Source of the DNA: Anthoceros angustus
Taxonomy: Eukaryota > Plantae > Anthocerotophyta
Direction: 5' to 3'
NCBI GenBank assembly: GCA_010909165.1
Contig: MU008186.1
Coordinates: forward strand, 1 to 64,000
Length of the DNA stretch: 64,000 bases
Position 1 is the first letter of the stretch. Each line of letters starts with the position of its first letter. Both the position numbers and the translations under genes were made by a program. Shown here piece after piece: positions 1-64,000 of this stretch. Under the pieces are notes generated by a model. That model worked only from the letters and a program-made list of their open reading frames with translations. It ran no database searches and had not been told where the DNA came from.

Positions 1-260
1 GCACACAATTGCTTCTCGCTTACATTCGCATCCTACAATGGAGCCAACAAAACCAAAATAGACCTATGCAAATTGCTGATCCGAGAGACGAATTTAATAC
101 TATTGTGGAATTTCTATCCTCAAGAGCAGAACTGTGTTTACTCTTCCTCCAAGAAATCCACTAAATTTGCTGTGGCGCGTGTACAAAGAGCTTTTGATGG
201 AAACGGCAGCCCCGGTTTCATCACAACTCAAGCCGCCACAACACGGTGTCGACAATAATT

Positions 261-508
261 TGACGATTTATAGAGATAATGCAGATTAATTAAATCAGAA
301 AATAATTACATCATTGATAATCAAGAAAAGAACCAAAGTGTTTATGAGACTTGGACAACTTAACTAAAGCGAAAAGTCATGTCCGTTTCGCTAAAGGTCG
401 CAACCCTAATGAAAGGGTATATATAACTTAAGCTAAGTTATATGTGTGACTAATAACCCTAGGTTACTTAACATTATGATAACACCCTAAGTACTCATTA
501 CTTCATCA
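261..508 (-). repeat. 3' LTR of the copia element
   Basis: TGACGATTTATAGAG...CTTCATCA, near-identical to 6568-6818. The adjacent CTCCCACTT reads as a purine tract (PPT) on the minus strand. Confidence 0.93.
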
Positions 509-3500
509 CTCCCACTTGTTGAATGCATGTTACACCTTCCTTGTGCGGTCCCTTGTGAGCGTGAGCCACTTGAGCTCCTCCTTAGCTGCCATTTACGCGG
601 AGCAATGGAGCGTGAGGATGAGATGCCTCGCCGAGGTACGCTGGTATTTAATCAGCTACGCCTCGCCTCATTTCAAGATTCCAACTTTGGAGGAGAGCGC
701 TTGTCGCTATGTCTTCTATCACAACACCATCCGATGATGCCTAACTCAAGCTTACAATCGTGATCCCTTGGTCGATTTTCAGCTAGAACACCTGCTAGGA
801 GAAGCCAGAACTCGACACTGCTAAAGGTCCCCGCCGCCTAGGCGTCCAAGAGGGAGGCCACCGTGGCGGGCGTGGTAGAGGAAGGCGGCACGAGTGCCAC
901 CGCGATGCCGCCTATGGGGCTTCTTCTCGGTGCCCACGAACTAATAAAGGTAAAGATTGCCGATGCAGAGAGGAGGTTCGACGAGGGTGAATATGCCTAC
1001 TATTGCAGGCGATTCCACCTGCCATTTTCCTTCCCCGCCATAAGAGAGTATGATGAAGAGACGAGAGTTGTGTGCCTGAAACATAAAACACCCGGATCGC
1101 CACTATGGTATCGATGTCGGGTGACCGACACACATACTGTCAGGTGAAGGTCACCATGTGCGAATACCGCACACGCAGCCGCCTTCTACATGGCGTTGAT
1201 TTCCGCCTGCTTGCTTTAGCCCCTTCGCTTATTGTGCTCCCACCGCTCGAGAAATTCTAACATCACACCAGCATCTTGTAGGGACCGACATCCGCTCAGG
1301 GAGGAGGAACGTCGAACTCAAGAACGCATATCTTATCGTGAAAGGAAAGAGACGACCCTCTCAAGGAGAAAGCTTCCACATCAAGAGCCGGATTCGAGAA
1401 TCGAGGGAAAAATAACAACATTGATGATTCTCGATGAAGCGAGCTTCAAGGGATTAGGGGCTAGGCCTTTTCTTTTGCTTTGCTCGCTTTGAGGAAGTCT
1501 TGCGACCTCCCGAGTCCCGGACTCTTTACATGTTTGTGGTGTAACTCTCGGCCTAGAGCCTTAGTGATATCCGCAGGGTTGTGGTTGGTATGTAGTCCAA
1601 GTATATTTTCCTGCTTGTCACCGCTCTAATGTAGTGATACTCGACTTCCACATGCTTTGTACGTGAGTGAAAGGGATTCTTTGCTAGAGCCATGGAGCCT
1701 TGGTTGTCATAGATAGTGGTGGTGGTAGGTGAATTCCCATCTCTGAAAAATTAACTTACACCACACTATCTCTGCACTGCCGAACTCTATACTCTCCAGA
1801 CTTGATGTGGCCACCGAGGTTGCTTGGATGACCAACATATAGGTCCTGACAAAGGAGACCACATATCCAAACCGACTTTCTCGTGTCAATGTCTCCAAGA
1901 TAGTCGAGTCAGAAAAGTCTCTAAGTCTAGAGTCTTTCCTTCCGGTGCTCATACCTTAAGCCTACATCCGATGTTCCTTTCGGATAGCGAAACACCGTTT
2001 CAAACTACAATGTTCATGGCACGGATGTTCAAGAAATTGGGATAAGTGGTTGAATATGCAACGTCGGCCTCGTAGTGTTTGAAGCATAGATAAGTTTACC
2101 TACCCCTTTTCTGTATGGCACATTTGCCATAGCATCCTTTTCAAATTATTGTGGACACATTGACTTACTCAACTTCAATCCACTAGGTAAGGGTGTTGAT
2201 GCCGTTTGGCATCTTTAAGGCCCATCTGCTCCACAGTTCATAAGGTATCTCGGCCGGTGTCAAGGTAATAATTCTTCTATCTCTATCCCTTTGAATGTGA
2301 ACACCAAGACTTAGAGGTCCGAGATTTGTCATCTCAAATTTACGTGTTAGCGCAGTTGAGCTTGGTGATGTATGCTCCACTATTGCGTATAATCAAGTCG
2401 CCCACATAGATCGCAAGGTAACAGACTACGTTGTTCGATCAGAAACGTCATGTGCTGCCATCCGCTGGCACTTTACAAAACCTAGTTCACGCAGCCTCCT
2501 CATCCAGATCGCCCATTCCATAGCATCGCTTGAGCCCATATGAGTTTTGATTAGCTTGAGGACATAGTCCTCTTTGCCTTTACTTCATAACTTGCATACA
2601 TATCTCGTATCTAGCTTCCCATGTAGAAATGCGCTTTCACATCAAACATATCTAACTCATAGTCTTTGTGGGTCGCAATAAAGACATAGGATACGAAAAG
2701 TTGCCATCTTGACGGAGCAAATGTTTCCAAGTAGTCTAGGCCTGCACTTGGGAAAATCCACTAGTCTTGCTTTATACCTATCAAAGGTACCATCGCCTTT
2801 TTCACTTTTAGTTTGAAAACCCATTTACATGAGACCATTTTATGCGGAGGTAACTTGGCTAGCTCCCAAGTCCCGCTTTTGATCAAGGATTCGACTGACT
2901 TGTATGGCCTTTTCCATTCGAAAGATCAGTCTACTAAGTGCCTCCTCATATGAGTGTGGCTCGATGGGGTCCAAAGAAAACAGAGTTGACTTGTAGCCCT
3001 AAAGTCATGTGACCGATAGTAACTGAGGATGTCGTTCACGCCTGGTAGCGTCGTTGAGCAGTGGGTCTGGCTGCTTGCCGAGGTGCCAGTTTCAAGATCT
3101 CTGCTCAGATCGCACCGCACCGCCTCCTCATATCTAAGTCCATAAAGGTAGAGGATCTGAGGATGTATTTGATCAACATCCTCGAAATCTTGTTCTAAAT
3201 TACGACAACGCGGCTAGTCGTTCAAGGTCGCATCGTGGATCCTCTTGTTCCCACCGCAGGAGCAACATCCTCGTGAAGATCCTCAAAATGCGAGACATCT
3301 TGTTCAAGATGTTCCCAATCATCTTGGTAATCGCCGAAAGCTCCCACGCCGAAACGGTTTTCATCAAAGGTAACGCCTCTGGAGTAGATGACGTGATTGG
3401 TAGGCACATCATACAACTTGTATGCCTTGATGCCTTGATGTAACCTAACATCAGCAACTTTTGTGCTTTGTTGAGCGCTTCTCCTGGGATGAAGGCTATT

Positions 3501-6500
3501 ACACAACCAAAGTCCTCAAATGCAAGATCTTGGGCTTATGTCCATAGAAGGCTTCATATGGAGTCATCCTCAAGATTGGTAGGCAGTTCCTTAGGTAAGG
3601 TTGTAAGGGCCAATAGGGATGAGGAGGTGAGCATGGTTCAAAGAAGAAGATGTCATCTCAAAGTGAGGTTCATATGCTCGCCACTGCCTTGAGGTGTATA
3701 GACCATCATAATCTCGCCAATTCCTTCATCCGTGCGTAAGGCCTCGGAATTCTTGTGAGGTAAATTCCCCACCATTATCCGAACGCAAGGTCTTGAGCCC
3801 TCACCAGCTCAAAACTTCGGATAAGCTTTGAAGTGTGAAAAGCATTCACTTTTAGCTTTAAGGATATAAGCGACAAAACGGTCGTGTCATCCGTGAAGGT
3901 CAAAAATATTTCCCGCCAGGGAAGTCGACAAGGGGCCACACAAGTCTATGTGCACTAACTGGGACTCCGGCCACAGGAGCCTTGTTTCTAAAGGCTTTGA
4001 TGGCTTTTGCAAGAACACAGGTTCACATAAAGGTAAAGGCACTAATTTGCCAATAGGACCATCGATAGAGGTCACTAGCCTAATTTCTCGCAACTTGTCA
4101 CTGTGGGTGACCTAATCGAGCATGCCACAACTTAGACTTCGCTATCTCAGTGGTGGGGAGTCCTCATGTGTTAGATGGGACTGCATTACTCCACCCTTAG
4201 TGTGAAGAAGACGCAGTCATGTTAAGAAGGCTAGAACTCTTAGGATTAAAGGCATCTATGACCTTACACTGTGGCGTGAAATGTAATGTGACATATTGTC
4301 TATGTTTAAACGCCTAACAGTAGATTAGATTGCGTGTCATCTCACAAAATAAACATCTAAGAGAGACAAAGACAGCCCAGATACTGGCTGAATAGTCCCC
4401 ATCCACGGAGAGACAAGAGACCTATTATCGCCAAGGTAGACAAACGGTCCTTGACTGACCTGTAAGTCTGAAATGCGTTTCTATCAAAACACATGTGAGC
4501 AGTGGCACCTGTGTCTAAGTACCACTCTGTGAATTGCCTAGCATTTGTCTTTGCTGACAAACATGTAGATGCAAGGACTGGATTAGTATACTCCCCTGTC
4601 CCAACCATGAGGGCTGATGGCGATGGCTGCTTCTTAACCACAACATTGGTTTCGCCTCCTTTTCGAGGTAAGCTCTAGCTAGCGCATTCACGCTCCCGGT
4701 GACTGTGGATTTTGCACCATTGCAAGTCCCCGACTTCTTACTTTCTTGTTTGCAAGCTGCGAGTGGCCTCCTTGCGAGCCGCCACCTCGGGGCGAACCGA
4801 TCCACCGCCCGAGTATGGTCTTGCACCACCGCCCACGGTTGGATGTAAACGCTTGCGCTTGCGCCGCGCCTTTGTCCTCCTCGTCGCCTCCTCTTCCGAG
4901 AGGGACCCAACAAGTTCTGCAAATGTTAATTCGGTACTTTGAGGTCGGTGATTTGCGCCACACCAGAATTGGGATGCATGAATTGATGTCACAAAGTGTG
5001 ACCATGGAGGCAATGATAGTACAATGTCGATTTCATCCTTGATGGTTTCCTTGGTAGCATTTTCCAGCTTTAGAGACCAAGGTTCAAAGTCATTATATGT
5101 TTTTCCACATTCTCCTTCACGCATTTTACATTCAAGGTTGTTGGTCGACGGTGATTTCGAGTTCTTTCGCTGACTCCTCCAGCGATCCCAGTTGCAGCTC
5201 TCACAACCAGCTTTGCCTCATCATGTCTGCGTGAGTCCACTTCTAATGAAATACATGGAAGATTCATTTCGAGTTCTCGTGCTTCCTTTTGCTACAGTTT
5301 TCACTCTCGTCGCATCTAAACCTTGTGTGGTTTTCCGTAGTTTTACGGTTGAAGCGCCTTTCATGCGCATGACCCAAATATCATCGACGACCATCAAATC
5401 TATCCTTTTCTTTGAACCCTTCCCCACCTACGGATGAGGAGCCCAGATCTCCCATTGTAAGGGCTTATAAAAAAGGGTTTAAAGCTACTATCTATTGCCT
5501 CGGAGCATCTACGAGGTGAGCAAGTATGTTAATGTGTCTAATTACTTCATGTAAGCTAGATGCTGTGCCTCCTTTTCGCAATCGCTTCCTTTCTTATTGT
5601 GAACCTATTGTAAGTGTAGGTTGCACATGAAGGACAGAGTTGGGATCATCAAACCGCGATTCGTTAGTACGCTTGATTGATCTAACGCAAAGTGCGAAAT
5701 TCGTGGTTTTTCAACAATTGCTTTAACAACACATGGATTTTATAATCCGTGGTACAATGCTCCTTAGATCCTCAGAATCCACACTTACGCCAAAGAACAC
5801 TCTTATTCAGTTTACATAACGCCTATCTACAAATAGGGCGTGAGATTCAATTGGAAATAATCTGTGAAAACTGCTGTTTGTGGTGCGGTCAGGTGAGGAA
5901 ACCATTAGGGTTTCCACATCGTAGCCTAGGACGCAACTCCAGAGGGTTGGCTTCTGGAACTTGCTCACGGGGACCAACTAACAAATGTTGAAAGTCTGGG
6001 TATAGAGTGGAAACCAAAAAATTGTAAGCCTCACGCAGCCGTGTGCTGTGTGCAGGCCTGTCTTGATTTCTGTGTGTCCACTCCTCGCTTTGTGTGAATG
6101 CGCTCAACAATGTTTCTGTCGTTAGGTTGTCCCCGAGTGGTCGATGCGCTGGTTGACTCGCCGCAGTCGAGGCCGCCAGATTTGGCCCTCGCTAGTGCCA
6201 TTTTAATGGCTTGTATTCGTTAGAATGCTAAATTTATGCATTCGATTGTTATTTATCAATTTACAAAAGCTATTTGCACTATCTAGCAGGTGTTCTAGTG
6301 AAGTTCTATCAGAATTGCTATAGGGAGCAATCTGAATAGAACTACATTAGAATGCAACTACTAGATTTGCAAAAACAGCAATTTGTAAACAAGCAATTAT
6401 TAAGAAAACAACCAGAAATTTAAGTTCTTGATTTTATTTTGGGTTTCATTTCAAGAAAACATTCTTAAACATAAAACAACCAAAAACGCATGTTTGTGCA

Positions 6501-6556
6501 TATCCTGAAATGCACAATTTGATGTGCATTCTTTAGAATGCAAACTGCATCATCAT

Positions 6557-6567
6557 GCTCGATACCA
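6557..6567 (-). promoter_or_regulatory. Primer-binding site (tRNA-iMet type)
   Basis: Minus strand reads TGGTATCGAGC directly after the LTR, which is canonical TGGTATCAGAGC lacking one A. Confidence 0.85.
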
Positions 6568-6818
6568 TGACGATTTATAGAGATAATGCAGATTAATTAA
6601 AGATAAAATAATTACATCATTGATAATCAAGAAAAGAACCAAAGTGTTTATGAGACTTGGACAACTTAACTAAAACCGAAAAGTCATGTCTGTTTCTAAA
6701 GGTCGCAACCCTAATGAAAGGGTATATATAACTTAAGCTAAGTTATATGTGTGACTAATAAGCTAACCCTAGGTTACTTAACATTATGATAACACCCTAA
6801 GTACTCATTACTTCATCA
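6568..6818 (-). repeat. 5' LTR of the copia element
   Basis: Direct repeat of 261-508 with a few substitutions and indels. Confidence 0.93.
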
Positions 6819-7500
6819 GTGTCCAGGCGTGTTCACATGGAAGTGCGGTAGCTTGTCAGTCTTGATGACTTGTTGGGCATGCCTTCCCGATGCTAGCACA
6901 TCCTTGACAACATGATTAGGTCGATTGGTGGACGACCTCGTACACTTCAAATGTTCCAAGGGAGCAAGGTTAGTCCACATGGACCTCAACCTATGAGCTC
7001 TCGAACCAAATTGAGCTGCATCCAATAGTAGCTCCTGACCCAACACTCCTCGGATCGTGGCAAAATCCTCCCGACTTGCTTCTTCACGCATGCATCTTTG
7101 GCACATTTTCCAACATGTATCCACAATGCCTTTCTTGCCCTTTCTCGGATCAAGCGCAAGATCCTCATCGGGTCATAGAACAATGCCGCTCGTGGATCCT
7201 TGACCTTGATCTTGCCTCGCAGAGGATAGTCCTTGACACTCCCAACTGCGATGACAAGGTCCACCGGTTGCCAAGACAACTCAAATGGGACAACCCTATC
7301 ATGCGAACATCCATCGCCGCCTAGTAACCTTCACCGACTCCACACGTGAGGTTAGGGTACTCCCCATCAAGTCTCTTACGTGCTCGACACAACTTGCTTT
7401 TGGATCTAGGTCACAATGCACGATCTTCGCACTTTGATGCCACACTTTTAGCACCGCCAAGCCGATCGATGCCTCCAAAGAGTTCCATGAGCACTATGCC
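6819..7500 (-). pseudogene. DNMT3-like C5-cytosine methyltransferase domain, copy A (motifs I-VIII, truncated at the copia LTR)
   Basis: IVLMELFGGID (motif I), PVDLVIA-[frameshift]-WECQGLSSA (motif IV), ALFYD.MRILRLI, GYMLENV (motif VI), LDAAQFGSRAHRLRSMWTNL (motif VIII). Confidence 0.88.
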
Positions 7501-8086
7501 GCTTCCCGAGGTCGCCATGTGATGACCGGTGTTTAGGTCACAAGCAGGCTCAACCCTAGGCAAGAACTTACAGTTAGCCCTCATAGGACATTGGTCCTCT
7601 TGCACCATCCTCCACAACTTTTGCACGGCTCATTGCCGCATACCAGCCCGTCCCCCGACTTGAAGAACCTCCTCAGGGTGGTTGCAACCCTAGCTTGTCT
7701 TCCTCCTCCTCGTCGAAATCCTCCATCGTGTCGCTTGCGTTGTTAGACACGCTGCAGGTTCAAGCACGTATGGCGTGTCCTTCACCACGGCGCCAAACAC
7801 CGGTAGACGCTGCTGGCAATGAGGTTCTTATGATCCTTGCCATGCAAACCGCAGAGGGATGCGGCAATCCGCTCATCTTGGCTCAAATTTTCTCCACCGG
7901 GTCGATAGTAGACTATCTTCATCCACAAATCCACCATGACCTGTGTTTGTACAAAGCGTCGTCGAAGACATCAAATGTGTTTGCATCGGTGACCAGCGGT
8001 GTACCTCGACAAAGGTGAAGTCTCATCGCTCTTGGTTTGAATGAAACCTTCATTCTACCTTGTCACCTCAAAAGACATGCTCCGTG

Positions 8087-10154
8087 AAGTTTCTTAGCAT
8101 AGGGTTTGTCTCAACCCCATTTTGGCCCCAACCATCCGTAAATGCACATGTCTCATTTCTGTTTTTGATTTGCGAACCACCCATGCATCCGAGCCCAAAG
8201 AAGACCTAATGTGCCCACCGTCCGCACAAATGCGGACACACCTTTGTACCAAGTGGGATGATCGGCGACTTATGCTAAAGGAGTGCACAACGTCCCGACT
8301 TATACTCAAGAGGTGCAATACACGGGTTTGGAGAGGGTTGCGTCAATACTTGTGTAGGCAAGCACTGCCTGCTTGTGCACACTTGCCACCGCACCAACAC
8401 TCACATCAATTCTCTTTTCAAACCCGTGATTGAGCAATCCCGGATGGCGGGCATACCTGCGACCGGCCCCTCCGTGTCGGAGATAAGCCGCACTTAGATC
8501 CGCAGATTAGGCCTCGCGCAGAATTGGACAAGGTAAAGGATGGTGAGGCCTCCTCAACCGTTCTTGATCAAACTCTTGAGCTTACATTTCTTCTTGTCAA
8601 GTCCGTATCGCTTTCAACCTTAATCTATCCATGGGTGGCACATGGAGCAAGTCGATCTTAAATTCAAAATCTCTGGCGAAGCTTGGCTATAGTTCTGCCT
8701 GAACACCTAGCTGCCACACGTAGTGGGCGATAAAGGTATAGTCCTCCTTGAGCCTCACCGAAATACTCACCATTTGGTCAAAACCCACCGATGCCCTCTT
8801 CTTCAGATACTGCGGCTCACTAGGGCTCGCGGTGGCGAGCGGATGCTCTCTTATACTTGTGTTCGATCGCATCCGATGTGCTTTCATTACTCAAGGACAA
8901 ATCATCTATTCTATTTATTTTCTTGCTTCTCAAAACATTGTGAAACATTGTCGCCTTCAAAGGTTGGCCATTAGAAACCACCATCATACATGTCGAATTT
9001 TGGAAAATGTAGCTCATCTAGAAACCAAGGCCTATGCATCTATCGTGCATCAAACTCGAATGAGCGGACATTTGGCGCACCAATCAAAGAGATCCACCGC
9101 AAGTCAAGGGGCACATAGAGTAAGGCCAAAAGGTTTTACATGTTGTATACAAAGCGAATGTGGGAATATAACATCAACCAACAAATGATTTTCAAAAATA
9201 ATATTCATGACTTTACGCCTAGATACCGGATGATTTACAAATTTTTCAAACCACTAAAATCAACACTCCATCCTAGTATTGATACGCCTCTAGGTTGCTT
9301 AAGTGGAGTTGTTACAAAGTTTTCAAAGCGCCAAAACAAGCAAGCCATCCTAGTACTAATCGACCCAAGAGTGCATAACCGAAGTTCTAAAGCACCAAAG
9401 TCAAGCACCCCATCCTTCGATCCGACCCGGGTGCTTAACCTTGGAGTTCTTATGCCAAGCATCTACACTCTAATCAAACATATGCAAAGACAAACAATAT
9501 ATATACATTTGCGGACGTCCGCGCACTCCACCATTTCCATCTCACTGACGCCCACAAGATTGGGGTCTCAAAATCGCGGACGTCCGCAGCTTTTAGCAGA
9601 CTCGCCAATGTGCGAGCGTCCGGCGCATTGTTCCAATTCCTTCTATGTTTTCACTCTAACAATGGAGATCCTGTGGTTGTGTACTCAAAGGCACCGTGAC
9701 GCCCCGCTACTTTTAGAGTCGTAGTTTGGTCCTCTCGAGATGGCCATGATCGAGCTATCGGTTAATGTTCTCTCACAATTGCGCCGGACGTCCGCTGTTT
9801 CTTTTCGCTTAATTGCTAGTTGGTTACGGACGTCCGCAGCTTGGCTTGCGGACTAATTTTGTTTGGTTTGCCCTCTGTTCACCACCTAGGAAGTACTATC
9901 GCTGCGAAAGAGGTGTTTAGGATTCCTAGCACTTAAAAATCCTTGAAATCCTTCCTTGTGAAGGTGAAATCCATGAACCTTCTTGGCTTCAACCATTAGC
10001 GTAAGTATTCACGAGAAAATAACATGGTCAATGTCTTTCAAGACATGTCTAAAGAGTGGTTTTGCTAAAGATGATGCATTTTTGGCCTGGGTCATTTTTG
10101 GTCTTTAGGGACCCAAACCCCTTTAATGGAGAATAACCCCTATGCCGAGAGAGA
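8087..10154. mobile_element. Non-autonomous Mutator-like (TIR) DNA insertion in the gypsy protease
   Basis: Absent from the sister copy (empty site at ~19480-19500). Flanked by an imperfect ~9-10 bp duplication (CATGCTCCGTG / GACGCTCGTG). Imperfect terminal inverted repeats CTTAGCATAGGGTTTGTCTC versus reverse complement CTCGGCATAGGGGTTATTCTC. No transposase recognised. Confidence 0.6.
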
Positions 10155-12129
10155 CGCTCGTGGTCCCAATGTCCGGATCTTCCACTTGGTTTCATTTAAC
10201 CTTTCTTGGTGGAGACCCAACGCCTTCACTCTTCTTCCAACGATCACTACCGGTCCTGTCAATCATCACCCTCCTTGGTGCGAATCCATTGATTTCAATG
10301 TGCCTCTCCCGATTGTTGACCAAAGCCACCCCACTGCAAAGATTCCGCCTCCACAGAGATGCTTGGCTCGAGGTCAAGAAATGACATTGCTACCGTGGCA
10401 AATCTTGGACACTTGCTTGCCTTCAAGGTTGTCAACATCCGCCGAGTCAAACCACGACTTCCTTCACGCCAACCCCATGTCTTGTAGGTCAAACATGGCA
10501 TCTCCAAGCTTTTGTGCCATCGCTCTCCAAGAATCTGCATGGGTTTCTCCACATCGCCCACTGGACTTTGATGTTGTTCCCACAGCTGTTCTGCTGGCAA
10601 TGGCTCAAACGACTTTGGCATCTTGGCATAGGTTCGGAAGAGGATCCAAGCTTCCTTCCAAGTCTTCCGCCTGGTGTCAAGACATCCTCTTCTTCCTCTC
10701 GAGCTATCTTCTCTCGTAGTCGCCAGGTTTCTTCCCTGCCCTTGGATCCGGTCACGCCATGTATCCAAGCTTGTGCTCATCTTCTTCGCCTCCGATGATG
10801 CCGCTCTCCTTGATCTTCGCCGCACCAACTTCTCCAGCTTTGCAGGCGCACGAGCTGTCCATCGCCTCTTGATGCTTCCGTTTCTTTTGTCCACGGGACT
10901 TCGCCGGCCTCCTCCACGCGCCTTTGTTTTTCGCCGATTTTGTGGATGAGGTTGGCGAGATGCATTGGCCGGGTTGCCGCCGAGCAACCCAGAGGCCGCA
11001 CCCGGATGCTTCTCCCAACACGCCGCTTCATTGTGCCCGACCCCAGCCTAGGGCATGGCTCCTCACCCTTGACCTCCGAATGCATGCTCGCACTCATGAG
11101 GGAATGGTCCATCCCTCGGCACCTCACGAGGGGCTCGCCACTGGGGTCGGCTTGTCTCGCCGAGCTCCTCCACTGACCTCCGCTTGGCCATGTCGCCCAC
11201 CACCCTACTTATGTTGGAGTAATCACTTGCAACAAAGACGAGAGAAAGTGTCGTGGGCCCTATCTTGTCATCTCGTACACTTCCTTGAGGGTGTAGTGTT
11301 GCCCTTCGTCGGCACCGCTTGTTGCACCTTCATGCACAACAGATATGGCAATGCCTCGCAAGTACTCAGCCACCGGTCACTGTGATCTTGGTGTCACGTA
11401 CCAATTGGTCGATTCTTGATAAGCCATCGCAGCCTCGCCTCGACTTCATCTTGAAGTGTGTCACCGAGATCTTCTCATCCGTGCTTGCATGAAACTCCAA
11501 AGATGTCAAACATCTCTTGATGGGATCGTGCCCACTTGCCACCGCCTCCGCTCGCACCGGGTTCCTTGGATCTTGAACGCTACTCACCGTCCTCCATGTG
11601 CGCCAACAAGCCTCACGTGCTCGCGATAGCACGCCAATGCTTCATCCCCAAGTACTTGGCATTTGGATGAAGCCGTATCGCTTTGTATCCGGTCTTCAAC
11701 TCCATCTCCGCACGCACCGCACCGTACTTCTCGATGAAGTCCTCCAGTGGCAAGGTACCCGCTCGTCCTGTGAACAACTCCATTCGATCCTTGTCTCCTC
11801 CCATCTTGACGACTCCTAAAGACAAGTCCTCCTCGCTGTCACTTCCAGGCTACACTTGGGTCAAAAACGTGAGCTGGGTGAGTTGGATAGCAAAGGCATG
11901 AGAACTCTAGAGTTAAACACCCGTGGGGTGAATCAGTACCTAGATAGGGTGCTAACCAATTTAGGAGTTTTGGACAGAAAGTGAAATCAAATGGACTGAT
12001 GACATACCCATGCCTATCCACTTCTCCCTTATCCCTTGAACTGGGCCCAAGAGTAAAATACTCTTGTTTCTCCTTGGTTGGTTGGCCTTAAAGGCCACCC
12101 CTTGTGGAAACCTCGTTCCTCTCCTCTTG

Positions 12130-12305
12130 GTATGGGTTCTTCGCCTCCTTGGCCTTGACTTGGGCTTCTTCGCCTCCTCCTCCTTGGCCTTGACTTCTTC
12201 GCCTCCTCTTGGCCTTGACTTGGGCTTCTTCGCCTCCTCCTTGGCCTTGGACTTGGGCTTCTTGCCTCCTCTCCTTGGCCTTGACTTGGGCTTCTTCGCC
12301 TCCTG
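12130..12305. repeat. ~35 bp minisatellite in the element leader
   Basis: GGCCTTGGACTTGGGCTTCTTCGCCTCCTCTCCTT units, with sister arrays at 13490-13705 and inverted at 16890-17065. Confidence 0.9.
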
Positions 12306-12391
12306 GGCTTGGTCCTCTAGGCCTCAAGCCTTGGCACACTTTAGAGAGTCCCTTGCCTACTTGCTTAAAGAGCTAGTCACGAGCTGCACGC

Positions 12392-12510
12392 CCAGCACGC
12401 CTAGCACGGCCTAGCATCGCTTAGCATCACCTAGCATCGCCTAGCACGGCCTAGCATCGCCTAGCATCACCTAGCATCGCCTAGCATCACCTAGCATCGC
12501 CTAGCACGCC
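12392..12510. repeat. 10 bp tandem repeat (CCTAGCATCG)n
   Basis: Directly visible, with a sister array at 13785-13908. Confidence 0.9.
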
Positions 12511-13489
12511 CATCAGCGAACACGAGATCATAGCTTGTAACAAGAGGGATTAGCTCGCACGCCGTGGCACAAACACACCTCCCACAGAACAACACGCAAA
12601 TTCCTCACACATCGCCTCCTGAGTCATAGCCTCCTCACAACGCCTTGCATTGCATCTAGAGGACAAGCTATGATCCGAGCTTGTCCTCAATGGAAGGGTC
12701 TATATACATACTAAGATATATAGTATCGGCATATTCCTAAGATATCCTATTGGCATCAACATATGCTAAATATCCTAAGAATACACTATAATATGCAATA
12801 TGCCAAAGCATATTACTTGAACTTATCCACTATTGTATCCTAAGAATACACTATAATATGCAAGGAATATGCCAAAGCATATTACTTGAGCTTATCCACT
12901 TAGCTATTGCTAACAATATTTAATTAACACTAATCAATGGTTAATTAACTTAAGCACCTTAGATTAATTAACACTAATCAATGGCTAATAAACATAAGCA
13001 CCTTAGATTAATTAACACTAATCAGTAATTAACATAAGCATCTTAGATTAATTAACACTAATTACTTACTTAAAGATAAGTAATTAGATTAATTAATGCT
13101 AATTAAACACTAAACCCAAGTCACGAGATTAGTATCACACGGCATGACAAAGAACATGTATGTATGTGTGGGGTGGATGTCATGGTCCCATGAGCGATGA
13201 GTGCGGAATGAAGACAAGTCCTCCTCGTCACTTCAGCTACACTTCAAATTGCGGTGTGGTGGGTTTGGATAGCAAAGGCATGAGAACTCTAGAGTTAAAC
13301 ACGATGGGGGTGAATGATGATAGGGTGCTAACCAATTTAGGAGTTTTGGATGAAAGTGAAATCAAATGGATGATGACATACCCATGCTCATCCATCCCTG
13401 TGAATGGGGCCCAAGAGTAAAATACTCTTGTTTCTCCTTGGTTGGTTGGCCTTAAAGGCCACCCATAATAAACCTCATTCCTCTCCTTG

Positions 13490-13705
13490 GTATGGGTTCT
13501 TCGCCTCCTCTCCTTGGCCTTGGACTTGGGCTTCTTCGCCTCCTCTCCTTGGCCTTGGACTTGGGCTTCTTCGCCTCCTCTCCTTGGCCTTGGACTTGGG
13601 CTTCTTCGCCTCCTCTCCTTGGCCTTGGCCTTGGACTTGGGCTTCTTTGCCTCCTCTCCTTGGCCTTGGACTTCGGCTTCTTCGCCTCCTCTCCTTGGCC
13701 TTGGG
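13490..13705. repeat. 35 bp minisatellite, second unit
   Basis: Period of 35 bp at 13516, 13551, 13586 and 13621. Confidence 0.92.
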
Positions 13706-15070
13706 CTTGGTCTCTCTGGGCCTCAAGCCTTGGCACACTTTAGAGAGTCCCTGCTTGGCAAGGCTAGTGCCTCGCGTAGCCTGTCGCCTAGCATCGCCTA
13801 GCATCGCCTAGCATCGCTTAGCATCACCTAGCATCGCCTAGCATCGCCTAGCATCGCCTAGCATCACTAGCATCGCCTAGCATCGCCTAGCACGGCCTAG
13901 CATCGCCTGAGTCATAGCTTGTAACAAGAGGGATTAGCTCGCGTCGTGGCACAAACACACTCTCCCCACAAGAACAACACAAATTCCTCACACATCGCTC
14001 TCGGGTCATAGCTTTGGCCTCCTCAGCGTTGCATTGCATCTAGAGGACAAGCTATGATGATCAGCTTGTCCTCAATGGAAGGGTCTATATACATACTAAG
14101 ACCTGGTATCGGCATATTCCTAAGATATCCTATTATTGACGTATGCGGAAATATCCTAAGAATACACTATAATATGCAAGGAATATGCCAAAGCATATTA
14201 CTTGAACTTATCCACTCTATTGTATCCTAAGAATACACTATAATGCAAGGAATATGCCAAAGCATATTACTTGAGCTTATCCAGCTATTGCTAACATATT
14301 TAATTAACACTAATCAATGGTTAATTAACTTAAGCACCTTAGATTAATTAACACTAATCAATGGCTTAAACATAAGCACCTTAGATTAATTAACACTAAT
14401 CAATGCTTATTAACATAAGCATCTTAGATTAATTAACACTAATTACTTACTTAAAGATAAGTAATTAGATTAATTAATGCTAATTAAACACTAAACCCAA
14501 GTGCAGAGATTAGTATCACACGGCATGACAGCAACATGTATGTATGTGTGGGGTGGATGTCATGGTCCCATGAGCGATGAGTGCGGAATGAAGACAAGCG
14601 CAATTAAGGCTCAGCGACGAAGATCTCTCCGGGCGCGCGGGCGCGCACATGGCTCTTCGGAATCCGGGCTGGTGATTAAGATTGGCAACGGTGGAGGCTA
14701 CAAAGGGCAGGCAATCCGTCATTGACCGCGGATTGTTGATGTCTGGTTCAGGAGAACAGCCATACAGATCCCAAGCGCTCTCAAAACGTCTTGTGTGTGC
14801 GATTTTCAGCAGTGATGTGTGTAGGAGACGGTGACCGCTTAAAGACTGGATTTTTGCCATTTGCAGTTGTCATTGTGCGAGTGTCATTGTGCTTTACTTA
14901 GTCATGGTTGTGATTCACATGAGGTCCGTAAACAGATGATTCAATCGCTTGACAATTACCATGGTAGGGTAGTGTGGACCACGGACTCTCCCCTGGGGCA
15001 GGAAATGAGTTAGGTTTTGTTTTTTTCGTAGGCGTGGAGTAGAAAATAAGGCGGAAAGCAAGAAATAAGT

Positions 15071-15215
15071 CCGGAGTAGGTCGAGGGACTCCGGAGTAGG
15101 CCGAAGGACTCCGGAGTAGGCCGAAGGACTCCGGAGTAGGCCGAAGGACTCCGGAGTAGGCCGAAGACTCCGGAGTAGGCCGAAGGACTCCGGAGTAGGC
15201 CGAAGGACTCCGGAG
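15071..15215. repeat. 20 bp tandem repeat GGACTCCGGAGTAGGCCGAA
   Basis: About 7 units, each with the palindrome ACTCCGGAGT. Dispersed CTCCGGAG-like copies continue to ~15350. Confidence 0.92.
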
Positions 15216-15779
15216 CACACTCCGGAGGAGCTACGGACTACACTCTGGAGGGAGCCCGGACCGCACCCCGGAGTGCCCGGGGTAAGTCCGGACTACACTC
15301 CGGAGCCGGATGGATAAGTACGCCAGGTAAAGTAACTTAGGAGTCGGAGCGTATTTTAAACAGAGGGAGCCACGTGGACGGTACTGAGAGGTGGACGGGC
15401 ATGCAGCAGACCAGGACCGTAGGGTTGCCAGTGGGTTAGCGGTATTCACGCCCGGCGGCGGTAAGGCTAGAGTGGCGTGGCGAGTAAGCGGGCGTAAGGC
15501 GGGAGTAAGCCATGCAGCCTCCCGATTCAGGCGGCAAGAGCCGCCCTTCCAGCGGTTACTCTCGGAGTGGACCGGGCGGAGGTCATTCTTCCAAGCAACC
15601 TTGGCGGTTCTCGCCTTTGACTCGCGCTCAGACACCCGGCTCTCTGGCGTTGTCTTTTCGAGCGCTCAGGCACCCTCACGTGCGGCTCGACCTTGTGGTT
15701 GGGGCGACTGACACAGCGGCAGAAGAACATGAGATTGTTGAGTTTCAAGCCCCAACAGCGGAACAAGAGGAGCGCGGCG

Positions 15780-16830
15780 ATGGGACCCAAGAAAGCGGCG
15801 GAGGTGTGGGAGCCATGGCGCTTGGTGGAACGCATCATCGTCACCAAGCGCTACCCGGACTTCGGTCCTTGGCTGGAGGAGGTGGAGGAGTTGGTGGAGG
15901 CACCGGATATTTTCCGGTATGCCGGACCTTCGGCAGTCCCTAGTCCGGAGTACGCCCAAGATGCCGGTGGCCAACAAGGAGGTCCGCTCTAAGAACTCGC
16001 GGAGGACCCGGAGGTGGACTGTGGAGGTCCCGAGGCGGTTTACAACCGCCCGGAGGTAGGGAGTGGTTTGAGCCCCAGTGGTGCGAGGGAAGGTGGAGGC
16101 GCCGGCCCTCTGCGACGAGGCAGGATCCTCCAACGGGTGGTTGATGTCGGATCTCCTGGACAGGAGGGTACGATCAGTGGCGAAGATCATCGTCCACTAG
16201 AATATGCTCACCAAGGTGGACCACCTCGGGGATAATCTGCTGGTGTTCCTCCACGACTTACAGAGGGGGAAACGCGCTGACTGGGGCAAGATCATCTTTG
16301 CCCGAATCAACTAGGAGGCCCGGAAGCTGAGAAGTGAGAAGCCACCCCCGTCGGCGTTGTCGCCGTTCATCATCCATGTGTGGGGGCACATGAACCTCCT
16401 GAAGGAGGGGGAAGAGGAGCGGGCGCTACGGAAGGGGTTGGCCGCCCTACCAGAGGCAGAGCGGGAAGGAAGAAGGCAAGAGGCCGAGGTCTCAGGCCGG
16501 ACAGCAGTGCAGGAGGAGGAGGATCGGGACTCCATACGTCTGGAACGGACCCCCTCGCCACCCAGGGAAGTATGGGAAGACATTCCCGCTTCCCTCCTCT
16601 TGGTTCCCCCACCGGAACACCTTGCGCAGGAGGAGGTAGCCACAGAAGGAGCCGCGGTTGCGACGACGGAGCCCAGCGGCCACTGAACCTCACTGACTCG
16701 GCGAAGCGAAAAGCGGAAGATGGGCCACTACCGCCGCCCAGACTGACCTGTTCCCTTGCCCCTACCAACGGAGTGGTAGGAAGCGGAGGAGGCCGTGCGG
16801 AGGGCAGAGAGGGACGCTGCCCTCCGAAAG
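15780..16830 (+). pseudogene. Degenerate GC-rich ORF remnant of unknown function, probably transposon-associated
   Basis: Frameshifted coding-like pieces: MGPKKAAEVWEPWRLVERII..., RADWGKIIFARIN*EARKL...LSPFIIHVWGHMNLL..., then an acidic/Pro-rich tail. Confidence 0.4.
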
Positions 16831-17716
16831 AGGCCCAAGGCCAAAGGAGAGGCCCAAGTCCCAAGGCTTGAGGCCTAGAGAGGGGACCAAGTCCAAGGCC
16901 AAGGAGAGGAGGTGAAGAAGCCCGAGTCCAAGGCCAAGGAGAGGAGGCAAAGAAGCCCAAGTCCAAGGCCAAGGAGAGGAGGCGAAGAAGCCCAAGTCCA
17001 AGGCCAATGAGAGTAGGCAAAGAAGCCCAAGTCCAAGGCCAAGTAGAGGAGGCGAAGAAGCCCATACCAAGGAGGACAACAAAGGCATAAGAACTCTAGA
17101 GTTCAAGGGTGGGGTGGATCGGTAAGTCGGATGGGGTGGCTAACTGGAGTTTCAAGTGAAATCAAATGGTGACATACCCATGTCTATCCACCCCTTATCC
17201 CTTGGAACTGGGCCCTGAGTAAAACCAATCTTTTTTCTCCGGTTGGTTGGCCTTAAAGGCCTGCATATGGAGGCCTCATTCATGATCTAAGTTAGCGGTG
17301 TGTTAACCTTGATTAAGGGTTTGATCTAGCCACTAACCGCCTGGAGTGCATGCTGGACACACTCGATCCGGACGGAGCTACCAACCAGCAAGTCCATCGA
17401 GGGTCGAAGTCCCGACCAAGAGAAGTGCGAACACCTCGATTTTGGTACCCGAAGGACGGAGGAACCCGGCGACAATCAACAATCTTTGAAGGATCATGGT
17501 GGCAACACACAAGACACGTTAGTCTTTGCCGGACAACTCGGTAGCGGCGAGGAGGACTTGTCTCTTGGAGTCGTCAAGATGGGAGGAGACAAGGATCGAA
17601 TGGAGTTGTTCACGGAGACGGCGGGCACCTTGCCACCGGAGGACTTCATCGAGAAATGCGGTGTGCGGAGATGGAATTGAAGACCGGATACACGGCGATC
17701 GGCTTCATCCAAATCT

Positions 17717-18257
17717 TACTTGGGGATGAAGCATTGGCGTGCTATCGCGAGCACAAGGCGAGGTTGTTGAGCACATCGGAGGACCGATGGCTTCAAGCTC
17801 GAAGGAACCAATCGAGCAGGCGGTGGCGAGTGGGCACGATCCCATCGAAGAGATGTTTGACATCTTCCTGGAGTTTCCTGGCGGATGAGAAGATCTCGGT
17901 GACACTTCAAGATGAAGTCGGTGATGCGAAGATGGCTTATCGAAGAATCGACCGGTTGATGACACCAAGATCATGAGTATGGTGGTGCGGTACTTGGGGA
18001 TGAAGCATTGGCGTGCTATCGCGAGCACAAGGCGAGGTTGTTGGCCACATCGGAGGACCAGTGGCGATTCAAGCTCCGTGGAACCAATCGGCAGCGGGGT
18101 GGCACCAGTGGGCACGATCCCATCGAGATGTTTGACATCTTAGGTGGAGTTTCCTGCACGGATGAGAAGATCTCCGGTGACACTTCAAGATGAAGTCGCG
18201 AGGCTGAAGATGGCTTATCGAAGAATCGACCGGTTAGTGACACCAAGATCATGAGTG
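17717..18257 (+). repeat. Tandem ~275 bp duplication within gag
   Basis: TACTTGGGGATGAAGCATTGGCGTGC...CACCAAGATCATGAGT at 17717-17978 and 17991-18257. Confidence 0.88.
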
Positions 18258-20063
18258 ACCGGTAGAAGTACTTGCGAGCATTGCCATATGCATGCGGAAG
18301 GTGCAACAAGCGGTGCACGACGAAGGGCAACACTACACCCTCAAGGAAGTGTACGAGATGGTGACAAGATAGGGCCCTGACACTTTCTCTCGTGTTGCAA
18401 GTGATTACTCCGGCACAAGTAGGAGTGGTGGACGACATGGCCAAGCGGAGGTCGAGTGGAGGAGCTCGGCGAGACAAGCCAGCCCACACGGCCCAAGTGG
18501 CGAGCCCTGCGTGAGGTGCCGAGGGGCGGACCATTCCCCTCATGAGTGCGAGCATGCATTCGGAGGAGTCAAGGGTGAGGAGCCATGCCCTAGGTGTGGG
18601 AATGGGCACAATGAAGCGGCATGTTGGGAGAAGCATCCGAATTGCGGCCTACGGGTTATCGAGCGGCAACCCGGCCAATGCATCTGCGTCAACCTCATCC
18701 ACAAAATCGGCGAAGAGCAAAGGCGGTGGAGGAGGCACTGGAAGTCCGTGGACAAAAGAAAGCGGGAAGCATCAAAGAAGGCGATGGACGGCTCGTGGCA
18801 CGCCTTGCAAAGCTGGAAGTTGGTGCGGGCGAAGATCAAGGAGAGCGGTTCATCATCGAGGGCGAAGAAGATGAGCACAAGCTTGGATACATGGCGGTGA
18901 CCCGGATCCAAGGGCAGGGAAGAAACCTGGCGCTACGAGAGAAGATAGCTCGGAGGAAGAAGAGGATGTCTTGACACGCGGTCACGGAAGACGGAAGCTT
19001 GGGGATCCTCTTCCGAACCTATGCCAAGATGCCAAAGTCGTTTGAGCCATTGCCAGCAGAACAGCTGGAGCAACATCAAAGTCAGTGGGCGATGTGGAGA
19101 AACCCATGCAGATTGACGGAGACGATGGCACAAAAGCGGAGATGCCATGTTTGACCTACAAGACATGGGGTTGGCGTGAAGGAAGTCGGGGGTTTGACTC
19201 GGCGGATGTTGACAACCCTTGAAGGCAAGCAAGTGTCCAAGATTTGCCACAGGGTGGCAATGATGTCATTCTTGACCTCAGCCAAGCATCTCGTGGAAGC
19301 GGAATCTTTGGCAGTGGGAGTGGCTTTGGTCAACAATCGGAGAGGCACATTGAAATCAATGGATTCGCACCAAGGAGGTGTTGATTGACAGAGCACGGTG
19401 ATCGTTGGAAGAAGAGTGAAGGAAGCGTTGGGTCTCCACCAAGAAAGGTTGAAGGAAACCAAGTGGAAGATCCGACCGCAGGACCACGAGCATGTGTTGG
19501 GGTGACAAGGTACAAGCTGAAGGTTTCATTCAAACCAAGAACAGACTTCACCTTTGTCGAGGTACACCGCTTGGTCACGATGCAGACATTTGATGTCTTC
19601 TTTGGGAGCGGACGCTTTGTACAAACACAGGTCATGGTGGATTTGTGGGCGGAGGCAGTCTACTATCGACCGGTGGAAAATGGAGCAAAACCGATGAGCG
19701 GATTGCCCGCATCCCTCTGCGGTGCATGGCAAGGATCATGAGAACCTCATTGCCAGCGTCTACCCGATGTTTGGCGCCGTAGTGAAGGACACGCCATACG
19801 TGCTTGAACCTCTTGGCGTGTGTCTAACAACCCTGATGGAGGATTTCGGCGAGGAGGAGGAAAACAAGCTAGGGTTGCAACCACCCTCGGAGGAGGTTCT
19901 TCAAGTCACCGGACGGTGGTGGTAGCAATGAGCCGTGCAAAAGGCTGGAGGATGGTGCAAGAGGACCCGGTGCCCTATGAGCCGGAGAACTGCTAAGTTC
20001 TTGCCTAGGGTTGAGCTGTTTGTGACCTAAACACCCGGTCATCACATGGCGACCTCGGGAAGC

Positions 20064-20970
20064 ATAGTGCTCGTGGAACTCTTTGGAGGCATCGATCGGC
20101 TTGGGCGGTGCTAAAGTGTGGCATCAAAGTGCGAAGATCGTGCATTGTGACCCGGATCCAAAAGCAAGGATTGTGTCACGAGCGTAAGAGACTTGATGGG
20201 GAGTACCTAACCTCACGTGGGAGTCGGTGAAGGGTTACCGGGGCTGCCGATGGATGTTCGCATGATAGGGTTGTCCCATTTGAGTTGTCTTGGGCAGCGG
20301 TGGACCTTGTCATCGCAGTTGGGAGTGTCAAGGACTATCCTCTGCAGGCAAGGGTCAAGGTCGAAGGATCCACGACGGCATTGTTCTATGACCGATGAGG
20401 ATCTTGCGCTTGATCCGAGAAAGGGCAAGAAAGGCCTTGTGGATACATGTTGGAGAATGTGCCGGCATGCATGAGCGTGAAGAAGCAAGTTCGGAGGACT
20501 TTGCCACGATCCGAGTGTTGGGTCAGGAGCTTCTATTGGATGCAGCTCAATTTGGTTCGAGGGCTCATAGGTTGAGGTCCATGTGGACTAACCTTGCTCC
20601 CTTGGAACATTTGAAGTGTGCGAGGTCGTTCACCAAGCGACCTAATCATGTTGTCAAGGATGTGCTAGCATCGGGAAGGCATGCCCAACAAGTCATCAAG
20701 ATTGACAAGCTGCCGCACTTCCCACACGAACACTGGACACCCCATGGCGGCTTGGTCAACCTTTGTGGTCAAGTCCAAGTCTTACGCCTTGGGAACCATG
20801 GCCCGGCGTTGTGGTGGGCAGACATGGCGAGGCCTTGGGAGAAAGCCACAGAGAGGAGTTGGCCATGGGATTTGATGCCGAGCCACGAAGACAGGGAGTG
20901 AGAAGGAACGGTGTCGATTGCTTGGGCAAGCATTTGACGTGAACATGATGACTGGTTGTTTAGCGGAGTC
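20064..20970 (+). pseudogene. DNMT3-like C5-cytosine methyltransferase domain, copy B (motifs I-X, frameshifted)
   Basis: IVLVELFGGID, VDLVIA-[frameshift]-WECQGLSSAGKGQG, GYMLENVP, LDAAQFGSRAHRLRSMWTNL, ELAMGF, ERCRLLGQAFDVNMM, in the colinear non-permuted order of DNMT3. Confidence 0.9.
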
Positions 20971-21614
20971 GCTTACCAACTTCAAACCAAGAAGGCGGGG
21001 TTGAAGCGGTTCGGTGGGTGAAGGACATTCCGGCACTCGCATCTCAACAGGAGAAGGCGAGTTTGGAGGGCAAGGAGGAGCACGTAGAGGCGTGCAAGCC
21101 ATCGAGCCACAACCACATGAGTGGTTAACAGGCGAGTTGAAGAGCAATCAGCGTCGGCTAAAGGAGTTGTTGGAGGCATCGCGACATGTGTTTGCTTTCA
21201 CGCTTGCGGAGATGGGGAAGTACACCAAAGGGAAGTTCCACATAGAACTAATCAAGAATGAACCGATGAACGGATTGCCCGCATCCCTCTGCACTGCATG
21301 GCAAGGATCATGAGAACCTCATTGCCAACAGGCTACCCGGTGTTTGCGTGAGTGAAGGCCATACGTGCTTGAACCTCTTGGCGTGTGTCTAACCGAATCG
21401 ACTGATGGAGGATTTCGAGGAGGAGGAAGACAAGCTAGGGTTGCAACCACCCTCGGAGGAGGTTCTTCAAGGACGGATGGTGGATCGAGCAATGAGCCGT
21501 GCAAAAGCTGGAGGATGGTGCAAGAGGACCAAGTCCTATGAGCCGAGAGAACTAAGTTCTTGCCTAGGGTTGAGCCTGTGACCTAAACACATCACATGGC
21601 GACCTCGGAAGAGC

Positions 21615-22500
21615 ATAGTGCTCGTGGAACTCTTTGGAGGCATCGACGGCCGGCTAAAGTGTGGCATCAAAGTGCGAAGATACGTGCATTGTGACCCGGA
21701 TCCAAAAGCAAGGATTGTGTCAGCGCGTAAGAGACTTGATGGGGAGTACCTAACCTCGACGTGGGAGTCGGTGAAGGGTTACGCCGATGGATGTTCGCAT
21801 GATAGGGTTGTCCCATTTGAGTTGTCTTGGGCAACCGGTGGACCTTGTCATCGCAGTTGGGAGTGTCAAGGACTATCCTCTGCAGGCAAGGGTCAAGGTC
21901 GAAGGATCCACAACAGATTGTTCTATGACCGATGAGGATCTTGCGCTTGATCCGTAAAGGGCAAGAAAGGCCTTGTGGATACATGTTGGAGAATGTGCAG
22001 ATGCATGAGCGTGAAGAAGCAAGTTCAGGAGGACTTTGCCACGATCCGAGGAGTGTTGGGTCGAGCTTCTATTGGATGCAGCTCAATTTGGTTCGAGGGC
22101 TCATAGGTTGAGGTCCATGTGGACTAACCTTGCTCCTTGGAACATTTGAAGTGTGCGAGGTCGCTCACCAAGCGACCTAATCATGTTGTCAAGGATGTGC
22201 TAGCATCGGAAGGCATGCCCAACAAGTCATCAAGACGACAAGCCGACTTCGTGAACACGCCTGACACCCCATGGCGGCTTGGCCAACCTTTGTGTCCAAG
22301 TCCAAGTCTTACGCCTTCAGAACCATGGCCCGGCGTTGTGGTGGATGACATGGCGAGGTTTTGGGAGAGCCAACAGAGAGGAGTTGGCCATGGGATTTGA
22401 TGCCGAGCCACAAGACACCGGAGTGACCGAGAAGGAACGGTGTCGATTGCTTGGGCAAGCATTTGACGTGAACATGATGACTGGTTGTTTAGCTACCGGA
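21615..22500 (+). pseudogene. DNMT3-like C5-cytosine methyltransferase domain, copy C
   Basis: Same motifs as copy B. ORF track shows LVELFGGID..KCGIKVRRYVHCD, WECQGLSSAGKGQG..RLFYD and REELAMGFDAEPQDTGVTEKERCRLLGQAFDVNMM. Confidence 0.9.
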
Positions 22501-23120
22501 GTCGCTTACCAACTTCAAACCAAGAAGGCGGGGTTGAAGCGGTTCGGTGGGTGAAGGACATTCCGGCACTCGCATCTCAACAGGAGAAGGCGAGTTTGGA
22601 GGGCAAGGAGAGGAGAGCAGAGGAAGGCAAGCCATCCGAGCCACAACCACATGAGTGGTTAACAGGCCGAGTTGAAGAGCAATCACAGCCGCCTAAAGGA
22701 GTTGTTGGAGGCATCGCGACATGTGTTTGCTTTCACGCTATGAGATGGGGAAGTACACCAAAGGGAAGTTCCACATAGAACTAATCAAGAATGAACCAAG
22801 GTTCGGAGGCAGCTCAAGAAGGCAAGAAGAAAATGGCGAGCAACGGTGGGGAGAGTAGTCCACATGGCCCATAAGGATCTTGAAGACAAGCCTCCACTCA
22901 TGGACAAGGTTCATAACCTCCGGACGACATTCCGAAGGAGATTGGTTTTGTGCACAATGCGCTACATGAGGTGCGTACGTGTGTAGTCCTACTAATGATA
23001 ATGTTTTGACTTAGAGTCTCACATTATCGGGGGATTGGTTGCACCTATATATCTGCGTATTAGATTTGTTTGCTTGGTTGTTGGTCGAGGAAGTGCTTAT
23101 GAATTCAAGTGCTTACCTCG

Positions 23121-23725
23121 TGCGGCCATGTGATGTGATACTAATCTGCACTTGGGTTTAGTGTTTGATTAGCATTAATTAATCTAATTACTTATCTTTA
23201 AGTAAGTAATTAGTGTTAATTAATCTAAGTGCTTATGTTAATTAAGCATTGATTAGTGTTAATTAAACATGGTTAGCAATAGCTAAGTGGATAAGCTCAA
23301 GTAATATGCTTTGTGTTGCATATTATAGTGTATTCTTAGATACAATAGCTAAGTGGATAAGCTCAAGTAATATGCTTTGGCATATTCCTTGCATATTATA
23401 GTGTATTCTTAGGATATTTTTGGCATATCGATGCCAATAGGATATCTTAGGAATATGCCGATGCCAGGTCTAGTATATATAGACCCTTCCATTGAGGACA
23501 AGCTCGGATCATAGCTTGTCCTCTAGATATGCAATCAAGGGTGTTGTGAGGAGGCCAAAGCTATGACTCAGGAGGGCGTGTGAGGAATTTGCGTGTTGTT
23601 CTCGTGGGGAGGTGTGTTTGTGCCACGACGCTACTCCCTCCTTGTTATTGCACCTATATATCTGCGTATTAGATTTGTTTGCTTGCTTGTTTGTCGGCGG
23701 CGAATTCAAGTGCTTATAGGCGACA
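23121..23725 (+). repeat. 3' LTR of the gypsy-like element
   Basis: Reverse complement of 12520-13150 and 13910-14530. AT-rich repetitive U3, TATA (23474-23482), hairpin (23494-23523). The start TGTCATGCC (seen in the minus copies) and end GGCGACA are inverted termini. A partial duplicate of the LTR end lies at 23039-23117. Confidence 0.8.
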
Positions 23726-23744
23726 AAGCCGGACCCCAGAATGA

Positions 23745-23870
23745 CCCGAGGTCCGGACCCCGAGGTCCGGACCCCGAGGTCCGGACCCCAGTCGAGACCG
23801 GACCCAGGTCCGGACTCAGAATACGGACCCCGAGGTCCGGGCCAGACCAGGATCGGACCCCGAGGTCCAC
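23745..23870. repeat. 14 bp repeat GGACCCCGAGGTCC array
   Basis: Period of 14 bp at 23755, 23769 and 23783, with degenerate copies to ~24000. Confidence 0.85.
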
Positions 23871-24426
23871 TCGAGGCAAGGAGTCATCACCGACCTGAGA
23901 GGAGCAACCTTCCGGGGACCCTCGAGGCCCCGGACCAGGTCCGGACTCGGGAGGCCAGGGGAGCTCACCGACCGCCAAGAGGAGCAACCTTCCGGGGACC
24001 CGCAGTAGGGCCTACCAAATGAGGCAAGAGAGGAAGGTGAGGAGGATTTGGTGGTGACCGCCGTTGTTAGGGCCACGGTGGCCCAACCTCGGCAGGAGTC
24101 TCGAAGGGAAAGGCCCACTCGCTGGATCATTCGTTCTGGGGCGCCATGGAGCGGGATTGGGCCACCAGAGTTGAGGCGGAACCAAGGGCACTCCCAGCCC
24201 CATCGCCGACGACGTAGATAGGCGGGTTAGGAAGGAAATTGATATCATTATTCATTCCTAACCATTACCTAGAAGGAGTCTCTTAATTCATGATCTATAA
24301 CCACGTTTGCAAGAACTTGATACATTTCCCTCTATATTGAGTGGTGGCGTTCTTCAACCAAGGTATATCTATCGCCCTATAGAGGGCATTGGTGACGCAA
24401 TTTTCAGGACGGCTTCGGATGCAGGG

Positions 24427-24521
24427 GATGCAACATCTTCAGCCCTGGTGGTAAGTAGATGCAACATCTTCAGCCCTGGTGGTAAGTAGATGCAACATCT
24501 TCAGCCCCGGTGGTAAGTAGA
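24427..24521. repeat. 31 bp tandem repeat x3
   Basis: GATGCAACATCTTCAGCCCTGGTGGTAAGTA at 24427, 24458 and 24489. Confidence 0.95.
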
Positions 24522-26988
24522 CTCTTCCTCATTTCAGACTACGACATCTTGGGAGCATTACCTAGCTTCAGGGTAGACAATCACGAGGGTTAGTGCCCCT
24601 TGATCCGGAGTCCTCTAAAGGGTTGTTCCCCATCGCCCCCGTGTAGAAGAGACTTCCCATCTATGCAAATTTATAGAGTCTCCATTTCCCTCTACAACGT
24701 CATAGATGTACATCTAAATAAGTATAATTTTTATGATTACAAAAATAATACAATCAATCTTCTATTTATACTTAAATATGTAGCATGCTTTAAACAAAAG
24801 ATGAAGATAGATGGCAGATTCACTTAGCTTGGGAAGTAATGCCATGCTATCCAAGTAAATTATAATAAACTTCCTCCTTCTTTGGCAATCCACTAACTTT
24901 GCAATTCACTTGGCTATGTTGGAAGCATGCTTTGAGAACATCTTGAATTTAATTTTTTATTCTAGTGTGTGTATATTAATTATAATTTAACTATCAAATC
25001 TTCAGGATATGTTATATTAGTTAGCGCGGTGGAAAGTGTGTCGTATCCAGTAATACGAGTTAGGAGACGCAATCTGGAACAGCGTGCAGGATCAATGTCC
25101 GAGCAATAGGAGGGGGGACCGGCGGTCGACTCGGCGTGGTGGAAGTGGCAGGCTGCAGCGAGCCAGCAGCTACTTTTGCATGGCCCCACTTGTCCGATTG
25201 GCTCACCGCTACTTGGGACATGCAGGCTGGTTGTACCGCCGTGCCGTGTGGCCCCGCCACCGGTGACCGGTCACCGCTCCAGCCGGTAAGCTCACAATCG
25301 ACCTACATACGATGCAAAACATGGCAGCCCCGAATGGGCGTCCTCGGCACATAGCTACAGTCCACTTCTGCGCAACCCGCTCCAATCATTGCCGACGTCA
25401 TCGGGATAGCCAGCTGCAGAAATGGGCTCGGAACGCTTCCAGTCCCTGCTCTCCAACGGTTGTACGTAACCACCCACATACCCTGTTGCCCCCAGTATAA
25501 TATTAGCATACATACATACTCTCAAAATAATAACTGCGGGCAAAAGGAGCCTTTCTATCGCATCGATGAAAGGCCTCCTCTTTTCCTACAAAGCAGGCGA
25601 CGGCCTAGGGTTAGGGCTTGTGCCAGACAGCCCATCATTGTCTGTGTCTGCCTTCCTTCGTTCCAACTCCAGTAGACTGCATACAGCTAGCTCTCCACAT
25701 TGGGATTTCAACTCTATGTTGCCATCGTGGAAACCCCAAGATGGCGTGGTCACACTCCTGTGATATTCCCCATGTGGAGCTCCATTTTATTACCCTCTTC
25801 GCAGATGAAATAAGAAATACCCAAGGAGGTGGTCTTGACTCTTGGTCACAAGCGGCTAGCATATGGCTTGTTATGGTGTGTGAATCGATGACAGGGGCAG
25901 AAGTGGTCTCATGGGGAGTCTAATGGGAAGCAAAGGTAGGTACCTTTCCTTCTCCTCCGACTCCCCATTAGACCACTTCTGCATGCCATTGCGAATGCGA
26001 ATGCGAATGGAAGGGAGAAGTGATGGGACAGGGAAGGAATCGAGAGGAGGAGAAGCAAAGGTACAGAAAAGGCGTAACGGTGTGGCAGAGGAAGTAGAAG
26101 GGGTAACGGAATGTGCAATGTGGTACTTTAAGGGGCGGTCCCACAGGCCACTCGACTCACGCTTCCCGTCATCTAAAAGGGGCTGGGTGTCCGGCAACGT
26201 GGACGCCTGCTTCATCATGCGCCTTTTATCATCCCGTGGCAGGCGATTATGAAGGGACGCGGCTTGGCGCCCACCGGGAAGGTTCGAGGCCTGGCCGGAA
26301 GTTGGAGGAATCGGTCGCCGGGAAAACGAGAAACGAGAAAGATGGGGCCCACCGGGTAGCTACACCCTAGTGTACACCATGTACATGCAGGCCCAGCCGG
26401 GCGGGCATGGCGGATTCTGGAGTCTGGAGAAGCGCGCTTGCACACTGCACACGACGGGAAAAGGAAGGATCAATGTCCGACACAACAGGGAGCTTCCACC
26501 GACCATGGCTTGCGTGCGCCTTCGATCTTGCTTCGGCTTCGGAGGCAGGGGAACCGGAGCCTGCTTCTCCAAATCTCGGAAGACGAGCCCGGGGAGGGGA
26601 GTACATACAGCGTGGGCCTGCGCACTGTGCACTGTGCACTCCGCACGCAGTCTGTGTGCGGGCATTTCTGTCCTTCCCTGGCCGCGGTCCAGCCGGAGAG
26701 ATGGCATTCGGGGCATGGTGGCTCCGGATTGTGCTTGAATGGATCACAATTCTGATAACCCATGAAGTTTGCATACACTTAACTTGCATACATGTAACTT
26801 CTTACATGCCAACATGTGAAAATCCTAACTACATATTTTCTTTCACTTGTAGCAAAGCGGTAATTACACTCTACGAGTGAGTTACTCTTGCACAAGAACA
26901 TGTTGGTGAAGAGTTTATGGGACTTGAAGAAGAAAGAGAAACATCATGGGAGGACTTATTCTAGAAGAAAAGCATCATGAAATAACTT

Positions 26989-29089
26989 CTAATAAAAAGG
27001 GAAAACATCATCTAAAACTTCATCACATAAAAGAAACTTCTCATCATACATAATGCTTGACGAAGGCACAGAGGTAGCATGATTAGTTGCAGTGGCCGGG
27101 GAACACTTAGACGAAGATGGACCACTCGGAAGCATCTGTATACCGGCCAGTCTTGGATTGAAAGGACTTGTTGAATTAGGCTTTCGCTTGAGAAGCTCTT
27201 GGTACATCTTGAGCGTCTCAGACTTTCCATCCTCATCTTCACCTGGAGTATTTCCAGCATGAGGTATATGCATGTCAGGCGCATGAAGCATTTGCACATA
27301 TTTATCCAGTCTTCCATTGAAAGGACTCGTTGACATAAATGAAAGCTCCTCCTGTTCCTCGATTAGCTCAGTTTCTCCATCTGGAATGTTTCTAGCACTC
27401 TCATCATGCAGAGTTTGAGTGTTCATAGCATTCCCATCCTGCAAAGTTCTCGTTGAAGAAGATGAAGCATAATAGTTAGTTGCTGCAGACCAAATAGGAA
27501 GAGATGATGATGCAGTATACTTAGGAACATATAGTGGATCTATACGAGCATCTAAGTCTTGTGGAGTGTTCATAGCATTCTCATCCTGCAAAGCTCTCGT
27601 TGAAGAAGATGAAGCATAATAGTTAGTTGGTGCAGTCCAAATAGGAAGAGATGATGATGCGGTATACTTAGGAACATATAGTGGATCTATAAGAACATCT
27701 AAGTCTTGTGGAGTGTTCATAGCATTCTCATCCTGCAAAGTTCTTGTTGAAGAAGATGAAGCATAATAGTTAGTTGGTGCATACCAAATAGGAAGAGATG
27801 ATGATGCAGTATACTTAGGAGCATACAGTGGATCTATATGAGGATCTAAGTCTTGTGGAGTGTTCATAGCATTCTCATCCCGCAAAGTTCTCGAAGAAGA
27901 TGAAGCATAATAGTTAGTTCGCAGCACCAAATAGGAAGAGATGATGATGCAGATACTTAGGAACATATAGTGGATCTATACGAGCATCTAAGTCTTGTGG
28001 AGTGTTCATAGCATTCTCATCCCGCAAAGCTCTGAAGAAGATGAAGCATAATAGTTAGTTAGTGGGTCAAATAGGAAGAGATGATGATGCGGTATACTTA
28101 GGAACATATAGTGGATCTATAAGAACATCTAAGTCTTGTGGAGTGTTCATAGCATTCTCATCCTGCAAAGTTCTTGTTGAAGAAGATGAAGCATAATAGT
28201 TAGTTGGTGCATACCAAATAGGAAGAGATGATGATGCAGTATACTTAGGAGCATACAGTGGATCTATATGAGGATCTAAGTCTTGTGGAGTGTTCATAGC
28301 ATTCTCATCCTGCAAAGTTCTCGTTGAAGAAGATGAAGCATAATAGTTAGTTGCTGCAGACCAAATAGGAAGAGATGATGAAGCATAATAGTTAGTTGGT
28401 GGAGACCAAATAGGAAGAGATGATGAAGCATAATAATTAGTTGGTGGAGACCAAATAGGAAGAGATGATGATGCAGTATACTTAGGAACATATAATGGAT
28501 CTATATGAGCATCTAAGTCTTGTGGAGCATCCGGAAGAACAAGTTGTGGAGGCCTCGGCGGAAGAACAAATTGTGAAGGCCTCGGCGTAAGAACAAATTG
28601 TGGAGGCCTCGGCGGAAGAACAAGTTGTGGAGGCCTCTGCGGAAGAACAAATTGTGGAGGCCTCGGCGGAAGAGCAAATTGTGGAGGCCTCGGCGGAAGA
28701 ACAAATTGTGGAGGCCTCAGCGGAAGAACAAATTGTGGAGGCCTCGGTGGAAGAACAAATTGTGGAGGCCCCGACGGACAAATGATGGGAAGCTTAGCGT
28801 GGCATCCACTTGGAGCATTCGGAAGAAGAGGTCGGGGAGTGTTCTGTGGACGAATAACAGGAAGCTTTGCAGGGCGTTCACCTGGAGCATTCGGGAGAAG
28901 AGGTCGGGGAGTCCTCTGTGGACGGATAACCTGAAGCTTTGCCGGGCGTCCACTTGGGGCATTCGAAAGAAAAGATCGGGGAATCCTCCCCTGAGTACGC
29001 GGACGCTTGGGGATGCCTCCTTGTGGAACATCTGGCTGTGGTTTTTGTGGAGCTTGACTTGTCATCGGATCAGGTAGGGCTGCAATCAT
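26989..29089 (-). CDS. Repeat-built Pro/Ser-rich orphan protein, frameshifted near 27900-28070 (gene or pseudogene)
   Basis: ORFs 28067-29089 and 26989-27966 contain ~23 aa repeats, 9 aa repeats (PPRPPQFVL) and about seven ~50 aa repeats (PQDLD..IDPLYVPKYTASSSLPIW..TNYYASSSSTRTLQDENAMNT), with an acidic-aromatic C-terminus. Confidence 0.55.
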
Positions 29090-30043
29090 GCCAGGGCGTA
29101 AGTTAAGTTAGCCTTGGACATATCAAAAACAATTTGTAGAAGAATGAGTCAAATCGGAGAATGAAATATTTAAAAATATAACAGAGCAACACCCTATGAT
29201 GCAATCCATAAAAAATGAAAATCTAAAACAAAGCATCGCAAAGGTTGTACCAGAAGAAGCCAAATGAATAGCAAGAGATGGATATCCAAACCATTGGACT
29301 GCCTCATCATATATAGTCGAAAAATACGCAAGAAGTTATGATTAACTCGCTGGATGTTTCAACTTCTCGAGGAGTCTATATTATTTTTAATATAAAGATA
29401 AAATAAAATCTCTTGTTTAGAAGTGTGAAAAGAATTCAATGGAAACAAAAAAACTAATTTTTGTTTTTTTGACATCCCGCAGATTAGAATCCCGAGCAAG
29501 AAAAGCCTAAGAGCTAGAACTTTGCTGCGAAGGCCGTCGACGACCCCACACCATCAAAACAAATGCTGACCATACACTACCCCTACCCTATCAAAAACAA
29601 CCGAAACACGAGAAGTATGTGACTCTCGACTACCACTCTCTCCTAAACTCCTAAACGCAAAGAGGTTATTCAACATATTCCACAACTTCGAATCAAACAA
29701 GGAGGAGGTATCCATCCAAGCCCTGCAAATTCCCTTCCCACGCCATGTCAAGAGCATGAGTCTTTAAACGCAAGGTTGGGATAATTTGGGCATCCGTATC
29801 CTCCATGGAGATACCATCCCACCACATCGCATTATGTATTGCGCGCTTGGTGGACGCATGTAACATGGCAAATGGGGCGGGTTAGGGTTAGGGTTAGGGC
29901 TTGATGGACGACAGCACATGGCGCGGAAGGGCCAGGGTGGGTTGGCCGGATGAGGAGGGTATAAAGCAGCTCATGATTGGGTTTGTCTGCCAGGCTCGCG
30001 GAGCTGGGCAGCTGCACGTGAAGGCGTGAAGGCGGAATGCGCG

Positions 30044-30107
30044 AGTTCGCGAGTTCCCGAGTTCCCGAGTTCCCGAGTTCCCGAGTTCCCGAGTTCCCGA
30101 GTTCCCA
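30044..30107. repeat. 8 bp tandem repeat (GAGTTCCC)n
   Basis: Directly visible, followed by GGGAAC and GTGCCG short arrays at 30218-30290. Confidence 0.9.
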
Positions 30108-32733
30108 GCCCAGTCCCGAATCCCGATTGTGGTGTCTCAGGAGGGATTTTGACAGTCCTTTTCTACCGCAACAAGGTTTAAAATTATTAATAAAAAGGTG
30201 GAGCAAGTGCAAGTGCAACGGGAACGGGAACGGGGACGGGAACGGGAACGGAAAGGGCGTGCCGGTGCCGGTGCCGGTGGCCGTGCCGGCCACCGGCCTT
30301 CCGTGCCTGTAGCCCGTACTTGTGTCGTCGTAGAGCGGCGACAGACAGGCTTCTCCACCGCTTCACCCACCAACACTAACGGGCTGGCGTCAGGTGGAGG
30401 CGCTGGCGCTGGGCCCACGCTACATCATTCATCATCCAAAAAGAGGCAGCAGCCAGCCGGTTGCCACAGCCATCGAAATACCATTAAATTATTGCTCCGC
30501 TCCGTCGGCCCCCCGGCCCCCCCGGCTCCTTCCCCTTTTCATTCGCACTCCATTTTACCGCCTGCCCTCCCCCCCGCGCGTACCGCGGACCGCGGACCGC
30601 GGACGCGCTTCGCCCCTTTTAAAACTGATTCAATTAACATGAGTTTAATTATTGCTCGTACGCAACAGACTCTCCTCTTCTTCATCTGCTTTGGACACTC
30701 GAATCCTTCTTTTCGCTTAGAGTCCATTCTTCCATTGGAGATTAGGATATTGGATGAGATGCACAGGAATGCGAAGAATTTTCTTCCTTGGGGAAAAATA
30801 GGGTGAACCCATCTACAACTCCTACAATGTCATAGAGAAAAAGAAGCTTTGTTCCGGGAGTTTGATTGACTTGTTCGCGCTCTATCTTGTAGTAGTCCAT
30901 TCTTTTCCGAGGTGTATTTATTGTATTACTTCTCTTTCATGACAAATGTATTCCATCCTGTGCAGAAGAGAAGAAGAAAAGAAGAAGAAGTTTGCTCTAT
31001 CTAGTCCTTGGAAAACGGATGACCATCAAGAGATAGTGACGTGGGAATCTATGATCGGAGCCACTATTCTCTCTCTCCCTCATGTGGTCTGTTTTGCCAT
31101 TAGGTGCACATACGTGCATCTGTCTCTTCCTTCCGTGGTCCATTCGAACTTTGGAATGTCCATGCTTTTCCATCTCTTCCATCCTCCGTGGTCCATTTTC
31201 ACCCTCTGATACATGGATGTAACATGTCTTCTTCCCTTCCCTTCCCTTTCCGTTCCTTTCCTTTGGTTTCCTTCCGTGGTCCATCCGGCCATCGCTTGTA
31301 CTCTTCCGTGGTGCACTTGTGGGTGGCTCTCTTTCACCGTGAGTCTATTGTTCACGTGGAGGGGCGTCTCGACTCACGTCCAGGTCCAGGTCTTTGTGCT
31401 TGCGGTTCATCTAATCCATGTTCACCTAATCCACATTCATGTAATCCAAGTTGCTCATCCAACCCATGTTTGATCCAACCCGGCCCGCACCTCGAAGCAA
31501 CGTGCGTTTTACATGCTCTGCGAATCGCAAACCCGCCATCCGGAAGACATGGCACCGGCTGCAGATATACAACCAGGTGCCAGCCGGTAAGTGGGCCAAG
31601 CTCGCGGGAGCCGATTTTCTGGCTACCTTTTGGGACCCATCATTTGACGCCGGCTAATGGGCTGATGAAGGCGGCCTGATCATGCCCCGCGCTAATGTCT
31701 CCACCAACGTGGCGTCGGCCGGGGTTGACCGAGCCGCACCGGTTGCTCCCGGTCGCCGGTGGGCGTCATCTCGATGCTGCCTGTGCCGACTGGCTTGAGC
31801 TGAGCCCAACATAAATCCGAGGCAGCCTGCGGCGTCTGCCCAAATGCGATCCTGTTGCTGCTGTATTCTTCCTCCTCGTCGTTTTGTGGTAAGCCACTCG
31901 TCGATCCCGCTGCCCTCTCTCTCCCCCCAGTCTGCTGTTGCTGTTGCTGTTGCTGCTCCTGCATCCGCTTCTGTTGCTGCGCCGCCGCCCGCTTCACTCC
32001 GAGATGTGGCCTCCCCCCGCTCCCTGCGCCTCCGGATTCCTCCTCCCTTCCCATTCCCGCCTCCCCTGATCGTTCCTCCCACCGTGCGCCTGCGCGCGCG
32101 CAGAATTTGAGCTGGGTTTTTTCTCCTCTTTCCAACGACACCCCGCCCACCTCGGGCCGGTGGGAATTCCAGCCTCTGCCTTTCTGCTCCCCAGGCCTTC
32201 CGTTCCCGGAGGAAGGGGGAAGAATTTGCATGTCGGGTCGGTCTCAAGAGAGGAATTTTGTGTCGGGTTGCGCTGCTTCTGCTTCTGCTTCTGCCTGTTG
32301 CTGTGCTGGTGCTGGTGCTGGTGCTGTTGTCAAGTTCTTGTTGGTGTCGTCGTTGTTGTGGTGGTCGTGGCTGTAGTGGTCGACGTCTTCGTCGTTGTTG
32401 CTGTGAGCTCTTTCAAACTCGTGTCTTGGATCGAAGCTGTGAATTTGCGCAAGTCTTGCTCTCCAATTTGGAGTGGCATTCCTTGGGTTTGGGAATTTGT
32501 GCCGGTCCCGCCCTTTCCGCAATCTCGTCTCGAACCTGTGGGCTTGCGGATTTGTGGGAGCTGAAGGTGAGTTGTTGTATGCATGCGGTGTTTTTTCCCA
32601 CCTCGGGTTTCCGTTTCCTCTTTCCTTTACCGAGAACTGCGAGCTCGGTATGCTTGAAGCTCCGTTGCTCAAGGCTATATATTTTTGTGGGTGCTCGCAG
32701 GAAGGCTGCTTAAGGAAACCGGAGTCCGGATTT

Positions 32734-34735
32734 ATGGAAACCGTGGAGCTGGAACAGGCCGCCATTCAGCGGGTGGTGCCTGGGAATCCTCTGCTCCCTG
32801 CAAAGCCCAGACGTGGTAGGAGACAAACGATCACGCACTTGGAGCGAGAGAAGAAGAACGGGGTTGGGTTTTGGTTTGTTGCCTCGGTTTTGCTCAATCT
32901 TGCCTTCTCTGCAGCAATGATGCTCGGGAAGAGCAACAACACGGAGGCGAAAAAGATGGACAAGAGTCAGGCCAACGGCACAGCTCCAGTTACCGTTCTC
33001 AAGTCTTCCGTTGAGGAGAAGCCATTGGCCTCCCTATGCAAAGCATGCTTCCGCGGGACGGACTGCTCGGATGTGGAACACACCTGTGTGATTAATCTGG
33101 ACCAGTAAGTGATGAATGAATGAAGTGAGTTATGCAGTCAATCAGTGTCTGTCACGCATGAATCACTCCTGTGTCCTTGTCCTCGATCGTCCTTGTCCTT
33201 GTCCTGGGCTGTGCTTTCAATGGCGGTGTGTTTGCGTTGCTGATGATTGGCGGTGTTGGGCAGTGGGGATCCCAAGATGTACGAGGCCCACTGGCAGCAC
33301 AGAGGGGAGGAGAGCACTGTCACCATCCTGGGATGGCAGAAGATGAGCTACTTCGCTGATTTCCAACAGTTCTTTTTCGTGGAGAAGGACCTGGTGGAGC
33401 AGATCCGAGCTCTGCATAAGGTCGTGGGCAACGCAGTGACCGAAGGTAGGCACATTGTGGTGGGCGCTGGCTCCACCCAGCTCTTGCAGGCCGCTCTCTA
33501 CGCCCTTTCTCCTGACGACGGGCCTGCCATCAGCGTCATCTCCTCTGTGCCCTACTACTCTGTAAGATGCTGCCACCGTGTGTCTCCTTGCTTCTTCTGC
33601 TGCTTCTTCTTGCAACATGCCTCATGTGAGTGATGACAATCTGGATGTATGTGATGGCATGCATGGCCAGTGCTACCAATCCATCGCCACAATGTTCAAG
33701 TCAAGACTGTACCAGTGGCAAGGAGATGCAGCCACCTTCCTCGAGGCCAGCCCCGACGAGCCTTACATCCAGATGGTGGCCTCGCCCAACAATCCAGACG
33801 GAAGCATGACTCACGACATCTTGAAAGACTCGGGAACAGGAAATTCCGGGAAAGGCATCTTCGATCTGGCCTACTTCTGGCCTCAGTACACGCCCATCTC
33901 AGCTCCTGCCGACCACGACGTCATGCTCTTCACCCTATCCAAGGCCACGGGCCATGCAGGCACAAGAATCGGGTACGTATAGCAGGCATGGCAGAGCCAT
34001 CCATCCCCTGCTTTGCCACACATGCAGCGACTTTCCTGAACCTTCTTTCGTGTCTCTGATGCGGCTCGCATCGCCTGCAATTTGTTGTGCAGGTGGGCGA
34101 TTGTGAGGGACGAGGCGCTGGCCAGGAAAATGGCAACCTACATCGAGGTGGGCAGCATCGGGGTGTCCCAGGACTCCCAGGTCCGAGCCACCCAGATTCT
34201 GAAGGTGGTGACGAAGCACGCTGTCAAACAGCTGGGCCACCCTGCGGTGCATGTGAATTCGGTGGGGGAGCTGCAAGAAATCAGTTTCCTGCAGAACCAG
34301 GACATGTTCGGATTCGCGTCTTCCATCATGAGCTACCGCTGGAGCCGCCTCCGGAAGGCTCTTCAAGGCAGCAAGAGATTCCGGATCCCGCAATACACTC
34401 CAGAACACTGCACATTTTTTGGTCGCGTCGCCACCCCTGCTCCAGGTCCGTCTTTCGTCCTGCACATCCTCATCGTTTTTGTGACATGTGCTTGCTGCTC
34501 ACTTGCATTGATGCTCACCTTGCTTGCTGCCTTCTTGTCCGCAGCTTTCTTGTGGCTCGAGTGCCTGGTGGAGGAGAACTGCTGGCAGGTGCTCAAGGAT
34601 GCCAACATTGTGTCCAGGCGTGGAAGTTTGTTCGGAGCGGAGATGAAGTTTGCCCGCATAAGCATGGTGGATCGAAATGAAGGCTTTGAGATATTCGTGG
34701 ATAGGATTGCCCGGCTCTCCCACGAGCTGGACTGA
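32734..34735 (+). CDS. TAR: Tryptophan aminotransferase-related protein (TAA1/TAR family, alliinase-like PLP enzyme), 5 exons
   Basis: Exons ~32734-33104, 33264-33561, 33671-33972, 34093-34445, 34545-34735 with GT-AG introns. Motifs INLDHGDP, IVVGAGSTQL, SPNNPDG, DLAYFWP, FTLSKATGHAGTRIGW (PLP lysine), plus an N-terminal hydrophobic helix. Confidence 0.93.
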
Positions 34736-35468
34736 AGAGGGGGACAAAAAACAAGGCTCGAATCCCTGGAGGGGGAAGGGGAGTGGATTGCGCTCGTTCT
34801 TCACCGATTTACGTGTCTTTTCTGTTGCAATTCCATTCCTAAGACTCCACAAAACTGATCTATGACGGCATCCAGAGGTTATGGATACCTCTCGCCGCCT
34901 GACATAGCTGCCCGCATGGGCTGCCATGCCGAGCAAGTGACATTGGACTTGTGATTGAGGCTGGCAAATTTTTGTGTATAGGTATGTGTAGCGGATGTAG
35001 GTAGAGATTTCATCTGCCATAAGGCAAATGTCTTCTCACCAGAGACGAGAGATTTGCAGCTAAGTTCACCGCCAAGTCCATGGTGATCCGATCTGCCTCT
35101 TGATATATATAACATGCAAAAAAATCTAACACGATGGAATAAAGTATAGCAGGCATCGTCTCAACTCAAGTTGGACGATGCACTGTTAGGAACGAAAGCG
35201 TCGAAGCATCAGCAGCAAAAGCAAAAGCAGCAGCAGCAGGAGTGGCATCAGCTGCCTTGCAATGCTGCTGCCGCGGTTTCGCAGGTTGCCCTGCATACCT
35301 GCATGTCTTTTAACTGTACAGACCCATCGAGAAAGAAAGCATCGCTGATGAAACATTCTGTGATCGAGAAAGGAAGCATCGCTGATGAAACATAGTGAAA
35401 ACTAGGGCTTGTGTATCTCGCGTGTGTGAGGAGGAAGGAGACCGGATCGAGCATCGAGCGTGGTTAGG

Positions 35469-37981
35469 ATGCCAAGCGAAGATGGAGGAGGAGGAGGTCC
35501 GGGTGGCCTGGCCAATGGCGCAGGGATGCTGGACCAGATCCGGAACCTGACAGACATGGGGCAGATGACGCGGCTGCTGCACGAGACCATCGCGTACGAG
35601 AGGTCGATAGATCGGGAATTGGAGGCACTTCTGGGCCAGCGGCACGATCTGGACAAGAAGCTGAATGGCCTGCACAAGGCGTCGGAGATGCTGGAGCTGG
35701 TGCGGGCGGACTCGGACCAGATGCTGGCCAGTGTCAGGTCTACCTGCGATCTGGCAGATCATGTGTCGGTGAAGGTGCGGGAGCTGGACCTGGCACAGTC
35801 CAGGGTGCAGGCCACGCTGCAGAGGATCGATGTGATTGTGGATCGGACGAATTGCATCGACGGCACAAAGCAGGCTCTGGAGGCGGAGGACTACGAGGCG
35901 GCTGCCAAGTACGTGGAGACGTTCCTGCAGCTGGACGAGGAGTACAGTGATGTGCTGCTGGAGGGAGCGGCAGGGTTCAGGAGGGGCGGGGATGTGGCCG
36001 GGGTCGGGGAGCGTGAGACGGCGGCCGAGCAGCGGAGGCAGCTGCTGGAGTCGAAGGAGACGCTGGAGGCTCTGGTGAGGAAGAAGTTCTCTGCGGCAGT
36101 GGAGAATCGGGATCACGTTACGGTAGTGAGGTTCGTGAAGCTGTATCCGCCGCTGGGGCTGCAGGAGGAAGGGTTGAGGTCGTATGTGGCCTATCTCAGG
36201 AAGGTGATAGCTTTGAGAGCCAAGGAAGAGTACGATGCCGCGGTGGAAACCGCGACCAAGCAGGCTGCGCGGGTGGGATCAGGTCTGGTCAGGGTTCCCG
36301 CATTTGTGGAGGTGCTGAATAGTCTCTTCAGGGACATTGCGCTGGCCGTTGAGGACAATGAGGATTTGCTGAGGGATCTGCTCGGAGAGGATGCTGTTGC
36401 TTATGCTATTCGGGAGCTTCAGGAGGAATGTGATTCTAGGGGCACTCTGATTCTGAAGAAGTACATGGATTTCCGACGGCTTGCTCGGCTTTCCAAGGAT
36501 ATTTCCTCTGTCAACAGAAACGCTGTTGCTGGGCCTGGTGCTGAGCCCCCAGACCCTCGGGATATCGAAGGCTACTTGGAAGAGATGCTCTTGCTCAGCC
36601 AGATCAGTGAAGAGTTCACCTCTTTCATGAACACAAGGCTTAGGGAATCTGCGTCAGCTGGTGCACAGCTTAGCCCCCGAGCTGGCAATGCTTTCAAAAC
36701 TGGTGTCTTCAATCGCGCAGTTCAGGAGTTGTCAGGCTACTACATCATTCTGGAGGAATTTTTCATGGTGGAAAATGTTAGGAAAGCCATCAAGATCGAT
36801 GAGCCTGGGGATGGACTGACCACGTCCATCGTTGACGATGTCTTTTTTGTTCTTCAGAGCTGCTCAAGACGGGCTATCTCTACCTCAAATGTTCAGGTGA
36901 GTCTCTTATTCTCGACTGCTTATGTGTTGCAGTGTTTCGTCATCTTCGTGAAGGTGGTTGAGGAGTTATTCCTGGGATTGTTCTGTCCTCAGGTGGTGAT
37001 TGCAGCCCTAAACTATGCAAACAATCTTCTGAATAACGAGTTTTACGAAGCTATTCAGAGGAAGATAAGGGAACCCAATCTGGTGTCACGACTGTTTGTC
37101 GGTGGAGCTGGTGTTGTGAAAGTTGGAACCGAGGTGGCAACTGCCCTCAATAACATTGATGTCAGCACAGAGTACGTGATGAAGCTAAAACATGAGATCG
37201 AAGAGCACTGTCAAGAGGTAAGTTTCAGCATAGCTCTTGCACTCAACTTATGCACCTGCAGTGTCTGTCTCCAAACTCAAAAGGTTTGCTTTGAGGCCAT
37301 CGCGGAGGTTTTTCTGCCTGTCTCCTCTGACACAAGGAGTTTATGCAACAGACGTTTTCAGCGCCAGCCGAAAGAGAGAAAATAAAATCATGCCTTGCTG
37401 ACTTTGTTGACACAAGCAACTCGTTGAAGCAGTTGCTCAATGTGGGAATGGAACTGTTAGCGAACAGCATCACTCCTCGGCTTCGTGGCGTGGTTGATGC
37501 TGTTGGCACAGTCAGCTATGAATTGACAGATGCACAGTATGCAGAAAACGAGGTCAATGATCCATGGGTGCAGAAGCTGCTTCATGCAGTTGAAAGCAGT
37601 GTCTCATGGTTGCAGCCAGTGCTGACGAGCAACAACTATGATTCCCTGGTGCATCTGATCATTGAATTCCTCGCGAAGAGGCTGGAGGCTATCATGCAAC
37701 AAAAGAGATTTAATCAACTTGGCGGCTTACAATTGGACCGGGATGCTCGGACATTGGTTGGCCACTTTTCTGGTATGACACAGCGAACCGTGAGGGACAA
37801 GTTTGCCCGTCTGACCCAGATTGCAACCATCTTGAATCTAGAGAAGGTGGCAGAAATTTTGGATTACTGGGGAGAAAACTCTGGCCCCATGACATGGAGA
37901 CTCACTCCTGCTGATGTTCGGCGCATTCTGAGCCTTAGGGTAGACTTCAAGCCTGAGGCAATAGCAGCTCTCAAGCTGTAG
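35469..37981 (+). CDS. COG4: Conserved oligomeric Golgi complex subunit 4, 3 exons
   Basis: VSVKVRELDLAQSRV, MVENVRKAIKIDE, VDDVFFVLQSCSRRA, FNQLGGLQLDRDAR, RDKFARLTQIATILNLE, WRLTPADVRRILSLRVDF. Introns at 36897-36992 and 37218-37351. Confidence 0.96.
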
Positions 37982-38143
37982 CCCCGTGCAGCTTTATACA
38001 TGAATCTGTATCACTATACGGGGATTCCTACTGTCCAGGCGTGCTAGCTAAACGCAGCATATTGCAGACCGGGGAAATTCCAGGCAGCTGAAGACGAGCT
38101 ACAAGTCAGTTTATGAAAGAGGCTACGGAATACATTCGCGTGC

Positions 38144-38683
<540 letters not shown>

Positions 38684-38738
38684 TCAATGGAAAAAAAAAG
38701 TTTTCTTTAGACTCTCAAGTATAGGTAGACATTTTCGA

Positions 38739-40139
38739 CTAGTTAGACATTTTTGACGAATTATCATGTTGAATACACACTTGTTTATTTCCCTCAATTC
38801 CCAGATCACCTAGGAAAAAGATGGATGAGTGCACCTGATCTTTTACTTCAACAGCTGCCTCTGGTCCCGTGTTACGTTTAAGCACTCCCGACCCATTACT
38901 AGCATGTCCAATAAATCCTAACTTATTTTTAGAATATTTGTTAGTATGAAAATTTTGAAAAATTTTCATTAAAGCTTTCCGGTTCATATATGTTCGTTTC
39001 TCATTAGGATGATGTTCCAATATTTCTTCATACATCACATCCTTTAGGTCTTCCTTAGAAAAACACTCAAAGTTGAATTGTATGTGTGGTACCGGTTGGT
39101 TTGTGTACATACTTGAAAAGAACTTATCAGCACTTCTGAAAAAGGGATGCCGAAGAGCTTCTTCAGCTGTTGCTCTATCTTTTGGATTAAAAGCTAAAAG
39201 CTGCTTAAGTAATGATAGAGCCAGGGGATCAACTTGTGAAAATCGCTCCTCGAAGGAAGTAGAGATTCCAGAATGATATTGTTTATTACTCCTCCCGATA
39301 GTCGTTGTCGACTGATGGTTCTCCTCATATGGCTCGATTCCAAAAAAATTCGTAATCAACTTCAATTGATGCTCATCATTTTTCCCTGGAAATAAAGGCT
39401 TTCTTAGCAACATTTCTGCAAATATGCACCCTATACTCCAAATATCAATCGCTGAAGAATATATGCCGAGATTTTTAGTGCAGAGTTCTGGTGCACGGTA
39501 ATATTGAGTTACAATATAATTTCTCCACCGTAATGTAATGGAAGTATCTTTTGGAATCACACGGGCAAATCCGAAATCACACATTTTAAGTAGACCAGTC
39601 GAGTAGTTTACTAGCAAATTGCCGGGCTTGAGATCTCTATGGACAACATTTGCCTCATGCAAATATTTAGTTGCTTGAAGTAATTGATAAAGCAAATTTC
39701 GTTGAAATATGAGAGAAAGGTTTTTGCCAGCCCTATAAATTAACCCATGTAGATCGCCCTCCATCAACTCCGTTACGATGTAGATTGCATCAACATGCTT
39801 TGTCGGAGGGAGAAGTATATTTTTCAGCTTGATAATATTTGGATGTTGTAATACATGAAGTAGTTTAATCTCCCTTACGAATTGATAGGAATTTACCTTA
39901 TGACCATACAAGTGACTAATCTTCTTTATGGCAACGTCTTCACATGTTAGTAGATCTTGAGCAGCCCAAACTGTTCCAAAGGTTCCTTTGTTTATGATTT
40001 GACATAGCTTGTATCGATCTTCATCACCAGTACCATATTCCCAAAAAGAACTTGCCTTGTGTGGACCATATTTCGAAAGATAGGTCACCATATCTGCAGC
40101 TGTATTATTCCAACAAGAGTATTGCGTTCTCAAGAACAT
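38739..40139 (-). CDS. Divergent intronless MAP kinase resembling plant group D (TDY) MAPKs
   Basis: KGTFGTV, VAIKKI, REIKLL, HRDLKPGN, CDFGFARV, YYRAPELC, DIWSIGCIFAEML, MYEEILEHHP. Activation loop reads WRNYIVT. Confidence 0.9.
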   Translation of the reverse strand: MFLRTQYSCWNNTAADMVTYLSKYGPHKASSFWEYGTGDEDRYKLCQIINKGTFGTVWAAQDLLTCEDVAIKKISHLYGHKVNSYQFVREIKLLHVLQHPNIIKLKNILLPPTKHVDAIYIVTELMEGDLHGLIYRAGKNLSLIFQRNLLYQLLQATKYLHEANVVHRDLKPGNLLVNYSTGLLKMCDFGFARVIPKDTSITLRWRNYIVTQYYRAPELCTKNLGIYSSAIDIWSIGCIFAEMLLRKPLFPGKNDEHQLKLITNFFGIEPYEENHQSTTTIGRSNKQYHSGISTSFEERFSQVDPLALSLLKQLLAFNPKDRATAEEALRHPFFRSADKFFSSMYTNQPVPHIQFNFECFSKEDLKDVMYEEILEHHPNEKRTYMNRKALMKIFQNFHTNKYSKNKLGFIGHASNGSGVLKRNTGPEAAVEVKDQVHSSIFFLGDLGIEGNKQVCIQHDNSSKMSN

Positions 40140-41642
40140 GCGATCCGGTACTCCGAGGTTGAAACAACTATATTGCAGATATAATTGCTAGTTGAAACTG
40201 ATATCACATATATGGATCAATCTATAAAAATATAGTTCCACAAGGTAACAATTCTATCACCACAAATTGTTGCACAAAAAAGATACAAGGTCAATGAATT
40301 AATAGAACATAGAGAGGTGACATATATAGTACTCATAGTAATAACTATAATTTAATAAACTCGACGTCCAAGGTTTAAGTTATACAATGTACATGGTATT
40401 GTCACAATTTGTTGTCAATCGAAGTTCAAGGTTTAAGCATAAGCTGCATGTTGATGATATTAATTAATAAATCGAACTCTAAGGCTTAGACTAGGTATAT
40501 GAGTAAATAATTATTATTAAAAGTTTACACAGTACTCATAATGACAACCATAATGTGATAAAATCCAAGTAGAAGGTTTAAGCTACATAAGTCACCATGT
40601 TGGCTGCTGACGACAAAGGATATCATTCCTCTCCTGTGTGATGCAGGCACACCTGCGTTTTTCCCACCACAGTCACGTGTGCATGGAGACAGACAGGAGG
40701 TTCACAGCTAGCTAGCTGCTCAGTCCTCTGGCATGCAGATGTTGTAGGTTTCCTTCCCACAAACTGCAAATCATTGTATGCCTGCCTTTCGAGGCTCCCG
40801 GTCTGGGGTAATGCGTACTGCAATACCGTGAACCCTGGGCCAGCATTAAGATGATGCCCACATCACAGCTATAAGGTGAGGCCAAGATCATGTTTCATTC
40901 ACATGTTTCGCATTGCCTCTTCCTTCCCAGTCCCCCTGGCAGCCGGCTCGGGGGATTCAGCTGTATCAGGTGGAGTGCAATGAACGAAATAACGGTGTCT
41001 GGACCCGTCCCCGATTCTTTCAGGGTAGGGTATGTCCTCAGTGTCCTGGCGTCAGACCTCATTCGCAAAGCGCGGTGGGCAGACACCGGCAAGTCTGGGC
41101 AACCTCTCTGCCCTTCGTATCCTTGCCCGAAGAGGTTTTGGAGAACTTGGGAGGACATGAATCTCGAGCGGGCCGCTTTAAGCTTGCTGCCGAACCACCC
41201 GCTCTCAGTTGCTCTGGGCAACGTTACAAGTCTTTCGAGCATGGCTTACTGATTTTCTTGTCGATACGCGACTGAGAGTCAAGTAAGGTCTCAGATGACA
41301 GCAGGATTGTTGGAGTCATCCAGCGCATGCTTCAATTTCCTGACATTTGAAGCTCTCTATCGCTGGTGACTCTCATTTGAACTACCACAAATCTCTTTCA
41401 AACAAATCATACAGACTTTCACAAAATTTTCACAAAAATGTCATGAATTTGGGTTGTCAGATTGGGTACTCAGTTTGGGTGTAGGTCTACTATTCTCTCT
41501 TGGAATTGTAGTTCCGGACCAAAAAAGCCTATGTAGGTACTAGCACAAAATTTTTATACAGATAATGTCATCCAAGTCGGGTTATAAGGTCAGGTTGGTA
41601 CTATTCTCTCTTCGAACTGTAATTCCGGATCTTCCCGCAGCA

Positions 41643-44345
41643 CTACCTATGCGCATGCTCAATGTTGAATGGCCTGTGTCTGAAATTTAGCATCTCCTTG
41701 CAGCTGACAGCACATCGCTTTGTTAACATGCCCGTGAAAGTATTTGCTATCAATCGATCACAGACTGATATTCCGTTTTGCAACCCAGGACAGGTACCAT
41801 ATCCCAATCTCGCTGTGGGATGCTCTGCCACATTTGTCATGAGCTGCAAAGAAGGGGCAGAGATTGTCAGAGTGCAGGTAGATAAAGAAGCATTTTCAGA
41901 TAAAGGAAGTCGTAATTAAGATGAACCGACCTCGAGTATGTTGAGACACAGTCTCTCGTCCAACTCGTCCATCAGGTTCACGCAAACAGGGACGCCATTT
42001 TCAGTTATAAAGGCTTTCTTGCCATCAATATCAATGGTCATGCTGCAGACACAAAGACAGCTTCCTAATTAGATTCTTCAGTGCAAGGGGCTCTGCATGT
42101 GTTGATGAGATAGAAAGAACTTGTGACGTAGTCAACAACAGAGCTGCTGATCTATGACCCTGAAACTTTTTAAACTTAGGATCGCAAGATCCATCTTGAA
42201 ACACCACATCTTGAGAACAAAAGTGACCTCTGACGCATAGGACATACCTCATCAGGGCTCCAGCAGCCAACGCCTGCACACGCGGTTCTATGTCATCAAG
42301 TAATGGGATGAGAATCTTCACGGCTTTGTTTGCAACAGCTTGAGCCTTTGCGCTCTTGTCCATGCTGCCGGCATCCACAAGTTAGAGTGCATCAAAACAC
42401 AACGGACAGGAGCGACATTCAAAAAACGTATTCGTCGGAATCCAGCTGCAGAGAGATGAATGCTGGACAAACCAGAGAAGACATAAAAACTGGGCTGCTG
42501 ATTCCTTCACAGATGGGTCAAGATGGGCAAGATGTCGAATAGCACTGAGGACGGCATTTGCTTTAAGAAGTTGTGACAGTGCTACTTTATCCGTGCCTGT
42601 GTCAAGACACTTTGAGAGAAGATCCAATCCAAGAATGAGGCAAGTTTTCTCCTTTTCTTCATCCACCTTCTTCAAAAAGAATTCCAATGTGGTTCCATCG
42701 TTCACCAACTCCTTCCTCACTGCACATTAAAACAAACATTAGCTGTTTCAGGACAGGGAGGCTTACGTTATGCAAGACACTGAACACTTTCTAGCATGCA
42801 TTGCTTAACCCAAGCTATCATGGTACAAGTCAGAACCCCCCTCTGATGCTGGTAGTAAGTACCTATCTCATAATGTGCAGCCTCCAATAAAGCATGAAAA
42901 GCATTCGTCCTTAAAGTGGTATCGTTGTCTTTAAGCTTTCATAGTACAGGACATATGCAGCCTTGCTTATTATAGTTGAAATCATACTAAAGCCGCCTAC
43001 AGTGCTTTACGAGAAAGCTCAAGACTACTGACTTGCAAGCTCGAAGCCAGGGTATCCTTACAGACACCAGACTGACATGCGACTGTCACGCTACGCTGAG
43101 CACGACTCTCACAAGACCACTACAGCAGCATGCTCACAAATCGACAGAGACTGTTCCCCGTCAGATCTTGTTACCATGTGCACAAGACCCTGAATTGCAC
43201 CTAAACGGGATGCCTCAATAGCTCCAACCTTCCGCACTGCATCACGCACAACAGCCCCATGAGTACCAAAAAATCTCACTGACCAATTGTACATACAACT
43301 ACTGCGAAACAGAAAGAACCTGTAATGTATCGGAAGCAGAGAGCAAGCTGCTGCCGAATGAAAAGGTCCTCCTCCCTGAACATTCTGGCAAGAATCGCCA
43401 CAATACCTGTCGGTCCAACTATCAGTATCAGGAAGCCTTGTACAAGATACATCATGACTTTCCATACCGTAAAATCAGAAAATTTTCGCAAATGCAGGCA
43501 GAAGACACCCGTGGATATACCAGCTGCAAAGCATCGAGAACAGTCTTCTGGTACAGAAAGAAGCTCCACAGCCCAGACCATGGCCTTCTGGCGGACTATA
43601 AGATCCCTGTGCTTAAGAACCCTCACCTACAAATATCTTCACACCACAGCACCTCAGTCAGCACAAAACAAGCGCCCAACTCCTGCTGCCGCCGTCCTGC
43701 AATCAAAATCCAGCTAAACATTACCATCTTGGAGAACATGAAGTTCCCAAACGCTTCGGTGACCATAATTGGCGGCTGCGGCTTAGGATCCTTCTGCGCC
43801 TGGTGCTCCCAGATCTTATGCCCGTGCAACTCATACCGACGCAGAGGATAGAGCTCATCAGACTCGATCGTGTTCACATAGGTCTTCATGCTATCACTCC
43901 TGATCTGAGAGTCGGCCCTCTCCCAGCCATGATGCCCCGCCATCATCCGGTCCTCCGGCCCCAGCACATCGGGAAACCCTTTCTTCACCACAATGTACTC
44001 CTTCTTCTTCACGGGAGTTTCCCCGGAAGCCTCACTGGATTTGGATGATGAGCGGCCAGGACCGTCCTTCTTCTTCTCCGCGCCCTTGCTTTTGGCAGCC
44101 TTTTCTTTGGTGTGCGTCGGGCTGGGTCCTGACGGCTCCTTGGGCTCCGCCCGGGAAGGTTCTGCCGCCTTGCCGGCGTCTTGCGCGGGCTTGGCAGGCT
44201 CTGCTGCCGCCGCCTTGGCAGCTTGAGGTGCAGCAGGCTTGGCAGGCTCCGGTGGAGGTTTTCCGGCGGGGGCGACGGCGGAATCGGCCGCTCTGGGGGC
44301 CTCCGGCTGCTTGGATGCGTCAGCCGGGGCGTTGGAATCCGCCAT
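41643..44345 (-). CDS. RSPH14: Radial spoke head 14 homolog (armadillo-repeat flagellar protein), multi-exon
   Basis: Spliced pieces VTEAFGNFMFSKM/VRVLKHRDLIVRQKAM..LLSVPE, LLDDIEPRVQALAAGALM/SMTIDIDGKKA, NILE/LMTNVAEHPTAR..FRHRPF resemble RSP14/RTDR1. Long Ala/Pro/Lys-rich N-terminal extension. Confidence 0.8.
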
Positions 44346-44981
44346 GGCTGGCTTCTGGAAGCTTTGAGCAGAATTGGTGTTCCAGTCCGAGACGAGCCGG
44401 AGAGCGTTTGAGTGACACGAGCAGTGTCACATGACACAGGCCACGCAACTCTTCCTCCTCGACGGTTAAAAGTAGGTAGCCACCTAACAAGCAACTACCT
44501 CCCTAAGACCTCGACCTTGACACTTCATTTTTGTCTCTAGTCGCTACCCGTTTCATAGCTCGCTTTTATTTTTCCCGTATTTTCGTCAAAGAAAGTATGA
44601 AGCCGCAGTGTAGGGGGCCTAAACTTCAAGCTTCTCCATGACCACATCCAAGAGAAAGGATAGAAAATATCCGTTAAAGTTACATTCTTTCTTTTTATTC
44701 TACATCAATTATTATAAATATTTAATATATATTTAAAATATAATTATTATAAAATTTTATAATATTAATAACGATGTTGTATTGGGCTTAGTTTACAAGA
44801 GCATTTTTTTAAAATTTAGTGAATGGTTTAGTTTAATGGAGCTTAGCTGCTCCTTTCTACTCCGACCCTTGGTGGTCCGATGATGTCCTTTGCTAGATGG
44901 GCTCTCCCCATGATTTCTCCTCCCTCGATAACTGAGGAGTTCTAATGAACTCATGTGTGGATGACACCTTGCGCACATTTT

Positions 44982-45072
44982 CACATATAACATACTTTCC
45001 ACTCTGCTCAAGTATCAGTTTTACACATATAACATACTTTCCACTCTGCTCAAGTATCACTCAGTTTTACAC
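44982..45072. repeat. ~42 bp tandem duplication
   Basis: CACATATAACATACTTTCCACTCTGCTCAAGTATCA repeated twice. Confidence 0.85.
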
Positions 45073-46299
45073 AGTTCTTCAACTCTTTCCATGATGGGAT
45101 CCACATCTCTATGCGAGCGAGTGTCTACCCTTGCTTTACCTATCCTTGTTGGTAAGAACAAATATCATCCTTGGAAGCACATTTTAGGTCTGCAGTTGGA
45201 TGCTATGTAGCGCATCCAGTACACAAGTTTTGCCTTTATCTCTTGCTTGGCCCTTATCACAATGTTCCTTAAGTTATCCACCTTAAGTCTGCTTGGCAAA
45301 GTCCTATAAAGATGTCCTTCGAGGTGCTCTTGTAAGACTACAACAAGGTGACAATGTGGAGATAATTGACAAGACTCCAAGCATCGAACAAGAGTTACAC
45401 CTCCCACTTATGGGTCTTCAGCAATCTACAGCAGTTGCGAGAAAAGAATGGCCCATGACAAGCTGAATTTTGAATACATAATGCACAGAACGGAATGATC
45501 ACATGGGACGGACGTAAAATTCATGAATAGGAATATCACAAGCCAACGGTGATGGGTTGATGCATATGTGTACATTATGTACGTGTGGCAATAGACTGGT
45601 TCAGGTTATTCGGATTTTCATGCGACCTTCAGCAGTAAGTCATCACAATATGCCCGTTTGGGTTTTAAATATGATGGTTTTATAGGCTATGAGCATATTG
45701 GTTATAAAAGGTATACTATTATTATTTATATTATAAAGACAAGAGACTAGCTAGTTCTAACGTAATATATCTCATGTTATAAAATAGTATCATGAAATAC
45801 ACTTCAAACGAACCTAAACTCTTGAATGCACATAATCAAGTTCCTAAATCGTACACGAGTAAGCTCTTAAATCGCAGAATAATAACAAACAACATCATCA
45901 AGAGTTCTTGAAACCCTCTCCAAGGTGAAAATTGTTCGTGAAAAAAAAAAGGATTGTGGGCATGTGAGAATGAAGGTAGTCAACATGTTTTCTGTTATCC
46001 CTCCTCTTGTGTTTAAATTATTATGATAAATTATTAGATTGTTTAAATAGAAGTTGTAAGATTTTATTGAGGTGAAAAAGCGATGGGAAAAGCCCATCCA
46101 GGAGGGGACAACCAAAGGGGACCAGGGGGTCGAGGTGAAGAGGAGCAACTGAGCTCCTTGCCTAAAGTCACCTACTGCACGCACAATGTCATATGCAGGA
46201 AGAATAAACGGACTGCAAACCACAGAGGTAGAGGAAGATGCGTCACCTACTGTCGCCGCCTTGTGGAGGATCGCTGAGAGCGCTGAAGGCAATTGAAAC

Positions 46300-46830
46300 C
46301 CGTTGTCAAGTATGCCGTGAAGTACGAGAGGATGACTGCGTGTCTACGCCACAAGATGGTAAGCTTTGGCACAGGACTTGACAAAATTGTCAAAGTCCTC
46401 AGCCATAGCCCCATACGTTTCTAGTGCAAGCGGAAAAAAGAGGTGGCCCGCTTGCATCCTCGCTATATTTGCGGACCTTGAGAGCCGTGCTCGGCGGCAA
46501 CACGGGCTTAGTGATGACTGGCGGAGATGGTGTCTCGTGTAGGATCAAGAACCACCACATCTCGCCATCAAACCTCGCCACGGACAAGGTACAGTCACCG
46601 ATTGAACGACCAGACGGAGTATACACCCGCTCCCTCCAGGCCATGTAGCCGCTTTCGCGCGCGATGGCGAATATGACATCGCGGATGGCGTCGTGAGTGG
46701 CAATGCGATGACCCCGTGGGGACAACGAGCAAGGTGTACCCAGAATCATCGAAGGCAGAGCCGCACTCGCAAGTAAGGAGCGAAGAAGCCACGAAGCCAC
46801 AGGCTAGAGCAGGCCAAGACGTAGGAGTAG
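46300..46830 (-). mobile_element. 3' fragment of a non-LTR retrotransposon (zinc knuckle and restriction-like endonuclease region, CRE/R2-like group)
   Basis: Frameshifted LTCECGSAFDDSGY... followed by G.HRIATHDAIRDVIFAIARESGYMAWRE...GRSIGD, matching the CxC..H..C / (R)HD..RD / E..R.D pattern of RLE elements. Confidence 0.65.
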
Positions 46831-47079
46831 AAGTAGGTAATGGGGTCTTATTTCTCGGACTATACATATGCACATGAAAACTTTCTCCTACTTCAAGCTC
46901 TATCTATCATTCAAGGAATTTGAAGACAAGATGAATGTATAGGATATTCTTAAAAATCATAAAATTAAATTATAATATATAATATAATATTTTTAACTAT
47001 ATATTTTATGAATTTTTAAAAATTATTATAAAAATTAAAATAATGAATGAGATATTATTATAATACATTAATGCAGGAG

Positions 47080-50000
47080 TTACAAATCCGTAAATGTAGA
47101 GGGATCATAAGAGTAGTTATTTACAAATGGTGTTTGTGACCCACTGCTGTCATCAAACTTATGATCCTCTATTGGTTGAATAACCTTGTTTTCTCCAATT
47201 TGATCAGCATGTACATCAAATGAGGCTGGAGAACCTAACTGTTCAAAGTTGCTGCTTTGAGGTATTGAAGATAAAGAATCCTTGTTCATTGTTGATTTGG
47301 GTCTTTCATCAAGTGAAGTCTTGACAGAGCTAGATGCCTCATCCAAAGAAGTGATTCGATTTGAATCCATAATTGACGCTGAATTGAAGACTGTATCAAA
47401 TGAAGATTTTGAAATTAGTTCCAAAGAGGAACTAGGAAAAAAAGCAGACACACGGTCGTGCAAAAGCTTAGATTGTGTAAAAGACATATTTTCTATTCCA
47501 ATTGATTCTAAAGGCGCTGATATGGATTGTATTGCTATTGATGTTTCCTCATTATACGAAGGTATTAGTGTATTGCTACTGAAAGGATTATTGTTAACTT
47601 CACCAGATGTCTTGGATGATGTTCGAGAAGTTGAGGTAGAATTGTTAACTTTTGTAGGCATCTTGTAGGATGTTCTAGAAGTTGAGGTGGAAGGATAGGA
47701 TGTGTTATATGGATCTAGGTCCACAGAGTGATCTGTCACTACTATTGCAGGTCCATTTGGAGGTTTAACAATTGAAGTGGGATAATGACTTGAGCTACTC
47801 ATCGAGTTTTGGAGCATATGTGTCTCCATTGACTCATCATGTGATGTTGCAGTAGGATTTTCAGTAAGCTCAATTTGATGAGTATTGTCTTCATGTACAT
47901 CTGCCTTTGGAATATTACAATCCTGTAACAAAAATGGATCAATGGATAAAGTCTATTTATTGTAATATACAAACCATTTAAAACAAAAATCATAAAACAC
48001 TATTTGTTTTACCGCTTTTGCAAGAAATGGAGTTAATGCAACGGAGACAAAAATGATGACCAGCCACCAGGCCCACCACCATTTCAACGTTAGTGTTAGG
48101 CCAACTGTAATGACCCCCAATAAAATCTGCGGCATGTAATATAAACTAGATTAATATGGTGTTGAATAAGGTTGTTGATGATAAAACTGCATTGGATTGT
48201 ATTATTCATGATTTGGTTTTTAGAAGATTCACACACCTGTAAAAGTCCTCCATAAGTAATGAAGTCTAGGAACTTATAACCTCCTGGTTGATAAACCATA
48301 AGATTAGTTGGACAACCTGTAGGAGTCATAAATCCAGCTGACGATGCCATCATAAGTGTATAAGCAAAAGGCCTGAAGTCAAGTTGCTGAGATTGTGCAG
48401 CAGCTAAGGCAACTGGAAACATAATAGTAACTGCTGCACTGTTTGTAATCGCTAATGAAAAAATTGTAGTCGCAACATATGTACATGTTATCAATCCAAA
48501 CTGCGAATGATGCAAGATTATAACAAAGCTTAGAAGGGAGTCAAGTTATCAATGTATTGTTTTTAAATGTACGTCCCTATAAAGTCTAAACCCTAAACTT
48601 AAGAACTATTTAGATGAAACCAACAAGTATGTTCCAAGTTTCCTAGTTGGGATGTAGTGCGTACCATGGATTTACCTGCTAACCCCATGAGTGCTTTGGC
48701 AATTATGTCTGCTGCCCCGCTTATAACCATAGCCTCAGATATGCCAAATGCAGCTGATATCATAATAAGAACTGGTAGTTCGATGGATTCCTAGATGAAA
48801 GAAAAACTTCATTGTTTACAAGTCCGAGAAACATAAGATGTTGAAGCTTTACAAGCACTGATCAATTTACCATAGCATCTGCTGGTGTTAAAGACCCTGT
48901 TATGAGTAACCCTGCAGCTGAAAATAAAGCAGCAGTAATGAGTCGATATCCAATGCCACTTCCAACCACCATTCCTAGCACCAAAATTGCAGCAATGCCA
49001 GCTTTTCCTCTTTGTATAGGGATAAATCCTGGTAACTGCACCCAATCTGAAAGTGTGTAAGGTTGGAAATAGTCTACCCTATTTTATATCATTAATTTTT
49101 AGAAAAATATTTTATGATATACATTTTTAACATGACTATAAAACTTTCTTACTTTTGCTACTAATGAGAATGTGGAGTTGTTCCTATGTTTCGCAACAAA
49201 TTCAGGGCCATCAGCAACCATAAGCAAGGAATCTCCTGCTTCAAGAACAATATCTCCAATAGCACTGCACATAGTTAAATCACGTTAAAAATGTCATCTA
49301 TCCATAGTTTTTAAATTTAGATAGATTATTTTTCATGAATTGATATTTTTCTAAAGTAATACCTCTCTAGCCGCTTTGCATGACGATGTATAGCAACTAT
49401 AGCTGCTTTATATCGAGCGCGAAATTGCAACTCTGCAACTTTCTTGCGAACCATGGGTGATCCTAATGCAACAACAGCTTCTACTAAGCATTGATTCACT
49501 TTTAACTTATTCAGATCAACTTGTTCTTGACCCTAGTCCAATTATGATAGTAGGATTAGATACGAATGAGAATGATGTTGTACAACTGCATTAGAATAAA
49601 TAGAGAGTAAGTGAAAAATCTCAATACCTCATCTTCGGAAAGAGCTAAACCATCGAAACGAGCCAAAGAAAGTACAGAGTCTATAACCCCAGAGAATTGA
49701 AGATGATCTTTTGGTTGTAATATATAATCAGCAGGTGGTGTTGATATTTTATTTCCATCTCGAATAATTTGTAAAAGGTGCAGTCCTGGCTGATGTTGTG
49801 CTCCTGTTTGTTCAATTGTTTTTCCCGAGAGAGATGATTTTTGTTTCACCACAAGCACAACATTGTACTCCCTGAATAGCAAGATGAAAAATTCTCTTTT
49901 ATGCTGTGGTTCTTGCTCTGAAAAATCAATATCAAGCTAAAAATCACCATAAAGAAGACATTGTGTGACTAGAAGTGAAATTATTGAGAAGAATCTGATA

Positions 50001-50959
50001 TTTAGTTTAAATCAAATAGAATATAGAGTATTAAAATGGTTTACCTGGCATTTATAGAAGTTTGTTGAATTGCTAACCTATTGGGAAGCAATTTGCTAGA
50101 AAGAGCAATTATGTAAAAAATTCCAGCAATCATGACCGGCATGCCAATAATACCAATCTCAAAGAGATTCATTTTCAAAGTTGGAACTTTCTTGGAGGCT
50201 AGTGAAAGAACCACTAAATTCGTGGTAGCACCAATTAAAGTAAGTGTACCACCAAGTTGAGCAGCATAGCTTAGTGGAATCAACATTTTGGATGGTGCCA
50301 GATTCACCTGTAGCATATTTTATCCAAATCATGTACTTTACTTCATTTTCATGCATAATATTTAGGGATATGTAACCTGATTTTAATGCAGTTATAAGCA
50401 TGATAGAAGCAATGACCATAGTTAAGATGCACGACCTTTCCTCCAAATTCCACTATCGGTGGAATCATCATTGCCACAAGCGGAATATTTGCAAGGAAAG
50501 CACTGAAAAGAGCGACTGGTACGCTAAATTTGAGAAGAACCCACACAATGCTATTTGCACTCTTGCTGGGAACCTGACCAGGCTTAAGTTTCTTCTTTTT
50601 GGTGCTAAACAGTACTTTTGATACATATTCTAAACCTCCAGAGTTTTCTATACCTGCACTTAGTGAAAATAACATGTTACAAAAAAATCATATATTAAGT
50701 ACAAGTCATGCAATGCTTATATGGAGTTACCTTTGGCTACAACAAATAGTACAGCGACTGACAACATAGCTTCATCAGCAAAACCATGAAAAGCTTCTTC
50801 AATATTTAAAATGTCTAATGGGAGGAATATAATCAAGGTTCCCATCATCACCAAATAGGGTGGAGCAAGTTCGCCAACAAGAGCTACTAGCATTGCACCA
50901 ATAAGACCCAATGTCACCCAACCCTCCCAAACATCGTGATCTGGAAGCTTTAACGTCAT
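47080..50959 (-). CDS. SLC13/DASS-family transporter with TrkA-C domains (SLT/SAC1-like Na+/sulfate cotransporter), multi-exon
   Basis: MLSVAVLFVVAKG/IENSGGL, SAFLANIPLVAMMIP, PSKMLIPLSYAAQLGGTLTLIGATTNLVV, TrkA-C pieces (LSGKTIEQTG, FRARYKAAIVAIHR), ITNSAAVTIMFPVA, SAGFMTPTGCPTNLMVYQPGGYKFLDF. Last exon is a ~280 aa Ser/Thr-rich tail. Confidence 0.9.
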
Positions 50960-51736
50960 GTTGGATTAATAAAGGCTCAACCTCCTCTGGCCGCAATGTA
51001 GCAAAGCATTGTCCCGACTGCATGATGAATCTGAATAGTTGTAAAGTTTATATGTTGTATTATACTCCAGATTTCTGCACATCGTGGATGCGTTGCTAGC
51101 CCATTCTAATCTTCCAGGATTTTTATGGCACAAAATAGCTTAGAACATAATCTCCCGACGCCAAGTACATATTCAAGTAAATAAATATGTATTTATTTCT
51201 TACAATTATGATAACCAAGTGAAAATAGGCTAAAAAGCAAATAACATGGCCCGGGATTGCAGTAACCGTTCGAGATCATGGGACACGCACATGGGGAACT
51301 GCGAACAGCTTCAGGAGACTGTGAACAGGATTGGCCTTCAAATGCTCAATTTCCGACAGAGTCTGCTTGCCCTCAAGTTTTGTTGCGTGCGAGAATGCAA
51401 GCCGGTTGAGAACACATGCTGGGATTTTTTGAGAACCCGGGATAAGTATGTGCCGATGTTACAGCAAGCTGTGGAAATCAGGAGAGGACGAGCAGGCCAA
51501 GGTGGTACAATAGGGTCCGCTGGCCATTCCACCAGGTACCTCATTCGATGTCAATGTGCCTGGCATCAGAGTTAGTGTTGAACTGCGATGCAGGGGTACA
51601 ATGGCTTGCACAATGGAGGCAGGTGCTCTTGAAATGAGACTCGTGTGTTTGCAGCATACCATGCCTGTCTGGAATTTACTGGCCCTTGAGCCGTCTGTCG
51701 GGAATTGAATTGAGCAAGTCGCTACTAGCATTGAGG

Positions 51737-51862
51737 TCTTAGTCTTGTCTTGGGCTTTTTGATTGGCAGAATGTACCACATCACCTGCTAACATATGTGT
51801 CTTAGTCTTGTCTTGGGCTTTTTGATTGGCAGAATGTACCACATCACCTGCTAACATATGTG
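51737..51862. repeat. 63 bp tandem duplication upstream of RSP3
   Basis: TCTTAGTCTTGTCTTGGGCTTTTTGATTGGCAGAATGTACCACATCACCTGCTAACATATGTG twice. Confidence 0.92.
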
Positions 51863-51958
51863 CTTACACCGTCTCTGCGCAGATCTGTTGAACAAGCACT
51901 TGCACGGGTTGCTCTTCACCTTCCCGAGGACTTCCTGTAAGAGGAGGAAGTTTGCACA

Positions 51959-54504
51959 ATGCCTGCTCCTGGTAAAGGCTCGCCTGCCAAGGCAGGCGGG
52001 GCCAATGCCTACTCTGTCACCAGCGTCCGCTCTGCAAACAACAAGGCTATCCCTGAAGAAGCTGGAGGGAGGCCTGTACCAGGCAACACTCATGGATCAA
52101 CGCCGCGGAAACCCACGAAGAACTCCAATCCTTTCATGACAGGGCCCATGCATAACCTCATGTGGGATCCCCGAGTTAAACGTGGTCCAACGTTCCTTCA
52201 TAAGGTATGCGAAGCTATAGGTCCTCCTTGTGTCTAGAAACGACTTTGGTTGCTGAACCCTTCTTCTCACGGTGGAATCTTGACCCAATGGTTAGGGCAT
52301 TCAAGAAGAGGAGGTCCCGCCTCCTAAGAAGCATGTGAAGCCAGTGAAGTATGTGGTCAGGGAGATCGGCACACCAGAGCCAGTGAAAGGAAGAAAGCAT
52401 TTGGATGTCCAGGTCAGGCATACCTGTCTCAAGCTGTCAAGGCCCTTCACAACAAACACTGCAGACATCAATCTGCTCTGCCTCTCTCATGAAAAATTGA
52501 TGAGTCAGATCTATCATCCAGGAAAAGGCCTTCTGATAGTAGGGACTGCAGACAGATCAATATTTGGAGGAGCTGGAGGAGAAAATAGCCGAGTACGACG
52601 TCGACACACAGACAGATCCCTTCCTAGACCGTCCTGCGACTCCGCTCTACATTCCAGTCAAGTCAGGCCCTGACAAGTGGACACAGGTACCAACCTTTAC
52701 CTTGATATCGAATTCATTCAGCGGAAGAAATGGCTATGAGCTCGTGAAAGACATATTGCAGGTTTTTGGGGGATGCTTACTGGTAGAACAGCTATGTCCT
52801 CATACAGGCCGTACAGGTTCACATCATGATCTGGCGTCATCCTCCTGTATTCTCTTGTAGAAATGGCTAACAGACACATAAAATGTGGGATTGCGGGTTG
52901 GACTGTTGGGTGATGGGTTGTAAGCGCTCCTCTCTGCCTCAACTCATGAGTGTAAACCATCGTCAAAGTCCCGGAGATAGGAGATAAGGGTGCTTTCTGT
53001 GGTAGATTTGTAACTTGGCCGGTAGAGGGTAATTCATTCTTCTGCAGCCTTGAGTGAAACAGTCAACATCCGGGTGGTCATGTGTCACGTTCGTATCCCC
53101 TGAAACTTTACGAAGCATGCCTGGAATCTTCTGCAGATAGAAGATGGAGACCTATTTGACTTCGACATGGAGGTTGAGCCCATGTTGGAGGTGCTGGTTG
53201 GTAGAACCCTGGAGCAGTCCCTTCTGGAGGTCATGGAGGAGCAACAGCTTGCCCTCTTACGGTCCCACCAGGTTCTCATCTTTCACTTTGCTCCACGAAA
53301 GCTAGCTGTGGTTGGGCCGATGCTCTCGTTAGTCAGACTCCTGATCAGGTGCTATTGAAAATCAGGCACATTATGAAAAAGTCCGCATGGCTGAGTTGGT
53401 GGCAACTCAAAGGATGGAGGCATCTGAGAGGAGGATGCTTGAGGAGAAGGAAAGACGCAAGAAACAAGAGAGGGAGCGGCTGCTCGCAGAGAAGCTCTTG
53501 GCAGAAAAGGCAAGAATTTGTGGAAAAACTTACTGTTCTCACACCACCACTGGCTCTGTCCTCAAGATTGCACAGGATACACAGTTGTGTGTCTTCCAGC
53601 AAAGCTATTACGGGGAGCGAGTTTGACACTAAAGTACCTCCTCGTTGAACATGTAGGTCGATGCTCAGAAATATGCAAGATGGTATCTCAGAGAGTTGAA
53701 GAACTATGTGTTGGATCAACTGGCAAAGGAGGGCTACTTCTTCGATCCCGTTGAAAGAGAGGTAAGTTTTCTCCTTTTGTGCCAGGAGGTGAGACACATG
53801 AAAGCATCAAGCATGCTGACCAACTTCCCACACACTTCAGGTTGAGACAATGTACCTCCCGCTCTTGAAGACACACATGTTGGAGGAGCTTGAGAAGAGC
53901 AGGTTGTCAGTCTCTGTGTTGAATGGACTGGTAAGCCTGACTGCGATACTTTCCACGTGAAGCGCATCCCTCACACCAAACTGCCAGCTTGGTCCCTAAT
54001 CCCGGCAACATGCAGGTGTCCTTGACTGCACCGCCATGCACCCCGGAGTCCCTGCTCGTTGCAAAGGAGAACTTAGAGGCTCTCCTGCAGAGGGTGCTAG
54101 CACTGGTGACAGCCACAGATGTACTGGGTGACGTGATGTTGGATACCACAGCCTCGCACATTGCTTTGCTCGACACTACCAGCCACATGACTGCGGACGC
54201 TTTGATAGACGTGAGCGCCGAGATCATTGCTGAAGAATTCGGCACCAGGCAAGTGCTGAGCGACGTTCTGATAGACACTACCGCGGAGCGGCTGGCACAA
54301 GTGGATGCCACAAGGCAGGTTTTGAGTGACACTTTGGTGGACGCCACTGCCGCCGGGCTTGTCACCTCAGGAACCACAGGGGAACTCCTGGGCGGATTGG
54401 TGAGCGACGCTGTGGATGTGGATCAAGGCACCAGAGACGTGATGCGGAATTTGCTCAGCTCTGCATTTCTGCCTCCCGGACCTCCTGGATCCCGACCTTC
54501 TTAA
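51959..54504 (+). CDS. RSP3: Flagellar radial spoke protein 3, multi-exon
   Basis: NLMWDPRVKRGPT, TPEPVKGRKHLDVQ, YLEEL..DTQTDPFLDRPATPLYIPVKSGPD, IEDGDLFDFDMEVEPMLEVLVGRTLEQSLLEVMEE, EEKERRKKQ, GYFFDPVERE. Confidence 0.95.
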
Positions 54505-55140
54505 AATTTCTGGCTTCTCATCTGGCCATCTTTGGCCGCCTCCTCAGGCATGCCATCATACTGGCAACGGCGGAGTGTTGATCATACAAATTTTGTCACC
54601 GAGCATCAGATGGATCCATAGTCCTGTGTCCAGCCCAGCCAAACAAGGAACAACCCAACAAAATCCGTGCAACGATTCTACAGCAGTTGCAGTTGCAGTC
54701 ATTCATTCAATAAAGAGTCACATTGTCTCCCCCTCCCCATCTTCTGCATGCTGGGCAGTATTGTCTGCAAGAGAACTGCGTGCTGTGCAACACTGTGCGC
54801 AAGAGAACAGGAGTTGAGCGTTCTCTCAACCCTGTGGTGTTGGATGGTTGGTTAGCGATCCTCTTAAACCTGGAAGATCCGTTTGCTTTGCCCGGCACGA
54901 GGTGCATAAGGTGAGGTGCATATAGTGCAAACGCCGCAGACTGTCGTCACATATGTGCTCATCTATTTTGGGCGAGGTATCTGCATCTGCACATCTGTCG
55001 ACACCGCGGCCTCTGACAAGTTAGCAGCCTGGAGGGTTGGCCTACATGGAGTCGTGAATCGCAGAGGCAAGGCGCTTCTTTGCGCATCGTGGCCTGGTTG
55101 CGAGAATTCTGTGAAGATGAACATCGTGTTGTTTCAAAAC

Positions 55141-56831
55141 ATGGAGGAGACGGGATCACCGAGCAGGTCTCCTCGGGCAGAGGAGAAGGCGTGCCAGGAC
55201 CCGGTGGCAGAGGTTGCAGCCGCGGATGAGCAGCCCGAGATGGAGCAGCAGTGCGACTGGGACCTACCTCTGGATTTACTGGCCAAGTGCTTTCTTCCAT
55301 TGACTTCCATGAGGGACATGGCTGCGTGAGGAAACTCTCTGGGTTGTGGTGATTGCCTGAAATGTTTGCTCGAGGCGTGATAACGTGGAGGCATGCTGAG
55401 GAGCCGTGCCGTTTTCGTTGCAGAGCAAGCATGGTGAACAAGAAGTGGAGGAGGGGAATGAAGGAGGCGTTGGCGCAGCGGGAGAAGATGAGTTTTGCAG
55501 CTTTTCGGACGGATGACTCTAGTATGGCAAGAATGGTGGCTGCAGCTCGGAATCTGCTGGAGCTTGACATGTTGGTTTTCCACCTTTCCTTGTATCTTGT
55601 CTTGGTGCTCTGCCCTGGCTCTGGCCGTGCGCAGGGGTCAGGTGGGAGGGTAGACATGATGTGGTTGTTGGTTCTCTAAGTCAGGGATGGTTGCCTCACA
55701 GGGTCCTTTACAGGAAGTTTCAGCACAACTTCAGGGCATTGCTGGGATGAAGAAGTCCCTGCTTGAGAGTTTTTCGCTTGATGAGGCTTTTAGGAATCAA
55801 GCGACCAGTACGTAGTAGTAAAAGGCAGTGCTCGTAGTAGGCACCAGCTCAACTTGGGTCTTGATGTGATTAGGTTCGGGGCACACCGGTTTGCAGTTCT
55901 GTAGACGACATGGGCCTTGGGTTGTATACTGGATTGATTAGGCGTAGGCATGTATAGTGGATTGAGTAGGCTTAGGCATGGACCCGACCAGTACTTAGTA
56001 GTGCAAAAGACATCGTAGTCTGTAGCTCTCCAGATGAAAGGGGCTTGATTTGTGTGTCAATCTGTGCAGCCATTTCAACCGGTGGGGTTCTTGTATCACT
56101 GATGCTGGCTTGAAGAGCATTTCATCGGCAAGCTGTTGCCGGAATCTGCGGGCGTTGTCCGTTTTCGGAGTAGCTGGTATCACAGACGAAGGTGTCATCC
56201 ACCTGGTGAGTAGGATATTCAAGTTGCAGGGCCCAACAAGTTGATCACCGGTTGTGAAGCTGAACGAAATGTCACGGTTGTCTTGTGAAATAGCTCCATG
56301 CCGCACATTTCTCTACCTTGCGCGTGATTGTTTGAACTGATCCGTTTCTGAAAGTAGTGCGCGAGCATCTCTTACTTCAGGTAACGCATGCACCTGCTTT
56401 GGAGCATTTGAATGTCGGCGGCACCTTCATCACGGATGCGTCGCTCACAGCAGTTGCCAGATCTTGCACCTATCTAAAGGTTACTGTCAGAAGTACTGTT
56501 ATTCCTGCCTCAAGCAATGCCCGCCTAACGATCTGCTAACTGCACCAGTTTTATGACATGCTTGCAGACGCTCAGTCTGTGGGGATGTGTGAACGTGACA
56601 GAGGCTGGTCTCCTGGCTGTGGCTGAGGGTTGCCCATACCTTGCTACCCTCAATGTGGGTTGTCTCAGAACTTCCAAGGCCTTGGAGCTTCATTTACTGT
56701 CGTTCAATCCGTATCTGAAGCTGAAGCCCAGTCATCTGGTTTCTCGACCTGCAAAGTCCCAGGGAGCAAGTTCTTCGACGTCGGTGTCGTTCAACACTGC
56801 GTCATACCACCTTCACTCATTCGTCAGCTAA
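55141..56831 (+). CDS. F-box/LRR protein (At5g67140-like), 5 exons
   Basis: Exons ~55141-55325, 55424-55570, 56070-56205, 56381-56479, 56568-56831. DLPLDLLAKCF F-box, RWGSCITDAGL, GITDEGV, LEHLNVGGTFITD. Confidence 0.88.
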
Positions 56832-57476
56832 GGGGGATGTCTTTCCTGCTTGCAGGCAGCTTTGTTTTATGCTTTGTCTTGTACTCTAGTCCTGGTTGCT
56901 GGTGTATGGTGTAGGCAAGGCAGTGTACCTAGTGTGATTTAAAATGTACAGATTGGGCGCTGGTAATTGTGCCACCAGCTAGCTTATGTTTCGATTCTTT
57001 TCCGACGTAGTGGGTATCAGTTTCTCTCTTGTTGTAATCTGATGAGCCGTGGGAGCAACAAAAGTTTGCAGTCGTGGACGTACATATGCAAATGGAAAGT
57101 CTTTGAATTTTAAATGTTACACATCCCATTGCTTTTTCAAACTCGACGGCAAATGAAGTCCTTCTAAACGCCCGAATTTTGTCCTTCAAAAACCCTAGGC
57201 AATCTCTGAGTGTGGAAACGACTAGGATAAATTAATCCTGCTGTCACACCAGGCAATCCTGAGTGTGCCCAGACATTCTCGTGCTCCACACTTGGGAAGT
57301 GCAGTGTGGAACAGACTCATATTCTTCCTGCCTCATTTTTTTTCCTGTCTCAAATTTTCCATCCTCAAATTATCTCACCTGCTTCAAACTTTCCTGGCTC
57401 AAATTTCTCCTGCTCCAAATTGTCCGTGCCTCAAATTTCCCCAGCCTCAAAATTTTCCTGCTCCAGCTCCGGCCTG

Positions 57477-58859
57477 CTAAGGTGAGATGAAGAGATCTGG
57501 CTTGAGGTCCAGAAACTGATAGGTTTCAGCAAGGTGCAAAGTTCTCTGCCAAGAGTGCTTAACCATATGGTAAGCAAAGACATAATTCTCCAACGATGAA
57601 CCTAAGCGCACAGTGAGGAAGACGATGTCTCCCACAACCTGCAGTTTCTGGACACACTTGTTCCTCCTGGATCTATCCAAGCCAGACTGGGCAAGAGGGA
57701 GGAGATCCTCGGGCGGCATTCCTGCTACCTGCACCCAATTGAGCGATGCCTCCAGCACCCACATGGCCCCGTGCCAGCACAGCAGCTTGCCCCTGTGCTC
57801 CCCCACAAGCACGTGGCCCTCCTCTCCCCAGAAGCCGGGCTGGAAGTCGGGCACGTCCACCGACCGGATGCAGAATGCGGTGTGGGTGAAGGTCACCACC
57901 TTGCGCGGCCCGCAGGCGGTCCCGTCCGTGATGGCGTACAGGCAGAAATTGGTGAAGAAGAATCTGTCGTAGCCGTTGGGCGAGAAGGTGACTCCAACGA
58001 CGCCGTGGTCGTGAACCGCGTTCCAGTCGCGGTCGCTGCTGGAGTAGACATACACCTGGCCCCGACGCAGTTCCCCGCCCGCGTGCCAAATTACGCACAC
58101 CTTGAAGCTGGCCTCGGCCGGGCCGGACGCGTCCACCACCAGATTGGCCTCCACCTCGTAGAAGGAGTAGTGCGACATGTCCAGCGCCGGCAGCTCCCGG
58201 AAGGTGCGGTTCACGGGGTTCACGACGCAGTACCAGAGCGCGTGAGGGTCCCATGTCCTGGTCTGGATGCAGATGAGCCCGCACCGGGAGGACGCCACCC
58301 TAACATGCCCGTCCTCCACAGTCCTGAACTTGGTTGGCAGGAAATCCAGCTCCACATTCAGCGTCCTGAAGAGATGCCGGGGCCGGGCCACCTCGTCCGG
58401 ATCCTGCACGAATCCCCTCCCCCTGCGGTGGTACCACAGCGCGCACACCTCCGCCCGCACGGGAGCCGACGGATCTTGGCACCTGCTGAGGAAGTCCGGC
58501 GACGACAGTATCCATCGCCAGTGCTTGCACACGGCCCGGAATCGGGCGCGGGTCGCCAGCGGCAGCAGCGGCAGCGTGCGATCCAGGATCTCCTCCGGCA
58601 GCTCGCTCCATATCGCGCCCTCCAGCTGCTGCTCGGGTGCGGAACACGCCTTGAGCTTGCCTGCCTCGCTGAAGCTCTCCCCGAGCATCACCATGTGCAG
58701 CTCCAGATGCAGCGGCCGCTCAAGATCCAGATCCATCAGCCTGGCCGCCACATCGCCCGCGTCCTCGTCTTCGTCTTCGGCCTTCTGTTCCTCCGTCCCT
58801 GACCAGGCGCGCTTCTGCTTCTCCGCTTCCACGCCATTGTCGCTCGCCACGCCAGCCAT
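57477..58859 (-). CDS. Intronless F-box protein with a C-terminal beta-propeller-like domain
   Basis: IWSELPEEILDRTLPLLPLATRARFRAVCKHWRWILSSPDF, ASSRCGLICI, VVNPVNRTFRELP, YSSSDRDW. Confidence 0.92.
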   Translation of the reverse strand: MAGVASDNGVEAEKQKRAWSGTEEQKAEDEDEDAGDVAARLMDLDLERPLHLELHMVMLGESFSEAGKLKACSAPEQQLEGAIWSELPEEILDRTLPLLPLATRARFRAVCKHWRWILSSPDFLSRCQDPSAPVRAEVCALWYHRRGRGFVQDPDEVARPRHLFRTLNVELDFLPTKFRTVEDGHVRVASSRCGLICIQTRTWDPHALWYCVVNPVNRTFRELPALDMSHYSFYEVEANLVVDASGPAEASFKVCVIWHAGGELRRGQVYVYSSSDRDWNAVHDHGVVGVTFSPNGYDRFFFTNFCLYAITDGTACGPRKVVTFTHTAFCIRSVDVPDFQPGFWGEEGHVLVGEHRGKLLCWHGAMWVLEASLNWVQVAGMPPEDLLPLAQSGLDRSRRNKCVQKLQVVGDIVFLTVRLGSSLENYVFAYHMVKHSWQRTLHLAETYQFLDLKPDLFISP

Positions 58860-59388
58860 TTCCCCCAAAGAAAAAGAATGGCGAAGGAGGGGCAACTTAG
58901 AAAGGTTGCGGCCTTTATAAACCCTTCGCCCAAACCGGGCTTCCGGGCTTGCTTTGCTTAAACGACATGGGATTGGCGGATCACTGTTTCTCTCTTGCTT
59001 TCAAAAGCCAAATGCTCATGTATGTAGTCTAGGTATATATGTGGAACCAGAATATCTGTCATAAAAGGGAGCACACAGACAAGTGACAGCACAACAGCAA
59101 GGGGTGTTGCTAATCGCGGGCCGGATACCTATATTCGGCGATGCGATTTGGCGAAGCATCACAAGCTTGCGCAACCCCTTGGAGAGCACATGTCGCAAAA
59201 CTATCAGCCTCTCCTGCAGTGTACATCTTGCAGTAGCAAAAACTACATACATGTGTAGGAAGGAAATGTACATACAGGGGAAAAATGTAGGTACACTGAT
59301 GAAGAAGAAGCTCTCTCACCAGCCACCGTTTCTACAGTTTCAAGAAAGCTTAGCCTCTCTGATGATCTTGGGTCTTCTAAATCTACTA

Positions 59389-60945
59389 CTACCTGGCAGT
59401 GGCAGTAGTGGCAGTCTTGAGGCCCAGCAGGCGGCGGCATGTGTGAAGAATGCCCTTCTTCTTCTTCGGGGGAACAGCCCAGGCCGGAACAGCATACCTG
59501 CCGTTGGCGGGATCCGTCCAGTGGGAAGCAACCCTGGGCTTGCAGCATGCCTGGCAGATCTTCGCGTCCTCTGGGCCAGGTACTCCCTTGACGAGCACTC
59601 CCAGGCCTCGCCCGCAGTTGGAGCACTGTAAGACGTGGGACTGCTCTCGCATGGAGTAAACCCTGGCAGAGGTTAAGGCCGCCCTGCTGGGAGCCTGCTC
59701 CCGCACCGACGCTGCGCGTTGCAGCACAGCAGCAGCAGTCATGCCCGCATTCCTGTCCCTCTCTCCCACCGAGGATGACCTGTAGCCGAAGTCCTCATCC
59801 AGATCCGGCACAGGGGGTGAGACGCGGTCGTAGCGCATGGACTGGGAGTGCGGCTTGCCCCAGAAGCAATGCTCCGGCTCCTGCTCCCAGCTGCCCTGTC
59901 GGTCACTGCTGTTGGAGAACACGGGTGTGGAGTAGTCCCGCCCCTGCGCCTGGTGGAAGCTCTGGTAACTGGCTCTGGAGGAAGCTGATGCCAGGTGACC
60001 TTCTCGGAGGGAGAGGGCACGCTGCACGGCGGCGCCGAGGGACGACGGCATTTCACCCCTGTCCCTGTCCATGTTGGGAACCGAGATCGGCTCCTCCCCG
60101 AAGCCGCCTCCTCTGCCTCGGCTGTAGCCATTCCCGTTAGCCCGCTCCATGTTCGTCGAGCTCCTCTCGAACGGATTCGTCCCCGAGCCTGGCCCGTTGA
60201 TCACATGCCTGGAGTCAGGAGCTGGAGCAAAGCCGGGGTCGGGAACGTGATTCAGGTGCCTCTCAAACGGATTAGTGTTCCCCCTGAAATGCGTCTCCAA
60301 GCAGGGAGCGTAGCCTCCCGCATCCCGCATGGAAGCAGATCTCTGCACAGCGGCGGCCCAGGAGCCTCCGTCCCTTGTGGAAGCAACTTTCTGGCCGGAG
60401 AAAGTGGAGAGCCAGTCGGACTCACGGCCGCTCTCCCTCTCCCCCCACGGATCCACCTTCTCTCCCTCCCCCGAGTCCTTCTCCCACTCTCCTGCACCAT
60501 CACCAAGGCGGGAATACCTGGACTGCTTGCTCGACTCCCTGAAAGAGGTCACTCTGTGCAGCGTCGCTCCGAACCGGCCACCTCCGTACTCCGAGGACCC
60601 GTTCTGAGCTGCTTTTCCCTGCACACTCTTCTCCCGCACGCCATCCGCGCTCTCATCCAAACCGGGAGCTTCCTTGGCCGCCTTCCTCCCCGCAGGCGAG
60701 GCATCCGCCTTCCCCTTCGGACTCACATCCTTCTCAGCGGCATCACTCCCTCCCTCATCCGGCGAGCCGGAAGACGGCGGCCCGGATCCGGGAGACATGC
60801 TCCCGGAACTCGCAACCGGAGCGGGAGCTTGCGGCCCGAGCTTCACGAAGGGAGCCGGATGATGATCCTCCGCCTGGAAGAGGTAAGAGTCTCGTTCGGT
60901 GTACTCCTGCTCCCCGGACGTTCGGAGACGATTGTACCGAGGCAT
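59389..60945 (-). CDS. Uncharacterised, largely disordered protein with a C-terminal CxxC..CxxC ribbon and basic amphipathic tail
   Basis: Uninterrupted ORF over 500 codons. QCSNCGRGLG...ICQACC, KKKKGILHTCRRLLGL, recurring VQRSASMR/VQRALSLR/LQRAASVR motifs. Confidence 0.75.
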   Translation of the reverse strand: MPRYNRLRTSGEQEYTERDSYLFQAEDHHPAPFVKLGPQAPAPVASSGSMSPGSGPPSSGSPDEGGSDAAEKDVSPKGKADASPAGRKAAKEAPGLDESADGVREKSVQGKAAQNGSSEYGGGRFGATLHRVTSFRESSKQSRYSRLGDGAGEWEKDSGEGEKVDPWGERESGRESDWLSTFSGQKVASTRDGGSWAAAVQRSASMRDAGGYAPCLETHFRGNTNPFERHLNHVPDPGFAPAPDSRHVINGPGSGTNPFERSSTNMERANGNGYSRGRGGGFGEEPISVPNMDRDRGEMPSSLGAAVQRALSLREGHLASASSRASYQSFHQAQGRDYSTPVFSNSSDRQGSWEQEPEHCFWGKPHSQSMRYDRVSPPVPDLDEDFGYRSSSVGERDRNAGMTAAAVLQRAASVREQAPSRAALTSARVYSMREQSHVLQCSNCGRGLGVLVKGVPGPEDAKICQACCKPRVASHWTDPANGRYAVPAWAVPPKKKKGILHTCRRLLGLKTATTATAR

Positions 60946-62053
60946 TGTCGGGACGGGACGGGACGGGCCGGGCCGGGCCGGGGGAACGGAATTCACACTC
61001 TCAAATCACCTCCTCCGAGCAGCACTGCAACCAAACCTCGCACCTGATCAAAACAGCAATCCCGCAACTTCAAACCGCCAGAAATCCTCCAAGCTCACAG
61101 CTCCAGCAAGCTCCACACGAAACAAGAAGAAATTCGCACAGAACGCAACCCCGGAAGCCGCCTCTCCTCTCCTCTCCTCTCCAACACGAAACAAAACAAC
61201 ACTAAATCCGCACAGAATGGAATGCCGGAACCCGCCTTTCCCTCCCCTCTCCAACACAAGCCAAGAGTCCGAGACAAAAGCGCTCCATGCAACAATGCAA
61301 CGCAAACACGCAAGGCAACGGAATCCGGCACACTCACAAACACGTCTCAAGGCCTACGCAAAAGCGCGCTCTCCTCCAATGCGCGAAACGTGCAAAGCGC
61401 TCAAACCCGCTCCCCGCAACTGTCCAATTGTCGGCCCAGGCTTGTTTCACGCTCCGCGCTGCGATCGCGCGCCAGCAGGCAACAGGAGAGCGCAGGCGGG
61501 AGCAGGCCCGGCCAATGCGGGCGACAAGCAACACAAGGCGGGCCCGAGGAACCTTTTCCTTCGTCCTCCCACCCGGTCGCGGCCCAAAAAATAAATAAAC
61601 GCGAGCGAGCGAGCGTGAAATGTTTTTGAACCGGAAACCGAACAACCAAACCTCTTGCCGACTTTCCGCCGAGCGGGAGCGAACGGTGACGGAACGGAAC
61701 CCTAAAATCATGACGTCACTTAAATGAGCGGCTTTTATTAATTCCCGAAAATCGGGCACAATCGTGTCCGTGTCGGGAGCGGGACGCTCATGGCAAAGCA
61801 GCCCCATAATTGGTCCGCGAATCCCGCAAAATCCCCTCCTTATCATAACAGAACCGCGGCCCCACGGCAAACCCAAACCCGCACCTTTAATAAATCCGGC
61901 CCCGGGTAACCCGGGTAACCCGGGTCACCCGGCCACCTGGCCCGACCCGGCCCTGACGCGTCCTGTCCTTTCTTGCGGACAACAACCGTCAGAGCCGTTG
62001 CCGGTTCACGTGACATTAAGAGCAGCAGCAGGGGAGATGGAGATGGGCGATGG

Positions 62054-62092
62054 AGTCGTTCGAGTCGTTCGAGTCGTTCGAGTCGTTCGAGC
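62054..62092. repeat. 9 bp tandem repeat (GAGTCGTTC)x4
   Basis: Directly visible just upstream of the 62183 ORF. Confidence 0.9.
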
Positions 62093-62182
62093 CGAGCCGT
62101 TCGAATCGGGTGGCGTTTCAGACTCTGCTCCACCCACCACCCACCGATACGCACTGTAGGTGTGCAGACACAGCGGGAGGCT

Positions 62183-62758
62183 ATGGCGGGCAGGAGCGCC
62201 AACCAGTTCCACCATCTGTCGCACAGTTTCGGAAACGGGTACTACACCAGCCCCAAATTCCACTACGGGATCAACCCCACAGTGCCCAGATTCTACCACG
62301 GCAACCGGATCACAAGCTACATCCTGTTCCTTGGCAAGTACAATGGCTTCCGGCCCAGGAACCCCGTGCTGGAGCAAAATCCCAACAGGGTGCTGTTCGA
62401 GCGGCAAGGCAGGAGCTGGGACGGGGAGAAGAAGCTGAAGCCGCTCCCAAACCCTAGCGTCACCACCGTCATCCAGCACAACAACGGCGGCGGGAAGCAC
62501 CGGCTAGCCCGCAGGAACCTCATCTACATGCGGGAGAACGCGCCCGACCCCGAAGATATTCGCAAGCTGCAGGCCATGGAGGCGGTGGAGATGAGGATCC
62601 GGCGGAGGAGCCAGCGGGAGCTGGAGAAGGCGCAGGAAAGGAGGCGGAGCTCGGCGATGGCAGCCGCGTCCGCGGCTGCGAACCCTGCTAACCCTGGAAA
62701 CACTGCAGGCCCTGCCAGTGCACGGGTGCGGTTCCAGTTGCCCCGCCCTGCCGCCTAG
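62183..62758 (+). CDS. Hypothetical basic protein
   Basis: Strong G/C third-position bias from ATG 62183 (MAGRSANQFHHLSHSFGNGYYTSPKF...). No family recognised. It may splice into downstream exons. Confidence 0.6.
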   Translation: MAGRSANQFHHLSHSFGNGYYTSPKFHYGINPTVPRFYHGNRITSYILFLGKYNGFRPRNPVLEQNPNRVLFERQGRSWDGEKKLKPLPNPSVTTVIQHNNGGGKHRLARRNLIYMRENAPDPEDIRKLQAMEAVEMRIRRRSQRELEKAQERRRSSAMAAASAAANPANPGNTAGPASARVRFQLPRPAA

Positions 62759-64000
62759 TCCCAGGTGCAGGAGCAGGGACGGACAGAGCCAGTACCGGGG
62801 CCACGCGGGTTCCGTCCTCCGCTCCCGTTGCGCGAGGCTATGGCGGGTACAGTGGGGCCGGGTTCTGTGGCAGGAGTCGACTTTCGTGAGCGAGAACAGA
62901 GGGGGCCATGGGTATTACCACTATGAACGCATGTACCTTGAAAGGATCACAGCTGCCAGGCATTGGTTTCTCACATCTCAAGGCAGCAAAGGCCTGGCTG
63001 GTGCCAGTCGAGGGCGAGTGTGCACCTGCACCTCCTGGTGCGGAGATGATGAGGTGAGCTCATCGAGTCTCGGGTGTGAGATCATCATGCCAGGGTGTTG
63101 CGTTAGGTCAGACAAGTTGCGGGACCGGCCCGGGTCTTCTTGTCAGCGTCCTCATTCCTGCACACAAGGAAAATGCTTTGTATATGTCTGTGTTTGCAAG
63201 GTTTCGGATCAGACCTGCAATGGAAGCGTACAGTACACATCTATCAACGTGGACTTGCAGGCAGACATAGTCTACACAGCCAGGCCCAGGCCAGAATGTG
63301 TGCTCCACGCAATCATGGATCCAAAAACAGGCGGTATCGTGCTGAGCGCGGGGTCTGGCACCGGCCACCTTGGGGACTGGATCCTGCACGCATTTCCATG
63401 CACCCAATCTGTAGGGTAACAAGGTTGATGAGGCAGCAGCTCCGGTTGATTCATGAAACCAGTGCTGACATGACTGCATGTTCCAGGTGAGTTGAGGTGG
63501 TATTGTTTGTTGGGAATTCAGGGGCATATGCTGTCTGTCTGCCCGCTCCATGTTCCCTGTGCACCCCATTTCTTGTCAGCTTGCTAGGTGACTCATTTAC
63601 CTGTTGTGTTCAGAAGCTTGTCATCTTACTTGAGATGGCAGAGACTTGATCACATCCGGGAAGAATCGGGAAACTGTTCACGCCTCTCCTTCACGTGGCC
63701 GCTGCCTCCAATTTGCATTTGAATCTGTGCACGGATGCGGCCATTCCGAGAGCGGCAGCACCAGAGCGTGGCACGTTAAGCTTGTGCGTACAGTTCTGTA
63801 CAGTTCCCTGATTGCAAGATCACCACCGAGTTAGCACAAGATCCTCAGCTGAACCGACCTTAGGCTGCTTATTCAGACACAGAGAAAACTACAGCATTTG
63901 CTGCTTGGTCCAGAACTTGGTCCACAACTGCAAGTGTGTTATCATCCTGAAGAGAAAACGGGAAACTTGTGACTCACCGCAACCATCCAGAATTCTCGGG

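Follow-up and report, generated by a model that had tools for sequence, protein, structure and literature searches.

A DNMT3-type methyltransferase domain in Gypsy-like retroelements of the land plant Anthoceros angustus

Introduction

Cytosine methylation is the main means by which plants silence transposons, and an element with a methylase of its own turns this host defence around. The stretch of Anthoceros angustus DNA analysed here (contig MU008186.1, 64 kb, hereafter the window) raises the question of whether a land-plant retrotransposon encodes such an enzyme and what the enzyme might do there. A sequence-only reading of the window had proposed three copies of an LTR retrotransposon with a DNMT3-like methyltransferase (MT) between protease and reverse transcriptase (RT).

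Results

Methyltransferase segments

A C5-methyltransferase profile was built from 85 intact relatives and compared with frameshift-aware read-throughs, in which X was placed at the breaks. The read-through of 20049-20965 (segment A1) covers profile positions 3-329 of 337 with 234 bits, against 15-18 bits for six shuffles and 20 bits for the reverse strand. The full motif set named in the sequence-only reading was recovered (ELFGGI at 20076, WECQG at 20320, MLENV at 20447, DAAQFG at 20539, AHRLR at 20563 and RCRLLG at 20909), colinear and with motifs I-X in the canonical, non-permuted order. Across the six frames of the window, ELFGGI, WECQG and DAAQFG occur three times each and are confined to the element copies. 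The catalytic residues, namely the motif IV Cys, the motif VI Glu and both Arg of the motif VIII R-x-R, are present in A1, in the second segment A2 and in segment C of the other element, BC, which spans motifs I-VIII (7518-6819, 194 bits). Every catalytic motif is retained in all segments long enough to reach it.

Whereas this read-through scored highly against the profile of the relatives, PF00145 was not matched when 16 stop-free pieces were scanned directly with Pfam. With single stop-free pieces, two word-based homology searches were empty and PDB sequence searches returned no meaningful match; the piece at 21582-21932 was grouped with PF00145 clusters in the ESM Atlas (28 of 30 matches, best score 0.95). 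The single polyprotein remnant proposed earlier holds as to the order of its parts, since protease, MT and linker are colinear without an intron-sized gap, but they are not joined by any open reading frame and each MT segment contains 11-14 frameshifts. The three read-throughs required zero stops, a soft count because frame shifting can dodge stops. No PWWP, ADD or DUF3444 domain was recognised beside the MT. Judged from its sequence, the methyltransferase domain is real, of DNMT3 type and located behind the protease.

The MT family was found in zero metagenome contigs (by DNA pattern), zero viral contigs and zero prokaryote genomes; one short metagenome locus, L001, turned up.

Remaining parts of copy A

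The features of both elements are listed in Table 1. The Gag-like region, which includes a 278-bp tandem duplication at 17717-18256, is labelled Gag because of its single CCHC knuckle and its position; the knuckle claimed earlier is there, but the similarity of the region to the Gag of relatives is no better than that of shuffles. The protease is recognisable by its score in copy A and by 31 bits for its N-terminal part in element BC, although the D-T-G triad expected from the sequence-only reading is interrupted in both copies. The gypsy-type pre-RT linker was confirmed. The MT therefore lies between protease and pre-RT linker as claimed, but RT, RNase H (RH) and integrase (INT) are absent: RT core motifs were found nowhere in the 64-kb window, and tblastn matches of the relatives' Pol proteins to the window were confined to the MT segments. 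A contig of short-read run X3 departs from the window at the second linker (22798); its onward reading stays in frame and resembles the beginning of RT in the relatives.

Table 1. Features of copy A and element BC in the window
Feature	Position	Strand	Remarks
Element BC continued: C-terminal protease and MT motifs I-VIII	6819-8082	-	Cut by Copia LTR
Element BC: Gag and N-terminal protease	10156-11836	-	
5' repeat A1 of element BC	13920-14531	-	No adjoining B repeat
35-bp tandem repeats of 5' region	16887-17064	+	Common to element BC; copy A without 5' A repeat
Gag-like region, frameshifted	17579-18700 (end approximate)	+	CCHC knuckle at 18508
Aspartic protease	19330-19740 (start approximate)	+	19398-19740: 48 bits, null 16
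DNMT3-type C5 methyltransferase segment A1	20049-20965	+	234 bits; 14 frameshifts
Pre-RT linker 1	21116-21268	+	49 bits, null 13
Tandem duplicate of 19689-21264	21261-22797	+	Real or assembly stutter; 3 isolated substitutions, about 300 anchored codons
Methyltransferase segment A2	21606-22518	+	244 bits; 11 frameshifts
Pre-RT linker 2	22650-22798	+	RT, RNase H and integrase missing beyond 22798
Possible C-terminal half of PHD finger (weak)	22934-22966	+	22 bits, shuffled maximum 16.5
Split repeat B1	23039-23106	+	49 bp at 96% with B2, plus another 15-bp block
Split repeat A2 (earlier 'LTR')	23115-23647	+	Very high copy
Split repeat B2	23648-23706	+	Matches B1

A chromodomain in the tail was considered but is not favoured, as the tail gave neither a chromo motif nor a Pfam match and the weak PHD-like half is preferred. 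A terminal PHD finger is found in the relatives whose MT lies between RNase H and integrase, and relative P0159 shows none. A conserved leaky stop after the MT gained no clear support: one frame has TGA at 22552 and again at the corresponding site of A1, but run X2 has other letters there and a neighbouring frame is open.

Number of elements and structure of their ends

Two elements, copy A and element BC, account for the three copies counted earlier. The parts taken as 'B' (11836-10156) and 'C' (8082-6819) are one element: they meet at element position 19488-19491, and the 2.07-kb insertion that parts them is accompanied by a 4-bp duplication; beyond the Copia LTR no continuation was found at 1-260. 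The MT is doubled within copy A (19689-21264 and 21261-22797), and element BC has two tandem copies of its repeat-UTR unit (11819-13218 and 13211-14598). The 3' end described as a plain LTR turned out to be a split repeat, B1-A2-B2. Together with repeat A1 of element BC, which has no B, it gives a DIRS-like layout that is pieced together from two elements. Rfam gave zero matches on 1-26000.

Relatives and phylogenetic placement

We found 179 relatives, of which 150 were listed, and 27 chosen mostly by length were scanned for domains; a further homology search gave 16 relatives. RT, RNase H or integrase was detected in 23 and PF00145 in 12 of the 27, the integrase consisting of rve plus Integrase_H2C2. 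Relative P0159 has the order CCHC-protease-PF00145-RT-RH-INT in one open reading frame, and P0162 and P0165 show parts of it. The MT is fused to Pol parts in one open frame in 76/174 relatives, 13 of these in the order protease (PR)-MT-RT, while another 97/174 are MT-only pieces of the same profile. The catalytic residues are near-invariant among the 85 profile relatives: 83 keep the Cys, 85 the Glu and 84 each Arg. Ahead of the Cys, 49 have E and 29 have P, which makes WECQ a family trait.

A profile of 19 relatives ranked DNMT3A highest (2.5e-22), followed by DNMT3B (about 1e-18), DRM (3e-12 to 4e-8) and M.HhaI (5e-7). The closest solved structure of the relatives is DNMT3A, and a structure model of relative P0154 (pLDDT 79) had DNMT3 chains alone among the matches listed. 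Ranking and motif order thus agree with the DNMT3-type, non-permuted domain proposed earlier. In an MT tree composed solely of these relatives and the window, the two Pol positions of the MT (PR-MT-RT and RNase H-MT-integrase) split the tree; a branch with SH-aLRT 99 places the window sequence among the PR-MT-RT members.

Abundance and sequence errors

The MT is covered by short reads at a depth of 416-782 against about 11-13 on host genes in run X1, and of 580-3142 against 8-11 in run X2, where summed contig depth does not equal copy number. These depths, far above those of host genes, bear out the amplified family claimed earlier and suggest that two related organisms carry dozens to hundreds of copies. 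Over the A repeat the depth is about 15 times that of the element interior.

Indel events are 0.8-1.9 times as frequent as substitutions between copies, A1 and A2 differ with little transition bias (22 vs 19), and numerous small indels set short-read contigs apart from the window (more than 200 rows for 17000-24000). Most frameshifts are likely long-read errors, and the family is therefore likely to be younger, and better preserved, than it appears. Certain breaks are common to all three MT segments and could be real. Isolated changes between A1 and C comprise 5 synonymous and 8 non-synonymous ones, both small counts. The CpG observed/expected ratio is 0.73-0.88 in the element and 0.61-0.84 in host genes, so the element is not more depleted.

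Discussion

The analysis led us to favour, at a probability of roughly 0.55, the reading that copy A is an internally deleted member of a multi-copy land-plant Ty3/Gypsy family with a DNMT3-type MT between the protease and the RT linker and with a split-repeat end, the MT probably methylating the element's own new DNA. Full-length members would have the order Gag-PR-MT-RT-RH-INT, as in intact relatives, perhaps with a terminal PHD finger. The protease would release the MT domain inside the particle. With no chromatin-reading domains of its own, the MT would have naked double-stranded cDNA as its substrate and likely CG as its target, and new copies would arrive pre-marked, resembling the transposon DNA of the host. 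The idea of cDNA methylation was argued by de Mendoza et al. for DIRS elements (PMC5890265, in the portions available). For its own transposition, copy A would depend on another copy for RT and integrase. The wider picture, in which split-repeat Gypsy elements would form an ancient clade of the green lineage that brought an active DNMT3-type MT from algae into land plants, in two Pol positions and in dozens to hundreds of copies, still amplifying and pre-marking its own cDNA, is offered more tentatively and at less than even odds.

The nearest known system is KnitGypsy-Dnmt3 of Klebsormidium nitens, a Gypsy element with a DNMT3-related domain (de Mendoza et al., 2018; PMC5890265). As the available text describes it, it shares with copy A a non-permuted DNMT3-related domain in Gypsy Pol, intronless in the algal element, and it combines DIRS-like repeats with Gypsy domains like the present element, a likeness by description with domain order left aside. 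The kinship proposed in the sequence-only reading is thus one of kind. In contrast to the algal element, the present one resides in a land plant, apparently in far more copies, and copy A lacks RT-RH-INT. A second Gypsy form with the Pol order RT-RH-DNMT-INT-PHD (KAF8056149.1, pol, Scenedesmus sp. PABB004) belongs to the same MT subfamily, with about 35-37% identity to the read-through and the same W-E/P-C-Q motif IV, but its MT lies between RNase H and integrase, on the other side of the tree from the window; calling this type 'chlorophyte' is an extrapolation from one cluster with a species name. The EpiLTRs of Cymbomonas and Euglena are likewise LTR elements with a cytosine methyltransferase, but according to the accessible part of their description the domain is sister to DNMT4 and is accompanied by an adenine methylase and a chromodomain (bioRxiv 10.64898/2026.05.21.726589).

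The host DNMT3 genes have a non-permuted catalytic domain of the same type. In the passages available, the DNMT3 of non-flowering streptophytes is described with a C-terminal DUF3444 (Yaari et al., 2019; PMC6453930) and that of Klebsormidium as multi-exonic (PMC5890265), whereas the MT of the window is embedded in a polyprotein with a linker downstream and has neither feature. A host-type DNMT3 gene was rejected, as the pre-RT linker follows the MT and DUF3444 was not found in Pfam scans of the relatives, and DRM was ruled out because motifs VI-X do not precede I-V. The split direct repeats A1-B1-A2-B2 of PAT and Ngaro retrotransposons (PMC4157794) have the same layout as those of the present element, as do the repeats of SymbioDIRS-Dnmt3, whose Dnmt3 is reported to methylate CG in yeast (PMC5890265, in the available sections of both). 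These elements carry a tyrosine recombinase, while the relatives of the present one have an rve (DDE) integrase with Integrase_H2C2; membership in DIRS, PAT or Ngaro was rejected on this basis, the region being deleted in copy A. The DDE integrase may handle the split-repeat ends in a way for which there is so far no description, and this pairing poses a second question, that of insertion.

An unlikely but serious alternative is that the MT works elsewhere than on its own cDNA, on the integrated copy or on host chromatin, or that it binds nucleic acid without methylating it. The Klebsormidium Gypsy domain was inactive in yeast, a result that its authors deemed inconclusive in the text available (PMC5890265), a PHD finger that could contact chromatin ends many relatives, and the element has no CpG footprint. 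A binding-only role is at odds with the near-invariant catalytic residues, however, and the MT has no recognised targeting domain and presumably sits in a polyprotein packaged with the cDNA. We consider it rather improbable that the MT is a decaying passenger in this host, with real breaks and a family that no longer uses it. The 11-14 frameshifts per segment, some of them common to all three, the nested insertions, the loss of RT-RH-INT and the lack of a synonymous excess between A1 and C would fit such decay, but indels that equal or exceed substitutions, the slight transition bias, the small indels separating short-read contigs from the window and the survival of the catalytic motifs speak against it.

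Copy A might also belong to a non-autonomous subfamily in which Gag, protease and MT are retained, the MT being supplied or exploited in trans: the deletion takes RT-RH-INT alone and leaves the 3' repeats intact, and the depth of the A repeat points to many deleted derivatives. This seems quite improbable to us, since a single such junction was seen, the X3 contig passes beyond the linker into what resembles the start of RT, and solo repeats would likewise account for the A-repeat depth. A one-time capture of a host DNMT3/DRM fragment or of a bacterial or phage methylase by this element could draw on the phage C5-methylases that match one relative at 25-35% identity, yet we regard it as very improbable: the near relatives are all of retroelement type, Pol-fused or MT-only with the same profile, the motif order is not permuted and DUF3444 was not found. 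A one-off host fragment, in particular, is contradicted by the 76/174 relatives with the MT in frame with Pol. We therefore retain the internally deleted Ty3/Gypsy member with its putative self-methylating MT as the preferred reading.

In the portions available, Morozov et al. (2019; PMC6338049) state that land plants 'such as tracheophytes' lack methylase-encoding transposons, and later papers place such elements just in 'streptophytes'. We found no land-plant description of them in a literature search that had most subscription journals outside its reach, and the accessible text of PMC5750206, PMC8075897, PMC6317226, PMC9516144, PMC9477723 and PMC10952607 does not mention such an element. 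The Gypsy form is already known in print from one alga, and the land-plant family adds to the same kind. If the wider picture is true, embryophytes would have a transposon-encoded de novo methylase that pre-marks its own cDNA. A high-copy land-plant family makes the purpose of the MT testable in plants by genetics.

The host genes in the window are of streptophyte, land-plant type and do not establish a vascular plant, the setting that the sequence-only reading had in view. In run X3, two GT..AG introns of a COG4 gene are spliced out and short contigs cover protease and MT at a depth of 2-6, a weak hint of expression because DNA may be in the run.

Detection and anatomy of the methyltransferase domain

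The motifs named in the sequence-only reading were found where it had placed them, scattered across shifting frames; a search of all six frames of the 64 kb gave three hits apiece for ELFGGI, WECQG and DAAQFG, every one inside the element. The ESM Atlas grouped piece 21582-21932 with PF00145, independently of our profile; a Pfam scan gave no match to this family in 16 stop-free pieces. Word-based homology searches with such pieces were likewise empty, both because the stop-free pieces are too short. With piece 20392-20898 as query, a full HMMER search detected 179 proteins having E-values of at most 0.001, 150 of them listed. A profile of 85 full-length domains among the matches, aligned to the DNA with each break read as X, recovered two segments in the plus-strand copy A and one in its minus-strand sister, element BC (scores in the table), as compared with 15-20 bits on shuffled, reversed or opposite-strand DNA.

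Features of the two methylase-bearing elements and their surroundings
Feature	Position	Strand	Observation
Copia-like element	261-6818	-	250-bp direct repeats 261-508 / 6568-6818, 95%; cuts element BC; no target duplication seen around it
Methylase segment C (element BC)	7518-6819	-	194 bits, profile positions 1-249 of 337
2.07-kb insertion	8083-10155		interrupts element BC within protease; 4-bp flanking duplication; ends with weak inverted similarity
GC-rich flanks of copy A	15000-16850, 23707-24400		20-bp and 14-bp tandem repeats; broken ORF pieces without Pfam match
35-bp repeats	5' region of copy A	+	first part in element order
Gag-like region	after 35-bp repeats	+	one CCHC knuckle; similarity to relatives no better than shuffles
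Protease	between Gag-like region and methylase	+	48 bits vs 16
Methylase segment A1	20049-20965	+	234 bits, profile positions 3-329 of 337
Pre-RT linker	after methylase	+	49 bits vs 13
Tandem repeat of methylase and linker	after first linker	+	1.57-kb
Methylase segment A2	21606-22518	+	244 bits, profile positions 5-337 of 337
Half PHD finger, weak	upstream of 3' repeats	+	22 vs 16.5 bits
Repetitive ORFs	26989-29107	-	147-, 45-, 27- and 72-bp units; no Pfam match; 147-bp units differ by substitutions only
Host genes	33217-61005		TAA/alliinase-type aminotransferase, COG4, short glyoxalase, intronless MAPK-like kinase, TrkA-C/CitMHS sulfate-type transporter, plant F-box protein

The two minus-strand copies proposed earlier proved to be one element, split by the 2.07-kb insertion, likely a DNA transposon, and truncated by the LTR of an element that its motifs mark as Copia-like. 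Instead of the single 3' LTR that had been read in copy A, a block of ~60-70 bp flanks a 530-bp repeat on both sides; at the 5' end of element BC the long repeat stands alone, with no flanking block. Pieced together from both elements, the repeat layout is A1...B1-A2-B2 (the letters here denoting repeats), the same as that which defines PAT elements (PMC4157794) and is reported for the Klebsormidium element (PMC5890265). The GC-rich flanks perhaps represent another element that displaced the 5' end of copy A. In sequencing run X1, a contig of depth 15 joins the pre-RT linker (21177) to the tail (22812) on opposite strands, a hint that another copy is partly inverted.

Relatives and known elements

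As the sequence-only reading had noted, this kind of element is known from Klebsormidium (de Mendoza et al. 2018; PMC5890265); the same survey counts 10 methylase genes in Selaginella moellendorffii and 9 in Physcomitrella. The accessible parts of later papers speak of "streptophytes" only and name no land plant, and Morozov et al. (2019; PMC6338049) state that land plants, with tracheophytes as the example, lack methylase transposons. We found no land-plant description in the literature covered; most subscription journals, together with figures and bioRxiv supplements, lie outside it and could alter this picture. The element is of a known kind, and its range extension to a land plant is real.

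In the 174 proteins fetched, near-duplicates included, the methylase follows RNase H or precedes integrase (RH-MT-INT) in 63 and follows the protease or precedes the RT linker (PR-MT-RT) in 13; 97 are methylase-only pieces and one lacks the methylase. A single ORF of one relative (P0159) reads CCHC-protease-methylase-RT-RH-INT, and the sole relative with a species name, a Scenedesmus Pol, is of the RH-MT-INT type. Two others carry a G-patch (P0110) and a Tudor domain (P0104). A quick LG+G4 methylase tree without outgroup (79 rows: 8 PR-type, 23 of the 55 RH-type, 45 undetermined and 3 from the window) separated the two domain orders at a branch whose SH-aLRT is 99; the rows from the window fall on the PR side, where the tree does not resolve their position.

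A profile of 19 relatives ranked DNMT3A and DNMT3B above DRM and M.HhaI, a structure model of one relative (P0154) returned DNMT3 chains, and phage methylases matched a relative of the domain at 25-35%. The putative label "DNMT3-type" rests on the profile ranking and the literature. The catalytic residues are near-invariant, the residue before the Cys being E or P, both in intact ORFs.

Possible role of the methylase

Domain order, the retained catalytic residues and the absence of any recognised targeting domain beside the methylase form the observed basis of the mechanism that we consider. By general Gypsy biology, the polyprotein would be packaged and then cut by its own protease; the methylase would thereby lie next to fresh double-stranded cDNA, and new copies would therefore arrive already methylated. 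We give methylation of the element's own cDNA by the predicted methylase a probability of about 0.55. De Mendoza et al. (PMC5890265) made this proposal for DIRS elements and showed CG activity for SymbioDIRS domains; the Klebsormidium Gypsy domain had no activity in yeast, a result that its authors called inconclusive. That the methylase acts elsewhere, or merely binds, is a less probable but serious alternative; no CpG footprint was seen on the element. A motif scan of the window and tblastn found no RT, RNase H or integrase after 22798. At least one of these domains is present in 23 of 27 relatives, and PF00145 matches in 12 (the 27 chosen mostly by length among the listed matches, with 30 more scanned besides). 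Membership of copy A in a non-autonomous subfamily appears improbable, and a one-off capture of the methylase is very hard to credit.

Decay of the domain in this host, which the broken frames might suggest, is unlikely. Between copies, 0.8-1.9 indel events occur per substitution, mostly of 1-2 bp; the A1-A2 pair shows 22 transitions against 19 transversions, and only 3 isolated substitutions in ~300 anchored codons. Short-read contigs show many small insertions and deletions relative to the window, and host genes in the same window keep long open frames. From indels, contigs and intact host frames, the breaks fit long-read error left unpolished in repeats. Against this reading, some breaks are common to all three methylase segments, in X1 contigs host stretches of 2 kb have 10-13 gap letters as well, and the read-through aligner is able to step around stop codons. 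The tandem duplications could be genuine or an assembly stutter; none of their junctions is among the joints listed.

Copy number and host genes

Over the methylase, contig depths add up to 416-782 in X1 (~11-13 on host genes) and 580-3142 in a second run, X2 (8-11 on host genes); in the bin with the A repeat they come to as much as 10,530 and 37,200, respectively. Since summed depth is not a copy number, these values suggest only a family of dozens to hundreds. X2 differs from the window COG4 in 120 of 3,122 letters (~4%); it is a different organism, and the family is therefore common to two relatives. The host part of the window holds a TAA/alliinase-type gene, and every cluster listed for the plant F-box gene is from Streptophyta. 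Two introns of COG4 are spliced in a third run, X3. CHG observed/expected ratios, uncorrected for codon use, are 0.3-0.7 in all transposon parts (6819-23647) vs 1.0-1.5 in four host genes, a depletion as expected from host CHG methylation.
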